IMG/VR virus record: IMGVR_UViG_2645727604_000006
Direction: 5' to 3' (one strand)
Source: a virus
Lineage: Duplodnaviria; Heunggongvirae; Uroviricota; Caudoviricetes
DNA length: 46,540 nt
Part shown: positions 1 through 46,540 of the stretch, in pieces
Layout of the letters: each line of letters starts with the position of its first letter
Numbering within the stretch: position 1 is the stretch's first letter
Translations under genes and position numbers: made by a program
The notes under the pieces: generated by a model
What the model was told of the DNA's origin: nothing
What the model saw: only the letters and a program-made list of their open reading frames with translations
Database searches by the model: none

Positions 1-207
1 AGGAGATCAGTGAAGGTAATTTAAAAACGGTTCTGTGAAAGTGACACGAACCGATCTCCATCGATGTTACTCACCGATCTCCTTCACGGTAATACGCAAT
101 GGATGAGGCATTACAGCACCGCACCCCATAAATGCCGTCAGAATCGTTTTTAAAAGGGTTTTAAAAACGGTTTTATTTCCCATTTTATCCTTTCGCGTTA
201 TGGCAGG
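1..207 (+). promoter_or_regulatory. AT-rich leader upstream of the Mu-like I gene carrying direct and inverted repeats; candidate late promoter/operator
   Basis: Direct repeat TTTAAAAACGGTT at 20-32 and 160-172. Inverted repeat AGGAGATCAGTG (1-12) vs CACCGATCTCCT (72-83), 11/12 complementary. No convincing ORF. Function inferred only from position. Confidence 0.2.
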
Positions 208-1389
208 GTGCTGAACACCCTCCACAGTACCCCGTGTTCCCCTTTCGTCATCATGCCGCGTATGAAGATGAACATTGCGGCGTTAAGCCTCGAAATTACT
301 AAAGCAACCCACAGCGAAATCCAGCTGTTTCCGGCAGGCGAGTTCAGTGCGGTGGATGGTCGCCCACATACCGATGAAGTCGAAAGCGGTAAATGGGTGC
401 TGACTGCCGGACTGGCCGCGCAGCTTGTCGCCCAGGTGGCAGCCCGTACCACGCCTTTTGTCATTGATTACGAACATCAGACGCTGCGCGCCGTAAACAA
501 CGGCAAGCCCGCCCCGGCGGCGGGCTGGTTCAGCCAGGTGGAATGGCGTGAAGGTGTGGGCCTGTATGCCATCGGTGTGGAGTGGACGGAGAACGCGGCG
601 GCCATGATTGCCGCCGGTGAGTACAAATTTATTTCCCCTGTTTTTGCCTACAACAAGCGCGGCGAAGTGCTGGAGCTGTTACATGCTGCGCTGACCAATA
701 CCCCTGCGCTCGACGGTATGGACGCGGTCATGCTGGCTGCGGCCAGCCGTCTGGCGAGTCTGTCAACTGAAACGGAGACCACAACGGTGGATGAAGAACT
801 GTTAAACGATTTGCTGTCCAGTCTGCGCTGGATGCTTAACCTCCCGGTTACCTCAACGGCGGAAGATATTAAAAGCGAGCTGCAAAAGGTCGTTGACATG
901 ATTTCGAACGGTCAGGGAACGGCGGCGGCATCCGTCAGCCTGCTGACCCTGCTGAATCAGAAAGACGAGCAAATCGCCAGCCTGTCAGCAAATGCCTATG
1001 ACCCGACGAAGCATATTCCTCTGACGGCATATGAAGAACTTCAGGGGCGTTATGCCGTACTGGCGCAACAGTCCGGTGAGGCCGAAGCCGGGGCACTGAT
1101 TCAGGCGGCGCTGTCTGACGGGCGACTGCTTCCGACGCTGGAAGACTGGGCGAAAGATTACGCTCGTCGCGATATCAACGGTTTTAAAACCTGGCTGGAT
1201 AAAACCACCCCGCTTGCCGCACTCAGCAGCACCCAGACCGGCGGCAAACCACCCAAAACGCCGTCACCGGCTCCGGCGCAGATTAAAACCGGCGATGACG
1301 TTGATGTCGCCATTTGTTCAATGATGGGCACTGATCCAGAGGATATCGCCCGTTATGCAGGAAACGACTATTACGCAGGAGATGAGTAA
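208..1389 (+). CDS. Mu-like head maturation protease/scaffold protein (gpI family)
   Basis: 393-aa ORF with the motif IQLFPAGEFSAVDGRP typical of Mu I-like proteins, sitting immediately upstream of a major head gene. Track start is GTG 208; in-frame ATGs at 253, 262 and 268 (MPRMKMNIAAL) are plausible true starts. Confidence 0.7.
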   Translation: MLNTLHSTPCSPFVIMPRMKMNIAALSLEITKATHSEIQLFPAGEFSAVDGRPHTDEVESGKWVLTAGLAAQLVAQVAARTTPFVIDYEHQTLRAVNNGKPAPAAGWFSQVEWREGVGLYAIGVEWTENAAAMIAAGEYKFISPVFAYNKRGEVLELLHAALTNTPALDGMDAVMLAAASRLASLSTETETTTVDEELLNDLLSSLRWMLNLPVTSTAEDIKSELQKVVDMISNGQGTAAASVSLLTLLNQKDEQIASLSANAYDPTKHIPLTAYEELQGRYAVLAQQSGEAEAGALIQAALSDGRLLPTLEDWAKDYARRDINGFKTWLDKTTPLAALSSTQTGGKPPKTPSPAPAQIKTGDDVDVAICSMMGTDPEDIARYAGNDYYAGDE

Positions 1390-1785
1390 ATGGATCGCAA
1401 TACCCCCTATCGTGACGGAGAACTGAACCCGGTGCCGGTTGCCGCTGCGACCGAAATTTTTGGTGGTCATATGGTGGCCGTTAACGCATCCGGTTATGCC
1501 GTTCCGGCCAGTGCCACGGCCTCACAGATTACGCTGGGCGTGTCTGATGGCTGGGCGGATAACAGCACCGGCAGCGATGGTGATGTCACCGTTCTGGTGC
1601 GTTGCGGCAAAGCCTTTCTGATGGCGAACAGCACCTCAGACCCGGTCACACAATCGCAGGTCGGTAAGCTGTGTTACGTGGAAGACAGCGTAACCGTGGC
1701 AAAAACCGACAACAGCAGCGCCCGTCCTGTCGCCGGGAAAGTGATCGGCATCTGTGGCGATGGCGTCTGGATTCATTTCAGTTAA
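1390..1785 (+). CDS. small head-associated protein between I and T (possible decoration/scaffold-related)
   Basis: 131-aa ORF, ATG directly after the stop of the upstream gene, between protease and major head genes. Function from position only. Confidence 0.4.
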   Translation: MDRNTPYRDGELNPVPVAAATEIFGGHMVAVNASGYAVPASATASQITLGVSDGWADNSTGSDGDVTVLVRCGKAFLMANSTSDPVTQSQVGKLCYVEDSVTVAKTDNSSARPVAGKVIGICGDGVWIHFS

Positions 1786-1795
1786 GGAGTAAAAC

Positions 1796-2704
1796 GTGTT
1801 AGTCAACGTTAAAAACGTCAAACAGATTTTTATCAATCTGAAGGCCACCTTCCAGAAAGCCTTTGACCAGTCGCCAACTGACTGGCAGAAGGTGGCAATG
1901 GAAGTGCCATCAAACGGCAAGGAAAACGACTACAGCTGGTTAAGTCGTTTCCCGAAAATGCGCGAGTGGATTGGTGACAAGGTCGTCAAATCACTGGCGG
2001 CATTTAACTACACCATCCGTAACAAGGACTGGGAAGCCACGGTTGAAGTCGATCGTAACGACATCGAGGACGACCAGATTATGGGCTATGCCCTTCAGGC
2101 GAAAGGGGCCGGACAGTCGGCAGCAGAGCTACCGGCAGATATTGTGGCGTCCCTTATCAGTAACGGTTTTACCAATCCCTGTTACGACGGTCAGATGTTC
2201 TTTGATACCGACCACCTGGTCGCCGGTAAATCGGTGTCCAACAAAGGCACCAGAAAACTCAAAGTGGGGTCGCTTGCCGAGGCGAAAGCCTCCTACGGTG
2301 CCGCTCGTACGGCCATGCGCAGCCTGAAAGATGACGAAGGCGCATCCCTCAAAATTCGCCCGAATCTGCTGGTTGTGCCACCGGCGCTGGAGGATGACGC
2401 GAACTACCTGATGACCGCCGAGAAGTTCCCGGACGGTACGCCGAACCCGTACCGCAATACCGCCGAAGTGCTGGTGATGCCGGAGCTGGCGTCGGATTCT
2501 GCGTGGTTCCTGTTTGACACCACCAAACCGGTGAAACCGCTGATTTATCAGTTGCGTAAAAAGCCGGTTTTTGTGGAGCAGACGGACTATAACAGCGACA
2601 ACGTGTTCAAACGTAAGAAGTTCCTGTTTGGTGCTGAAGCGCGCTGTAACGGCGGTTACGGCTTCTGGCAGATGGCATTTGGTTCTGATGGTACGACGGA
2701 GTAA
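1796..2704 (+). CDS. Mu-like major head subunit (gpT family)
   Basis: 302-aa ORF, GTG start 5 nt after AAGGAG. Size, position after I/Z and sequence character match Mu-like major head subunits. Confidence 0.7.
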   Translation: MLVNVKNVKQIFINLKATFQKAFDQSPTDWQKVAMEVPSNGKENDYSWLSRFPKMREWIGDKVVKSLAAFNYTIRNKDWEATVEVDRNDIEDDQIMGYALQAKGAGQSAAELPADIVASLISNGFTNPCYDGQMFFDTDHLVAGKSVSNKGTRKLKVGSLAEAKASYGAARTAMRSLKDDEGASLKIRPNLLVVPPALEDDANYLMTAEKFPDGTPNPYRNTAEVLVMPELASDSAWFLFDTTKPVKPLIYQLRKKPVFVEQTDYNSDNVFKRKKFLFGAEARCNGGYGFWQMAFGSDGTTE

Positions 2705-2707
2705 TGC

Positions 2708-3040
2708 ATGGAAAAGGTGATTGAAATTACCGCCCGCCGTGAGGGTTTTCGCCGCTGCGGTGTGGCACACAGTGCAACCACGAAGGCATGGCCGGTGGAT
2801 GCGTTCACCCCGGAACAGCTGGCGGTGTTGAAGGCTGACCCCATGCTGATTGTGGTGGAGCGCGATAAAGCGTCCGGTCAGAACGACGCGGCCCGGGGTG
2901 ATGAACTGGCCGCACAGCTGGATGCCGAGCGTCAGAAAGTCAGCGAACTGACGGCGCAGCTGGAAGAAGAACGCCGGAAGGTCCAGGACCTGACTGCGGA
3001 GCTTAAAGCGGCGAAGAAAGCGGACAAGAAGGAGAAGTAA
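2708..3040 (+). CDS. Mu-like virion protein with coiled-coil C-terminus
   Basis: 110-aa ORF with a C-terminal heptad-like stretch ELAAQLDAERQKVSELTAQLEEERRKVQDLTAELKAAKK. Lies in the Mu gp35-gp38 position. Confidence 0.45.
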   Translation: MEKVIEITARREGFRRCGVAHSATTKAWPVDAFTPEQLAVLKADPMLIVVERDKASGQNDAARGDELAAQLDAERQKVSELTAQLEEERRKVQDLTAELKAAKKADKKEK

Positions 3041-3043
3041 CCC

Positions 3044-3475
3044 ATGTCTTACGCCACACCGGAACAGTTCATCAGGGCGTTCAGTGAACGCGAGGCGTGC
3101 ACACTGACGGATGAAGAGATGACCGGGCTTATCAACGAGGAAAAGCTGGCCTCCGCGCTTGCGCGTGCCAGTGCCCAGATTGATGGCTATCTGGTGGGGC
3201 GTTACCGGACCCCGTGGCCTGACAGCCCGGGGATTCTGGTGGGTTACTGCTGCGATATCGCCCGTTATCACCTGGCGACCGATTACCGTATCTGCTCAGA
3301 AGAAATTCAGATGCGCTACCGGGACGCCATCCGCTTTCTGGAGAAAGTCGCGGCAGGACAAATCAACCTCGGGCGGGATACGTCCGGCAGCGTGATCCCG
3401 TCATCGTCACAGGTGCGTATCCGCTCCGGCTCCCGTCAGTTCGGGCGTGAGTCCACGCGGGGAGGTGCATTCTGA
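3044..3475 (+). CDS. Mu gp36-like head-tail protein (DUF1320-like)
   Basis: 143-aa ORF, ATG after AAGGAG; synteny with the Mu late region. Confidence 0.5.
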   Translation: MSYATPEQFIRAFSEREACTLTDEEMTGLINEEKLASALARASAQIDGYLVGRYRTPWPDSPGILVGYCCDIARYHLATDYRICSEEIQMRYRDAIRFLEKVAAGQINLGRDTSGSVIPSSSQVRIRSGSRQFGRESTRGGAF

Positions 3476-3528
3476 TTACTGAAATTGAACGGGCGCTGGT
3501 TGAACGTCTGCGTTGTGGTCTGGGGAAA

Positions 3529-4110
3529 ATGGTGCGGGAAGTCCGCACCTATGCAGGTGAACTGGATGAAGACCCGGGCCGGATTGTTCGCAGCCTTCCG
3601 GCAGTCTGGGTGACGTTCGGCGGCATCGCGAAAACCGAACGCTATTCCACGTCACGCCGGAAATACATTGCCACCGGACGCTTTGTGGTTGTGGTGGGTG
3701 ATTACAACACCCGCAGCGAACAAAGCGCCAGACAGGGAGGCACCGTCCGGGATGAGGTCGGTACAAACCTGCTGGTTGAATCCGTCCGTCGCCTGCTGAC
3801 CGGTCAGGATTTGGGGCTGGAGATTGATTATTTCGAACCCGGGCGTGTCAGGACGCTGTTTAACACCGGCGTGGCAGAGCGGGCAATGTCCGTGTTTGCC
3901 TGTGAGTTTGATACCCGCTGGGTGGAGCACGCGCTGGAGAACGGCAAATGGCCGGAGCGCGGTGCAGAAGCGGATATGGCTTTCAACCGTTACCACGGCC
4001 GTCTGTCAGACCCCGACCCGGATTTACTGCGAATTGGTACGCAATACGGCGCAGATATCTGTGGTCTGGATGAATTAAGAGAGCAACAGCATGAACAAAA
4101 TGAAGGTTAA
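3529..4110 (+). CDS. Mu gp37-like protein (DUF1834-like); true start probably upstream
   Basis: The reading frame stays open back to 3469 and encodes ITEIERALVERLRCGLGKMVRE, which looks protein-like. GGAGGTG sits at 3461-3467, so a non-ATG start (CTG 3472 or ATT 3475) overlapping the upstream stop is possible. The first ATG/GTG is at 3529. Confidence 0.5.
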   Translation: MVREVRTYAGELDEDPGRIVRSLPAVWVTFGGIAKTERYSTSRRKYIATGRFVVVVGDYNTRSEQSARQGGTVRDEVGTNLLVESVRRLLTGQDLGLEIDYFEPGRVRTLFNTGVAERAMSVFACEFDTRWVEHALENGKWPERGAEADMAFNRYHGRLSDPDPDLLRIGTQYGADICGLDELREQQHEQNEG

Positions 4111-4324
4111 GGCGGCTCCCGGGATGAAGTTCCCGATGGAGGATAACGCCCGGAAATACATCACCACGGAAGCGGTGATCGTTGAAAACACCGCTTATTA
4201 CCGGCGCGCTGTTCAGGATGGTGACCTGATTCTGGTGGCTGAAGAGCCTGAAACGGCAGAACAGGACACCGGACCAGAAAAAGCGAAGGCGAAGAAAGAG
4301 AAACAGGTGAGCTCCGATGAGTGA
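4091..4324 (+). CDS. small Mu gp38-like protein, lysine-rich acidic C-terminus
   Basis: 77-aa ORF overlapping the sheath gene start by 8 nt (translational coupling). Confidence 0.4.
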   Translation: MNKMKVKAAPGMKFPMEDNARKYITTEAVIVENTAYYRRAVQDGDLILVAEEPETAEQDTGPEKAKAKKEKQVSSDE

Positions 4325-5738
4325 AATTCAGTTTGACACCATTTCGGGCAGTATCCGTAAGCCCGGTGTGCATTTTGAGTTCAATACCCGGCTGGCCGTT
4401 AACACGTTGCCGGGTAACGAACAGCGTGTTCTGGTGATTGGTCCGATGCTGCCTGATGGCACCGCCACCCCCCTGAATGCGGTTTCCGTGTATTCCGAAG
4501 ACGAAGCGGATTTGTATTTCGGGGCCGGTTCACTGGCCGCAGCAATGGCGCGCGCGGCCATTAACGCCAACAGCTATCTGCAACTGGATGTTATCGGTAT
4601 TGCAGACGGTGGTGCAGGAAAAGCGGCAACAGGCGCAGTTAAAGTCACCGGCACTGCAACCAGCAGCGGTACGCTGTCGGTATGGATTGCTGGCGAGCAG
4701 ATCGCCATTAATGTGGACGTCGGGGATGAACCGTCGAAAATCATTCCGGCACTGGTGACGGCAATGACGCAGACGCCATCGCTTCTGGTCACGGGGGAAT
4801 ACAAATCTGACACCTCTCAACTGACAGTGACCGCCCGGACCAAAGGTACCTGGGGGAATGATATCACCCTGTCGGTATCCACCACTGCAACCGGCCTTGT
4901 AGTGGCTACCACGCCGATGGCGAGCGGCGAAATGGACCCGGATATTCAGCCCGCACTTGATGCGGTCTTTGCTGCCGGTCACAACATTCTGATTTGTCCG
5001 TTCAGTACCACGCCAGCCCTTGCCGCCCTGAAGCAGCACCTGGAGAAAACCGGGAACGCGATGGAACAGCGTGGCGCGATTGGTTGTGCGGGCTGGACAG
5101 GTAGTCTGGGAAACGGGATCACCCTGGCAGCCGGTGTGAACAGCGGGCGCGTGTCTGTCCCCTGGTATCGTGGTTCTGTGATGCTTCCTGCTGTGCTGGC
5201 CGCCATCTACGGCGCAGTAATGGCGAGCGAAGAAGACCCGGCACGCCCGCTGAACTCGCTGGCGCTGTCCGGGCTGGATGTGGTCGCCATGTCACAGCGC
5301 GAAAGCCGTAACGAGCAGGAAAGCGCCCTGCATAACGGCCTGACACCGGTTGAGGTTGGACCGGGTAATACGGTGCAGATTGTGCGTGCGGTCAGTACCT
5401 ACACGGTGAACGCTCAGGGTGTGGCTGATGTCTCGTTACTGGATATCACGTCCATCAGAACACTGGACTACACCCGTAAGGCGTGCCGCGAACGTATCAG
5501 CCTTCGCTTCCCGCGTGAAAAACTCAGCACCCGAACCATCGCAAAAGTGGAAAGCGAACTGTATGACGTGCTGCTCAAGCTGGAGGAGTCTGAAATTCTG
5601 GAGAATGTGGAAGCGAATAAGGCAAAACTGCGCGTTCAGCGAAACGGGAAAGATGCAAATCGCCTGGACTGCGCGATCCCTGCCGACGTGGTTAACGGCC
5701 TGCATGTGTTTGCCGGTCGCATCGACATGATTTTGTAA
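4317..5738 (+). CDS. tail sheath protein (Mu gpL-like)
   Basis: 473-aa ORF, the right size and position for a contractile-tail sheath, directly followed by the tube gene. Confidence 0.75.
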   Translation: MSEIQFDTISGSIRKPGVHFEFNTRLAVNTLPGNEQRVLVIGPMLPDGTATPLNAVSVYSEDEADLYFGAGSLAAAMARAAINANSYLQLDVIGIADGGAGKAATGAVKVTGTATSSGTLSVWIAGEQIAINVDVGDEPSKIIPALVTAMTQTPSLLVTGEYKSDTSQLTVTARTKGTWGNDITLSVSTTATGLVVATTPMASGEMDPDIQPALDAVFAAGHNILICPFSTTPALAALKQHLEKTGNAMEQRGAIGCAGWTGSLGNGITLAAGVNSGRVSVPWYRGSVMLPAVLAAIYGAVMASEEDPARPLNSLALSGLDVVAMSQRESRNEQESALHNGLTPVEVGPGNTVQIVRAVSTYTVNAQGVADVSLLDITSIRTLDYTRKACRERISLRFPREKLSTRTIAKVESELYDVLLKLEESEILENVEANKAKLRVQRNGKDANRLDCAIPADVVNGLHVFAGRIDMIL

Positions 5739-5750
5739 GGAGCCTGATAA

Positions 5751-6125
5751 ATGTCCCTGAAAGAATATATCGGCTCGATTGTGTTGGAAATTGACAGCCA
5801 GGAAATCGAGATCACCGACCTTGATGTTCAGATCAACACCGGGCGAAAGCTGGTCAAGACCATGAACAAAAGCGGCAGGGCTAAAGGCTTTGCCCGTGGC
5901 ATTGCCACCTACGAACTGTCCGTTTCGGCGGTTATTCCTGATACCAACGAGCCGGACTGGGAAAATCTGGAAGGTGTGAAAATCTCGCTGTACCCGCTCA
6001 GTAACAGCGGCAAACGCACCTCTTATCTGGACTGCTTCACAACCGAAGTGGGTGAGAAATACACCGTCGATAATGAAGCGAAAATTGATATCAAAATGGC
6101 TGCACTCAGGAAGGTGGAAGGATGA
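5751..6125 (+). CDS. tail tube protein (Mu gpM-like)
   Basis: 124-aa ORF after the sheath gene, with AAGGAG upstream. Confidence 0.7.
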   Translation: MSLKEYIGSIVLEIDSQEIEITDLDVQINTGRKLVKTMNKSGRAKGFARGIATYELSVSAVIPDTNEPDWENLEGVKISLYPLSNSGKRTSYLDCFTTEVGEKYTVDNEAKIDIKMAALRKVEG

Positions 6126-6505
6126 CGATTATCGCTACACAGACCGGCGAACTGTCCGATGGTCTGGTTTTTAACGGCACCATTCATAAAAACTTTGAGC
6201 TGCGTCTGCCGGTCATGCGTGATAACGGGCAGGCACTGGAAGAAACTGAAGAACGCTTTCAGACAGTGGACGGCTTCGCGGCGGATTATTACTACCGCTG
6301 TGCGGTAATGGCGGCAACGCTGGTCCGTCTGGGGGATATTCCGCAGGAAGAACTGACGGCGGAGCTGTTGCACGACAACATGACGCCGGAAGATTTTAAT
6401 ATTCTGCTGGCATCACGCAACGTCCTGAAGGTAAAGCGGAGCGGCGGGAATCCCGGCTCGCCGGACTCCGGCTCGCAGTCCTTATCCTCGGGCGCTACGG
6501 AATAA
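6122..6505 (+). CDS. tail assembly chaperone (Mu gp41/Y-like)
   Basis: 127-aa acidic protein between the tube and tape measure genes, the canonical chaperone position. Confidence 0.55.
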   Translation: MTIIATQTGELSDGLVFNGTIHKNFELRLPVMRDNGQALEETEERFQTVDGFAADYYYRCAVMAATLVRLGDIPQEELTAELLHDNMTPEDFNILLASRNVLKVKRSGGNPGSPDSGSQSLSSGATE

Positions 6506-6678
6506 CCGAAGAACAAATCATGACCATGAGCCGTCCCGAGCTGGACGGCTGGCTTGCCGCCGTTGACAGGCTGAACGGCGGCGGCTCAGGAAGAAAGGAC
6601 ACCTCACAGACCACCCGCCAGTCATTTAAATCCCTCAGAAAGAAACGCAGAAAAGGTAAACAGAAAAATGGCCGGTAA
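6400..6678 (+). other. -1 frame extension ORF downstream of the chaperone gene; candidate programmed-frameshift product
   Basis: The -1 frame is open from 6400 to the TAA at 6676-6678, overlaps the chaperone 3' end by 106 nt, and ends just as the tape measure gene starts (6668). It encodes ...ITEEQIMTMSRPELDGWLAAVDRLNGGGSGRKDTSQTTRQSFKSLRKKRRKGKQKNGR. The slip site is not identified. Confidence 0.35.
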
Positions 6679-8950
6679 TTTCAAAGTTGGCATGACCCTG
6701 ACTGCGAAGGACGAAGCCTCGCAGGTTCTGGAAAAGGGACAAAAACAGGTTATCAAAGCCACCGAAGGTGTAACAAAGGCAACCCGGAAGGCAGGTGCAG
6801 AGCAGACGCGTACCGGGCAGGAAAGCGTTAACAGCACGAAAAAGGCGGCAAAAGAGATACAGCGTGCCGCCCGTGCCCGGGAAACGCTCGGTATTCGTGC
6901 AGAACGCGAGATCCGGCGTGAAATTTATCAGACGGTTGCCAGCTATAACCGTCTGGCCCGCGCCGGTTTTGAATCTGCGCAGGAGCAGGAGCGCGCCATG
7001 CAGGCCACCCGGGAAAAAGCCCGGGCACTCAAGCGTGAACTGGATGGCGTCACTCAGGCTCAGATGAAGATGGCGAAAACGCCTGTTATCCCTGAACGGG
7101 GGCGTTTTGCCCGTGCGGCTGCATTTGGCGGGAATGCCATGACAATAGGCGGCGGAATTATGGCAGGAGCCGCCATTATGACGCAACCAGTCAGAAATCA
7201 AATGAGTTATGAACGTCAGCTCAGCATGATGGCGAACACGGCGTTCAGTGATGGTGGTCTGGAAGGCAGGCAGTTTGGGCGTGAAAAGCTGAAAAACAGT
7301 ATCCGCGCGGCGGTAACGTATGGTGGCGGAACGAAAGAGGATGCAGCTGAAGCAATGAATGAGATGTTGGCCAGCGGCGCTTTTTCCTGGGATACCGCGA
7401 ATAATCTCTTACCGCAGATTATGAAATTTGCTACTGCATCCGGCGCATCTCCACGCGATCTGGTCACTATGGCGGCCAAAGCTAAACAAACATTTGGACT
7501 GACAGATGACGACCTCCCGGCCATGTTTAATATGGCTGTCGCAGCAGGTAAAGCGGGTAATTTTGAGCTACGGGATATGGCGGAATATCTTGGACCTCAG
7601 ATGGCATTAGCTGGTAACGCCGGAATGAAAGGACTGGATGGACTCCAGAAATTACTGGCATTTAATGAGGTCGCAGGGATTGCCGCAGGCAGCAGCAGTG
7701 AAGCAGGTAATAACGTTGTAAACCTGCTGGCCAAACTTTTCAGTAGTGAATCAGCAACAAGGGCGAAAAGCATCACGATTGATGGCAAAGGTATTGATCT
7801 ACCTGGTACGTTGACCCGAGCTATGGAAAACGGCATTGATCCGATAGAAGCATTTTCACGCCTCACTGATAAAGTCACCGCGAACAACAAACAATATCAG
7901 GAGCTTCAGAAGCGTCTGGCAGCAACAAAAGACAAAGGCCAGCAGGACAAAATCCTAGAGTCTATGGCGAAAATTCTTGAGGGGTTCGGTGTTGGTGAGC
8001 TTGTTGGTGATATGCAGGCACTGAAGGCAATCCTGGCTTACAGGAATAACCCGGAATACCGAAAGCAGGTCGAAACTGAAATCAGTCAGCAACGCACCCT
8101 GCCGGAAGGTCAGCGCGCCGGAGATCTGGATTTTAAATTCATGTCAGGTACAAATGATTTTAAAACCGAACAGGCTAAAAACACGCTTGAATTTTCACAA
8201 ATGGACAGCGTGAAAAAGCTGGCGGATGCATCCGGTACTGTGGCCGATGCCATAAGCTGGGCGGGTGAAAAATTTCCGGGGCTGACCACAGCAGTGGTGG
8301 GTGCCACGACCGCAATTGAAGCGATGACCGCAGCGGCTCTGACATGGGCCGGGATCAAAATCCTGACCGGGGGTAAACCCGGTGGCAAGACTGACGAGGT
8401 TGTCGGTGATGTAATTGAAAACACGGTCAAAAAAGGCAAAGGATTTAAATTCCCCGGCATCGCCGGTAGCCTGCTTTCTTTCGGTGGCACCGTTACGGCA
8501 CTGGCCACTGCAACCAGCCCGGAAGAAGACGCCGCCGTCGAAGGAAGCGAGGAGCGCTGGAAAAATATACGGGCTAAATATCCTCAGTGGCTGATTGATG
8601 CTGCCCGTGAAAAATATCAGCCGTGGTGGCAGTTTGGCGAAGGTTACTCAACAGAAAACGAGAAATGGATCCAGCAGTATCTTGACGAACTGAAAAAAAC
8701 CGGGGTTATCGCCGGTGATTCTCTGCCAACACCAGAACAAGTCCGACAGCAAGCCGGAATGGCAGCGTCTGAAACGGCATCAAAGCAACCCGGACGCATC
8801 ACCCAGCCGGAATACCTTACGCACTGGGGGCCACCTGCCAGCCCCATTAATTTCACCACACAACTGGTGCTCGATGGTCAGGTCGTGGCGGAGGCAGTGA
8901 ACAAATACAACCTTCAGGACGGCAACAGAAGCACGGGAGGAACTTACTGA
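6668..8950 (+). CDS. tail tape measure protein (myovirus, Mu-like)
   Basis: 760-aa ORF, alanine/glycine-rich with predicted helical segments, downstream of the chaperone pair. Confidence 0.8.
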   Translation: MAGNFKVGMTLTAKDEASQVLEKGQKQVIKATEGVTKATRKAGAEQTRTGQESVNSTKKAAKEIQRAARARETLGIRAEREIRREIYQTVASYNRLARAGFESAQEQERAMQATREKARALKRELDGVTQAQMKMAKTPVIPERGRFARAAAFGGNAMTIGGGIMAGAAIMTQPVRNQMSYERQLSMMANTAFSDGGLEGRQFGREKLKNSIRAAVTYGGGTKEDAAEAMNEMLASGAFSWDTANNLLPQIMKFATASGASPRDLVTMAAKAKQTFGLTDDDLPAMFNMAVAAGKAGNFELRDMAEYLGPQMALAGNAGMKGLDGLQKLLAFNEVAGIAAGSSSEAGNNVVNLLAKLFSSESATRAKSITIDGKGIDLPGTLTRAMENGIDPIEAFSRLTDKVTANNKQYQELQKRLAATKDKGQQDKILESMAKILEGFGVGELVGDMQALKAILAYRNNPEYRKQVETEISQQRTLPEGQRAGDLDFKFMSGTNDFKTEQAKNTLEFSQMDSVKKLADASGTVADAISWAGEKFPGLTTAVVGATTAIEAMTAAALTWAGIKILTGGKPGGKTDEVVGDVIENTVKKGKGFKFPGIAGSLLSFGGTVTALATATSPEEDAAVEGSEERWKNIRAKYPQWLIDAAREKYQPWWQFGEGYSTENEKWIQQYLDELKKTGVIAGDSLPTPEQVRQQAGMAASETASKQPGRITQPEYLTHWGPPASPINFTTQLVLDGQVVAEAVNKYNLQDGNRSTGGTY

Positions 8951-10299
8951 TGGGCTGGGCTGAAAACCTGCAAAACGCCTCCTTTCGTGGCGTGCAGTTT
9001 GATGTACTGAACACGGATGAACAAATCAGCCGCGACCATGCGGTCTATGAATACCCGTTTGTTGACGGGGCGGATTTGCACGACCTCGGGCGCAAGGCGC
9101 GACCGTTCCGCATGACGGCGTTCCTGTGGGGGGAGTATTACGAATATAAACTCGAAAAGCTGATCGCCGCCCTGGACGAAGGCGGCGATGGTGAGCTGAT
9201 TCACCCGGTTTACGGCTCCGTACCGTCGGTGATTGTGACCGGCTACAGCATTCGCCATGACGCAGAAAGCCCGGACAGCTGCACCATCGACATGAGCTTT
9301 CTGGAGAACCGCACCGGTAGCGCGTTGTTCAGCACCCCGTTACCGGAGCTGTTCGCGCAACAGTTGTTTGATGAACTGGACACTTTACAGGCGCGGTTAA
9401 GTGATTTTTTTGATGCCGTTGCTGCACCTTTAAATACCGTTAACAGCATGATTAAAAAAGCCCAGACAGTGCGTGCCACACTGGTGAATACCCTGCTGTC
9501 TTTCAAAAGTGATTTTGTCTCCACTGTCGATAATATCGTGTCACTGGCAGGCGAACCCGGAAAATTTATCAATGAACTGGCAGAGGTGCTGGAAATCCAC
9601 ACATCAGATGTCGGGCAACCGGTGCCGGTTCTGCAACGTGTTGATTCTGCCACCCGGACCGGGTTGGCAGGAGAGACGACCGTCGCCAGTTCTGCGACAG
9701 TGATGAACTGCTGGAATAAGGTCATCACTGATATGGATGAATTTGTTGCGCTGCCTGTTGCCCTGGTCAGTGGCGATAAAGTACCGGAGGTGGTACTTCC
9801 TGCGGATGCCTCGCCAGACGATGTGCAGGATGTGAAAGCAGTTTACGCAACACAGGCCGCATCTGAACTGGCCAGTGTTGCAATGGCGATACTGGTTGAT
9901 GATGCGCAGTCAGAACAGCTTATACCGGCGGATATCGGGCGACTGGTCGGGGATGTGCGCACCCGCTTACAGGCTGCCATCACGCTGTTCCGTGAACGCT
10001 ATGAAGGCGAACGCGAACGGATAACCGAAACCGCATCACCGCTGGGGCTGATGTACCCGGAAATCATTCAGAGCATGAAAAACGTGGCGGCATCCGTGCA
10101 GGATGTCGGCCTGCTGGTTCTGTCACGCCGCCCACCGCTGACGCAGAAACAGGTGCAGGCGGACAGCTGTCTGCTGTTGCTGGCGTGGCAGTGGTACGGT
10201 GATTACAGTCGTGCGGCAGAACTGCAACGTCTGAACCCGCAGCTGCGTGACCCGAACAACATAACCGCCGGGGTGGTCATTAATGCCTACGCAAAATAA
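8950..10299 (+). CDS. Mu gpN-like DNA circulation protein
   Basis: 449-aa ORF directly after the tape measure gene (ATG overlaps its stop); the N-terminus matches the Mu N family pattern. Confidence 0.65.
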   Translation: MGWAENLQNASFRGVQFDVLNTDEQISRDHAVYEYPFVDGADLHDLGRKARPFRMTAFLWGEYYEYKLEKLIAALDEGGDGELIHPVYGSVPSVIVTGYSIRHDAESPDSCTIDMSFLENRTGSALFSTPLPELFAQQLFDELDTLQARLSDFFDAVAAPLNTVNSMIKKAQTVRATLVNTLLSFKSDFVSTVDNIVSLAGEPGKFINELAEVLEIHTSDVGQPVPVLQRVDSATRTGLAGETTVASSATVMNCWNKVITDMDEFVALPVALVSGDKVPEVVLPADASPDDVQDVKAVYATQAASELASVAMAILVDDAQSEQLIPADIGRLVGDVRTRLQAAITLFRERYEGERERITETASPLGLMYPEIIQSMKNVAASVQDVGLLVLSRRPPLTQKQVQADSCLLLLAWQWYGDYSRAAELQRLNPQLRDPNNITAGVVINAYAK

Positions 10300-11494
10300 C
10301 GAAGACAAAATCAGCCTGGTCATTGCCGGAAGGTCGCATTCTGACTGGAACAGTTATCGTATTGACAGCGATTTCCTGAAAGCTGCCGACGGCTGGCAGC
10401 TTCAGCTGGGGCTGCCTGAAAAGGTGTTCCCGGCGGATATCGTCCGGGGCGCACAAATCCGGTTGCAGGTGGGAGACGAAACGGTGCTCAGTGGGCGCAT
10501 AGACAGCGTGCGCCGCAGTGTATCCCGTCAGAGCTGCACGCTGACCCTGTCCGGGCGTGATGATGCCGCCATCCTGGTGGACTGTGCCGCGCCAGTGTTC
10601 AGCGCCAACCAGCTGACGCTGGACGAGGTCATCGACAGGATTGTCAGACCGCTGGGGATACAGCGCATCCGTATTCAGGCGTCCGGTGTGTCACGTAATG
10701 ACAAAGTCGTTATTGAGCCGGGGATGCGTGCGTGGGATGCACTGGCCAAAGCTGCCGCCGGTCGCGGCTTATGGCCGTGGTTTGAGCCTGACGGGACGCT
10801 GGTTGTGGGTGGCCCTGACTACACCACCACGCCGGTGGATACGCTGATTCTGAAGCTGAACGGCACCGGGAACAACGTGATGGAGCTGGACGATACCCGG
10901 TCCATTAACGGCTGTTTCTCCGAACTTACTGTGCTGGCCCAGAGCCACGCCCGCCGCGCAGACAGCAAGAAACAGGTGGCCGTGGTGCCGCTGGATATCT
11001 GGAACGAGGACGGCAGCGTGCGCACATTGTCCGGGCAGGACAGCGGTAATACGGACAGTGGCCAGACAGGCATTCATAACATGAAAGCCGTTGCCACCGA
11101 CCCCACCGTGGATTATTACCGCCCGCAGATAATCACCCAGGGCGACACCAGCAATCTGGAGCAAGTGAACTGGCGCGCAAAAAAAATGATGAGTGATGCC
11201 CGCCTGTCGGGGCTGGATATCGTCGCGCTGGTTGCAGGTCATCGCACGGCAGATGGTGTTCTGTGGCAGCCCGGCCAGCGGGTGCGGATTGTCAGCGAAC
11301 TCCACGGCATTGATGCCATCTTTTTCCTGATGGGGCGTGAGTTCAGCGGAGGCCGGAACGGGCAGACAACCCGGCTCCGCTTTAAGGAGGACGGCGTGTG
11401 GATACCTGATGCCTTCCCGCGCGAGAAGAAACGCCATCACCGCAGGGGCAAAAAGAAAAAAGAGGTCGCCATTGTTAAGGTCTGGGAGAAATGA
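10283..11494 (+). CDS. baseplate hub / tail protein (Mu gpP-like, P2 gpD-like)
   Basis: 403-aa ORF in the Mu P position. Confidence 0.65.
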   Translation: MPTQNNEDKISLVIAGRSHSDWNSYRIDSDFLKAADGWQLQLGLPEKVFPADIVRGAQIRLQVGDETVLSGRIDSVRRSVSRQSCTLTLSGRDDAAILVDCAAPVFSANQLTLDEVIDRIVRPLGIQRIRIQASGVSRNDKVVIEPGMRAWDALAKAAAGRGLWPWFEPDGTLVVGGPDYTTTPVDTLILKLNGTGNNVMELDDTRSINGCFSELTVLAQSHARRADSKKQVAVVPLDIWNEDGSVRTLSGQDSGNTDSGQTGIHNMKAVATDPTVDYYRPQIITQGDTSNLEQVNWRAKKMMSDARLSGLDIVALVAGHRTADGVLWQPGQRVRIVSELHGIDAIFFLMGREFSGGRNGQTTRLRFKEDGVWIPDAFPREKKRHHRRGKKKKEVAIVKVWEK

Positions 11495-12144
11495 TGTGGG
11501 ACAAAGTTAATCAGCGCGTACAGCAGGCACTGGCCGCCGTTCGCCAGGCATTCAGGGTGGTGACCGGTACGGTGGACAGTTCGACCAAAGTACAGCTGCT
11601 TCAGCTTAACGGGCTGGCAGGCGAACAGCTGGACGGTGCGGAGTATTTTCAGCATTACGGCCTCACCACATCCCCGCCGCCCGGCTCAATGGGTATTGCC
11701 GTTCCGCTGAACGGCAATACCTCCCATACTGTCGTGGTGGCCACAGAGCACGGCGCATATCGTCTGACGGAACTGAAACCCGGGGAAGTGGCCCTGTATA
11801 CCGATGAAGGCGCGAAAATCGTACTGAAGCGCGGACGGGTTATTGAAACCGAATGTGACGTTTATCGCGTGAAATGCAAACGCTACGAGGTTGAGGCAGA
11901 GGAGAACGCCACATTCACGACACCGTTACTGACAGCCAGTGACAGGCTGACGGTGGAAGGCAAAATCACCGGCAACGGTGGCATGGCCATCAGTGGGGGC
12001 AAGGGATACACTGCCACCTTTGAAGGCAATATCAACCATGTGGGTGGAGTGATTACCTCCGTTGACGTCACCATTAATGGCGTTAAAATCGGAACGCACA
12101 AACATCCAACCCCACACGGCATGTCTGACACGCCGGTTAATTAA
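11491..12144 (+). CDS. baseplate assembly/spike protein (Mu gp45-like, P2 gpV-like)
   Basis: 217-aa ORF with a glycine-rich beta region, in the Mu Q position. Confidence 0.6.
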   Translation: MMWDKVNQRVQQALAAVRQAFRVVTGTVDSSTKVQLLQLNGLAGEQLDGAEYFQHYGLTTSPPPGSMGIAVPLNGNTSHTVVVATEHGAYRLTELKPGEVALYTDEGAKIVLKRGRVIETECDVYRVKCKRYEVEAEENATFTTPLLTASDRLTVEGKITGNGGMAISGGKGYTATFEGNINHVGGVITSVDVTINGVKIGTHKHPTPHGMSDTPVN

Positions 12145-12197
12145 GTGCTGAACACCCTCACCTGATTCTGACCTGTCCATGCTGCCAGACTGGCGGC

Positions 12198-12548
12198 ATG
12201 GACCAGACGATTTCACCTGCAACCGGCGACTACGAACGCCGTCGGATTTATACCCTTCATAACGCGGTTTATCTGCGACTGGCGACGCCGCTTGGCAGTT
12301 ACTGGGCGGATGCGTCGCTGGGGTCACGCCTGCACGAGCTGAAGCGGGAAAAAGACGTTTCCCGTGTTCATAAGCTTGCGGCGCAGTATGCCAGCCAGGC
12401 ACTTCAGCCCCTGCTCGATGACGGGCGGGCAAAATCCATTACCGTTGACACAAAACCGGGGCAGCGCGGCTGGTTGTTGCTGTTAATCACCGTCACGGAT
12501 AACGCGGGCACACCGCAGACGTTTGAACACCCTGTGAGGATTATGTAA
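12198..12548 (+). CDS. baseplate protein (Mu gp46-like, P2 gpW-like)
   Basis: 116-aa ORF between the spike and J-like baseplate genes. Confidence 0.55.
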   Translation: MDQTISPATGDYERRRIYTLHNAVYLRLATPLGSYWADASLGSRLHELKREKDVSRVHKLAAQYASQALQPLLDDGRAKSITVDTKPGQRGWLLLLITVTDNAGTPQTFEHPVRIM

Positions 12549-13627
12549 TGCCGTTTCCTGTTCCGGGCGTTGCTGAAAACACAGAACGCCAGCTACGTGA
12601 TATCGCTAACGCCCTGCCGGGCGAAACCATCGACACCGGCGCTGACAGCGATTACCGCATTCGTGCAAATGCCGTATCCGGCGTGGCGGACGGACTGTAT
12701 ATGCATCAGGGGTGGATACTCCGTCAGGTGTTTCCTGATACGGCAGACCCTGAATATCTGGAGTTGCACTGCCGCACGCGCAATGTTTTTCGTAAAAAAG
12801 CAACGGCCTCATCCGGTCCGGCAGTGATTACCGGCACACCCGGTAAAACGCTGCCAGCCGGTGCGGAAATTCGTGGTGAAGGTGTCAGCGTGGCCACCGC
12901 AGCAGACTGCACCGTCGGTGATGAAGGCAGCGCAGAGGTGACGGTAAAAAGCACTGCCACGGGTGCACAGACGAATGCATCCACGACTCAGACGGCAACG
13001 CTGGTCAGCCCACCTGAAGGCATCAACAGCACGGTGACGATTAAATCCCTGACCGGCGGAACGGACAGGGAAAGCGACGCCGACCTGCTGGCGCGTTATC
13101 TGGATATTCTGCGCAGGCCGCCCGCTGGCGGTAATAAATATGATTACAAACGCTGGGCGCTGGAAGTGGATGGCGTTACGTCTGCGTATGTGGAGCCGTT
13201 GCGTCGTGGACTGGGGACGGTTGATGTGGCCATTACGTCAGCCAATGACCTCCCTTCGCAGGAACTGATTAATGCCGTGCTGGCACATATTGAGGAAGTC
13301 CGCCCGGTGACAGCGAAGGACACGATGGTGCTGGCCCCGACGAAAAAAGCCGTTGATTTCGTTGTCCGGGTAAAAACCAGTGGTCTTACTGTTGAACAGA
13401 TAAAACCACAGATAACTGAAGTTATCACGGATTTTATGAACCGGCTGGAGCCGGGGCAGGAATTAATTATTTCACAACTGGAAACTCAGATTTCATTAAT
13501 TTCTGGCGTCAGTGACCGGCGAATTATTATGCCGTCAGATAATGTAAAAGCAGTTGTCAATGAATCCACATGGGAGTGGCTGCGTCCGGGGAGTATTGAT
13601 ATCCAGCCATTTCCCCGGGAGAGTTAA
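12548..13627 (+). CDS. baseplate J-like protein (Mu gp47-like)
   Basis: 359-aa ORF whose ATG overlaps the previous stop; typical baseplate wedge size and position. Confidence 0.7.
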   Translation: MPFPVPGVAENTERQLRDIANALPGETIDTGADSDYRIRANAVSGVADGLYMHQGWILRQVFPDTADPEYLELHCRTRNVFRKKATASSGPAVITGTPGKTLPAGAEIRGEGVSVATAADCTVGDEGSAEVTVKSTATGAQTNASTTQTATLVSPPEGINSTVTIKSLTGGTDRESDADLLARYLDILRRPPAGGNKYDYKRWALEVDGVTSAYVEPLRRGLGTVDVAITSANDLPSQELINAVLAHIEEVRPVTAKDTMVLAPTKKAVDFVVRVKTSGLTVEQIKPQITEVITDFMNRLEPGQELIISQLETQISLISGVSDRRIIMPSDNVKAVVNESTWEWLRPGSIDIQPFPRES

Positions 13628-13630
13628 TAC

Positions 13631-14203
13631 ATGAATACGGTTGATTTATTTCGTGCCATGTTACCACCGGTCAGCTATGACCCGAACGGGAAATATATTT
13701 CAGCAGAACTGAACGCAGAAGCAGCCATTATGGATGAAGTAAAAGCGTCAGCTGCACGAGTGCTTGCATCTGTCACACCATTTTACGCATCCATGACGCT
13801 GTCTGACTGGGAACGAGTGTATGGAGTAATACCCCGCGACGGTGCCACACAGCAGGAACGCCGAGAAAATATTCTTATAAAGATGGCTGCAACTGGTGGG
13901 TTATCTATCCCTTATTTTAAACAACTTGCAGCCAGCCTCGGGTACACCATAACAATTACTGAACTTCATCCATTCAGAGCGGGGATAAACCGATGTGGTG
14001 ATCGTCTCTATATAACAGATGCCCGATGGATTTGGCAGGTTAATGTCACAGGAAGCAGAACGCCAGCCTACAGATTCAGAACCGGAGTATCTGCTGCCGG
14101 GGAGCCGTTACTTTCCTTTGGTGCCCCTGTACTGGAAGAAACATTTAAAGACCTTAAACCCGCTTTTACTTATTGCCATTTCACATATAAGGAGGAGCAG
14201 TAA
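13631..14203 (+). CDS. tail protein (Mu gp48-like, P2 gpI-like)
   Basis: 190-aa ORF between the baseplate J gene and the tail fibre gene. Confidence 0.6.
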
Positions 14204-15027
14204 TGCAAAATCTGATGCCCCCGATAAATACACCGGATCAATTGTTTCATGATGGTGACCCCACTCAGGGGATAGAAGGAACCCTCGTGACTGCTGGTTA
14301 TTTAAACAATCAGCAGGGGGCAACCCGTGATTTACAGCAGGAACTCCTTAATGTTCTTGGTGGTGCACATATTCAACCTGACCCCAAAAAAACGGATCAG
14401 CTACTTACCGCGCTTCGCGCGTTGCTGTTAAGCCGCAAAAATCCGTTTGGCGATATCAAATCGGACGGCACAGTACCAACGGCTCTCGAAAACCTTGGTT
14501 TGGGAGAAGGTGCTCCAGCTATTGGCGTTCCGTTCTTCTGGCCGTCCGCAGCAATGCCAGATACCGTAATCGATAGCTGGTCCAGCATGGTGTTTTTGAA
14601 GTTCAACGGCGCGAAATTCTCTGCCACTGATTACCCTGTGCTGGCGAAAGTGTTTCCGGCGCTGGCATTACCTGACGCACGCGGTGATTTCATTCGTATC
14701 TGGGATGACGGGCGCGGGATTGATGTCGGACGTACCCTACTTTCAGGGCAATCACACACAATTATGGATCATGCACACAATATGGAATTGTGGACGGGGG
14801 ACGGGCTTGCCGCAGGAAGTGCACGGGAAGGAGTAAACCCAGGAATACTGGCTACATATGGTGACGGGGGAATAGTTAAAACGGACGAACCCGGTCTTAA
14901 GGTGCCTTCCTCACTACGAGCTCTTAGCTCTCGTAGTGTTAAACGTTATGGTGAAATTAGTGGACATGTAGGTACAGAAACCCGTCCACGAAATATTGCA
15001 TTTAACTTTCTGGTGAGGGCTAAATAA
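14203..15027 (+). CDS. tail fibre protein: constant N-terminal part fused to the currently expressed variable part
   Basis: 274-aa ORF. The crossover site at 14484-14509 lies inside the gene (about codon 94-102). The C-terminus [16 protein letters not shown] resembles tail-fibre tips. Confidence 0.75.
14484..14509 (+). repeat. left crossover site of the invertible segment (gix/cix/hix-like)
   Basis: TCTCGAAAACCTTGGTTTGGGAGAAG. The core TTGGTTTGGGAGAAG (14495-14509) recurs as its exact reverse complement at 16379-16393. Confidence 0.65.
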
Positions 15028-15620
15028 TGAAACCTGTTTTTGATGAAAATGGGCTGGCTACAGTGCCGGGTGATATGCGTTGTTTTTATTATGATGCAGT
15101 AACGTCTGAATATACGGGCTGGTCTGATGAATATATTAATACTGGCGTAAGTATGCCCGCCTGTTCCACTGGTATTGACCCGGGCGAATACATTCCGGGG
15201 AAAGTGGCAGTATTTACGGGTAAGGGATGGCGCCATGAAGAAGACCACCGCAATGAGACTGTTTACTCAATCGAAAATGGCGCAGCTGTTACAGTGGATT
15301 ATATCGGTGCCATCAAAGACGGTTATGTCACGCTTTCACCGTTAACGCCATACGATAAATGGGATGGTGAGAAATGGGTGACGGATACCGAGGCACAGCA
15401 TAGCGCCGCACTAGACGCGGCAGAAGTAAAGCGCCAGTCGCTGATTGATGCTGCAATGGCTTCCATCAGTCTGATTCAGCTGAAATTACGAGCCGGGCGG
15501 AAGCTGACGCAGGCAGAAACCACCCGACTTAACGCTGTGCTGGATTACATTGACGCGGTGGAGGCAACAGATACCAGCACCGCGCCTGATGTCATCTGGC
15601 CTGAACTGCCGGAGGCGTAG
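15027..15620 (+). CDS. tail fibre assembly chaperone (Tfa, U-like)
   Basis: 197-aa ORF immediately after the fibre gene. Its C-terminus (LDYIDAVEATDTSTAPDVIWPELPEA) is paralogous to that of the minus-strand Tfa. Confidence 0.75.
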   Translation: MKPVFDENGLATVPGDMRCFYYDAVTSEYTGWSDEYINTGVSMPACSTGIDPGEYIPGKVAVFTGKGWRHEEDHRNETVYSIENGAAVTVDYIGAIKDGYVTLSPLTPYDKWDGEKWVTDTEAQHSAALDAAEVKRQSLIDAAMASISLIQLKLRAGRKLTQAETTRLNAVLDYIDAVEATDTSTAPDVIWPELPEA

Positions 15621-16032
15621 GCCATTCAATATCTGGCGCACCGGAAGTATCGACCAGTTCCAGTGCGTCCAGATAATCCAGCCACAAATTATATTGCGCC
15701 AGTTCCTCACCTTTCAGGCGACCAATCGCCGCTTTACCAGGCCATTGCTTACTGTTTATGTATTCGTTGACCTGATTAATCAATTGCTGCTTTTCCAGTT
15801 CGGCTGCGGCAATTTGTTCCTCATGAGTTGGCGGTGGAATATCAATCCATGCAGGCATTCCGTCGATGACACCTCTGTATTTTCCTTCTGGTGCTTCCTT
15901 CATAAATTCGGCGGCAACAGTGTCGTCAATTTCGATTCCATCATCGGGCCATTCACCGGATTCCTGATAAGCGATTTTAAGCTCCACAGGGAAAAACGCA
16001 TTTTTATCGGCACTGAAAATATATTTCTGCAT
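15592..16032 (-). CDS. alternative tail fibre assembly chaperone (U'-like)
   Basis: 146-aa ORF ending LDYLDALELVDTSGAPDIEWPTPPAVQAR, convergent with the + Tfa and overlapping it by 29 bp. Confidence 0.7.
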   Translation of the reverse strand: MQKYIFSADKNAFFPVELKIAYQESGEWPDDGIEIDDTVAAEFMKEAPEGKYRGVIDGMPAWIDIPPPTHEEQIAAAELEKQQLINQVNEYINSKQWPGKAAIGRLKGEELAQYNLWLDYLDALELVDTSGAPDIEWPTPPAVQAR

Positions 16033-16034
16033 TT

Positions 16035-16433
16035 CTACCGTCCTATCGAAATATAACTGAATCTGTATTGCTGTGAGATATCACTGGTTGCCACACGCCA
16101 CGCTGAATTACTGATATGTTCAAAATTTACAGACAAAACCTGCGGGGCAGGATTCGACGGGTCTGACTGAACGGCATCAGACATAACACTGACTGAAACC
16201 ATCGGCTGATTAGGGAATGGTATAGGGAAGTGTCCACTGATAAAGCGGGTCGTGTTTCCTGAAAAAGTGCCAAACTGAACAATATATCCACCTGGTAGCC
16301 TGAACCATCCCGAACCAGAAGCGAATGCTCCCATATCCGGTATCTGATTATCTCCTGTGCCCACATCCCTTTTCGCCGCTTCTCCCAAACCAACGTTTAA
16401 GAAAATGCAGAGATTACGGCTAACTGGCATCAT
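16035..16433 (-). CDS. alternative tail-fibre variable segment (S'-like); silent in this orientation
   Basis: Minus-strand ORF running through the right crossover site. It encodes NVGLGEAAKRD at the site, matching [10 protein letters not shown] in the + fibre gene. No constant N-terminal part is attached in this orientation. Confidence 0.6.
   Translation of the reverse strand: MMPVSRNLCIFLNVGLGEAAKRDVGTGDNQIPDMGAFASGSGWFRLPGGYIVQFGTFSGNTTRFISGHFPIPFPNQPMVSVSVMSDAVQSDPSNPAPQVLSVNFEHISNSAWRVATSDISQQYRFSYISIGR
16379..16405 (+). repeat. right crossover site of the invertible segment, inverted
   Basis: CTTCTCCCAAACCAACGTTTAAGAAAA, whose reverse complement contains TTGGTTTGGGAGAAG. Confidence 0.65.
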
Positions 16434-16460
16434 CTCCGGTTTTTATTCAGGGGGATGCTC

Positions 16461-16556
16461 ATGCTTATTGGCTATGTACGCGCATCAACAAATGACCAGG
16501 ACACCGATTTACAACGCAATGCGTTGAACTGTGCAGGATATGAGCTGATTTTTTGA
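16461..16556 (+). pseudogene. truncated Din-family serine DNA invertase (Gin/Pin/Cin-like); only the first 31 codons remain
   Basis: Encodes MLIGYVRASTNDQDTDLQRNALNCAGYELIF then TGA, which matches the conserved N-terminus of Gin/Pin/Cin invertases (MLIGYVRVSTNDQ...). Similarity stops near codon 31; downstream sequence is unrelated. Confidence 0.75.
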
Positions 16557-16592
16557 GGGTAAATCATCAGCATGAGACTAATAATTTAGCGT

Positions 16593-16652
16593 CCAATTCT
16601 GGGCTTTTTGGTTGCGCTCTCTCCGCCCAGAATTGTGCGCCAATTAGCCCAG
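16593..16652. promoter_or_regulatory. palindromic repeat cluster in the junction region; candidate operator or hairpin
   Basis: CCAATTCTGGGC (16593-16604) with an 11-bp perfect inverted partner GCCCAGAATTG (16625-16635), 20-bp spacer. A third partial copy CCAATTAGCCCAG at 16640-16652. Confidence 0.3.
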
Positions 16653-17253
16653 AAAAAAACGCGAAGTTACAAACCGTTTGTCGCAACAGCTGGTGGTCAG
16701 TGTCGCTGCACACCTGTTGTTACGGCATGAATGCAGATTACCAAATCACCTGGCTGTAAGTAACCACAGAGAACTTTACCTGACTGTGGGGGGCGAGTTG
16801 TGCAGGAACTTAACCGCTGGTTTCGTGACGGAAGAGGACTTTATGTTCATGTTATTCGTTGGGAGCCAGAAACACAGCGCGTTATCTATCTTCGCAAAGA
16901 CTACCCGCATGAGTGCTTTAGTCCTTTGTGGAAATTCAGGCGTGATTTTGTTGAGTGTGAAGGACCACCAGCATATTGATTCTGCAATTCCGGGACGTTA
17001 CACTGTTCAGGCACCTTATAAAGCGGGTGCCGGGATTGGCGTCCTGAAATTGTCAACGGCGATGTATGACGCGCCAGCGTCTTTTTTATCGTCCGCATTT
17101 GCTCACATCCAGATTATGGTGGGCTGGGCGGGGGCACCGAAAGGTGCGCCGGTCTCCGTTGACGCCGGTTACGCCAACCCCGTCCAGTTCACCACCAGTG
17201 AAATTGGCGTTTCCGGTGGTGGAAGTTTTTCACTGTCAACGGAGGCTGCCATC

Positions 17254-17811
17254 ATGGCTACGATCCAAGCCCTCACTCAACCTGAAATCACCATTGACAA
17301 CGGCCAGGCCGTTACCACTTCTTTGGCTGTTGCCAACTTCTTCTCCAAGCGTCACGACGATGTGCTGAAAAAGATCCGCACTCTGGATTGTTCCCCTGAG
17401 TTTTGTGCCCGCAATTTTGCGGAGACATCGATTTCGGTAAATCAACCGAACGGTGGTACACGCAAGCTCCCTTGCTATCAAATCACACGAGACGGTTTTG
17501 CGTTTCTTGCTATGGGTTTCACGGGTAAACGTGCTGCCCGGTTCAAAGAGGCATACATCAATGCCTTTAACCAGATGGAAAAACTGCTTTCAAAGCCATC
17601 CACGCTGAGCGATGCCGCAGATAACGCCAGCGTGCTTTACTCCCACCTGTCGGTAATCCACAAGGTCTGGCTGCAGCAGCTTTATCCTATGTTGGCAAAA
17701 GCTGAATCTCCGCTGGCTGTTAGCTTATATGATTATATTAATGATGCTTCGGCGCTGGCCTGCCTCATAAATTTGTCGCTGAACCCTTCAGAGGTAAGGG
17801 GGCGCAAATGA
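17254..17811 (+). CDS. Rha-family phage regulatory protein
   Basis: The N-terminus MATIQALTQPEITIDNGQAVTTSLAVANFFSKRHDDVLKKIR fits the Rha pattern. GGAGG at 17241-17245 lies 8 nt before the ATG. The frame is open much further upstream (track ORF from 16678), but that part does not look protein-like. Confidence 0.6.
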   Translation: MATIQALTQPEITIDNGQAVTTSLAVANFFSKRHDDVLKKIRTLDCSPEFCARNFAETSISVNQPNGGTRKLPCYQITRDGFAFLAMGFTGKRAARFKEAYINAFNQMEKLLSKPSTLSDAADNASVLYSHLSVIHKVWLQQLYPMLAKAESPLAVSLYDYINDASALACLINLSLNPSEVRGRK

Positions 17812-18032
17812 TCCGGAATATTTTCAAACGGTTTACCAATCAGACTTTCCGTTGTCCTCGTCCGGGTCAGTGGTACACCACACCTGCAGGGCATGTTCTA
17901 CGTGTTAGCCTGGTTGACCGTGAATGTCAGAAGGTGATTTGTGAACCGCTGGGCCGTAATTACCGCGTCAGTATGCCGCTTATAGCCTTTCGCTCCGGAA
18001 AAAACATGAAGCATCTCGGAGGTGCTGCATGA
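17808..18032 (+). CDS. hypothetical small phage protein
   Basis: 74-aa ORF translationally coupled to both neighbours (ATGA overlaps). Confidence 0.35.
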   Translation: MIRNIFKRFTNQTFRCPRPGQWYTTPAGHVLRVSLVDRECQKVICEPLGRNYRVSMPLIAFRSGKNMKHLGGAA

Positions 18033-18847
18033 GTATGGAGCTGATGGTTAAAGCGATGAAAATTCGAGTGGGTAATCCATTGCGAAAACTGGTTCTGATC
18101 AAGCTGGCTGATAATGCCAGCGATCAGGGGGAGTGCTGGCCCAGCTACCAGCATATTGCTGACCAGTGCGAGATTAGCAAACGTTCTGTGATGAATCATA
18201 TTGCGGCCCTTTGTGAGTCCGGGCTGGTAAAAAAAGTCACCCGGAAAGGTGAAAAAGGTAACTCAAGTAATATCTATCTCCTTCATCTGGATGGTGCAGG
18301 AGATTCACTAGGGGGTAGTGCAAATAATTCACTATCTGGCGCAGCAAATTCACCAGGTAGTGCAGGAGTTGCACCAGGGGGTAGTGCAGGAGATTCACCC
18401 AGAACCAGTCACTCTTTTGAACCAGTCAAAGAACCAGTCAATGAACCAATAGCTGTTGGTGCATCAGTTGATGAGTCTGTGCGAGTTCGTTCAAACCGAC
18501 CGGAATACTCTCCGGAGTTTGAGCAGGCATGGCTGGCATATCCCAAACGTGCTGGTGGCAATTCAAAATCTGCAGCCTTCAAAGCCTGGAAAGCCCGTTT
18601 GAATGAGGGGGTAAACCCCGAAACCATGCTGGAAGGTGTGAAACGCTACGCGGGCTGGGTATCTGCGATGGGTAACAGCGGCACACAATTTGTGAAACAG
18701 GCTGTCACGTTCTTTGGTCCGGATCGTCATTTCGAAGAATCCTGGGAAGTTCCTGCGGTATCTGCAGCCAGACGTGAGGACCCGTACTTCAAAGCCAGTT
18801 ACGACAACGTGGACTACAGCCAGATCCCGGCAGGATTCAGGGGGTGA
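18029..18847 (+). CDS. putative replication initiator / winged-helix DNA-binding protein with an internal repeat-encoded linker
   Basis: The N-terminus (LRKLVLIKLADNASDQGECWPSYQHIADQCEISKRSVMNHIAALCESGLVKK) looks like a wHTH. A low-complexity linker is encoded by DNA repeats. The C-terminal domain contains AWLAYPKR. The architecture is analogous to lambda O with ori iterons inside the gene. Confidence 0.45.
   Translation: MSMELMVKAMKIRVGNPLRKLVLIKLADNASDQGECWPSYQHIADQCEISKRSVMNHIAALCESGLVKKVTRKGEKGNSSNIYLLHLDGAGDSLGGSANNSLSGAANSPGSAGVAPGGSAGDSPRTSHSFEPVKEPVNEPIAVGASVDESVRVRSNRPEYSPEFEQAWLAYPKRAGGNSKSAAFKAWKARLNEGVNPETMLEGVKRYAGWVSAMGNSGTQFVKQAVTFFGPDRHFEESWEVPAVSAARREDPYFKASYDNVDYSQIPAGFRG
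18293..18440 (+). repeat. iteron-like direct repeats inside the initiator gene; candidate origin
   Basis: GGTGCAGGAGATTCAC at 18293-18308 and 18383-18398. GTAGTGCA three times. ATTCAC four times. GAACCAGTCA at 18402, 18419 and 18431. Confidence 0.4.
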
Positions 18848-18849
18848 TC

Positions 18850-19338
18850 ATGAGTCTTTTGAATGAAGTTCAGAAATACATTGAAGCCCATCCGGGGTGT
18901 ACTTCCGGAGACATTGCGGATGCTTTTGCAGGTTACTCACGGCAGCGCGTTCTGCAGTATGCAAGCAAGTTACGTCAGAGTGGGCGTGTGGCTCACCGTT
19001 GTGAAGGAGATACACGCAGACATTTCCCGCGCCTGACTGAGAGAGCGCAGGAGCTGGAACCACAACCAGTTCGTGAAACCAGACCTGTGCGCAATTTCTA
19101 TGTCGGCACTAACGACCCGCGGGTGATTTTGTGCCTGACCCGCCAGGCGGAAGAACTGGAGTCAAGGGGCTTATACCGTCGTGCTGCAACCGTGTGGATG
19201 GCGGCATTCCGTGAAAGCCACTCCCAGCCAGAACGAAACAATTTTCTGGCACGTCGTGAGCGGTGCTTACGGAAAAGCAGCAAGCGCGCTGCATCGGGTG
19301 AAGAGTGGTATCTGTCAGGGAATTACGTGGGGGCTTAA
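18850..19338 (+). CDS. PerC-like (Pch-like) transcriptional regulator with an N-terminal wHTH-like region
   Basis: The C-terminal motif ELESRGLYRRAATVWMAAF...RRERCLRK resembles the PerC family signature (ELESKGLWRRAA.RWL) as recalled. AGGGGG precedes the ATG at 18850. Confidence 0.45.
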   Translation: MSLLNEVQKYIEAHPGCTSGDIADAFAGYSRQRVLQYASKLRQSGRVAHRCEGDTRRHFPRLTERAQELEPQPVRETRPVRNFYVGTNDPRVILCLTRQAEELESRGLYRRAATVWMAAFRESHSQPERNNFLARRERCLRKSSKRAASGEEWYLSGNYVGA

Positions 19339-19991
19339 TGAGTAATAAATATTGCCGGGCGCTGGTGGAACTGCGGAACAAACCAGCCCATGAACTGAAG
19401 GAAGTGGGCGATCAGTGGCGCACGCCGGATAACATTTTCTGGGGAATTAACACCCTGTTTGGCCCGTTTGTCCTGGATCTGTTTACTGACGGTGATAACG
19501 CCAAATGTACCGCGTATTACACGGCGGAAGACAACGCGCTGGCGCATGACTGGTCAGAACGTCTTGCGGAGCTTAAAGGTGCTGCCTTTGGTAATCCCCC
19601 ATACAGCCGCGCCAGTCAGCATGAGGGGCAATACATCACCGGCATGCGTTACATCATGAAACATGCCAGTGCCATGCGTGATAAAGGCGGGCGCTATGTT
19701 TTCCTGATCAAAGCTGCCACCTGCGAAGTGTGGTGGCCGGAAGATGCAGATCATATTGCTTTTATTCGCGGGCGTATTGGTTTTGAACTGCCTGCCTGGT
19801 TTATCCCGAAAGATGAGAAGCAGGTGCCGACAGGCGCTTTCTTCGCTGGTGCTATTGCTGTTTTCGACAAGACCTGGAAGGGACCGGCAATCAGCTACAT
19901 CGGGCGCGATGAACTTGAGGCATGTGGTGAGGCGTTTCTGGCGCAGGTTCGCCAGCAGGCAGAAAAACTGGTCAGGGAGATGGCGGCATGA
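19338..19991 (+). CDS. phage N6-adenine DNA methyltransferase (phage Dam-like)
   Basis: Catalytic motif FGNPPY; about 218 aa; nin-region position. The ATG at 19338 overlaps the upstream TAA. Confidence 0.75.
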   Translation: MSNKYCRALVELRNKPAHELKEVGDQWRTPDNIFWGINTLFGPFVLDLFTDGDNAKCTAYYTAEDNALAHDWSERLAELKGAAFGNPPYSRASQHEGQYITGMRYIMKHASAMRDKGGRYVFLIKAATCEVWWPEDADHIAFIRGRIGFELPAWFIPKDEKQVPTGAFFAGAIAVFDKTWKGPAISYIGRDELEACGEAFLAQVRQQAEKLVREMAA

Positions 19992-20314
19992 CGACGTTAA
20001 CTCAATGCCAGCAGCAGGTGCTGGATATGCTGATTTCTTATCAGAAAGAACGTGGCTTCCCGCCAACCAATCAGGAGGTGGCAACCATGCTGGGATACCG
20101 TTCAGTGAATGCAGCGGTGGAGCATCTTCGCGCACTGGAGAAAAAAGGCGTCATCACGATAAAGCGTGGCGTGGCCCGGGGGATCACGCTTCATACCGCG
20201 GTGAAGGACGACGACAGCGAGGCGGTCGGGATTATCCGCTCACTGCTTGCCGGTGAGGAAAACGCAAGGCTGCGTGCAACCCACTGGTTACATGAGAGAG
20301 GCTTGAAAGCATGA
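19988..20314 (+). CDS. LexA-like DNA-binding domain protein lacking the S24 peptidase domain
   Basis: 108 aa. The N-terminus LTQCQQQVLDMLISYQKERGFPPTNQEVATMLGYRSVNAAVEHLRALEKKGVI resembles the LexA N-terminal wHTH. No Ser/Lys peptidase domain follows. Confidence 0.55.
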   Translation: MTTLTQCQQQVLDMLISYQKERGFPPTNQEVATMLGYRSVNAAVEHLRALEKKGVITIKRGVARGITLHTAVKDDDSEAVGIIRSLLAGEENARLRATHWLHERGLKA

Positions 20315-20700
20315 AGCTGATCCTGCCTTTTCCGCCCAGCGTGAACACGTACTGGCGACACCCCAACAAAGGGGCGTTTGCTGGTAAGAGCCTGATAAGC
20401 TCGGCGGGGCGAAAATTCCAGAGCGCGGCGTGCGCAGCAATAGTTGAGCAGTTACGTCGTCTGCCGAAACCAACGTCGGCACCTGCTTCAGTGGAGATCG
20501 TGTTGTTTCCTCCGGATAACCGGATCCGCGATCTGGACAACTATAACAAGGCGCTGTTTGACGCCCTGACCCATGCGGGTGTGTGGGAAGACGACAGTCA
20601 GGTGAAAAGAATGCTGGTGGAGTGGGGACCGGTTATCCCGAAAGGGAAGGTCGAGATCACTATCAGTAAGTACGAGAAAACGGCGGGTGCAGCCGCCTGA
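20311..20700 (+). CDS. rusA: Holliday junction resolvase RusA
   Basis: 129 aa with LPFPPSVNTYW and DLDNYNKALFDALTHAGVWEDDSQV, the classic RusA signature. Confidence 0.9.
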   Translation: MKLILPFPPSVNTYWRHPNKGAFAGKSLISSAGRKFQSAACAAIVEQLRRLPKPTSAPASVEIVLFPPDNRIRDLDNYNKALFDALTHAGVWEDDSQVKRMLVEWGPVIPKGKVEITISKYEKTAGAAA

Positions 20701-20719
20701 TCAAGAGGAGAAACGAAGT

Positions 20720-21529
20720 ATGAATAATCTGATGGTCATTGATGGTATTGAAGTTCGTCGTGATGCTTATGGGCGTTACAGCCTGAACGATCTGCATCGC
20801 GCAGCAGTAGCATCTGGTGCAAATGCCAGAACCAAGGAGCCGGGAAAGTTTCTTTCCAGCCAACAAACTGTTGAGCTTGTTCATGAATTGACCAACACCC
20901 AGAATTTGGGTGTTGACCCGGTGAGTGTGATTCATGGGGGAAATGAACGGGGAACGTATGTCTGCAAGGAACTGGTGTATGCCTATGCAATGTGGATCAG
21001 CCCGTCATTCCATCTGAAGGTGATCCGTACTTTCGATATGGTAACCAGCGCACCGGAAAAATTATCCGGACAGGCTGCTGACAAGATGCAGGCTGGCGTG
21101 ATCCTGCTGGACTTTATGCGCCGGGAGTTAAACCTGTCTAACTCTTCAGTGCTTGGTGCCTGTCAGAAACTCCAGGAGGCTGTTGGCTTACCGAATCTGG
21201 CACCGCGCTATGCCATTGATGCTCCTGCTGATGCACACGATGGCTCAAGTCGCCCGACACTGTCACTGAGTGCACTGCTGAAACAGTATGGTATACGCCT
21301 GACGGCTAATCAGGCATATCACCAGATGGTGAAACTGGGGATCGTCGAGCAGCGCGAACGATACAGCCGTACCGCGATTAACAACATCAAAAAATTCTGG
21401 TCGCTGACAGCGAAAGGCTGCATGTTCGGCAAGAACATCACCAGTCCCGCAAATCCGCGCGAGACGCAGCCGCATTTCTTCGAATCCCGATTCCCTGAGC
21501 TGTTAAAGCTGCTCGATACCGTTCATTGA
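20720..21529 (+). CDS. KilA-N domain protein (antirepressor-like)
   Basis: The KilA-N core GTYVCKELVYAYAMWISPSFHLKVI is present. GAGGAG lies upstream of the ATG at 20720. Confidence 0.7.
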   Translation: MNNLMVIDGIEVRRDAYGRYSLNDLHRAAVASGANARTKEPGKFLSSQQTVELVHELTNTQNLGVDPVSVIHGGNERGTYVCKELVYAYAMWISPSFHLKVIRTFDMVTSAPEKLSGQAADKMQAGVILLDFMRRELNLSNSSVLGACQKLQEAVGLPNLAPRYAIDAPADAHDGSSRPTLSLSALLKQYGIRLTANQAYHQMVKLGIVEQRERYSRTAINNIKKFWSLTAKGCMFGKNITSPANPRETQPHFFESRFPELLKLLDTVH

Positions 21530-21530
21530 G

Positions 21531-22526
21531 GTGACCGTGAGAGCACTACTGACCCCTGAAATTGCCCCGCGTATGGGGATCGTATTGTTCAGGCCAGGTT
21601 CAGAGCTGATGCCCCTGTTTATGCAGGGGCGTGTCCTGCTGGAGCCTGAGCCGGAGCGTTATTCATCTTTCGCCAGTGGTGCCGTTCCGGCGGCATCACA
21701 ACCGCTGGCGGATGATCCTGCCGTTCGGGCCGTATTCCGCAATGAGGCAGTGATCCGTCGTGCTGGTGGCGTGGAATGTCTTGAAAGCTGGTTACTTCGT
21801 GAAAAAGGCTGCCAGTGGCCTCATTCCGACTGGCACAGCGAGAACATGACCACAATGCGACACGCTCCGGGTGCAATCCGTCTGTGCTGGCACTGCGATA
21901 ACCAGCTGCGCGATCAGTTCACGGAACGGCTGGAATCAATGGCAACGGATAACTGTGCCCGCTGGGTGTTGTCTGTTGTGCGTCGGGATCTCGGTTTTGA
22001 TGACAGTCACGTTGTGACAATGCCGGAACTGTGCTGGTGGCTGATTCGTAATGATCTGGCGGATGCCTTACCGGAAAGTGCAGCCCGTAAGGCACTGAGA
22101 TTACCGAAGCCTGTTGTGCCGTCTGTTACCCGGGAAAGTGACCTTGTGCCTTCGGTTCCTGCCACCAGCATCATCCAGGATAAGGCGAAAAAGGTGCTGG
22201 CGCTGAAAGTGGATCCGGAGTCGCCGGAGTCTTTTATGTTACGCCCAAAACGTCGCCGCTGGGTTAATGAAAAGTACACGCGCTGGGTTAAGACACAGCC
22301 GTGTGCATGTTGTGGAAAGCCCGCTGATGATCCCCACCACCTGATAGGTCACGGTCAGGGTGGAATGGGAACAAAAGCGCATGACCTTTTTGTGTTGCCT
22401 TTGTGCAGAAAGCATCACGACGAGCTGCATGCGGATACCGTGGCATTTGAAGAGAAGTATGGCTCCCAGCTGGAGCTGATATTTCGTTTTATCGATCGTG
22501 CGCTGGCAATTGGCGTGCTGGCCTGA
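21531..22526 (+). CDS. DUF968-like nin-region protein with a C-terminal HNH/zinc-finger-like motif
   Basis: [21 protein letters not shown]...[10 protein letters not shown], i.e. Cys/His clusters typical of DUF968/HNH-like proteins in lambdoid nin regions. GTG start. Confidence 0.55.
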
Positions 22527-22543
22527 TTTTGTGGAGAAAGTTG

Positions 22544-22909
22544 ATGCGTGATATTCAAATGGTTCTTGAACGTTGGGGGGCATGGGTGGCAAATAATCAC
22601 GAGGATGTCACCTGGTCGTCTATTGCTGCAGGATTTAAAGGACTAATCCCTTCAAAAGTAAAATCCCGCCCGCAATGTTGTGACGATGACGCGATGATCA
22701 TTTGTGGATGCATGGCTCGCCTGAAAAAGAACAACAGCGATTTGCACGATTTATTAGTGGATTATTATGTAGGTGGTATGACTTTTATGGCGCTTGCCCG
22801 TAAACATGGGCGTTCTGATTGCTGGGTTGGGCGTTTATTGCAAAAGGCTGAAGGTGTAGTTGATGGCATGTTAATGATGTTAGAAATTGAGCTAGAGATG
22901 GATCGTTAG
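22544..22909 (+). CDS. late-gene antiterminator Q (phage 82/21-type Q family)
   Basis: [26 protein letters not shown]...[19 protein letters not shown]...CWVGRLL resembles the Q82-type family. GGAGAAAG precedes the ATG at 22544. Confidence 0.7.
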
Positions 22910-22951
22910 AAGACCTCTTATTGAGGGGGTAATTGAATCAGTTTAATGTGT

Positions 22952-22991
22952 GGGGAGTCGATTTATTCTCCCCATTTTATTTAATTTATTT
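22952..22991 (+). terminator. hairpin plus T-rich tract downstream of Q; candidate intrinsic terminator on the + strand
   Basis: GGGGAG (22952-22957) pairs with CTCCCC (22968-22973) around a 10-nt loop, followed by ATTTTATTTAATTTATTT. Confidence 0.35.
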
Positions 22992-23436
22992 AAGGTTTTA
23001 ATTCATCAAGACGTTGTTGGATAGTGTTTTTGCTTGCGTTGTCTGTTATAGACATTTGTTGTACTTGCCCCATTGCCATTTGAGTTTCCATCCACATATC
23101 GGCCCACACTTTTGTATCGTTATTAACTTGAGCGATAGTAAATCTGACTTTTGATACCGGGGTTGTTGAATAGGCATTGCCGATTAACATTTGTCCAAAA
23201 ACAGCAGAGCCGCCTTCCAGTTCTTTACCACATATAACACTGCTGTTATCCGCGTTGTAAATTATCAACCCTCTACTATTGCAGTAATTCACAAGGGCAT
23301 CTTTGACTTTATCTTTTGTCGTATTTTGATAAACCCCCTCAGGTTTTCCTGATTGAGTTTTCTTTATCAATGGTACGGAAGAAGTACAACCTGAAATGAT
23401 AGTTGCGCTAAGTAATAGTACAGTCATTTTATTCAT
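22990..23436 (-). CDS. lipoprotein of unknown function (reverse-oriented cargo gene)
   Basis: The N-terminus MNKMTVLLLSATIISGCTSS is a signal peptide with an LSGC-type lipobox. AT-rich compared with flanking phage genes. Opposite strand to the late operon. Confidence 0.6.
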   Translation of the reverse strand: MNKMTVLLLSATIISGCTSSVPLIKKTQSGKPEGVYQNTTKDKVKDALVNYCNSRGLIIYNADNSSVICGKELEGGSAVFGQMLIGNAYSTTPVSKVRFTIAQVNNDTKVWADMWMETQMAMGQVQQMSITDNASKNTIQQRLDELKP

Positions 23437-23491
23437 GTTTCTTATCCATTGTTAAGGGCATACCCACACAATTATTTTTATTGGAGATGAA

Positions 23492-23586
23492 TAATCAACC
23501 GTTTACAATCGTAAAAAATCAAATATGCTGTTAAGAGTGGTTACTTCGCCACACAACTTAAACCCGCCGCTGAGCGGTTTTTTTGT
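23492..23586 (+). promoter_or_regulatory. candidate sigma70 promoter (TTTACA-N16-TATGCT) followed by a short hairpin and T-run; possible PR'/tR'-like unit
   Basis: -35 TTTACA at 23492-23497 and -10 TATGCT at 23514-23519. Hairpin CCGC-TGA-GCGG at 23567-23577 followed by TTTTTTT. The stem is weak (4-5 bp). Confidence 0.25.
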
Positions 23587-23682
23587 ACCTGTAAACCTGG
23601 TGCAGTACAGTAAACACGCTGGTGGTCGTGAATACTGACTTTTTATCTTGCTGGCTTTTTAGACAAGAGTTATTGGTATGTC

Positions 23683-23910
23683 ATGTTAACCAGAAGGGAA
23701 AAAGACATGCTAAAACAGCAAGATATGACAGAAACCGCCGCCGCAGTCCTTCATTTCTTACCTGCTGACAAGTGGGTAACGCCACGCATGATGACGAGAA
23801 CTACCGGAGTAAGCGAAGCCCGGTGCCAGTTAATACTGACTCAGTTAGTTCTGGCGGGTCTGGCGAAGGATAACGGCGGGTACGGGAATAAATTCAGACG
23901 CTGCCAGTAA
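23683..23910 (+). CDS. small putative winged-helix DNA-binding protein
   Basis: 75 aa (alternative ATG at 23707). AVLHFLPADKWVTPRMMTRTTGVSEARCQLILTQLVLAGLA is compatible with a small wHTH regulator of the PapI/FaeA type. Directly upstream of the methyltransferase gene. Confidence 0.35.
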   Translation: MLTRREKDMLKQQDMTETAAAVLHFLPADKWVTPRMMTRTTGVSEARCQLILTQLVLAGLAKDNGGYGNKFRRCQ

Positions 23911-24060
23911 TGGCGGTTTCCTGCTGTGAAAATGGGCGGCTGGTGGGTGTTGGTAGCACCTGCCAGCCATTCGCTCATGCTTACTGGTCACAAGCGAACC
24001 ACGGCCCACTGCTTTAGCGCAAAAGCAGAGTGAGCCTACCAGAGTTACGCTTACTGATCC

Positions 24061-25113
24061 ATGAAAAATACTGTAAAAATAAACAGTGTTGATTTAATCA
24101 ACGCTGATTGCCTGCATTTTATTCAGTCCCTGCCTGATGATTCCATTGACCTGATTGTTACCGATCCGCCGTACTTCAAGGTGAAACCCAACGGCTGGGA
24201 CAATCAGTGGAAAGGGGACGAAGATTACCTTAAGTGGCTGGACCACTGTCTGGCCCAGTTCTGGCGGGTGTTAAAACCTGCCGGAAGCCTTTACCTGTTC
24301 TGTGGGCATCGCCTGGCATCTGATATTGAGATCATGATGCGTGAACGTTTCAACGTGCTTAACCATATCATCTGGGCGAAGCCGTCCGGACGTTGGAATG
24401 GGTGTAATAAAGAAAGTCTGCGTGCATATTTTCCAGCCACAGAGCGCGTTCTGTTTGCTGAACATTACCAGGGGCCATATCGCGGCAAAAGTGACGGCTA
24501 TGCGGCAAAAGAAAGGGAACTCAAACAGCACATAATGGCACCGCTGATTTCGTATTTCAGGGATGCTCGTGCCGAACTGGGTATAACGGCAAAACAAATT
24601 GCCGAAGCCACAGGTAAGAAAAATATGGTTTCCCACTGGTTTGGTGCCAGTCAGTGGCAGTTGCCGAATGAGGCTGACTATCGGAAGTTACAGGCACTGT
24701 TTTCCCGTATAGCGGCAGAGAAGTTTCAGGAACAACAACTGGAACAACCACACCACCAGCTGGTGGCATCTTATGATTCACTGAATCGCAAATATTCTGA
24801 ATTGCTGGATGAGTTTAAATCTCTCCGGCGCTATTTCTCCGTATCAGTCTCCGTGCCTTATACCGATGTCTGGATGCATAAACCCGTTCAGTTCTACCCG
24901 GGTAAACATCCGTGTGAGAAACCTGCGGATATGCTCCGGCAAATAATCAATGCCAGTAGTCGACCTGGTGATCTGGTTGCTGATTTTTTTATGGGATCCG
25001 GTTCCACAATAAAAGCAGCAATGGCGCTGGGGCGTCGGGCCTTAGGTGTTGAGCTTGAGTCAGAGCGGTTTAACCAGACAGTGAAAGAGATAAACGAGCT
25101 GGTGGGGAAATAA
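24061..25113 (+). CDS. beta-class DNA N6-adenine (or N4-cytosine) methyltransferase, orphan
   Basis: Catalytic motif IV LIVTDPPYF near the N-terminus and SAM-binding motif I FFMGSGST near the C-terminus, the beta-class order. No adjacent endonuclease-like ORF. Confidence 0.8.
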   Translation: MKNTVKINSVDLINADCLHFIQSLPDDSIDLIVTDPPYFKVKPNGWDNQWKGDEDYLKWLDHCLAQFWRVLKPAGSLYLFCGHRLASDIEIMMRERFNVLNHIIWAKPSGRWNGCNKESLRAYFPATERVLFAEHYQGPYRGKSDGYAAKERELKQHIMAPLISYFRDARAELGITAKQIAEATGKKNMVSHWFGASQWQLPNEADYRKLQALFSRIAAEKFQEQQLEQPHHQLVASYDSLNRKYSELLDEFKSLRRYFSVSVSVPYTDVWMHKPVQFYPGKHPCEKPADMLRQIINASSRPGDLVADFFMGSGSTIKAAMALGRRALGVELESERFNQTVKEINELVGK

Positions 25114-25116
25114 TCT

Positions 25117-25144
25117 GGTGGCCACGTAGGTGGCCTTTTTATTT
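25117..25144 (+). terminator. intrinsic terminator after the methyltransferase gene
   Basis: GGCCAC-GTAG-GTGGCC perfect 6-bp stem (25120-25135) followed by TTTTTATTT. Confidence 0.5.
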
Positions 25145-25179
25145 CCATTACACAGCACCCGCATCTGCGAGGTGGGGTT

Positions 25180-25395
25180 ATGAAATCCATGGATAAGTTA
25201 ACAACGGGTGTCGCCTATGGCACCTCAGCAGGTAGTGCCGGGTACTGGTTTTTACAGTTGCTCGATAAAGTCACGCCCTCACAGTGGGCGGCAATAGGTG
25301 TGCTGGGTAGTCTGGTATTTGGCTTGCTGACGTATCTGACAAACCTTTATTTCAAGATTAAAGAAGATAAGCGTAAGGCTGCGAGAGGTGAATAA
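25180..25395 (+). CDS. S: class II holin, S21-type pinholin with dual start
   Basis: [71 protein letters not shown] is near-identical in pattern to phage 21 S. Met1 and Met4 give the antiholin/holin dual start. Confidence 0.85.
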
Positions 25396-25892
25396 TGTCG
25401 CCATCATTACGCAAGGCTGTTGCTGCTGCTATTGGTGGTGGGGCTGTTGCCATAGCGTCTGTGCTCATCACTGGTCCGAGTGGTGACGATGGCCTGGAAG
25501 GTGTCAGCTACATACCATACAAAGATATCGTTGGCGTATGGACTGTATGCCACGGACACACCGGAAAAGACATCATGCTAGGTAAAACGTATACCGAAGC
25601 AGAATGCAAAGCCCTCCTGAATAAAGACCTTGCCACGGTCGCCAGACAAATTAACCCGTACATCAAAGTCGATATACCGGAAACAACGCGCGGCGCTCTT
25701 TACTCGTTCGTCTACAACGTGGGTGCTGGCAATTTCAGAACATCGACGCTTCTTCGCAAAATAAACCAGGGCGATATCAAAGGCGCATGTGACCAGCTAC
25801 GTCGCTGGACATACGCTGGCGGTAAGCAATGGAAAGGCCTGATGACTCGTCGTGAGATTGAGCGTGAAGTCTGTTTGTGGGGGCAACAATGA
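25395..25892 (+). CDS. R: SAR endolysin (phage 21 R-like lysozyme with an N-terminal signal-anchor-release domain)
   Basis: N-terminal Gly/Ala-rich SAR domain [18 protein letters not shown], then a lysozyme domain with the catalytic region; very similar to R21 as recalled. Confidence 0.85.
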
Positions 25893-26356
25893 GCAGAGTA
25901 ACCGCGATTATCTCCGCTCTGGTTATCTGCATCATCGTCTGCCTGTCGTGGGCGGTCAATCATTACCGTGATAACGCCATCGCCTACAAAGAACAGCGTG
26001 ATAAAAAAGTCAGTGAGCTGAAGCAGGCGACCGCCACCATCGCTGACATGCAGCAGCGTCAGCGTGATGTTGCTGCGATCGATGCAAAATACACGAAGGA
26101 GTTAGCCGATGCGAAAACTGAAAATGAAACTCTGCGCGCTGATGTTGCCGCTGGTCGTAAGCGCCTGCGGGTCAATGCCAGTTGCTCCGCAGCCGTGCGT
26201 GAAGCCACCGGACCCACCAGCATGGATAATGCAACCAGCCCCCGACTGGCAGACACCGCTGAACGGGATTATTTCACCCTCAGAGAACGGTTGATGACGA
26301 TGCAGAAGCAACTGGAAGGGGCGCAGGAATATATCCGCACCCAGCGCATTAAGTAG
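25889..26356 (+). CDS. Rz: i-spanin Rz
   Basis: N-terminal transmembrane segment ([18 protein letters not shown]) then a coiled-coil periplasmic domain. The ATG at 25889 overlaps the endolysin stop. Confidence 0.8.
26109..26294 (+). CDS. Rz1: o-spanin Rz1, embedded in the +1 frame of Rz
   Basis: [16 protein letters not shown] lipobox followed by a proline-rich mature region, entirely inside Rz. Confidence 0.75.
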
Positions 26357-26377
26357 CTGGAGAAAAAACACGAATCT

Positions 26378-26740
26378 GTGGTTTTTACTGAGCGCGGTGT
26401 ACACGGTGGAACATATGGCGGGAAGTTTGTTGCTTATGATTATGCAGCATGGCTAAACCCCGGATTTAAATATGCAGCCTATAAAGTCCTGGATGACTAC
26501 TTCACCGGAGAACTTCAGCATCGCAACAGCTTAAGTGCGCAGCTCAATATGAAGTGTCATGAGTTTGATCAGAAAAAAGATATGGTGAGCTTCTGTGGAC
26601 AAGGGCTGGCGGCATGGCGCTATACGAAGCCAGTGTTGGTCGCTGAGATTAACTCCCTGGCTAACCAGCTGCAGATAACGATCCCCGGGCTGTCCGGTAT
26701 TTGCCGGTATGAAATTACCGGAAGGCGCGGTCGTTACTGA
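26378..26740 (+). CDS. KilA-N domain C-terminal fragment protein (possibly 5'-truncated remnant)
   Basis: ERGVHGGTYGGKFVAYDYAAWLNPGFKYAAYKVL matches the conserved end of the KilA-N domain (compare the gene at 20720), but the N-terminal half of the domain is missing. GTG start. Confidence 0.4.
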   Translation: MVFTERGVHGGTYGGKFVAYDYAAWLNPGFKYAAYKVLDDYFTGELQHRNSLSAQLNMKCHEFDQKKDMVSFCGQGLAAWRYTKPVLVAEINSLANQLQITIPGLSGICRYEITGRRGRY

Positions 26741-26959
26741 GTAAGAGCAGGCATTACAGCAGCCCTTCACTGAGGGGCTGCGATAATGTGAGGAATAAAA
26801 AACCGGCAGGGGAAATCCATTGAAGATTTGCCGGTGGCAAAAGATGGCCATGCTTTTAACCTTAGTAGCAGAGCTACGGAGTTCAACAACGACCGTCGCC
26901 GTTATCTTGCTGAAAGGCGTTTCAATGATTTTCATCAATTTATTCATCAGCAATGGTGA

Positions 26960-27060
26960 TAATCACTCTCATTTTGGCGGGTCCTTCCGGTGGGGTGGCC
27001 TGCCACGGGGCGGGAGCGTTGCGGAAAAAGGCTAGTTTTTGAAATTTCATCCGTCATCAC
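26960..27060. other. candidate cos region (cohesive-end site plus terminase binding region) upstream of the terminase small subunit gene
   Basis: GC-rich block GGCGGGTCCTTCCGGTGGGGTGGCCTGCCACGGGGCGGGAGCG followed by AT-rich, T-tract DNA, in the canonical position between the lysis genes and the terminase. No exact match to the lambda cosN 12-mer. Confidence 0.3.
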
Positions 27061-27193
27061 CACTACTGTAATGTATTGATATTACGGTGATTTTATTTTT
27101 ATGGTGTCGATTTTGATTGTTTTTTGTTCACCACTAACACCGTTTGCCTAAAGTTGTTCGCAAGATGCATGTTTAAAACATTCTGGAGCGGGT

Positions 27194-27688
27194 ATGGATC
27201 GAGAGTTAAAAAATCTGACGCTGAATATCAGTCAACTGGCGGCACTGTCAGGTGTACATCGCCAGACTGCTGCGGCAAGGCTGCAAAATCTACCCGTTGC
27301 AGGGGGGCATGAAAGCAACCTCAAGCTTTATCGGGTGGTTGATATTGTGTCGGCATTTCTGGCATTACCACCGCCGGTTGCAGAAGGCGAAATGGACGCG
27401 CATGAGCGCAAAGCCTGGTATCAGTCTGAACGTGAGCGTCTTAAGTTCGAACAGGAAACGGCACAACTCATTCCGGCCAGTGATGTCAGACGGGAGTTTG
27501 CCATCTGGGCAAAAGCGGTCGTGCAGGTGCTGGAGACATTACCGGATATTCTTGAACGTGACTGCGGTCTGCAGCCTGCCGCTGTGAGCCGTGTTCAGTC
27601 CATTATTGATGATCTGCGCGATCAGATAGCCCTGCGGGTGACTGAAGCAGGTGCGGATGATGAGGAGGAATTACAGCAGGAGGAGTAA
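27194..27688 (+). CDS. terminase small subunit (Nu1-like)
   Basis: N-terminal HTH-like LNISQLAALSGVHRQTAAARLQ, acidic C-terminus, immediately upstream of the large terminase gene. Confidence 0.6.
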   Translation: MDRELKNLTLNISQLAALSGVHRQTAAARLQNLPVAGGHESNLKLYRVVDIVSAFLALPPPVAEGEMDAHERKAWYQSERERLKFEQETAQLIPASDVRREFAIWAKAVVQVLETLPDILERDCGLQPAAVSRVQSIIDDLRDQIALRVTEAGADDEEELQQEE

Positions 27689-29790
27689 TGCTGAATCAGG
27701 AAACCGCAAAGGCAGCACGAACCGATTCAGGTTATATCCTTCGCGCACCGAGACGAATGCGGGTTGCTGATGCCGTTGCTCAGTATATGCGGGTGCCCAT
27801 GGGGGCCGGGAACTCAGTCCCGTGGGATCCGCTGGTGGCACCGTATGTTATTGAGCCGATGAACTGCCTGGCCTCGCGTGAATACGACGCAGTGATATTT
27901 GTTGGCCCGGCACGAACCGGCAAGACTATCGGCCTGATTGACGGCTGGGTGATTTACAACGTGATTTGCGATCCTGCTGATATGCTGATCATTCAGATGA
28001 CGGAGGAAAAAGCCCGCGAACACTCCAAAAAACGACTCGCCAGAACGTTTCGCGTCAGCCCGGAAGTGGTCAGTCGCCTGAGTCCGAACAAAAATGACAA
28101 CAACGTTTATGACAGAACATTCCTTGCTGGCAACTACCTGAAAATCGGCTGGCCGTCAGTCAATATCATGTCCTCATCAGATTATAAATGCGTCGCGCTG
28201 ACGGATTATGACCGTTTTCCGGAAGATATTGATGGCGAGGGGGATGCCTTCTCTCTTGCCTCAAAACGTACCACCACATTTATGTCCAGCGGTATGACGT
28301 TGGTGGAGAGTTCCCCCGGCAGGGATGTGAAGGATGTGAAATGGCGACGGACTTCACCGCATGAGGCTCCACCAACCACGGGGATCCTGTCGCTCTATAA
28401 CCGTGGTGATCGCCGTCGCTGGTACTGGCCCTGTCCACACTGTGGTGAGTATTTTCAGCCCTGCGGCGATGTGGTTGCTGGTTTCCGTGATATTGCCGAT
28501 CCCGTGCTGGCAAGTGAGGCGGCTTATATTCAGTGTCCTTCCTGTTCAGGACGGATTATGCCTGAACACAAACGTGAGCTGAACGGACGTGGGGTCTGGT
28601 TGCGGGATGGTGAATCCATCAATGCGGATGGCAGTCGTTATGGTGATCCCCGACGCTCACGTATTGCGTCATTCTGGATGGAGGGTCCGGCAGCTGCTTA
28701 CCAGACACTCTCGCAACTCGTTTACAAACTGCTTACTGCAGAACAGGAATACGAGACAACCGGAAGTGAAGAAACACTCAAGACGGTTATCAATACCGAC
28801 TGGGGATTACCTTATCTTCCCCGCGCCAGCATGGAGCAACGAAAAAGTGAACTGCTTGAGCAGCGGGCAGAGCCAGTTCCTTCCCGCAGTGTGCCGGATG
28901 GCGTTAATTTCCTTGTGGCGACAGTGGATGTGCAGGCGGGACGTCATCGCCGTTTTGTGGTTCAGGTAACGGGCTATGGCAGCCGTGGCGAACGCTGGAT
29001 TATTGATCGTTACAACATCACGCAGTCATTGCGCGGTGACAGCGACGGGGAGAGCCAGCGAATTGATCCGGCCAGCTATCCGGAAGACTGGGATGTCCTG
29101 CTGACGGATGTTTTTCATAAAAGCTGGCCGCTGGCCTCCGATCCTTCTCAACAAATGCGACTGATGGCAATGGCGGTGGACTCCGGCGGTGAAGACGGGG
29201 TCACTGATAATGCCTATAAATTCTGGCGTCGTTGCCGTCGTGATGGCCTTGGTAAACGTATTTACCTGTTTAAGGGCGACAGCATCCGGCGCGCAAAACT
29301 GATCACCCGTACATTCCCTGATAACACCGGACGAACGGGCCGACGGGCGCAGGCCGCAGGTGATGTGCCGCTCTGGCTTCTTCAGACGGATGCACTGAAA
29401 GACCGGGTGAATAACGCGTTATGGCGTGACTCGCCAGGTCCCGGCTATGTGCATTTCCCTGACTGGCTGGGGAGCTGGTTTTACGACGAACTGACGTATG
29501 AAGAGCGGAGCAGTGACGGGAAATGGAGTAAGCCGGGTCGCGGTGCCAACGAAGCTTTTGACCTGATGGTGTATGCCGAGGCTCTGGTCATTCTGCATGG
29601 ATACGAAAAGATCCGCTGGCCGGATGCACCGGAGTGGGCGAGCCGGGAAACCTGGCTGGAGTGTGTCCAGGACAGTACCGAACCGTCATCCTCACCGGAA
29701 CCGGTATCCACGCCTGTTAAAAAACAAAAACGGAAGAAAACAGTAACTGACGATGTTAACCCCTGGCTGACTTCCGGAGGATGGTTATGA
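27688..29790 (+). CDS. terminase large subunit (lambda gpA family)
   Basis: 700 aa; Walker A-like VGPARTGKT; zinc-finger-like CPHCGEYF...CPSC; position between Nu1-like and W-like genes. Confidence 0.85.
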   Translation: MLNQETAKAARTDSGYILRAPRRMRVADAVAQYMRVPMGAGNSVPWDPLVAPYVIEPMNCLASREYDAVIFVGPARTGKTIGLIDGWVIYNVICDPADMLIIQMTEEKAREHSKKRLARTFRVSPEVVSRLSPNKNDNNVYDRTFLAGNYLKIGWPSVNIMSSSDYKCVALTDYDRFPEDIDGEGDAFSLASKRTTTFMSSGMTLVESSPGRDVKDVKWRRTSPHEAPPTTGILSLYNRGDRRRWYWPCPHCGEYFQPCGDVVAGFRDIADPVLASEAAYIQCPSCSGRIMPEHKRELNGRGVWLRDGESINADGSRYGDPRRSRIASFWMEGPAAAYQTLSQLVYKLLTAEQEYETTGSEETLKTVINTDWGLPYLPRASMEQRKSELLEQRAEPVPSRSVPDGVNFLVATVDVQAGRHRRFVVQVTGYGSRGERWIIDRYNITQSLRGDSDGESQRIDPASYPEDWDVLLTDVFHKSWPLASDPSQQMRLMAMAVDSGGEDGVTDNAYKFWRRCRRDGLGKRIYLFKGDSIRRAKLITRTFPDNTGRTGRRAQAAGDVPLWLLQTDALKDRVNNALWRDSPGPGYVHFPDWLGSWFYDELTYEERSSDGKWSKPGRGANEAFDLMVYAEALVILHGYEKIRWPDAPEWASRETWLECVQDSTEPSSSPEPVSTPVKKQKRKKTVTDDVNPWLTSGGWL

Positions 29791-29999
29791 ACCAGAATGA
29801 TATCGAAGCCATGATTCAGCGTTATATGGAAGCTGAAATGGCGGTGCTGGACGGAAAATCCGTCACCTTTAATGGTCAGCAGATGACCATGGAAAACTTA
29901 TCTGAGATCCGGCAGGGACGGCAGGAGTGGGAGCGCCGCCTTGCGGCTCTGATTACACGACGACGGGGGCATCCCGGGTACCGGCTGGCGAGGTTCTGA
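29787..29999 (+). CDS. head-tail joining protein (lambda gpW-like)
   Basis: About 70 aa ending RRRGHPGYRLARF, between terminase and portal as in lambda. GGAGG lies 6 nt before the ATG at 29787. Confidence 0.6.
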   Translation: MNQNDIEAMIQRYMEAEMAVLDGKSVTFNGQQMTMENLSEIRQGRQEWERRLAALITRRRGHPGYRLARF

Positions 30000-31507
30000 T
30001 GGCAATTCTTGATGATGTGATTGGCGTTTTTTCACCTGGATGGAAAGCGGCAAGGCTGCGTTCCCGTGCGGTGATCCAGGCTTATGAAGCCGTAAAAACG
30101 ACGCGGACACACAAAGCCCGACGGGAGAACCGAACTGCCGACCAGCTAAGCCAGTACGGGGCCGTGTCGTTACGTGAGCAGGCCCGTTACCTTGATAACA
30201 ACCACGATCTGGTTATTGGTGTATTTGACAAGCTGGAAGAACGGGTGGTGGGGAAAAACGGGATTATTGTCGAGCCACATCCGGTATTACGCAATGGGGC
30301 CATTGCCCGTGATCTGGCAGCGGAGATTCGCACCCGATGGAGTGAATGGTCTGTCAGCCCGGAAGTCACCGGGCAGTTTACCCGTCCGATGCTGGAACGT
30401 CTGATGCTGCGTACCTGGCTGCGCGATGGTGAGGTGTTTGCCCAGATGGTTTCCGGGCGCATAAACAGCCTGACGCCTTCTGCCGGTGTTCATTTCTGGC
30501 TGGAGGCGCTCGAGCCAGACTTTATTCCCATGACCAGTGATGAGAGCAACAGGCTGAATCAGGGCGTGTTTGTTGATGACTGGGGGCGTCCCGAAAAATA
30601 TCTGGTGTATAAAAGCCGTCCCGTATCCGGACGGCAGATGGAAACCAAAGAAGTGGATGCAGAGCGAATGCTGCATCTTAAATTTGTTCGCCGTCTGCAC
30701 CAGATGCGCGGGACGTCTTTGTTGTCCGGTGTGCTGATCCGCCTCAGTGCCCTGAAAGATTATGAAGATTATGAGCTGACTGCAGCAAGGATCGCCGCTG
30801 CTCTGGGGATGTACATCCGCAAAGGCGACGGGCAGAGCTATGAACCGGATGGTAATGGCAGCAAGGATAAGGAACGCGAGCTTACCATTCAGCCAGGCAT
30901 TATTTACGACGATCTGAAACCCGGCGAAGAAATCGGAATGGTGAAGTCGGATCGCCCCAATCCTAACCTTGAAACTTTTCGTAATGGTCAGTTGCGTGCC
31001 GTGGCGGCGGGCAGTCGTCTGAGTTTTTCCAGTACAGCGCGCAACTATAACGGCACTTACAGCGCCCAGCGTCAGGAGCTGGTTGAATCTACTGATGGCT
31101 ACCTGATCCTGCAGGACTGGTTTATTGGTGCCGTCACCCGCCCGATGTATCGTGCCTGGCTGAAACAGGCTGTGGCATCCGGTGTTATCAGGCTACCCCG
31201 CGATCTTGACCGTTCTTCACTGTATACCGCGGTGTATTCCGGACCAGTGATGCCGTGGATTGACCCTGTTAAGGAGGCTGAGGCCTGGAAAATCCAGATT
31301 CGTGGTGGAGCGGCGACAGAATCAGACTGGGTACGTGCTGGTGGTCGTAATCCGGATGATGTCAAACGTCGGCGCAAGGCCGAAATTGATGAAAACCGCA
31401 AGCTGGATCTGGTATTTGATACCGATCCGGCCAGTGATAAAGGAGGCAGTAGTGCCGCAACGAAACGACAGGAGCCGCAGCACACCGACGACCAGTCCGA
31501 AGATTAA
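29999..31507 (+). CDS. portal protein (lambda gpB family)
   Basis: 502 aa from the ATG overlapping the W stop; lambda-type portal position and size. Confidence 0.8.
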   Translation: MAILDDVIGVFSPGWKAARLRSRAVIQAYEAVKTTRTHKARRENRTADQLSQYGAVSLREQARYLDNNHDLVIGVFDKLEERVVGKNGIIVEPHPVLRNGAIARDLAAEIRTRWSEWSVSPEVTGQFTRPMLERLMLRTWLRDGEVFAQMVSGRINSLTPSAGVHFWLEALEPDFIPMTSDESNRLNQGVFVDDWGRPEKYLVYKSRPVSGRQMETKEVDAERMLHLKFVRRLHQMRGTSLLSGVLIRLSALKDYEDYELTAARIAAALGMYIRKGDGQSYEPDGNGSKDKERELTIQPGIIYDDLKPGEEIGMVKSDRPNPNLETFRNGQLRAVAAGSRLSFSSTARNYNGTYSAQRQELVESTDGYLILQDWFIGAVTRPMYRAWLKQAVASGVIRLPRDLDRSSLYTAVYSGPVMPWIDPVKEAEAWKIQIRGGAATESDWVRAGGRNPDDVKRRRKAEIDENRKLDLVFDTDPASDKGGSSAATKRQEPQHTDDQSED

Positions 31508-33479
31508 TTCCTGGTTCAGGATGCAGGCTGGTCACCAGAGTGACGCGGATATTTATATTTATGACGAGATTGGTTTCTGGGGTGTTACAGCGAAGCAGTT
31601 TATCAGTGATCTGAATGCACTGGGCGATATCACCCACATTAATCTCCATATTAATTCACCGGGTGGCGATGTCTTTGAAGGCATCGCCATTTTTAATGCG
31701 CTGAAAACACATGGTGCGTCCATTACCGTTTATGTCGACGGTGTGGCGGCGTCAATGGCGTCGGTCATTGCGATGGTAGGAAACCCGGTCATTATGCCGG
31801 AAAACACCTTCATGATGATTCATAAACCATTTGGCTTTACGGGCGGTGATGCGGAGGACATGCGCACCTATGCCGACCTGCTCGATAAAGTTGAGGCGGT
31901 TCTGTTACCCGCTTATGCACAGAAAACCGGGAAAACCACCGATGAAATTGCTGCCATGCTGGCGGATGAGACCTGGATGTCCGGTGCCGAATGTCTGGCA
32001 CATGGATTTGCTGATCAGGTAACGCCAGCCGTTAAGGCAATGGCATGTATTCAGTCAAAACGTACAGAGGAATTTAAAAAGATGCCGGAATCCATTCGAA
32101 ACATGATTACTCCGCCACGCAACAGTGCTCCACGCGTACAGGATAATGAACCTGAAGCCTCCCGGACGCCAGTGCAGGCAGCAGCACCCGTGGTGGATGA
32201 AAACAGCATCCGTGCGCAGGTACTGGCAGAGCAAAAAGCGCGTGTAAACGGTATTAATGATCTGTTTGCCATGTTTGGCGGGCGTTATCAGACGCTGCAG
32301 GCTCAGTGTCTTGCCGATCCTGAATGTTCGCTGGAGCAGGCCCGCGAAAAGCTGTTGAACGAGATGGGGCGCGAGTCCACGCCATCCAATAAAAATACCC
32401 CGGCTCATATTTATGCCGGTAACGGTAATTTTGTGGGGGACGGGATCCGCCAGGCGCTGATGGCGCGTGCCGGATTTGAAAAAACCGAACGTGATAATGT
32501 CTACAACGGGATGACCCTGCGTGAATATGCCCGTATGTCACTGACTGAACGGGGTATTGGGGTTTCCAGTTATAACCCGATGCAGATGGTCGGTGCGGCG
32601 TTCACACACAGTACGTCTGACTTCGGTAATATTCTGCTGGATGTTGCGAACAAAGCCATTCTGCAGGGCTGGGAAGATGCCCCTGAAACCTATGAACAGT
32701 GGACGCGGAAAGGTCAGTTGTCTGATTTTAAAATTGCCCATCGTGTGGGTATGGGGGGCTTCAGTGCTCTGCGTCAGGTGCGTGAAGGGGCGGAATATAA
32801 ATACGTCACCACCGGAGATAAACAGGCCACTATTGCACTGGCGACCTATGGCGAGCTGTTCAGTATCACCCGTCAGGCCATTATCAATGATGATCTGAAT
32901 ATGCTGACCGATGTCCCGATGAAACTGGGCCGTGCGGCGAAATCCACTATTGCCGATCTGGTTTATGCCATTCTGACGTCTAACCCGAAAATCTCCACAG
33001 ATAATGTAAGTCTGTTCGATAAAGCGAAACATGCAAACGTACTGGAGAGCGCTGCAATGGACGTGGCATCGCTGGATAAAGCCCGCCAGTTGATGCGCGT
33101 TCAGAAAGAGGGGGAGCGTCATCTGAATATTCGTCCTGCGTTCGTACTGGTACCGACGGCGATGGAGTCTGTTGCTAACCAGGTCATTCGCTCCTCAAGT
33201 GTCAAGGGGGCTGACATTAACGCCGGTATTATTAACCCGGTGAAAGATTTTGCGACCGTTATTGCAGAGCCTCGTCTTGATGATAACAGCCAGACCACCT
33301 TCTACCTGGCTGCGTCAAAAGGCTCCGATACGATTGAAGTGGCTTATCTCAACGGTGTGGATACGCCATATATTGATCAGATGGAGGGCTTCAGTGTGGA
33401 TGGCGTGACAACGAAAGTGCGTATTGACGCCGGTGTCGCGCCAGTTGATCACCGCGGTCTGGTGAAATGTACGGCGTAA
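31452..33479 (+). CDS. head maturation protease (ClpP/S49-like) fused to major capsid protein
   Basis: The N-terminal part (IYIYDEIGFWGV...NSPGGDVFEGIAIFNALK...VDGVAASMASVIAMVG) is protease-like; the C-terminal roughly 400 aa is capsid-like. GTG start 5 nt after AGGAGG; alternative ATG at 31521. Confidence 0.7.
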   Translation: MPQRNDRSRSTPTTSPKINSWFRMQAGHQSDADIYIYDEIGFWGVTAKQFISDLNALGDITHINLHINSPGGDVFEGIAIFNALKTHGASITVYVDGVAASMASVIAMVGNPVIMPENTFMMIHKPFGFTGGDAEDMRTYADLLDKVEAVLLPAYAQKTGKTTDEIAAMLADETWMSGAECLAHGFADQVTPAVKAMACIQSKRTEEFKKMPESIRNMITPPRNSAPRVQDNEPEASRTPVQAAAPVVDENSIRAQVLAEQKARVNGINDLFAMFGGRYQTLQAQCLADPECSLEQAREKLLNEMGRESTPSNKNTPAHIYAGNGNFVGDGIRQALMARAGFEKTERDNVYNGMTLREYARMSLTERGIGVSSYNPMQMVGAAFTHSTSDFGNILLDVANKAILQGWEDAPETYEQWTRKGQLSDFKIAHRVGMGGFSALRQVREGAEYKYVTTGDKQATIALATYGELFSITRQAIINDDLNMLTDVPMKLGRAAKSTIADLVYAILTSNPKISTDNVSLFDKAKHANVLESAAMDVASLDKARQLMRVQKEGERHLNIRPAFVLVPTAMESVANQVIRSSSVKGADINAGIINPVKDFATVIAEPRLDDNSQTTFYLAASKGSDTIEVAYLNGVDTPYIDQMEGFSVDGVTTKVRIDAGVAPVDHRGLVKCTA

Positions 33480-33502
33480 ACGTCGCAGACAACAACTCTG
33501 AT

Positions 33503-33522
33503 GGCCCGTAAGGGCTTTTTTT
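33503..33522 (+). terminator. intrinsic terminator after the capsid gene
   Basis: GCCC-GTAA-GGGC (GNRA-type loop) followed by TTTTTTT. Confidence 0.45.
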
Positions 33523-33565
33523 GTACCTGAAATCAGCCCCTGAACGGGGCTGTGCGGAGACAGTT

Positions 33566-33889
33566 ATGGCAAAGAATTTTGTAGAAGAAGGAAAAACGGT
33601 GGCGATTGTTGCCAGTGCAGCCATCAGCAGCGGAGACCTGGTGCAGGTGGGTGATGTTTTTGCGGTGGCGCTGACCGATATTCCACAGGGTGAAACAGGC
33701 GACGGCCTGACCGAAGGTGTGTTTATGCTGCCTAAGCTGAAAACGGATGACATGAAAACGGGTAAGAAGGTTTATCTGAAGTCCGGAAAAGTTCAGCTGA
33801 CTAACAGCGGCTCTGATCCGCTGGTCGGGGTTGTCTGGGCAGATGCCGGAACCAGTGCAGAAGAAGTGCCGGTAAAACTCAATGTCTGA
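33566..33889 (+). CDS. small head-associated protein (decoration/FI-position)
   Basis: 108 aa from ATG 33566, after the capsid gene. Confidence 0.4.
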   Translation: MAKNFVEEGKTVAIVASAAISSGDLVQVGDVFAVALTDIPQGETGDGLTEGVFMLPKLKTDDMKTGKKVYLKSGKVQLTNSGSDPLVGVVWADAGTSAEEVPVKLNV

Positions 33890-34157
33890 TCCCTTTTCCC
33901 GGCTGGCAGCGCGTATGGATGCGATCACGGTCAGAAAGATGGGAAAGACAGCCTCGATTAATGATGTCGATATGACTGTGATCCCGGGAGAAACACTGGC
34001 AGAGCTGAATGCTCTGTCCGGACCTGCGGTCTCTCTGGTGGTGTTTTCTTCGGGATACCGCCCACGGCGCGGGGATCGCGTTGTTTATGACGGACAACAT
34101 TGGACGGTCACACGGCATGAACGCTTTAACGGTAAGCCAATGATCTTTATTGAGTAA
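33882..34157 (+). CDS. head-tail connector (lambda FII-like)
   Basis: The C-terminal RRGDRVVYDGQHWTVTRHE resembles lambda FII RRGDTLTIGEENFWVDR. Confidence 0.55.
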   Translation: MSDPFSRLAARMDAITVRKMGKTASINDVDMTVIPGETLAELNALSGPAVSLVVFSSGYRPRRGDRVVYDGQHWTVTRHERFNGKPMIFIE

Positions 34158-34168
34158 AGAGGTGTGGG

Positions 34169-34747
34169 ATGAAGGGGCTTGAGAATGCCATCCGCAATCT
34201 GAACAGCCTTGATACCCGTATGGTGCCACAGGCCAGCGCATGGGCGATAAACCGTGTGGCACAGAAAGCGGTCTCGGTTGCCACCCGGCAGGTTGCCGGG
34301 AATACCGTTGCGGGAGATAACCAAGTGAAAGGGATACCCCTGAAACTGGTACGTCAGCGTGTCCGGGTGTTTAAAGCCAGTCCGTCAGGAAAAATGACGG
34401 CCAGGATCCGCGTTAACCGGGGCAATCTGCCTGCCATTAAGCTGGGGACCGCCCGGGTCAGTCTGACCCGGCGTGGTGGAAAACTGCAGTACCGTGGCAG
34501 CGTGCTGAAGGTGGGTAAATATCTTTTCCGGGATGCGTTTATTCAGCAACTGGCGAATGGTCGCTGGCATGTGATGCGGCGTATTGATGGCAAAAATCGT
34601 TACCCCATTGATGTGGTGAAAATCCCTCTGTCCGGACCGCTGACACAGGCATTTGAAGATGCCCGCGACCGCATCATTGCTGCGGAAATGCCGAAACAGC
34701 TGGGGTATGCACTGAAACAACAACTGAGGTTATGGCTGACCCGATGA
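34169..34747 (+). CDS. minor tail protein Z-like
   Basis: 192 aa in the lambda Z position, with the family-typical basic composition. Confidence 0.6.
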   Translation: MKGLENAIRNLNSLDTRMVPQASAWAINRVAQKAVSVATRQVAGNTVAGDNQVKGIPLKLVRQRVRVFKASPSGKMTARIRVNRGNLPAIKLGTARVSLTRRGGKLQYRGSVLKVGKYLFRDAFIQQLANGRWHVMRRIDGKNRYPIDVVKIPLSGPLTQAFEDARDRIIAAEMPKQLGYALKQQLRLWLTR

Positions 34748-35145
34748 ACCGACATACACAAATCCGCCAGGTCGTACTGGCACGCCTTCGGGAACAGTGT
34801 GGAGACAGCGCCACGTTTTTTGACGGGCTTCCGGCATTTGTTGATGCGCAGGAACTGCCTGCCGTGGCGGTGTGGCTGAGTGATGCTCAGTACACCGGAA
34901 AAATGACGGATGAAGATGACTGGCAGGCTGTTCTGCATATTGCTGTCTTCATCCGGGCACAGGCACCGGATTCAGAGCTGGATATGTGGATGGAGAGCAC
35001 CATTTTCCCGGCTCTGAATGATATACCGGCACTTTCCGGACTCATCGACACCCTGATCCCTCTCGGTTTTAACTATCAACGTGATAATGAGATGGCCACC
35101 TGGGCGATGGCGGAAATCACGTACCAGATCACGTACACGAATTAA
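34732..35145 (+). CDS. tail terminator protein U-like
   Basis: 137 aa between the Z-like and V-like genes. Confidence 0.65.
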   Translation: MADPMNRHTQIRQVVLARLREQCGDSATFFDGLPAFVDAQELPAVAVWLSDAQYTGKMTDEDDWQAVLHIAVFIRAQAPDSELDMWMESTIFPALNDIPALSGLIDTLIPLGFNYQRDNEMATWAMAEITYQITYTN

Positions 35146-35155
35146 GGAGGTGGCA

Positions 35156-35899
35156 ATGACCACACCAAATCCACTGGCAAAAACGAAAGGTGCGGGAACG
35201 ACGTTCTGGATGTACACCGGCAAGGGCGATGCGTTTGCGAACCCTTTATCGGACACTGACTGGCTGCGTCTTGCGATGGTGAAGGATCTGCAGCCTGGCG
35301 AAATGACCGCTGATGCAGAAGATGACACTTATCTCGATGATGAAGATGCAGACTGGAAAACGACAACCCAGGGGCAGAAATCCGTCGGTGATACTTCGGC
35401 GACGCTGGCCTGGCGTCCGGGTGACAGCGGGCAGAAAAAACTGGTTCAGTTGTTCGACTCCGGTGAAGTCTGCGCGTTTCGTATCAAATATCCCAACGGT
35501 ACTGTTGATGTTTTCCGTGGCTGGCTGAGTTCACTGGGTAAAACCATTGCCTCAAAAGACGTGATGACCCGCACAGTGAAAATCAGCGGTGTGGGGCGTC
35601 CGTATCTGGCAGAAGAAGGCACTGAAACCGTGGGCGTTACCGGGCTGACGGTGGCACCGGCATCTGCCAGTGTAAAAGTGGGAGCAACCACCACGCTGAC
35701 CTTTACAGTAAAACCTGACGGAGCCAGTGACAAAGCGATCAGTGTGCATTCGACAGATCCACAGACTGCCACGGTGACCCTGAACGGGCTTGTGGCCACG
35801 GTGAAAGGCGTGAAGCAGGGCAGTGTCAGCATTGTGGGCATGACTTCTGACGGCGATTTTGTGGCAGTGGCTACGGTGGCCGTCAGCGCCGCAGGTTAA
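35156..35899 (+). CDS. major tail protein (lambda gpV-like) with a C-terminal Ig-like domain
   Basis: AAGGAGG precedes the ATG at 35156. The C-terminus TVAPASASVKVGATTTLTFTVKPDGASDKAISVHSTDPQTATV looks like a Big_2 Ig-like domain. Confidence 0.8.
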   Translation: MTTPNPLAKTKGAGTTFWMYTGKGDAFANPLSDTDWLRLAMVKDLQPGEMTADAEDDTYLDDEDADWKTTTQGQKSVGDTSATLAWRPGDSGQKKLVQLFDSGEVCAFRIKYPNGTVDVFRGWLSSLGKTIASKDVMTRTVKISGVGRPYLAEEGTETVGVTGLTVAPASASVKVGATTTLTFTVKPDGASDKAISVHSTDPQTATVTLNGLVATVKGVKQGSVSIVGMTSDGDFVAVATVAVSAAG

Positions 35900-35919
35900 C
35901 AGGACGATACTCATCATTT

Positions 35920-35943
35920 GCCCCGATTATCCGGGGCTTTTTT
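35920..35943 (+). terminator. intrinsic terminator after the major tail gene
   Basis: GCCCCG-ATTATC-CGGGGC followed by TTTTTT. Confidence 0.5.
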
Positions 35944-35956
35944 GCAGGTGGAGAAC

Positions 35957-36346
35957 ATGATGTTTCTGAAACAGGGCACGTTTAATTATGAAAAGCAGTC
36001 CGTGGTGCTCAGTGAGCTGTCCGGGCTGCAGAGAATTGAATATCTGGCGTTTGTTCAGCAGCGAACGGCAAAGTTTGATGCCGAAGAGGGAGAACTGCCG
36101 GAGGCTGAACGACAGATTGCTTTTCTGCGGATGGGGATGGATATCAATGCCTGGCTGGTTTCCCGCTCACTGTGGAATGCGGAACAGTCTCAGGATGTTG
36201 AGACGCTTTGCGCATCCGTTATTACAACATGGTCGTATGATGCCCTGGGAGCGGGGGCGGAGATGGTTCTGTCGCTGAGCGGTATGGGAGCCATTGAGAA
36301 TGCCGGGGATTTGGAGCATGAGGTGCTGACGCCGGAAAAGTCCTGA
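35957..36346 (+). CDS. tail assembly chaperone G-like
   Basis: 129 aa, acidic, directly upstream of the T-like -1 frame ORF. Confidence 0.7.
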   Translation: MMFLKQGTFNYEKQSVVLSELSGLQRIEYLAFVQQRTAKFDAEEGELPEAERQIAFLRMGMDINAWLVSRSLWNAEQSQDVETLCASVITTWSYDALGAGAEMVLSLSGMGAIENAGDLEHEVLTPEKS

Positions 36347-36684
36347 CGCGGGAAATGCAGTTTGTCATGCGGCTTGCCCGGGAGTTCCGGCGGGCAGACT
36401 GGCGGCGGATGCTGTCGGAAATGTCGGCCACTGAGCTTGGTGAGTGGGGCGATTATTTCCGGATGCAGAGCTTCAGTGATGTGTGGATGGATGCGCAGTT
36501 TGCCTCGCTGAAGGCATTGATCGTGAGAATGGTGTCCGGCAGCAGTGATGCTGCGGTGGCTGATTTCAGCCTTTTACCGGAAGAGAACGGGATACCGGAG
36601 CGAACGGACGAAGAACTGATGCATCTTGGGGAAGGTATTTCCGGAGGTGTGCGTTATGGACCAGATAGCCAACCTGGTCATTGA
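36322..36684 (+). CDS. tail assembly chaperone T-like segment, expressed by -1 frameshift as a G-T fusion
   Basis: The -1 frame is open from 36322 and overlaps the end of G. Slippery-like GGAAAAG at 36334-36340 (lambda uses GGGAAAG). Encodes DWRRMLSEMSATELGEWGDYF. Confidence 0.6.
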   Translation, partial: GADAGKVLTREMQFVMRLAREFRRADWRRMLSEMSATELGEWGDYFRMQSFSDVWMDAQFASLKALIVRMVSGSSDAAVADFSLLPEENGIPERTDEELMHLGEGISGGVRYGPDSQPGH

Positions 36685-39600
36685 TTTGGGGATTGATGCG
36701 GCAGAGTTTAAAAATGAAATTCCCCGTATCAAAAACCTTCTGAATGGTGCAGCCAGCGATGCAGAACGGTCTTCTGCCCGTATGCAGCGTTTTATGGAGC
36801 GTCAGACTCAGGCCGCCCGGCAGACAATGCAGGCGGCTTCTTCGGCTGCAACAGCCGCATCCGTCCATGCGCAGACGGTGGAGAAGAGCGCACAGGCTCA
36901 TGAACGCATGGCCCGCGAGGTGGAGCAAACCCGCCAGCGTATGGAGGCACTGAGCCAGAAAATGCGCGAGGAACAGGCACAGGCCATGGCTCTGGCGGAG
37001 GCTCAGGATAAAGCGGCTGCCGCGTTTTATCGTCAGATTGACAGTGTGAAACAGGCCAGTGCGGGGTTGCAGGAATTACAGCGTATTCAGCAGCAGATCC
37101 GACAGGCCAGAAACAGTGGCGGGATTGGTCAGCAGGATTATCTGGCGCTGATTTCTGAGGTTACGGCGAAAACCCGTGTTCTTACGCAGGCTGAGGCAGA
37201 GGCTACCCGACAGAAAGTGGCGTTTATCCGTCAGCTTAAAGAGCAGGCAACCCGCCAGAATCTTTCTTCTTCTGAGTTGCTTCGTGCCAGGGCTGCCCAG
37301 CTGGGGGTAAGCAGTGCTGCAGAAGTGTATATCCGCAAAATGGAGCGGGCAGGAAAAGCCACGCATTCGCTGGGTCTGAAAAGTGCAGCGGCCCGCCAGG
37401 AGATAGGCGTTCTGATAGGTGAACTGGCCCGCGGCAATTTAGGGGCGCTGAGGGGATCCGGGATAACGCTGGCTAACCGTGCCGGATGGATAGACACACT
37501 GATGTCACCGAAAGGCATGATGCTGGGCGGGGTTATTGGCGGTATTACCGCGGCCGTCTATGGTCTGGGTAAAGCCTGGTATGACGGTCAGAAGGAGGGG
37601 GAAGAATTTAACCGCCAGCTGTCGCTGACGGGGCATTATGCCGGAGTCACTGCCGGGCAGCTGTGGACGCTCAGTCGTGCTATTTCCGGGAATGGTATCA
37701 CGCAACATGCTGCAGCCGGTGCGCTGGCTCAGGTGGTGGGGAGTGGTGCATTTCGTGGAAACGATATCGGTATGGTGGCGAGAGCTGCCGCACAGATGGA
37801 GCGATCGGTTGGCCAGTCGATCAGCGATACCATAAATCAGTTTAAGCGGCTGAAGGATGATCCTGTAAATGCCGCGAAGGCTCTGGACAATGAGCTGCAT
37901 TTTCTTACTGCCACTCAGCTTGAGCAGATACGCATCCTTGGAGAGCAGGGGCGGTCCAGTGATGCGGCACGGATAGCCATGTCTGCACTGGCAGAGGAAA
38001 CCGGTCGGCGTACTGCGGATATTGATAATAACCTCAATGCGCTGGGTAGTACGCTGCAAACCTTGTCTGACTGGTGGAAGCAGTTCTGGGATGCGGCCAT
38101 GAATATTGGTCGTGAAGATTCGCTGGATGCGCAGATTGCCACTTTGCAGGAGAAAGTATCGCGGGCGAAAAGACTCCCCTGGACGGCATCATCTTCTCAG
38201 GTTGAATACGATCAGCAGCGTCTTAACGAGCTTCAGGAGAAAAAACGCCAGAAGGATTTGCAGGATGCAAAAGAGCAGGCAGAGCGGAATTATCAGGAGC
38301 AACAGAAACGACGTAATGCTGAAAATGCTGCACTGAACCGGATGAATGAAACGGAAGCAGCACGACATCAGCGTGAAATTGCGCGTATTAATGCCATGCA
38401 GTACGCCGACCAGGCTGTCAGGGATGCGGCGATACAACGTGAAAATGAACGTTACGAGAAAGCCCTGGCATCCGGTAAGAAAAAAACACGCGAAACCCGT
38501 AATGATGAGGCCACCCGGTTATTGCTGCAGTACAGTCAGCAACAGGCACAGGTGGAAGGACAGATTGCTGCTGCAAGACAGTCAGCAGGCATTGCCACTG
38601 AAAAGATGACAGAAGCGCATAAACAGCTTCTGGCTCTGCAGCAGCGCATCAGCGACCTGGACGGGAAAAAACTGACGGCAGATGAAAAGAGTGTGCTGGC
38701 CCGTAAAGATGAACTGATTCAGGCACTGACGCTGCTGGATGTAAAACAGCAGGAGCTTCAGAAACAGACGGCACTCAACGATCTGAAGAAAAAAACAATT
38801 CAGCTGACCAGTCAACTGGCTGAAGAAGAGCGCGCTCAGCGTCAGCAACATGACCTGGATATCGCCACGGTGGGTATGGGTGATCAGCAGCGGCAGCGAT
38901 ATCAGGTACAACTGAGCCTTCGCCAGAAATACCAGCAACAGCTGGAGCAGTTGAGGCGGGATAGTGAGCAGAAAGGGACATATAACACGGATGACTACAG
39001 AAAGGCCGAGCAGGCGCTGACGGAGAGCCTGAACAGGCAACTGAATGAGAATCGCCGTTACTGGCAACAGCTTGAAATTGCTCAGGGTAACTGGAAAAAC
39101 GGTGCCATGCGGGCGTTTCAGAATTTCACGGCAGATGCGGATAATGCGGCAGGCACTGCGGAGCAGATGCTTACAGCGGCATTTAATAGTGCAGGTAATG
39201 CACTGGCTACATTCTGTACCACCGGAAAACTGAACTTCAAATCTTTTACCGCCTCGCTCCTTTCTGATCTGGCAAAAATCATGGCTCAGATGTCCATGAT
39301 GCAGGCAGTTAAGGGGATTGGTTCGGCGTTTGGCTGGGGGAGTGCAGCAACTGCCAGTGTGACGCCCAATGCTGATGGTGGTGTTTATCAGTCTGCTGAT
39401 TTGAGTCGCTACAGTGGCACGGTGGTTAACCGTCCGACGTTTTTTGCTTTTGCAAAAGGTGCAGGTGTGATGGGGGAAGCTGGGCCTGAAGCCATTCTGC
39501 CTCTGCGTCGTGGTGCTGACGGTAAGCTGGGGGTTGTGGCGGATATTGGTGGTTCAGGTATGGCGATGTTTGCCCCGCAGTACAACATCGAGATCAATAA

Positions 39601-39730
39601 CGATGGCACGAACGGGCAGATAGGTCCGGCTGCCCTGAAGGTGGTTTATGACCTCGGGAAAAAAGCAGCAGCGGACTTTATGCAACAGCAGTCCCGTGAT
39701 GGTGGTCTGTTCTCCGGAGGTGGACGATGA
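36656..39730 (+). CDS. tail tape measure protein (lambda gpH-like)
   Basis: 1024 aa; long Q/A/E/R-rich coiled-coil core; C-terminal glycine-rich region. GGAGGTG precedes the ATG at 36656. Confidence 0.85.
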   Translation: MDQIANLVIDLGIDAAEFKNEIPRIKNLLNGAASDAERSSARMQRFMERQTQAARQTMQAASSAATAASVHAQTVEKSAQAHERMAREVEQTRQRMEALSQKMREEQAQAMALAEAQDKAAAAFYRQIDSVKQASAGLQELQRIQQQIRQARNSGGIGQQDYLALISEVTAKTRVLTQAEAEATRQKVAFIRQLKEQATRQNLSSSELLRARAAQLGVSSAAEVYIRKMERAGKATHSLGLKSAAARQEIGVLIGELARGNLGALRGSGITLANRAGWIDTLMSPKGMMLGGVIGGITAAVYGLGKAWYDGQKEGEEFNRQLSLTGHYAGVTAGQLWTLSRAISGNGITQHAAAGALAQVVGSGAFRGNDIGMVARAAAQMERSVGQSISDTINQFKRLKDDPVNAAKALDNELHFLTATQLEQIRILGEQGRSSDAARIAMSALAEETGRRTADIDNNLNALGSTLQTLSDWWKQFWDAAMNIGREDSLDAQIATLQEKVSRAKRLPWTASSSQVEYDQQRLNELQEKKRQKDLQDAKEQAERNYQEQQKRRNAENAALNRMNETEAARHQREIARINAMQYADQAVRDAAIQRENERYEKALASGKKKTRETRNDEATRLLLQYSQQQAQVEGQIAAARQSAGIATEKMTEAHKQLLALQQRISDLDGKKLTADEKSVLARKDELIQALTLLDVKQQELQKQTALNDLKKKTIQLTSQLAEEERAQRQQHDLDIATVGMGDQQRQRYQVQLSLRQKYQQQLEQLRRDSEQKGTYNTDDYRKAEQALTESLNRQLNENRRYWQQLEIAQGNWKNGAMRAFQNFTADADNAAGTAEQMLTAAFNSAGNALATFCTTGKLNFKSFTASLLSDLAKIMAQMSMMQAVKGIGSAFGWGSAATASVTPNADGGVYQSADLSRYSGTVVNRPTFFAFAKGAGVMGEAGPEAILPLRRGADGKLGVVADIGGSGMAMFAPQYNIEINNDGTNGQIGPAALKVVYDLGKKAAADFMQQQSRDGGLFSGGGR

Positions 39731-40056
39731 AAACCTTCCGCTGGAAAGTGAAACCCGGTATGGATGTGGCTTCGGCCCCTTCCGTAATAAAGGTGCGCTT
39801 TGGTGATGGCTATTCTCAGCGTGCGCCTGCCGGGCTGAACGCTGACCTGAAAACGTACAGCGTGACGCTTTCTGTTCCCCGCGAGGAGGCCACGGCACTG
39901 GAATCGTTTCTGGCTGAGCACGGGGGCTGGAAGGCCTTTCTGTGGACGCCGCCTTATGGCTACCGGCAGATAAAGGTGACCTGCGCAAAATGGTCGTCGC
40001 GGGTCAGTGTGTTGCGTGTTGAGTTCAGCGCAGAGTTTAAACAGGTGGTGAACTGA
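39727..40056 (+). CDS. minor tail protein M-like
   Basis: 109 aa whose ATG overlaps the H stop, in the lambda M position. Confidence 0.8.
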   Translation: MKTFRWKVKPGMDVASAPSVIKVRFGDGYSQRAPAGLNADLKTYSVTLSVPREEATALESFLAEHGGWKAFLWTPPYGYRQIKVTCAKWSSRVSVLRVEFSAEFKQVVN

Positions 40057-40754
40057 TGCAGGATATCCGGCAGGAAACACTGAATGAATGCACCCGTGCG
40101 GAGCAGTCGGCCAGCGTGGTGCTCTGGGAAATCGATCTGACAGAGGTCGGTGGTGAACGTTATTTTTTCTGTAATGAGCAGAACGAAAAAGGTGAGCCGG
40201 TCACCTGGCAGGGGCGGCAGTATCAGGCCTATCCCATTCAGGGAAGTGGATTTGAGATGAACGGCAAAGGAGCCAGTGCAAGGCCAACGCTGAAAGTCTC
40301 TAATCTGCACGGCATGGTCACCGGGATGGTGGAAGACCTGCAGAGTCTGGTCGGAGGAACGGTGGTCAGGCGTAAGGTTTACGCCCGTTTTCTGGATGCG
40401 GTGAACTTCGTCAACGGAAATAGCGATGCCGATCCGGAGCAGGAGGTGATCAGCCGCTGGCGCATCGAGCAGTGCAGCGAACTGAGCGCGGTGAGCGCCT
40501 CTTTTGTACTGTCCACGCCGACGGAAACGGATGGCGCTGTTTTTCCGGGGCGCATCATGCTGGCCAACACCTGTACCTGGACCTATCGCGGTGATGAGTG
40601 CGGTTATAGCGGTCCGGCTGTCGCGGATGAATATGACCAGCCGACGTCCGATATCACGAAAGATAAATGCAGTAAATGCCTGAGTGGCTGTAAGTTTCGC
40701 AATAATGTCGGCAACTTTGGCGGCTTCCTTTCCATTAACAAACTTTCGCAGTAA
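40056..40754 (+). CDS. minor tail protein L-like
   Basis: 232 aa with a C-terminal Cys cluster CSKCLSGC as in lambda L. Confidence 0.8.
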   Translation: MQDIRQETLNECTRAEQSASVVLWEIDLTEVGGERYFFCNEQNEKGEPVTWQGRQYQAYPIQGSGFEMNGKGASARPTLKVSNLHGMVTGMVEDLQSLVGGTVVRRKVYARFLDAVNFVNGNSDADPEQEVISRWRIEQCSELSAVSASFVLSTPTETDGAVFPGRIMLANTCTWTYRGDECGYSGPAVADEYDQPTSDITKDKCSKCLSGCKFRNNVGNFGGFLSINKLSQ

Positions 40755-40758
40755 TCCC

Positions 40759-41502
40759 ATGACAGAGACAGAATCAGCGATTCTGGCGCACGCCCGGCGA
40801 TGTGCGCCAGCGGAGTCGTGCGGCTTCGTGGTGAGAACGCCGGAGGGGGAAAGATATTTTCCCTGCGTGAATATCTCCGGTGAGCCGGAGGAGTATTTCC
40901 GGATGTCGCCGGAGGACTGGCTGCAGGCAGAAATGCAGGGTGAGATTGTGGCGCTGGTCCACAGTCACCCCGGTGGTCTGCCCTGGCTGAGTGAGGCCGA
41001 TCGGCGGCTGCAGGTGCAGAGTGATTTGCCGTGGTGGCTGGTCTGCCGGGGGGCGATTTACAAGTTCCGCTGTGTGCCACATCTTACCGGGCGGCGCTTT
41101 GAGCACGGGGTGACGGACTGTTACACGCTGTTCCGGGATGCTTACCATCTGGCGGGGATTGAGATGCCGGATTTTCATCGCGAGGATGACTGGTGGCGTA
41201 ACGGTCAGAATCTCTATCTGGATAATCTGGAGGCCACAGGGCTGTATCAGGTGCCGTTGTCAGCGGCGCAGCCGGGCGATGTGCTGCTGTGCTGTTTTGG
41301 TTCATCGGTGCCGAATCATGCCGCCATTTACTGTGGTGACGGCGAGCTGCTGCACCATATTCCTGAACAACTGAGCAAACGAGAGAGGTATACCGACAAA
41401 TGGCAGCGACGCACACACTCCCTCTGGCGTCACCGGGCATGGCACGCATCTGCCTTTACGGGGATTTACAACGATTTGGTCGCCGCATCGACCTTCGTGT
41501 GA
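40759..41502 (+). CDS. tail assembly protein K-like (JAB/MPN plus NlpC/P60 domains)
   Basis: MTETESAILAHARRCAPAESCGFVV...HSHPGG is a JAMM-like motif; lambda K position. Confidence 0.8.
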   Translation: MTETESAILAHARRCAPAESCGFVVRTPEGERYFPCVNISGEPEEYFRMSPEDWLQAEMQGEIVALVHSHPGGLPWLSEADRRLQVQSDLPWWLVCRGAIYKFRCVPHLTGRRFEHGVTDCYTLFRDAYHLAGIEMPDFHREDDWWRNGQNLYLDNLEATGLYQVPLSAAQPGDVLLCCFGSSVPNHAAIYCGDGELLHHIPEQLSKRERYTDKWQRRTHSLWRHRAWHASAFTGIYNDLVAASTFV

Positions 41503-42041
41503 AAACGGGGGCTGAAGCCATCCGGGCGCTGGCCACGCAGCTTCCGGCGTTTCGCCAGAAACTGAATGAGGGCTGGTATCAGGTGCGCATTTCCGGGCGT
41601 GATGCAGGCGAAAACGAATTATCTGCCCGTCTTAATGAGCCGCTGGCAAATGGTGCCGTGATCCACATCGTACCGCGTCTGGCGGGTGCCAAAAGTGGCG
41701 GTATTTTTCAGGCAGTGCTGGGTGCGGCGCTAATTGCTACGGCAATCTGGATGCCGGGGCTTAGTATTGTTGCAAGTAATCTCATGTTCTCTCTTGGGGC
41801 AGGTATGGTTTTAGGCGGTGTTGCGCAGATGCTGGCACCGAAAGCCAAAACGCCTAAAGTGTCAGCCACTGATAACGGTAAGCAAAATACCTATTTTTCC
41901 TCATTGGATAACATGGTTGCCCAGGGCAATGTCCTGCCTGTTCTGTACGGTGAAATGCGCGTGGGGTCACGTGTGGCATCTCAGGAGATCAGCACGGCAG
42001 ATGAAGGGGATGGTGGTCAGGTTGTGGTAATTGGGCGGTAA
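41400..42041 (+). CDS. tail assembly protein I-like
   Basis: Contains ARICLYGDLQRFGRRIDL and a hydrophobic C-terminal half. Alternative start at ATG 41439; overlaps the 3' end of K. Confidence 0.75.
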   Translation: MAATHTLPLASPGMARICLYGDLQRFGRRIDLRVKTGAEAIRALATQLPAFRQKLNEGWYQVRISGRDAGENELSARLNEPLANGAVIHIVPRLAGAKSGGIFQAVLGAALIATAIWMPGLSIVASNLMFSLGAGMVLGGVAQMLAPKAKTPKVSATDNGKQNTYFSSLDNMVAQGNVLPVLYGEMRVGSRVASQEISTADEGDGGQVVVIGR

Positions 42042-42113
42042 TATTATTTACTCATGTTCTAACTGATTTAATATTTATATCGAACACTGATAATTATTCT
42101 GTTGGTTAGCTAT

Positions 42114-42452
42114 ATGAACAAAACGATTTTATTCTGCACGATTATTGCCTTAACAGGATGTAAATCTTTGGATTACGTAAAATCCGGCAAGCCTGTAATG
42201 GAAGGTAATTCATTAAAAAATATTGATGAATTGTCAGGCTGCATATCCAGACAATGGGCTGGTAATGGAACACCTATAACATCCCTTCCTATTGAGAATG
42301 GGGTAAGCCTTTTAGTTCCACAGGCTATGGGTGGGTATGATGTTGTGCTTGATATCAAAAAAGCAGGAAATGGCAGTAGTTTTACTCTTTATGAACGCGT
42401 ACCAGCATTAACGCCAAAAATTTTTGCTGATAGTGTTAATGCATGTAAATAA
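42114..42452 (+). CDS. lipoprotein of unknown function (moron between tail genes I and J)
   Basis: MNKTILFCTIIALTGCKS is a signal peptide with lipobox. Markedly AT-rich gene and flanks. Own terminator downstream. Confidence 0.55.
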   Translation: MNKTILFCTIIALTGCKSLDYVKSGKPVMEGNSLKNIDELSGCISRQWAGNGTPITSLPIENGVSLLVPQAMGGYDVVLDIKKAGNGSSFTLYERVPALTPKIFADSVNACK

Positions 42453-42476
42453 TAGTTAATCCTGCCGTAACTCATG

Positions 42477-42504
42477 AGCCGCCTTTTGGGCGGCTTTGTT
42501 GTTT
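42477..42504 (+). terminator. intrinsic terminator after the lipoprotein moron
   Basis: AGCCGCC-TTTTG-GGCGGCT followed by TTGTTGTTT. Confidence 0.45.
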
Positions 42505-42518
42505 ATGGAGTGTGAGGA

Positions 42519-45500
42519 ATGGGTAAAGGTAGCAGTAAGGGGCATACCCCGCGCGAAGCGAAGGACAACCTGAAGTCCACGCAGCTGCTGAGTGTGATCG
42601 ATGCCATCAGCGAAGGGCCGGTTGAAGGTCCGGTGGATGGATTAAAAAGCGTGCTGCTGAACAGTACGCCGGTGCTGGACAGTGAGGGGAATACCAATAT
42701 CTCCGGCGTCACGGTGGTGTTCCGGGCAGGTGAGCAGGAGCAGACACCGCCTGAGGGCTTTGAATCCTCCGGCTCCGAGACGGTGCTGGGTACGGAAGTG
42801 AAATATGACACGCCGATCACCCGGACCATCACGTCGGCAAACATTGACCGTCTGCGTTTTACTTTCGGCGTGCAGGCACTGGTGGAAACCACCTCAAAGG
42901 GTGACCGGAATCCGTCGGAAGTCCGCCTGCTGGTTCAGATACAACGTAACGGTGGCTGGGTGACGGAAAAAGACATCACCATTAAGGGCAAAACCACGTC
43001 GCAGTATCTGGCCTCGGTGGTGGTGGATAACCTGCCGCCGCGCCCGTTCAATATCCGGATGCGCAGGATGACGCCGGACAGCACCACAGACCAGCTGCAG
43101 AACAAAACGCTCTGGTCGTCATACACCGAAATCATCGATGTGAAACAGTGCTACCCGAACACGGCACTGGTCGGCGTGCAGGTGGACTCGGAGCAGTTCG
43201 GCAGCCAGCAGGTGAGCCGTAATTATCATCTTCGCGGGCGCATTCTGCAGGTGCCGTCGAACTATAACCCGCAGACGCGGCAATACAGCGGTATCTGGGA
43301 CGGAACGTTAAAACCGGCATACAGCAACAACCCGGCCTGGTGTCTGTGGGATATGCTGACCCATCCGCGCTACGGCATGGGGAAACGTCTTGGTGCGGCG
43401 GATGTGGATAAATGGGCGCTGTATGTCATCGGCCAGTACTGCGACCAGTCGGTGCCGGACGGCTTTGGCGGCACGGAGCCGCGCATCACCTGTAATGCCT
43501 GGCTGACCACGCAGCGCAAGGCGTGGGATGTGCTCAGTGATTTCTGCTCGGCGATGCGCTGTATGCCGGTATGGAACGGGCAGACGCTGACGTTCGTGCA
43601 GGACCGACCATCAGATAAGGTGTGGACCTATAACCGCAGTAATGTGGTGATGCCGGATGATGGCGCGCCGTTCCGCTACAGCTTCAGCGCCCTGAAGGAC
43701 CGCCATAATGCCGTTGAGGTGAACTGGATTGACCCGGACAATGGCTGGGAGACGGCAACAGAGCTTGTGGAGGACACGCAGGCCATTGCCCGTTACGGTC
43801 GTAACGTCACGAAGATGGATGCCTTTGGCTGTACCAGCCGGGGGCAGGCACACCGCGCCGGGCTGTGGCTGATTAAAACAGAACTGCTGGAAACGCAGAC
43901 CGTGGACTTCAGCGTGGGCGCAGAAGGGCTTCGCCATGTGCCGGGCGATGTCATTGAAATCTGTGATGATGACTATGCCGGTATCAGCATCGGCGGGCGC
44001 GTGCTGGCGGTAAACAGCCAGACCCGGACGCTGACGCTCGACCGTGAAATCACGCTGCCATCCTCCGGTACCACGCTGATAAGCCTGGTTGACGGAAGTG
44101 GCAATCCGGTCAGCGTGGAGGTTCAGTCCGTCACCGACGGCGTGAAGGTGAAAGTGAGCCGTGTTCCTGACGGCGTTGCTGAATACAGCGTATGGGGGCT
44201 GAAGCTGCCGACGTTGCGCCAGCGCCTGTTCCGCTGCGTGAGTATCCGTGAGAACGACGACGGCACGTATGCCATCACCGCCGTGCAGCATGTGCCGGAA
44301 AAAGAGGCCATCGTGGATAACGGGGCGCACTTTGACGGCGACCTGAGCGGCACGGTGAATGGTGTCACGCCGCCAGCGGTGCAGCACCTGATCGCAGAAG
44401 TCACTGCAGACAGCGGGGAATATCAGGTGCTGGCGCGATGGGACACGCCGAAGGTGGTGAAGGGTGTGAGCTTTATGCTTCGCCTGACTGTGGCAGCAGA
44501 CGACGGCAGTGAGCGGCTGGTCAGCACGGCCCGGACGACGGAAACCACATACCGCTTCACGCAACTGGCCCTGGGAAACTACAGGCTGACAGTCCGGGCG
44601 GCAAATGCCTGGGGGCAGCAGGGCGATCCGGCATCGGTATCGTTCCGGATTGCCGCACCGGCAGCACCGTCGCGGATTGAGCTGACGCCGGGCTATTTTC
44701 AGATAACCGCAACGCCGCATCTTGCCGTTTATGATCCGACGGTACAGTTTGAGTTCTGGTTCTCGGAAAAGCGGATTGCGGATATCAGGCAGGTTGAAAC
44801 CACAGCCCGCTATCTTGGCACGGCGCTGTACTGGATAGCCGCCAGTATCAATATCAAACCGGGCCATGATTATTATTTTTATATCCGTAGTGTGAACACT
44901 GTTGGCAAATCGGCATTTGTGGAGGCTGTCGGTCGGGCGAGCGATGATGCGGAAGGTTACCTGGATTTTTTCAAAGGCCAGATAACCGAATCCCATCTCG
45001 GCAAGGAGCTGCTGGAAAAAGTCGAGCTGACGGAGGATAACGCCAGCAGACTGGAGGAGTTTTCGAAAGAGTGGAAGGACGCCAACGATAAGTGGAATGC
45101 CATGTGGGCTGTCAAAATTGAGCAGACCAAAGACGGCAAACATTATGTCGCGGGTATTGGCCTCAGCATGGAGGACACGGAGGAAGGCAAACTGAGTCAG
45201 TTTCTGGTTGCCGCTAACCGTATCGCATTTATTGACCCGGCAAACGGGAATGAAACGCCGATGTTTGTGGCGCAGGGCAATCAGATATTTATGAACGACG
45301 TGTTCCTGAAGCGCCTGACGGCCCCGACCATTACCAGTGGTGGAAATCCACCGGCATTTTCCCTGACATCAGACGGAAAGCTGACCGCTAAAAATGCGGA
45401 TATCAGTGGCAGAGTGAATGCGAACGCCGGGACGCTCAACAATGTCACGGTAAATGAAAACTGTACGATTAAGGGCATGCTGGAGGCGACTCAGGTCAGA

Positions 45501-45932
45501 GGTGACTTCGTTAAAGCTGTATCCAAATCATTTCCGAAACAGGCTGGTACGTGGGGTAACACGGAAACACCAAACGGGACGGTTACAGTCACCATCAGCG
45601 ATGATCATAACTTTGACCGTCAAATCATTATTCCGCCCATTATCTTTAACGGAATAGCGTATAGCTATCCGGGAAGTGGTAATAACCCGGGAGGTACAAG
45701 ATACACGGGTTATGGTTTTGAAGTTCGCAAAAACGGTGTATTAATCGCATCCAGAGAAACTAAAGGGGCCATTCCCGGTAGCTACAGTGCGGTTATTGAT
45801 ATGCCGAGTGGCAGGGGAAGCGTCACTCTGGAGTTTAAGGTTTTCCATAAAGGCAATCAGTGGGCAGGTAATATCACCGACTGTACGGTGATTGTGACCA
45901 AAAAAGCCGCTTCCGGCATCAGTATTCGTTGA
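42519..45932 (+). CDS. host specificity / central tail fibre protein J-like
   Basis: 1137 aa after the K and I genes; lambda J-like organisation including fibronectin-like repeats. Confidence 0.9.
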
Positions 45933-45953
45933 AATTGTTATAACCCATATAAG

Positions 45954-45977
45954 GGCACCAAAAATGGTGCCTTTTTT
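45954..45977 (+). terminator. intrinsic terminator after J
   Basis: GGCACC-AAAAAT-GGTGCC followed by TTTTTT. Confidence 0.5.
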
Positions 45978-46001
45978 ATTGCAGAAAAGCGAGAGGTAAT
46001 T

Positions 46002-46540
46002 ATGCGTAAAGTTTGTGCAGCAATTTTGTCCGCAGCCATTTGTCTGGCCGTATCCGGTGCGCCTGCATGGGCGTCTGAACATCAGTCCACACTGAGCGCG
46101 GGGTATCTTCATGCCCGGACGAACGCTCCCGGTAGCGATAATCTTAACGGGATTAACGTGAAATACCGTTATGAATTTACGGACACGCTGGGGCTGGTGA
46201 CGTCATTCAGCTATGCAGGAGACAAGAATCGCCAGCTTACCCGTTACAGCGATACCCGCTGGCATGAAGATTCCGTGCGTAACCGCTGGTTCAGCGTAAT
46301 GGCGGGGCCGTCTGTGCGCGTGAATGAATGGTTCAGCGCGTATGCGATGGCGGGTGTGGCTTACAGCCGTGTGTCGACTTTCTCCGGGGATTATCTTCGC
46401 GTAACTGACAACAAGGGGAAAACGCACGATGTGCTGACCGGAAGTGATGACGGTCGCCACAGCGACACCTCTCTGGCGTGGGGAGCTGGCGTGCAGTTTA
46501 ACCCGACCGAATCCGTGGCCATTGATATTGCTTATGAAGG
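46002..46540 (+). CDS. lom: Lom-like outer membrane protein (Ail/Lom family), 3' end beyond the window
   Basis: Signal peptide then [45 protein letters not shown]...[27 protein letters not shown], closely matching lambda Lom as recalled. The ORF is still open at 46540. Confidence 0.8.

Follow-up and report, generated by a model that had tools for sequence, protein, structure and literature searches.

[quoted passage not shown]

The isolated N-terminal domain of Escherichia coli LexA was reportedly found by Kim and Little in 1992 to bind operators cooperatively. Neher et al. are said to have found in 2003 that the LexA 1-84 fragment, which ends in a tag recognised by ClpX, must be degraded by ClpXP in E. 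coli. If ClpX(P) does not clear them, the N-terminal fragments of S24 repressors remain active in repression (PMC10584840). The residues of E. coli LexA that contact DNA are given as S39, N41, A42, E44, and E45 in the passage of PMC13416735 that cites Knegtel 1995, and the contact of N41 with DNA is also given in PMC5999292. Phage-encoded regulators consisting of only a LexA domain are already known. The sole characterised precedent is gp6 of phage GIL01, a truncated homologue of LexA. It has a site of its own, the palindrome GaCACAn-nTGTGaC, and bound there, at about −43.5, it activates transcription from the late promoter P3 (PMC6182141). The prophage regulator RgdR is not described as LexA-like; the RgdR paper never names LexA.

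Here we analysed a LexA-like gene in a 46,540-nucleotide stretch of a Caudoviricetes virus (IMG/VR record IMGVR_UViG_2645727604_000006), which is referred to as the window. The open reading frame starts with an ATG at 19988, preceded by a GGAG-type ribosome-binding site, and stops with a TGA at 20312-20314; these coordinates and the length of 108 residues match exactly those in a preliminary description of the window. The gene was also described there as lying next to rusA, and indeed the two are joined by a 4-nt ATGA, in which the stop of the LexA-like gene is shared with the rusA start at 20311. A second 4-nt ATGA joins it to the Dam gene, whose stop is shared with the start of the LexA-like gene (sequence 19985-19991). 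Owing to these two overlaps, we regard the LexA-like gene as part of the early-right operon. The region is the delayed-early, nin-type region of a lambdoid prophage. The features are listed in Table 1.

Table 1. Features of the LexA-like gene, its neighbours, and the candidate LexA box in the window.
Feature	Position	Strand	Basis and remarks
Replication protein gene (HTH_36/DnaD_N)	18029-18847		Pfam
PerC-like protein gene	18844-19338		Pfam
Phage Dam gene (PF05869)	19305..19991	+	Pfam, E 1.3e-44; adjoins the LexA-like gene, upstream
LexA-like gene	19988..20314	+	108 aa, stop included; ORF list and sequence, Pfam, PHROG 362, identity to the mEp460 protein
LexA-type winged helix-turn-helix, residues 1-69	19988..20194	+	
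Acidic linker TAVKDDDS, residues 70-77	20195..20218	+	Low confidence; length varies across the family
Two-helix tail, residues 78-103	20219..20296	+	Helices 78-87 and 93-103; stands in for the S24 domain
rusA	20311..20700	+	Pfam RusA, E 9.5e-15; adjoins the LexA-like gene, downstream
KilA-N protein gene	20687-21529		Pfam
DUF968/HNH protein gene	21531-22526		Pfam
Antiterminator Q gene	22529-22909		Pfam
Candidate LexA box TACTGTAAAAATAAACAGTG	24069..24088	.	22.3 bits on the 26-site matrix

The N-terminal part of the protein is a winged helix-turn-helix (wHTH) domain of the LexA type. Residues 1-65 match positions 1-65 of the 65-residue PF01726 (LexA_DNA_bind) profile with an E-value of 2.9e-19 and 69 bits, the cut-off being 23.7 bits. 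BLASTP aligned the protein with E. coli LexA at 43% identity over 90 residues (E 1e-21). [quoted passage not shown] An AlphaFold2 model built from 33 family members has a pLDDT of 82. In this model, the wHTH is composed of helices 6-22, 28-35, and 40-52 and the wing strands 56-58 and 66-68, and the predicted fold can be aligned with the LexA structures 1lea and 3jso with a root mean square deviation of about 1 Å and about 50% identity over 68 residues. Judged by these scores, the resemblance to the LexA N-terminal wHTH, from which the preliminary description had started, is far above chance, and structure prediction and alignment to LexA, two of the checks proposed there, both led to LexA. The 108-residue protein is very probably a LexA-derived, sequence-specific DNA-binding regulator.

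We then inspected the residues that recognise DNA. The recognition helix reads S39-V-N41-A42-A-V44-E45-H. Of the five base-contact residues named in the above-cited passage on LexA, four (S39, N41, A42, and E45) are present, and the fifth, E44, is replaced by valine. The LexA wing residues R64-G65-I66 are present as well, and R28 of LexA is an asparagine. S39, N41, K53, and the wing residues are the same in all 33 relatives, and A42 is found in 26 of them. Position 45 is occupied by Glu in 17 relatives and by Asp in 7 more, while Glu at position 44 occurs in none of the 33 and R28 is gone too. From this pattern, the clade of the window protein appears to carry most determinants for a CTGT half-site, and the family does not seem to be a strict copy of LexA. 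Because E44 is never found, R28 is lost, and E45 varies, specificity may have shifted away from that of LexA and may not be the same in all subfamilies. The preliminary description had named, as the finding that would speak against it, similarity to a different wHTH family devoid of LexA recognition residues; what we found is the fold of LexA with S39, N41, A42, and E45 in place. Since the recognition residues and the wing are present and the S24 domain is missing, RecA-insensitive binding of CTGT-type SOS half-sites is plausible.

The loss of the S24 domain is seen in three ways. Pfam found no S24 domain (PF00717) in the 108-residue protein, the chain ends at residue 108, and the lexA equivalog profile TIGR00498 scored 70.8 bits, below its cut-off of 110.95, with only positions 1-91 of 203 covered. 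The autopeptidase domain had been described as absent, and so it is, together with the catalytic Ser119 and Lys156 that it carries in LexA. The wHTH is followed by an acidic linker, of which residues 71-75 have a pLDDT below 50; the family alignment has insertions and deletions in residues 70-77. Behind the linker lies the two-helix tail, which had been overlooked in the preliminary description. Its helices have a pLDDT of about 85 in the AlphaFold2 model. The 33 relatives, which share 40-95% identity, all have A97 and L101; 31 of them have A93, and 32 have an aromatic residue at position 100. The conserved C-terminal tail is the true signature of the family. Searched alone, it gave no Pfam match and no structural match. 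[quoted passage not shown] Both BLASTP and HMMER align Ala88-Gly89 to the LexA cleavage site Ala84-Gly85 (LLAGEE versus VAAGEP). The pair lies in a predicted helix-turn region; Ala88 is present in 18 and Gly89 in 17 of the 33 relatives. As only about half of the relatives have the pair, the alignment suggests that it is probably vestigial.

The LexA-like gene is not new; it is common in prophages and has long been annotated. At 95-100% nucleotide identity it occurs in 2233 of the 5426 complete E. coli genomes, in which its copies are annotated as 'LexA family transcriptional regulator/protein'. The 'LexA DNA binding domain protein' of phage mEp460 is 100% identical to the window protein. Proteins of 95-100% identity are on record for mEp460, SfV (orf42), SfII, cdtI, and Stx2c phages, and further carriers include Ayreon, SfIV, and Stx2a and Stx2k phages, among others. 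Stx2c-, Stx2a-, and Stx2k-converting phages and Shigella serotype-converting phages are thus represented among the prophages with the gene. Residues 1-107 match positions 1-105 of the 106-residue profile of PHROG 362, labelled 'transcriptional repressor', with an E-value of 1.5e-59. Full-length relatives with 40-65% identity were found in Salmonella, Citrobacter, Cronobacter, Klebsiella, Enterobacter, Atlantibacter, and Hafnia. A search of viral contigs with the family alignment returned only E. coli copies of 99-100% identity, and the diverged contexts were reached through a separate search for encoding contigs. The literature searched holds catalogue mentions of this enterobacterial family and no functional study; a survey of Stx phages, for example, has the gene as pham 237 with pfam01726 only (PMC8136144).

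Across genera, the LexA-like gene always lies in the rightward early operon, with the replication genes on one side and Q on the other. The usual order in E. coli, Cronobacter, and Salmonella is Dam, LexA-like, RusA, antirepressor-like (KilA-N or Rha/ANT), DUF968, and Q. Related phages have a separate pair of cI (HTH_3 and Peptidase_S24) and cro about 3-4.5 kb upstream, and the position of the LexA-like gene is unchanged in prophages with differing immunity regions. In Klebsiella prophages, the LexA-like gene, whose product has a 25-residue N-terminal extension, is preceded by dinI and a small ORF. DinI is an inhibitor of the RecA co-protease and a modulator of SOS. A 27-bit LexA box, TACTGTTTATTTATACAGTA, and a TTGAAC −35 element are located directly upstream of dinI. 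From this arrangement, the Klebsiella gene looks SOS-inducible and paired with a known SOS modulator.

Candidate LexA boxes were scored with an informally compiled matrix of 26 E. coli LexA sites, which has a training median of 19.9 bits. The strongest candidate in support of a LexA-type target, TACTGTAAAAATAAACAGTG, scored above all 200 dinucleotide shuffles of the window, whose maximum was 20.4 bits and median 11.1 bits. It lies in the late region downstream of Q, inside an N6_N4 DNA methylase gene (24061-25113) of which it covers codons 4-9, and no convincing sigma-70 promoter was found upstream of it. Between E. coli and Salmonella copies, whose flanks differ by 10-15%, no change is seen in the box or in about 60 nt upstream of it. 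Among the matches listed, most phage records with the methylase segment are also among those with the LexA-like gene. On these grounds, the box is a candidate operator of the LexA-like protein. A second candidate, CTGTAAGTAACCACAG at 16754, lies upstream of the isrK/C4/Rha module; it scored below 10 bits and was rejected as a LexA box; no convincing sigma-70 promoter was found around 16400-17300. The search for CTGT-N8-ACAG sites that had been proposed earlier was uninformative for the window, with two sites against 0.54-0.75 expected, a number reached in 8 of 100 shuffles and hence not above chance. Scanning half-site spacings from N0 to N20 in the window also found nothing above chance. Among 80 viral loci carrying the LexA-like gene, 25 have boxes of 25-26.5 bits inside the cI gene and 5 have strong boxes between rusA and the KilA-N gene. 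In the Cronobacter relatives, no box within 8 kb reaches 14 bits. The survey was of carriers, for which the co-occurrence of LexA boxes with the gene is suggestive; it may come from shared phage lineage alone.

Compared with E. coli LexA, the window protein has the same wHTH fold, S39, N41, A42, and E45, and the RGI of the wing, but differs in lacking the S24 domain, in the changes of E44 to Val and R28 to Asn, and in having the two-helix tail in the place taken in LexA by the cleavage-site strand and the C-terminal domain. The genes differ as well: lexA is an autoregulated host gene, whereas the phage gene belongs to an early lytic operon. GIL01 gp6, from a Bacillus phage, gave no BLASTP alignment with the window protein. 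It has 66 residues and no tail, whereas the window protein has a 39-residue C-terminal extension made of the linker and two helices. The recognition helices are SHKTAHRYL in gp6 (with K38 essential), SVNAAVEHL in the window protein, and SPNAAEEHL in LexA. The changed helix and the lack of detectable similarity to gp6 argue for an independent capture of the LexA domain. LexA(Ind-) mutants and the LexA 1-84 fragment, DNA-binding LexA species that RecA* cannot remove, might be seen as functional analogues. They are host gene products, whereas the window protein comes from a separately evolving gene family, and its C-terminus is different and structured, unlike the ClpX tag of the 1-84 fragment. 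BlaI/MecI and MntR/DtxR N-terminal halves, which are wHTH regulators with short helical dimerisation tails, also have a wHTH followed by helices, and 2g9w, 1okr, and 6kta are weak structural matches to the whole chain.

The reading that we put forward, tentatively and at somewhat less than even chances, is that the LexA-like protein acts as an uncleavable LexA surrogate that re-represses SOS-box promoters after induction. A phage would have captured the part of an enterobacterial lexA that encodes the N-terminal domain, and the self-cleaving, dimerising S24 domain would have been exchanged for the short two-helix tail. The gene would be co-transcribed with the delayed-early (replication/nin) genes, and with such transcription the protein should be absent until the phage infects or is induced. 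Where SOS is induced, its appearance would coincide with the loss of host LexA by cleavage. Two copies could then sit on CTGT-type palindromes, joined by the tail and/or by DNA-templated contacts of the N-terminal domains, and restore repression of SOS-box promoters. Without an S24 domain, RecA* should not trigger its self-cleavage. Candidate targets would be the box at 24069-24088 of this phage and the SOS-controlled antirepressor/KilA-N genes that relatives and co-resident prophages carry; the host SOS regulon might be a further one. What we observed is the fold, the domain loss, the retained recognition residues, the operon position, the family conservation, and the co-occurring LexA boxes; we infer the DNA target, the oligomeric state, the direction of regulation, and the benefit to the phage. 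Points in favour of an uncleavable surrogate are the LexA fold, the four retained contact residues, the missing S24 domain, the place in the operon, the strong box, the linkage to dinI, the boxes in relatives, the activity of N-terminal fragments of other S24 repressors, and a similarity to host LexA (43-50% identity) that exceeds the similarity to gp6. Points against it are the absence of E44 from all 33 relatives, the loss of R28, the presence of E45 in only 17, the chance-level number of CTGT-N8-ACAG sites, the location of the strong box within a coding sequence with no convincing promoter upstream, the Cronobacter loci devoid of such boxes, a shared lineage as a possible cause of the co-occurrence, and the fact that gp6, as noted above, is an activator with its own site.

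The same residue changes would also fit a dedicated phage regulator whose captured LexA domain has been retargeted and which, like gp6, has its own operator and turns a phage promoter up or down while leaving host SOS boxes unaffected. This is the main rival reading, which we consider possible but somewhat doubtful. Aside from the gp6 precedent and the replaced E44, lost R28, and variable E45, it is consistent with a new dimerisation tail, which could alter half-site spacing, and with a gene embedded in a conserved phage module of regulation and DNA metabolism. The window clade, however, retains N41, A42, and E45, unlike gp6; the few intergenic regions of the module contain no conserved non-SOS palindrome, with the N0-N20 scan at chance; and canonical LexA boxes accompany the LexA-like gene in several lineages. 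Late, Q, antirepressor, or methylase expression would be possible targets of a regulator of this kind. A protein with the recognition residues of LexA might also work in the opposite direction, as an antagonist or decoy that occupies SOS half-sites or hinders LexA and thereby raises or prolongs SOS and prophage induction. Competition with host LexA had been one of the two proposals of the preliminary description, and a weakly dimerising domain could displace LexA. This is unlikely: a box occupied over a promoter itself represses, the protein has no LexA C-terminal domain and so could not form heterodimers with LexA through it, the gene should be expressed once LexA has already been cleaved, and the association with dinI in Klebsiella points to damping of SOS.

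The other earlier proposal was a non-inducible repressor, which, as an immunity repressor maintaining the prophage, would fit the label 'transcriptional repressor' that PHROG 362 and several phage records bear. We consider this role very improbable. The gene lies in the rightward early operon and is translationally coupled to Dam and rusA, the related phages have a separate cI and cro, and the gene keeps its position across differing immunity regions; the early-operon position together with the separate cI and cro argues that the protein is not the immunity repressor. What holds of the earlier view of a LexA protein reduced to its DNA-binding domain is hence the absence of the autopeptidase and the presence of the recognition residues, and not the role in prophage maintenance. 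Finally, the vestigial Ala-Gly at the position of the cleavage site and the occasional frameshifted database copies (P0024, P0034, and P0111) might be taken as signs of a decaying lexA fragment without function, a reading to which we give hardly any credence. The full-length protein including the tail is conserved down to about 40% identity in Escherichia, Salmonella, Citrobacter, Cronobacter, Klebsiella, Enterobacter, and Atlantibacter, invariant positions are found in the tail as well as in the wHTH, and the gene is widespread among the complete E. coli genomes.

Three observations deserve to be followed further: the conserved tail, the LexA recognition residues that are retained here and not in gp6, and the LexA boxes that co-occur with the gene together with the dinI linkage. 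If the protein binds its own operator, it would be one more small phage regulator, an ordinary finding. The far-reaching version of the uncleavable surrogate is that a prophage family present in some 40% of the complete E. coli genomes encodes an uncleavable LexA that turns the host SOS regulon off in lytic growth and cross-represses the SOS-controlled antirepressors of co-resident prophages; we hold this to be rather improbable. If true, the phage would be able to control how much the host mutates, whether competing prophages are induced, and when its own SOS-box genes are expressed. If SOS boxes are bound, many lysogens of E. coli, Shigella, Salmonella, and Klebsiella would have a RecA-proof second LexA on prophage induction. 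Such a protein could shape the duration of SOS and mutagenicity in induced cells, the co-induction of neighbouring prophages including Stx phages, and the timing of phage genes with LexA boxes. It would also be a counterpart to gp6, the LexA domain having been captured more than once and for opposite purposes.

The late region of the window contains a strong canonical LexA box, which covers codons 4–9 of an N6_N4 DNA methylase gene. Not one of 200 shuffled versions of the window attains the score of this box. Comparison of the E. coli and Salmonella copies reveals that the box and ca. 60 nt upstream of it are invariant while the flanks have diverged. No clear promoter was found upstream of this box. 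Elsewhere in the window, a reverse-strand moron is followed downstream by a late-promoter candidate (TTTACA-16-TATGCT), by an intrinsic terminator, and then by a CTGT-N14-ACAG palindrome and a 67-aa ORF.

The left third of the window (1–16672) is an element different from the rest. It carries Mu/P2-like baseplate and tail-fibre genes, two tail-fibre assembly genes in opposite orientations, and a DNA invertase gene of which just the initial ~30 codons are present (about 16462–16553). Its border with the early region lies at about 16672; neither int nor cI nor cro separates the two, and this junction is not present in any complete E. coli genome (coverage at least 80%). The adjacent long ORF 16678–17811, which related records label a Rha family protein, is over-called; it encloses a DUF4222 small ORF and two RNAs, and the genuine ORF with the Rha domain begins at 17254. 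This stretch is a C4/isrK and antirepressor module resembling those of P1 and Gifsy.

Features of the window and of related loci (L-numbers)
Feature	Locus	Position	Strand	Remarks
Tail-fibre assembly gene	window	15027–15620	+	
Tail-fibre assembly gene	window	15592–16032	−	
DUF4222 small ORF	window	16800–16979		
isrK sRNA	window	17011–17087		62 bits
C4 antisense RNA	window	17112–17199		81 bits
Moron	window	22990–23436	−	148 aa, lipoprotein-like
Candidate late promoter, intrinsic terminator, and CTGT-N14-ACAG palindrome	window	23502–23585 and 23589–23610		
67-aa ORF	window	23707–23910		MarR_2, sub-threshold (E 0.045)
N6_N4 DNA methylase gene	window	24061–25113		
LexA box TACTGTAAAAATAAACAGTG	window	24069–24088		within methylase gene
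LexA box in cI-like gene	L001; L002	4547–4566; 2853–2872		25–26.5 bits
LexA box TACTGTATTTATGAACAGTG	L018	10789–10808		rusA to KilA-N, 21.8 bits
LexA box, −35 element, dinI, small ORF, 130-aa LexA-like gene	L083–L085	7385–8393		Klebsiella prophages

Many uncharacterised database proteins of 140–350 aa have two tandem LexA_DNA_bind domains (P0131, P0149, P0152, P0153, P0156, P0159, and others), and could represent pseudo-dimers of the LexA head within a single chain.

Related phages have a very strong LexA box, TACTGTTTTTA(C/T)ATACAGTA, within the coding sequence of a cI-like XRE repressor; it is also present in 25 of the 80 viral loci, and the repressor region containing it is absent from the window. 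In the Klebsiella prophages, a LexA box of 27 bits lies, together with a −35 element, immediately 5′ of dinI, and the cluster of dinI, small ORF, and LexA-like gene looks SOS-inducible. One of these prophages (L083) also hosts a PARIS-like pair, AAA_15 and DUF4435, at 1574–3542. Some relatives have a further LexA box in the spacer between rusA and KilA-N, a spacer that the window lacks. This box suggests that in those relatives the KilA-N/antirepressor-like gene, directly after the pair of LexA-like gene and rusA, is under SOS control.

Follow-up and report, generated by a model that had tools for sequence, protein, structure and literature searches.

The interval between the antiterminator gene Q and the lysis genes of this Caudoviricetes phage (IMG/VR record IMGVR_UViG_2645727604_000006; the window below is the whole 46,540-nt stretch analyzed) probably comprises two independent units with separate proposed roles: the head of the late operon (positions 23502 to 25143), with a winged-helix gene and an adenine methyltransferase gene, and a lipoprotein moron (~22910 to 23500). 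All three ORFs that a sequence-only reading had called in this interval proved real and lie where it placed them, apart from one start codon corrected below. None of the three belongs to the lambda core, so the region is accessory relative to lambda, as that reading had held. It had also grouped the genes into one "cargo island," but the lipoprotein gene lies upstream of a homologue of the late promoter pR′ (23502–23529), whereas the remaining two follow it. Neither do the three genes travel as a unit: the lipoprotein occurs in 185 of 5,426 genomes (3.4%), compared with at least 1,117 of 5,426 (~21% of complete E. coli genomes) for the winged-helix/methyltransferase block, a sixfold narrower distribution. 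The main outcome is a correction, in that the most prominent gene of the supposed "uncharacterised accessory system" is already characterized.

The upstream boundary is Q itself (22544–22909; PF06530, E = 2e-51), of the H-19B/933W/DLP12 type, with a distant match to the Q21 structure 6jnx; unless stated otherwise, the features given here lie on the (+) strand. The Q ORF opens at 22529, with relatives annotated from the ATG at 22544, and its product shares 80% identity with VT1-Sakai Q across 122 aa but ends 23 residues earlier. Downstream, the interval is bounded by an S21-type holin gene (25180–25395; PF04971, E = 2e-35), the first gene of a lysis cassette in which Pfam also identified lysozyme and Rz. 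A scan of the window revealed no tRNAs, and Rfam at E-values up to 1 gave no match over 22400–25500.

The pR′ homologue (TTTACA-16-TATGCT), found by promoter scan, corresponds base by base to the "putative late promoter" annotated in VT1-Sakai; the alignment extends over positions 23501–23589 and takes in the late promoter, qut, and terminator annotated in that phage, with no difference in the initial transcribed sequence TAAGAGTGGTTAC. The segment corresponding to the VT1-Sakai "putative Q-utilization" element (23543–23550) is an annotation transferred by homology only. A mosaic boundary at the pR′ homologue is common to phages with a QuuD/H-19B-type Q, and for phages whose Q is unrelated, the homology starts exactly (window position 23561) at a hairpin followed by seven T residues (23562–23584), annotated as putative tR′ in SfV and VT1-Sakai. 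This hairpin has a weak stem (−6.3 kcal/mol), and its efficiency as a terminator is uncertain because the mapped pR′ RNA of Stx phages reads through the homologous hairpin (PMC7547250). A second hairpin with five T residues (23608–23644; −9.2 kcal/mol), located in a near-invariant leader and containing a Chi site (23618–23625), may also terminate transcription; two hairpin-plus-T-run elements lie between the pR′ homologue and the gene pair. Given the read-through in Stx phages, it may be the second hairpin, Rho, or translational control, and not 23562–23584, that keeps the pair silent in the lysogen. The promoter scan uncovered no convincing internal promoter in the late-operon head. With a homologue of the pR′/qut/terminator region of H-19B/VT1-Sakai-type Stx phages upstream of it, the winged-helix/methyltransferase pair appears to head a Q-dependent late operon; a comparative study of pR′ regions mentions no methyltransferase (PMC6266700).

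Comparison with the late regions of H-19B, 933W, and VT1-Sakai places these elements in context. Besides Q, they share with the window a promoter, an initial transcribed region, and a first hairpin at ~80–85% identity. In the Stx phages, however, pR′ overlaps the end of Q, whereas here the lipoprotein gene lies between the two, and their pR′ transcript ends after 258 nt at a second terminator and constitutes the StxS sRNA (PMC7547250), while no homologue of the StxS-S segment or of that terminator was found in the window. Past the control region, Stx phages carry tRNAs and stx, whereas the window carries the winged-helix and methyltransferase genes.

The gene at 24061–25113 encodes a 350-aa β-class N6-adenine DNA methyltransferase of the M.EcoGII family. 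[quoted passage not shown] The β-class assignment made earlier thus stands, and where a dedicated terminator had been claimed, a terminator scan and folding identified an intrinsic-terminator-like hairpin with a T-run between the methyltransferase and holin genes (25120–25143; −12.3 kcal/mol, z = −2.55), where SfV is annotated with a putative terminator. The protein is 81% identical to M.EcoGII over 349 aligned residues, i.e., the full length including the TRD, and 89% identical to Anc291, a reconstructed ancestor that has been assayed, with the reference sequences machine-read from a PDF supplement in which a few residues may be wrong. Because M.EcoGII is biochemically characterized, the system cannot be called uncharacterized; the sequence-only reading had itself named conserved genes of known function as an outcome that would refute it, and for this one of the three genes that outcome holds.

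M.EcoGII and M.EcoGI, from a prophage of E. coli O104:H4 C227-11 (Murray et al. 2018, PMC5778455), resemble the window enzyme in length (349 vs 350 aa), prophage location, lack of an endonuclease partner, and β-class motif order. M.EcoGII differs at ~19% of residues, many of them in the central target-recognition region, and the activity and specificity of the present enzyme are predicted ones. M.EcoGII methylates adenine in any sequence context, acts on RNA and DNA:RNA hybrids in addition to DNA, is active when cloned alone, and blocks many restriction enzymes in vitro, and its family represents a documented orphan with no recognition sequence (PMC5778455). Both M.EcoGI and M.EcoGII are silent in the native lysogen and harmful if constitutively expressed (PMC5778455; PMC12707154). 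Anc291 proved active on DNA, with no sequence motif apparent, and M.EcoGII and the ancestors Anc291–Anc284 are all non-site-specific; the window enzyme falls inside the clade that they bracket, which suggests that it, too, methylates adenine in any context. The Dam/PapI-type methylation-dependent regulation raised by the sequence-only reading is unlikely because the enzyme family has no sequence specificity. Its other proposal, anti-restriction, is the accepted working hypothesis for the M.EcoGII family (PMC5778455; PMC12707154): such an enzyme probably protects newly made phage DNA against restriction by bacteria, although heavy m6A would expose the DNA to methyladenine-dependent type IV enzymes. 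The SUPREM authors nevertheless describe the biological function of M.EcoGII as unknown. The phage of the window also encodes a Dam-family enzyme at 19305–19991.

In agreement with the earlier claim that no cognate restriction endonuclease is present, Pfam revealed none in the larger ORFs of 1–20.3 kb, of the interval under study, and of 26.4–27.7 kb, with the annotation of the colinear PhiR40_1 late region used in place of the window's own ORFs past ~27.7 kb, and annotated relatives of this block contained none either. That the methyltransferase is half of a restriction-modification system with its endonuclease elsewhere is thus extremely improbable: PADLOC does score it as a type II methyltransferase, but its family is the documented orphan described above.

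The small ORF upstream (23707–23910) encodes a 67-aa stand-alone winged-helix protein (PHROG 331). The start proposed earlier (23683, for a product of 75 aa) was moved to 23707, where all homologues in the alignment open with MLKQQDMTET, while the proposed winged-helix fold held: the AF2 model (pLDDT 87) is H-H-H-β-β, and Foldseek returned Zα as the top match (TM 0.81), followed by IclR and TrmBL2, with SelB also among the matches. The suggested likeness to PapI/FaeA was not borne out, as the FaeA/PapI family model matched none of 25 family members at E-values up to 5, nor the window protein at 0.01 in Pfam, and PefI ranked only 39th among the structural matches (TM 0.61). Sub-threshold Pfam matches of the family were to TrmB, MarR_2, and DprA_WH. 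Membership in TrmB was rejected, given that the window protein scored only 12.6 bits where the gathering score is 25.6 (E = 0.12), and 21 of the 25 members matched below threshold only (best E = 2.5e-4); NCBI labels some homologues "TrmB family regulator." PADLOC and NCBIfam gave no matches, a profile search of the family against PDB sequences gave chance-level matches only, and a search for an operator-like palindrome uncovered many short repeats, none of them compelling. Helix 3 (RCQLILTQ) is invariant across the family.

The winged-helix gene is a conserved upstream partner of the methyltransferase gene. The two lie at a fixed offset in 76 of the 77 loci that have an identical winged-helix protein and enough flanking sequence, and a winged-helix gene sits ~150 nt upstream of the methyltransferase gene in phages of at least eight enterobacterial genera; the same gene order was observed in Citrobacter, Klebsiella, Hafnia, and Morganella phages. 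Even winged-helix alleles only ~51% identical, from Kosakonia, Salmonella, and E. coli, precede the methyltransferase gene; upstream, these loci carry Q genes of at least four families, and the lysis cassettes downstream are of three types. In L047, the winged-helix gene precedes a truncated methyltransferase gene. In the O157 NE1092-2 prophage, it is present with no methyltransferase gene, which implies that its role may not be methyltransferase-specific; an "HTH domain" gene that follows it there was considered as a methyltransferase remnant and rejected, as tblastn showed no similarity. Chi sites flank the winged-helix gene.

Between the two genes lies a 150-nt spacer (23911–24060) that is 72–87% identical across genera, i.e., conserved more than expected, and whose single-sequence fold has a z-score of −2.67. 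Three hairpins were drawn by hand: H1 (23938–23949/23957–23968), H2 (23970–23975/23993–23998), and H3 (24003–24015/24022–24036). The 5′ arm of H1 contains a Chi site (23939–23946), so part of the spacer conservation may be at the DNA level. Across a set of 12 related sequences, and with the structure drawn from the window itself, 85% of cells were paired and seven pairs had changed on both sides, a number reached by 2 of 500 shuffles; the covariation score was 0.142 vs 0.080, and slid controls yielded at most three pairs. The unbiased RNAalifold consensus had a weak covariation term, and only the hand-drawn structure beat the controls; covariation support for the three hairpins is moderate. 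We found no obvious Shine-Dalgarno (SD) sequence before the methyltransferase ATG, and RNAalifold predicted that positions −5 to −1 pair with an upstream loop. No Rfam family matched the spacer.

On the (−) strand, 22990–23436 encodes a 148-aa lipoprotein of an orphan family (PHROG 3152), and its composition and distribution fit its description as an AT-rich minus-strand moron: the GC content is 0.36–0.40 across 22750–23650 vs 0.50–0.58 in the flanks, i.e., the dip for which a check had been proposed, and its presence varies among genomes. The lipobox (LLSATIISG-C, with I-S-G-C at the cleavage site) has a Cys17 that is invariant across 20 homologues, eight of which match LPAM_1. Under the Lol sorting rule, a Thr rather than an Asp at position +2 leads to the outer membrane; the +2 residue here is Thr, and an outer-membrane location is therefore probable. 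A hairpin with a T-rich tail just after Q (22950–22985; −13.0 kcal/mol, z = −3.5), found by terminator scan, is a candidate terminator that could insulate the lipoprotein gene from early rightward transcription. A candidate sigma-70 promoter on the (−) strand (23471–23498; TTGATT-16-AATAAT), found by consensus scan only, matches 9 of 12 consensus positions and stands back to back with pR′.

Neither Pfam, NCBIfam, nor PADLOC placed the lipoprotein in an exclusion or defense family, and PHROG 3152 has no assigned function; a relaxed Pfam scan of each family member found the lipid-attachment motif only, and a profile search of the family against PDB sequences gave chance-level matches only. Its predicted fold has generic matches only (KA1/Flpp3/BamC-like), with nothing above TM 0.45 among the viral structures of BFVD. 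Like λ Bor and Cor/Llp, it is a small prophage-encoded lipoprotein moron product, probably of the outer membrane, and like bor its gene is a late-region gene read from the opposite strand; unlike Cor, Llp, and Bor/Iss, with which it shares no sequence or family match, it is a 148-aa protein with the fold just described. Comparison of the J C-termini of four lipoprotein-carrying phages (49% identity, or ~28–36% over 70–95 residues only) revealed no link to a particular receptor-binding domain. Elsewhere, lipoprotein homologues were found within tail modules and, beside P1-type Dar genes (DarA_N, ddrB-ParB), in what we read as a P1-like element; no methyltransferase was called near any of them. 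No prophage was found with this exact Q allele but without the lipoprotein, and at >95% identity the two always co-occur.

The block of terminator leader, small ORF, methyltransferase, and lysis genes recurs at 91–99% nucleotide identity in SfV (orf47-orf48), cdtI (orf55-orf56), mEp460 (mEp460_052-053), and PhiR40_1, where the small ORF and the cargo are annotated as hypothetical, and the same small-ORF/spacer/methyltransferase layout is found in phage 1720a-02, named as an M.EcoGII relative (PMC5778455). PhiR40_1 is colinear with the window through Q and the lipoprotein gene (98.6%). In contrast, SfV and mEp460 have an unrelated 250-aa Q, SfV has another winged-helix allele (51% identical), and the slot of the lipoprotein holds other cargo in cdtI and mEp460. 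Across phages with the same downstream pair, the lipoprotein gives way to unrelated cargo, including PDC-M53, PDC-S42, and an m5C methyltransferase with an OLD-like ATPase; the slot between Q and pR′ is thus hypervariable in E. coli prophages, some of which carry candidate defense cassettes in it.

These distributions largely refute the view that the three genes form one uncharacterized accessory system, in which a lipoprotein sensor or effector, a regulator, and a methyltransferase would share a defense or epigenetic role. The adjacency of the genes between Q and S and their absence from the lambda core speak for it, but the lipoprotein gene is not part of the late transcription unit, runs in the opposite direction, has a different GC content, is far narrower in distribution, is exchanged while the pair stays constant, and has relatives in tail modules and the P1-type Dar locus away from any called methyltransferase; we consider one joint system very improbable. 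According to the two-unit model, the moron would have been inserted between Q and pR′, removing 23 residues from the Q tail and shifting pR′ ~590 bp downstream, and the lipoprotein would be expressed from its own promoter in the lysogen, most likely acting at the envelope in superinfection exclusion or defense or as a Bor-like host-fitness factor. The methyltransferase would not be made in the lysogen. After induction, Q-modified RNA polymerase would read through the terminator-like hairpins and transcribe the pair shortly ahead of lysis and packaging; the enzyme would then modify adenines of replicating phage DNA with no sequence preference, such that progeny genomes would arrive in new hosts already protected from many adenine-sensitive restriction systems of types I, II, and III. 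The winged-helix protein would be a dedicated partner of the methyltransferase, most likely controlling the output of this toxic enzyme through the structured leader RNA or DNA and not serving as a general regulator. Alternatively, the methyltransferase might serve the phage cycle or host epigenetics, e.g., by marking DNA for packaging or replication, countering BREX/DISARM, or methylating RNA. The action of M.EcoGII on RNA and hybrids, the P1 precedent of Dmt and Dam methylation at pac (PMC12707154), and the Dam-family gene in the same phage would fit, but non-specific methylation carries no positional information, the range of restriction enzymes blocked in vitro is broad, and 933W-type Stx phages, which retain only a remnant of the methyltransferase gene, are still viable, implying that the gene is dispensable for the phage cycle. 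This alternative appears quite unlikely.

How the winged-helix protein would act is less clear. One possibility, which we hold only tentatively, is that it is a Com-like post-transcriptional activator or repressor that binds the spacer RNA and opens or closes the SD-less methyltransferase start, and so would account for the gating of a toxic enzyme. Phage Mu provides the precedent in com-mom, where a small-protein gene lies directly upstream of the gene for a toxic late DNA-modification enzyme, and this enzyme is silent in the lysogen and confers broad anti-restriction (PMC12707154). The two systems share no homology: Com is a zinc-finger RNA binder whose gene overlaps mom and Mom makes acetamido/carbamoyl-adenine, whereas the phage studied here pairs a winged-helix protein with a SAM methyltransferase. 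A structured mRNA segment precedes the enzyme start in Mu as well. The gene order and ~150-nt spacing kept across genera, the spacer conservation, hairpins that beat both controls, the lack of an obvious SD sequence, the predicted pairing just before the ATG, and the presence of winged-helix RNA binders (SelB with SECIS, Zα with Z-RNA) among the structural matches agree with this possibility, but an invariant helix 3 is what would be expected of a DNA-recognition helix, M.EcoGII was active when cloned by itself (PMC5778455), the Chi site in H1 may account for part of the conservation, and one O157 prophage has the winged-helix gene but no methyltransferase gene. A regulatory link of the Com/mom type in this phage is accordingly hypothetical, and the wider proposal that the winged helix and the structured, SD-less 150-nt leader together constitute a gate dedicated to a toxic adenine methyltransferase that lacks sequence specificity, Com/mom-like in function but built from unrelated parts, is doubtful. 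DpnI-type winged helices read m6A DNA, and the protein might by analogy read or shield m6A DNA, which is more speculative. It is somewhat unlikely that it is instead an ordinary late-region DNA-binding factor (a TrmB/MarR-style regulator or a DNA-end or replication factor) unrelated to methylation and linked to the methyltransferase because both lie in a recombination-rich leader. The sub-threshold family matches and NCBI names, the two loci with an absent or truncated methyltransferase gene, and the flanking Chi sites are compatible with such a factor; the pairing, however, lasts at ~40–50% protein identity with constant spacing across those genera, Q families, and lysis types, and linkage alone is hard to accept because pairing and spacing persist across such divergence.

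The methyltransferase is thus of an already known kind, and its winged-helix partner and structured leader constitute a modestly new observation. M.EcoGII-family enzymes serve as commercial and research reagents, yet published accounts still give them no natural role or mode of control, and their placement at the head of the late operon, behind a winged-helix gene and a structured leader, offers a testable model of how lambdoid phages may deploy and restrain a genome-wide methyltransferase. The Q–pR′ cargo slot, with its candidate defense cassettes, is a useful hunting ground for new defense and exclusion genes, the orphan lipoprotein gene included. If a dedicated winged-helix/leader gate does exist, it would be found in about a fifth of E. 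coli genomes.

The interval between the Q antiterminator and the lysis cassette holds the three ORFs that the sequence-only reading had placed there: a lipoprotein gene (22990-23436, (−) strand), a winged-helix gene and a methyltransferase gene (24061-25113, (+) strand). The setting is one of lambdoid late control, with RusA, KilA-N and DUF968/HNH genes upstream, followed by Q (PF06530; start 22529/22544, end 22909), and with an S21-type holin, lysozyme and Rz downstream. The comparison of GC content with the flanks suggested by that reading gave 0.36–0.40 over 22750-23650 versus 0.50–0.58 on either side. Its class assignments mostly held, but its view of the three genes as one uncharacterised accessory system did not, since the main gene encodes a near homologue of an enzyme already characterised and lies in a widespread block.

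Specifically, the methyltransferase (350 aa) strongly matches PF01555, its motif order is beta-class (DPPY N-terminal, FxGxG C-terminal), and no restriction endonuclease was found among the scanned ORFs; "orphan beta-class DPPY enzyme" was a correct description. "Uncharacterised" was not, as the protein shows 81% full-length identity to M.EcoGII, whose reference sequence came from a machine-read PDF (PMC11551740, Supplementary Table S1) in which a few residues may be wrong. M.EcoGII, a non-specific adenine methyltransferase, is encoded by an E. coli O104:H4 prophage, is unexpressed in the lysogen, is harmful when expressed constitutively and blocks many restriction enzymes (PMC5778455, PMC12707154). 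The window enzyme is also 89% identical to the reconstructed ancestor Anc291, whose published assay revealed activity on DNA and no sequence motif; this identity places the window enzyme within the non-specific clade that these experiments bracket. The nin-like region encodes another orphan methylase (19305-19991; phage Dam family, PF05869), so the prophage has two adenine methylases.

The winged-helix gene and the methylase proved to be strongly coupled. Among 80 IMG/VR loci with an identical winged helix, 77 had sufficient downstream sequence, and the methylase was found at a fixed offset in 76 of these; in the sole exception, it is truncated by an insertion. Divergent winged-helix alleles from Kosakonia, Salmonella and E. 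coli are each followed ~150 nt later by a 350- to 353-aa PF01555 enzyme, and these pairs lie behind at least four Q families and ahead of three lysis cassettes. The same order of small ORF and methylase was seen in Citrobacter, Klebsiella, Hafnia and Morganella phages as well as in 1720a-02, phiP27 and Stx2a_WGPS2. The coupling is not absolute, because one O157 prophage carries the winged helix without the methylase. The block comprising both genes (23561-25179), counted as present at ≥80% coverage, occurred in at least 1,117 of 5,426 complete E. coli genomes, a single genome carrying as many as 8 copies.

On one IMG/VR contig (L047, 1747-2184), whose late region is Stx-phage-like, the methylase is truncated after ~120 residues, with other cargo and a NanS-p-like esterase downstream. 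933W-type Stx phages retain a 71-nt relic of its 3′ end (phage 06-3462, locus L110, 1008-1078 versus window 25012-25082), annotated in 06-3462 as a 153-bp "DNA methylase," which suggests that this lineage has lost the module.

Window positions 23501-23589 are ~80–85% identical to the VT1-Sakai segment annotated as the putative late promoter (pR′), Q-utilisation site (qut) and terminator of the pR′ transcript; the homologues lie at 23502-23529, 23543-23550 and 23562-23584 (first hairpin), respectively, and the Q proteins are 80% identical. The promoter-proximal sequence is common to phages with a QuuD/H-19B-type Q, whereas in SfV and mEp460, whose 250-aa Q is unrelated, homology starts only at the hairpin (window 23561); from the hairpin through the winged-helix ATG, all six sequences compared are near-invariant. 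Such a Q-type-dependent boundary would be expected if Q and its recognition site co-vary. From the pR′/qut homology, the related Q and this boundary, we infer a Q-dependent late operon in which the pair forms the first cistron set, a placement that fits the reported lysogen silence of M.EcoGI/II. The Stx-phage pR′ RNA mapped by Sy et al. is 258 nt long (PMC7547250); it passes the first-hairpin homologue and ends at a second terminator that is absent from the window, so the way in which the methylase stays off in a lysogen is one that we infer. The window leader has a second hairpin followed by T5 at ~23608-23644.

Every winged-helix homologue begins with MLKQQDMTET, which places the true start at 23707 and gives a 67-aa protein. 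AlphaFold predicts, with confidence (pLDDT 87), a winged helix of three helices and a beta-hairpin. Its top structural matches are generic (Zalpha, TM 0.81; IclR N-domains; TrmBL2), with PefI at rank 39 and all E-values near 1e-2, and family members match TrmB, MarR_2 and DprA_WH below threshold only. The likeness to PapI/FaeA that had been proposed was not recovered, as no family member matches either. Helix 3 (RCQLILTQ) and the N terminus are invariant, while helices 1 and 2 fall into two allele classes that are ~51% identical (SfV [L004] and L096–L099 versus the window). Both classes accompany methylases 98–100% identical to that of the window, and some sequences resemble recombinants between them.

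The 150-nt spacer between the two genes is 72–87% identical across genera (Kosakonia/Salmonella methylase proteins, ~81%), and no Shine-Dalgarno sequence is evident within it. Its folding exceeds that of shuffled controls (z −2.67). A hand-drawn three-hairpin structure, derived from the window sequence and compared over only 12 related sequences, paired in 85% of cells versus 31–48% with slid partners and showed two-sided changes in 7 pairs (one found as CG, AU and UA), a number matched by 2 of 500 shuffles; it thus beats both controls. The RNAalifold covariation term was weak, the spacer had no match in Rfam, and a Chi site makes up one of the hairpin arms. A GATC (Dam site) directly precedes the methylase ATG (TGATCCATG; window 24054-24063) in 11 of 12 diverse phages (alignment A4). 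Upstream, leader positions 23636-23653 are complementary to 23694-23725, which span the winged-helix ribosome-binding site and first codons (arms 79% and 100%), and this pairing may be the reason for the invariance of the leader and the MLKQQDM codons.

The window has 16 Chi sites (GCTGGTGG) where 2.3 would be expected, all of them in its lambdoid part (between 16689 and 31337) and 12 of them on the (+) strand; two copies in non-coding DNA (23618-23625 and 23939-23946) flank the winged-helix gene. Chi-rich lambdoid phages are on record (PMC12315714). The first ~16.4 kb of the window (1-16433) form the head/tail module of a Mu-like prophage (protease I, gpT, sheath, tape measure and baseplate), which includes an inverted tail-fibre/assembly gene pair and directly abuts a lambdoid Ash/Rha ORF (junction near 16434-16678); an integrase or repressor side of lambdoid type was not seen in the window.

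The lipoprotein gene is a probable moron, separate from the winged-helix/methylase pair. Its gene lies on the opposite strand, upstream of pR′, and the window Q ends at 22909/22910, just ahead of the insert and 23 residues before the H-19B/VT1-Sakai Q (157 aa). In H-19B-type phages, pR′ overlaps the Q end, whereas the window pR′ is displaced by ~590 bp, coinciding with the lipoprotein insertion. The isolated phages PhiR40_1 and PhiR55_1 share this arrangement of shortened Q and lipoprotein. The lipoprotein was found in 185 of 5,426 genomes, a near-identical copy always accompanying the window's Q allele, and no family library searched supplied a name. Homologues with 57–72% identity occur in prophage tail modules of Salmonella and Jejubacter, placed between gpK and gpI/J, and at an Enterobacter locus that also has P1-type Dar genes and that we read as a P1-like element.

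Among loci with an identical winged helix and methylase, the gap from Q to pR′ ranges from ~250 bp to >3 kb and is a hypervariable slot for AT-rich cargo. Besides the lipoprotein, it holds (L013, L019, L020, L021, L036, L057, L064 and L075) cassettes matching the candidate defence families PDC-M53 (PDC-M53A/B) and PDC-S42, an m5C methylase with an OLD/Gabija-like ATPase (HEC-04), DUF6731 with a membrane protein, two-gene membrane-protein cassettes also present in cdtI, and a different, unrelated lipoprotein, as in mEp460. Judged by this location, the lipoprotein may act in defence or exclusion. The J receptor-binding domains of the carrier phages differ, however, and so lend no support to a simple block of the receptor used by the lipoprotein's own phage.

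Taken together, about one-fifth of E. coli genomes and several published phages carry the methylase block. Two points may be new: the conserved winged-helix partner and its structured leader, for which a hypothesis of the Com/mom kind can be offered, and the role of the Q-to-pR′ gap as a hotspot for cargo.

What the first reader, a model, noticed from the sequence alone, without database searches (positions are those of the whole stretch)
42042..42518. AT-rich lipoprotein moron inserted between tail assembly gene I and host-specificity gene J
Lambda has no gene between I and J. Here a 112-aa lipoprotein gene (lipobox LTGC) with strongly AT-rich sequence, its own upstream AT-rich promoter-like region and a downstream terminator sits between them. 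Small prophage lipoproteins in tail regions (Cor, Llp types) often block the phage receptor to give superinfection exclusion. This one is longer and not recognisably Cor-like.
Basis: partly seen in the sequence, partly recalled or inferred. Interest (0 to 1): 0.55.

Follow-up and report, generated by a model that had tools for sequence, protein, structure and literature searches.

The report
Uncharacterised lipoprotein cassette in prophage tail
A small extra gene wedged between two tail genes of a lambda-like E. coli prophage encodes an outer-membrane lipoprotein of an uncharacterised family; similar genes in other phages block further infection, but its function here is untested and it does not follow the usual receptor-blocker pattern.

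Summary
Window 42114-42452 (+) encodes a 112-aa prolipoprotein (lipobox LTGC, Cys16, Lys at +2) at 37% GC, between tail genes I and J (56-60% GC), where lambda has a 60-nt spacer. It is a real accessory gene. About 6% of complete E. coli genomes carry it. Relatives at 50-60% identity occur in Klebsiella, Kluyvera, Enterobacter and Serratia phages, and in phiKO2 as Gp19, which its depositors called a "putative moron". There is no Pfam, PADLOC or PDB sequence match; PHROG 914 has no assigned function. The fold is a small helix-grip-like alpha/beta domain.

- The "terminator" is the hairpin already present in lambda's empty I-J spacer.
- The promoter is no better than AT-richness predicts.
- A leader hairpin hides the start codon or Shine-Dalgarno, here and in diverged cassettes.

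The same protein sits beside at least four different J receptor-binding domains, so a Cor/Llp-type blocker matched to J's receptor is unlikely. The gene almost always lies next to I, whose product is proposed to insert into the outer membrane. I favour envelope-level phage exclusion after receptor binding, at about 40%. Function is untested.

The parts
41439..42041 (+). Tail tip gene I (context; RefSeq start 41439, longest ORF from 41400). Upstream neighbour of the insert.
   Evidence: PF06805 Lambda_tail_I, E 1.7e-23. Annotated as tail assembly protein in an identical genome.
42042..42113 (+). 72-nt AT-rich leader. It is the left part of the insert relative to lambda. It holds the only promoter candidate (-35 TTTACT 42047-42052, 16-nt spacer, -10 TAATAT 42069-42074), which is unproven.
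   Evidence: Alignment with lambda's I-J spacer. The consensus scan finds no + strand site. PWM score is 9.7, reached by 6 of 232 tiles of the window but by 471 of 2000 shuffles of the spacer.
42052..42117 (+). Predicted leader hairpin. 42052-42057 pairs with 42112-42117, which includes the AUG at 42114-42116. 42059-42067 pairs with 42101-42109. It would occlude the start codon and the -5 to -13 region.
   Evidence: MFE -15.1 kcal/mol, z -3.1, 0 of 200 shuffles fold as well. The three polymorphisms that fall in stems keep pairing, but only on one side, which is statistically uninformative. Analogous Shine-Dalgarno-sequestering hairpins with different sequences occur in Klebsiella, Kluyvera, Enterobacter, phiAH14a and IMG/VR cassettes, z -2.8 to -6.2.
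42114..42452 (+). Lipoprotein gene, 112 aa. Signal peptide is aa 1-15 (42114-42158), lipobox LTGC, lipidated Cys16 (42159-42161), Lys at +2. The mature protein is 97 aa, 10.3 kDa, with conserved Cys43 and Cys111.
   Evidence: PHROG 914, E 7e-33. AF2 model pLDDT 85.8.
42476..42506 (+). GC-rich hairpin (9 bp, loop 3) followed by a T-rich tract. It looks like a terminator, and it is homologous to the hairpin of the empty I-J spacer in lambda and PhiR49_1.
42519..45932 (+). Host-specificity gene J (context). The C-terminal receptor-binding domain is of the PhiR49_1 / Stx1a-Stx2c phage type.

Best explanation
What it is (shown). A roughly 430-bp horizontally acquired cassette lies in the I-J spacer of a lambda-like prophage tail operon. 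It encodes a prolipoprotein of an uncharacterised family (PHROG 914; phiKO2 Gp19). Where the protein goes (inferred from established rules). Signal peptidase II and Lgt should process it at LTG|C. With no Asp at +2, the Lol pathway should place it in the outer membrane. Two invariant Cys suggest a periplasmic disulfide. It is therefore not a virion part. What it does (inference). It changes the periplasmic face of the outer membrane of the lysogen or the infected cell, so that lambda-like siphophages cannot complete entry. It may also stop progeny phages being triggered on envelope debris. The blocked step is not set by J's receptor-binding domain. The step I favour is outer-membrane penetration by the ejected tail-tip plug gpI, or by the tape-measure protein that follows it. 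The cassette is encoded next to these genes in almost every phage that carries it. How it is expressed (inference). Translation is gated by a leader hairpin that hides the start codon or Shine-Dalgarno. The hairpin could be opened in two ways. One is by ribosomes terminating on the upstream tail gene, which would couple expression to late genes. In this E. coli version the other is transcripts that start at the weak internal promoter candidate and so lack the 5' arm.
For: Accessory status: absent from lambda and from all 108 phage records with this junction, present at about 4% of 8690 E. coli I-J junctions, with low GC. Lipoprotein features are conserved across 33 family members and none has Asp at +2. 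The position varies: I-J in 59 of 59 E. coli viral loci; K-(cargo)-lpp-I in 75 of 75 Fraca-type loci and in Klebsiella, Kluyvera, phiKO2 and a 28%-identical relative; between T and H, the slot of the HK97 gp15 exclusion moron, in Enterobacter (PMC3594210). In Pseudomonas phage phiAH14a a family member lies in the early/immunity-side region directly upstream of a second full-length gpI paralogue. The gene is uncoupled from J's receptor-binding domain: at least four J C-terminal types occur with the same protein. gpI is a virion plug whose hydrophobic helices are proposed to insert into the outer membrane (PMC11101478 and PMC12617516). Precedents exist: the periplasmic outer-membrane lipoproteins Llp and Rtp45 exclude phages, and gp15 excludes without touching the receptor and depends on tail features. 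RBS-occluding hairpins recur with different sequences.
Confidence: 0.4

Rival explanations
1. Lysogenic-conversion factor for the host, in the manner of lambda Bor or Lom. The outer-membrane lipoprotein would improve serum resistance, adhesion, envelope stress tolerance or lipid handling, with no role in phage exclusion.
For: It lies in the same tail-end neighbourhood as lom. It is carried by pathogenic lineages: O104:H4, O55:H7 and NU14. It has non-phage chromosomal homologues. Its fold neighbours include the Francisella lipoprotein Flpp3, the BamC N-domain and lipid-binding KA1/START-like domains.
Against: Linkage to I/H across very different phages and hosts is hard to explain by a host-specific virulence role. 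Family members also occur in soil and Antarctic Pseudomonas and Serratia phages. It has no similarity to Bor.
Confidence: 0.25
2. Classical Cor/Llp/Rtp45-type receptor masker. It would bind the periplasmic side of the outer-membrane protein used by this phage's J and thereby prevent adsorption.
For: It is a small outer-membrane lipoprotein encoded next to the receptor-binding gene, as for llp-oad, cor and rtp45.
Against: An identical protein occurs with at least four J C-terminal domains. The window's J type exists in phages without it. In most relatives it is separated from J by I, or sits next to H. It is about 60% larger than the roughly 6-kDa Rtp45 and has an unrelated fold; the only sequence match to Llp (8a60_B) is the signal peptide, E 1.4.
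Confidence: 0.12
3. Late-phase helper of the phage's own cycle. It would be translated together with K/I and act in the periplasm. For example, it could restrain the cell-wall peptidase domain of K-like proteins as an immunity-like inhibitor, or condition the outer membrane for lysis.
For: In the K-I slot the anti-Shine-Dalgarno arm starts at K's stop codon, as expected for translational coupling to a late gene. No promoter is evident there. K carries JAB and NlpC/P60 domains.
Against: Most lambda-like phages do without it. K is not known to be exported, and its location in the virion is unknown. The E. coli copies lie after I, not after K.
Confidence: 0.08
4. Structural or assembly component of the tail tip.
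For: It is always found inside tail gene clusters, co-oriented with them.
Against: It has a Sec/SPase II signal and lipobox, so it is exported, while tails assemble in the cytoplasm. It is absent from lambda and from more than 90% of nearly identical I-J junctions. Its position varies. Copies disrupted by frameshift or IS3 exist.
Confidence: 0.02

Closest known systems
phiKO2 Gp19 / PHROG 914 (also Escherichia phage Fraca VUF53278, Serratia phage OS31 p54)
   Same: Homologous family: about 112 aa, a lipobox, two further invariant Cys, low GC and a following hairpin terminator, located inside lambda-like tail-tip gene clusters. Gp19 is annotated 'putative moron gene product; similar to Xanthomonas gene XCC2962'. 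OS31 p54 was suggested to be a Cor analogue.
   Different: Those genes sit between K and I. The E. coli gene sits between I and J and shares only about 28% identity with Fraca. None has a tested function.
Cor (phi80, N15, HK022, T1), Llp (T5) and Rtp45 (Rtp) superinfection-exclusion lipoproteins
   Same: Phage-encoded lipoproteins of the inner leaflet of the outer membrane, encoded near tail-tip or receptor-binding genes.
   Different: There is no sequence similarity. The mature protein is 10.3 kDa against roughly 6 kDa for Rtp45. The fold is helix-grip-like alpha/beta. It is not paired with a particular receptor-binding domain. A target is unknown.
HK97 gp15 moron
   Same: A tail-operon moron with bacterial non-phage homologues. 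It excludes phages without blocking the receptor and depends on the incoming tail. The Enterobacter homologue of the present gene occupies exactly the gp15 slot between T and H.
   Different: gp15 is an inner-membrane, YebO-like protein, not a lipoprotein, and there is no homology.
Lambda Bor (PF06291)
   Same: A small prophage-encoded outer-membrane lipoprotein.
   Different: No Pfam match. bor lies in the lysis region and acts in serum resistance.
Flpp3 (DUF3568), BamC N-domain, DUF302, KA1 domains

Membership tests
Moron (Juhala/Hendrix definition as given in PMC3594210) | Extra DNA between genes that are adjacent in related phages | tested here: met
   Lambda and PhiR49_1 have a 60-nt I-J spacer; the window has 477 nt. 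None of 108 phage records carries it.
Moron (Juhala/Hendrix definition as given in PMC3594210) | Base composition differs from the surrounding genes | tested here: met
   GC 0.37 against 0.56/0.60. The same holds for the Klebsiella, Kluyvera and Enterobacter cassettes.
Moron (Juhala/Hendrix definition as given in PMC3594210) | Own terminator | tested here: inconclusive
   A hairpin with T-run follows the gene, but a homologous hairpin is present at empty I-J sites. Cassettes in other slots do carry a hairpin of their own.
Moron (Juhala/Hendrix definition as given in PMC3594210) | Own promoter | tested here: inconclusive
   No consensus-scan hit. The best PWM candidate is matched by 24% of shuffles. 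K-I slot relatives have no candidate above background.
Moron (Juhala/Hendrix definition as given in PMC3594210) | Expression from the repressed prophage | not testable with these tools
   Needs RNA-seq or 5'RACE of a lysogen.
Bacterial lipoprotein (SPase II substrate, Lol-sorted) | n-region, hydrophobic core and lipobox [LVI][ASTVI][GAS]C | tested here: met
   MNK / TILFCTIIA / LTGC. A lipobox is found in 32 of 33 family members.
Bacterial lipoprotein (SPase II substrate, Lol-sorted) | Residue at +2 is not Asp (outer-membrane sorting) | tested here: met
   Lys here; A/K/S/T/G/L/E in relatives, never Asp.
Bacterial lipoprotein (SPase II substrate, Lol-sorted) | Actual lipidation and cleavage | not testable with these tools
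   Needs globomycin sensitivity, palmitate labelling or a C16A mutant.
PHROG 914 / phiKO2 Gp19 family | Full-length profile match | tested here: met
   phrog_914 E 7.3e-33 over 1-112. The Fraca member gives hhalign probability 99.1% against the family alignment. Fraca matches phiKO2 Gp19 at 48.6% identity.
Cor / Llp / Rtp45 exclusion lipoproteins | Sequence or profile similarity | tested here: not met
   phrog_914 is the only PHROG hit at E up to 1. No Pfam hit. The PDB profile search matches only the signal peptide of Llp 8a60_B, E 1.4, and nothing for Rtp45.
Cor / Llp / Rtp45 exclusion lipoproteins | Cognate pairing with the receptor-binding protein variant | tested here: not met
   At least four J C-terminal types occur with the same lipoprotein among 43 loci.
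Cor / Llp / Rtp45 exclusion lipoproteins | Binds the phage's outer-membrane receptor and blocks adsorption | not testable with these tools
   Needs adsorption assays or pull-downs.
Lambda Bor (PF06291) | Pfam match | tested here: not met
   No Pfam families at E up to 1.
Structural tail-tip protein | Present in all phages that share the tail module; cytoplasmic | tested here: not met
   Absent from more than 90% of near-identical junctions. It carries an export signal.
Known anti-phage defence systems (PADLOC-DB 2.0) | Profile match | tested here: not met
   No families.

The most novel reading that the evidence does not exclude
The family is a receptor-independent exclusion device. A periplasm-facing outer-membrane lipoprotein would intercept the ejected tail-tip plug gpI (or the tape-measure C-terminus bound to it) as it breaches the outer membrane. 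This would explain three things: why the gene travels next to I or H rather than with J's receptor-binding domain; why a Pseudomonas phage keeps a lipoprotein plus gpI-paralogue pair beside its repressor; and why translation is gated by an RBS-occluding hairpin that is opened by ribosomes finishing the upstream tail gene.
Probability: 0.15. Interest if true: 0.75.

Novelty: new member of a known kind. Interest (0 to 1): 0.45.

Why it matters
The gene is carried by about one in sixteen complete E. coli genomes, including the O104:H4 outbreak lineage, O55:H7 and the uropathogen NU14. Relatives are common in Klebsiella and Enterobacter prophages. No member has a known function, and databases call it 'hypothetical'. 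If it excludes phages, it would be a fourth type of phage outer-membrane exclusion lipoprotein. Unlike Cor, Llp and Rtp45, it would not be tied to one receptor. That matters for predicting the host range of therapeutic and temperate siphophages. It would also give a genetic handle on a poorly understood step: how the lambda tail tip (gpI/gpH) crosses the outer membrane. If it is instead a host-fitness factor, it joins Bor and Lom as prophage cargo in pathogenic lineages.

Tried and rejected
- Sequence libraries. Pfam, NCBIfam and PADLOC gave nothing, apart from a VirB7 signal-peptide match at E 0.08.
- PDB sequence profile search. It returned only signal-peptide matches.
- tblastn of the E. 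coli protein against 50,697 phage records. There was no hit at 1e-5. At E up to 1 it found only Fraca and LMessi, which led to the K-I subfamily.
- Large proteins that hit residues 14-58 in the representative search. These are repeats in giant lectin/cadherin-type proteins that lack the Cys; I treat them as a motif coincidence amplified by repetition.
- JGI's 'YceK' names for distant members. No Pfam match supports them.
- Rfam. Only sub-threshold chance hits: mir-236 and GcvB at 19-22 bits.
- Covariation test of the leader hairpin. Five alleles give only one-sided changes, so it is uninformative.
- The search for related loci with the diverse alignment failed for lack of a conserved block. 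The genome-contig scan returned a single locus. P0022 found nothing in viral contigs.
- The phiKO2 paper (PMC355964) is not held. No paper mentions the RefSeq accessions or phrog_914.

Full report
**1. The observation**

Window 42114-42452 (+) is an ORF of 112 codons, MNKTILFCTIIALTGCKSLDY.... It has a charged n-region, a hydrophobic core and the lipobox L-T-G-C, with Cys16 at 42159-42161. GC falls to 0.35-0.41 across 42000-42500, against 0.55-0.62 on both sides.

The neighbours are gene I (PF06805, E 1.7e-23) and gene J, which matches six gpJ-specific Pfam domains. K lies further upstream and carries JAB and NlpC/P60 domains. Lambda and PhiR49_1 have only 60 nt between I and J.

How common the insert is:
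- All 108 phage records that match the junction lack it.
- Among 5426 complete E. coli genomes, 4292 have the junction (8690 places), and 334-337 have the insert at 95-100% identity.
- Carriers include O55:H7 CB9615, O104:H4 2009EL-2050 and NU14. In all of them it is annotated 'hypothetical protein'.

**2. A real gene, but two accessory details need correcting**

Evidence that it is a gene:
- In 67 copies collected from genomes and IMG/VR, 64 are intact. Three are frameshifted or truncated, and one further copy is split by an IS3.
- Variant codons are 11 synonymous against 6 non-synonymous.
- Homologues at 50-62% identity occur in Klebsiella, Kluyvera, Enterobacter and Jejubacter. More distant ones go down to 22%. 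All keep the length, the lipobox and two further Cys, C43 and C111, which are invariant in 31 sequences.
- No member has Asp at +2. By the E. coli Lol rule this predicts outer-membrane sorting.

The terminator. The hairpin at 42476-42496 plus T-tract is real. It aligns with the hairpin in lambda's own empty I-J spacer. A hairpin, a T-run and then 'TATGGAG' precede J in lambda, PhiR49_1, phiKO2, a Klebsiella prophage and phage Fraca. So the hairpin is native to the site. The insert proper runs from about 42042 to about 42470.

The promoter. The consensus scan finds no + strand promoter upstream. My position-weight scan uses matrices recalled from memory and is therefore approximate. Its best candidate is TTTACT (42047), 16 nt, TAATAT (42069). 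That score ranks among the top 6 of 232 tiles of the window, but 24% of shuffles of the AT-rich spacer reach it.

**3.

The leader folds so that 42052-42057 pairs with the AUG region (42112-42117) and 42059-42067 pairs with 42101-42109. The fold has an energy of -15.1 kcal/mol and z -3.1; none of 200 shuffles folds as well. The three polymorphisms that fall in stems keep pairing, but they are one-sided changes and five alleles prove nothing.

The stronger evidence comes from diverged cassettes. Different sequences form hairpins that bury the Shine-Dalgarno:
- Klebsiella: UCUUUUGU / ACAAGGGA, z -5.2.
- Kluyvera type: UCUUCUUU / AAAGGAGA, z -2.8 to -6.2.
- IMG/VR loci L092 and L129: z about -3.7 to -4.0.
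- Enterobacter: CCUCC / GGAGG.
- Pseudomonas phage phiAH14a: GAUCCCUCC / GGAGGGAUU, z -3.6.

In the K-I slot the 5' arm begins at K's stop codon. That is the geometry expected for translational coupling to the upstream late gene. In Fraca-type loci with an extra small ORF, the stop-to-start gap is only 6 nt and no hairpin is present.

In the window, the candidate promoter would start transcripts near 42081, inside the loop. Such transcripts would lack the occluding arm. This dual-mode idea is inference only.

**4. What the protein is**

Library and sequence searches:
- No Pfam, NCBIfam or PADLOC family matches.
- PHROG 914, 'unknown function', matches end to end at E 7e-33.
- No solved structure is related by sequence. 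The only match to T5 Llp is the signal peptide.

- DUF302 and KA1 domains.

These give no functional call. BFVD points to a protein of Pseudomonas phage phiAH14a (E 1e-5, TM 0.83 normalised by the target's length).

**5. Where relatives sit**

| Group | Position of the lipoprotein gene (lpp) | Calls |
|---|---|---|
| E. coli, 59 of 59 IMG/VR loci and all genomes examined | I-lpp-J. Tail modules are mosaic: the tape measure is 23-30% or 96-100% identical to the window's | 80 |
| Klebsiella, Kluyvera, phiKO2, a 28%-identical relative | K-lpp-I | 22, 45, 46, 93 |
| All 75 loci of the Fraca/P0025 subfamilies | K-(0 to 4 kb of other cargo)-lpp-I-J | 85, 87, 88 |
| Enterobacter and related loci | Between T and the tape measure, the slot of the HK97 gp15 moron | 23, 80; PMC3594210, |
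| One distant member | On the opposite strand, inside a head module | 44 |
| Dyella-like bacteria, 21-25% identity | Chromosomal, in a conserved non-phage neighbourhood (ppnN-lpp-gspH-uvrB) | 41, 43 |

In phiAH14a the true 115-aa lipoprotein ORF is split in the annotation into p34 and p33. It lies on the repressor side of the early region. It is followed by a terminator and then by a second full-length gpI paralogue. That paralogue is 79% identical to the tail-cluster gpI, and the alignment is identical from about residue 145 to the C-terminus. In the tail cluster itself, the K-I gap holds an unrelated lipoprotein.

Earlier annotators reached the same general idea. phiKO2 Gp19 is labelled 'putative moron gene product; similar to Xanthomonas gene XCC2962'. 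Serratia phage OS31 p54 was proposed to be a Cor analogue (PMC7556043). I found no experiment on any member.

**6. Testing the receptor-blocker idea**

Cor, Llp and Rtp45 each act on the receptor of their own phage (PMC12685063). That predicts pairing with the receptor-binding domain.

Among 43 E. coli loci with a complete J, the same lipoprotein (or a variant differing by one or two residues) accompanies four J C-terminal clusters:
- 1159-aa type: 30 loci.
- 1137-aa type: 7 loci, including the window.
- 1132-aa type: 4 loci.
- 1084-aa type, with an unrelated C-terminus: 2 loci.

These types are 56-69% identical over the last 250 residues, where they can be aligned at all. The first 800 residues of J are 97-100% identical.

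The window's type is 98-99.6% identical to that of PhiR49_1 and of Stx1a/Stx2c phages. Those phages lack the gene.

Receptors for these types are not known to me, so a shared receptor cannot be excluded. Even so, the pattern argues against a cognate receptor masker.

**7. Most likely mechanism**

Shown:
- It is an accessory, exported lipoprotein.
- Its family moves between slots in tail-tip clusters.
- It is not coupled to J's receptor-binding domain.
- Its translation start is structurally occluded.

Established knowledge:
- gpI is a trimeric plug in the lambda tip.
- On receptor binding the plug opens. Its two hydrophobic helices are proposed to insert into the outer membrane, followed by gpH, which forms the periplasmic channel (PMC11101478 and PMC12617516).
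- HK97 gp15 shows that a tail-operon moron can exclude phages after adsorption, in a way that depends on the tail.

Inference: a lipoprotein on the periplasmic face of the outer membrane, genetically linked to I or H, is well placed to interfere with that penetration step. It could act on superinfecting phages, or on progeny meeting envelope debris.

| Claim | Probability |
|---|---|
| Accessory lipoprotein cassette | ~0.9 |
| Envelope-level phage exclusion | ~0.4 |
| The specific gpI/gpH step | ~0.15 |

Rivals: a host-fitness factor like Bor or Lom (0.25), a classical receptor masker (0.12), a late-phase helper or immunity-like inhibitor of K (0.08), and a structural role (0.02).

**8. Comparison and novelty**

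The gene is a member of the PHROG 914 / phiKO2 Gp19 family, in a new slot (I-J). It may work like Cor, Llp, Rtp45 or gp15. It is not a member of any of those families, because both sequence similarity and pairing with the receptor-binding domain were tested and not met.

I rate it a new member of a known kind: a tail-operon accessory lipoprotein already flagged as a putative moron. The function is open.

The new observations are:
- the lack of coupling to J's receptor-binding domain;
- the near-constant adjacency to I;
- the lipoprotein plus gpI-paralogue pair in phiAH14a;
- the recurrent RBS-occluding hairpins.

**Verdict**

This is a real and fairly common but uncharacterised prophage cargo gene. 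The 'own promoter and terminator' and 'receptor blocker' parts are not supported as stated. Interest is moderate (0.45).

Noticed in passing
window 1-16500: The first ~16 kb encodes late genes of a Mu-like myophage: Mu I protease 208-1389, gpT head 1796-2704, Gp37 3529-4110, sheath 4317-5738, tape measure 6668-8950, DNA circulation 8950-10299, gpP baseplate 10283-11494 and baseplate J 12548-13627. These directly abut lambdoid early genes (Rha/Ash ORF 16678-17811). In strain E2, which has an identical late region, the left side instead holds an integrase beside tRNA-Leu and yjjG. This looks like two prophages in tandem or nested.
   Followed up: partly
window 42476-42518; L003, L179, L178, L004, L028: A hairpin, a T-run and then 'TATGGAG/C' lie immediately upstream of J in lambda, PhiR49_1, phiKO2, a Klebsiella prophage and Fraca. 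The same module lies upstream of I when the lipoprotein gene precedes I. Fraca's lpp-I and I-J hairpins are nearly identical. The module could be an attenuator or mRNA-end element of the tail operon, or a recombination joint for cassette insertion.
   Followed up: partly
L029 5962-6945 (Pseudomonas phage phiAH14a KU708004, record 13998-15036): A family lipoprotein (true ORF 115 aa, annotated as two fragments p34 and p33) and a second full-length gpI paralogue (p32, 79% identical to tail gene p84, with an identical C-terminal ~50 residues) sit downstream of the repressor in the early region. It is unclear whether this is a functional exclusion pair or a recombination relic.
   Followed up: partly
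L031 25239-25661 (phiAH14a p83); L028 4677-4946 (Fraca); L091, L166, L177: The K-I junction is a cargo hotspot. It holds an unrelated 140-aa lipoprotein in phiAH14a, an 89-aa ORF upstream of the lipoprotein gene in 27 Fraca-type loci, and up to 2.8-4.4 kb of other DNA between K and the lipoprotein gene in some loci.
   Followed up: no
L021 3075-4669 (E. coli OkiPb01675): An Arc / Arc / Ant (P22 immI-like antirepressor) module is inserted between tail genes L and K of a prophage that also carries the I-J lipoprotein. IMG/VR loci L035, L076, L078 and L081 also show about 1.5-1.7 kb of extra DNA in the L-K-I region; its content was not examined.
   Followed up: no
L026 4808-5970 (E. coli GN05476): An IS3 element has replaced the 5' half of the lipoprotein gene, and gene I is frameshifted. 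Three further copies carry frameshifts or a premature stop. The gene is therefore dispensable in decaying prophages.
   Followed up: no
window 42153-42281 (protein residues 14-56): This segment resembles a roughly 94-residue tandem repeat (consensus ...GDTLTASNTLADADGLSGxIxYQWQRNGSxI) in giant lectin/cadherin-type proteins such as P0023, 2161 aa. I judge it a motif coincidence amplified by repetition, because the Cys is not conserved.
   Followed up: partly
window 40759-42041: K (40759-41502) and I (start 41439, or 41400 for the longest ORF) overlap by 64-103 nt in different frames. RefSeq annotations differ in the I start between genomes (I of 603 nt or 576 nt).
   Followed up: no
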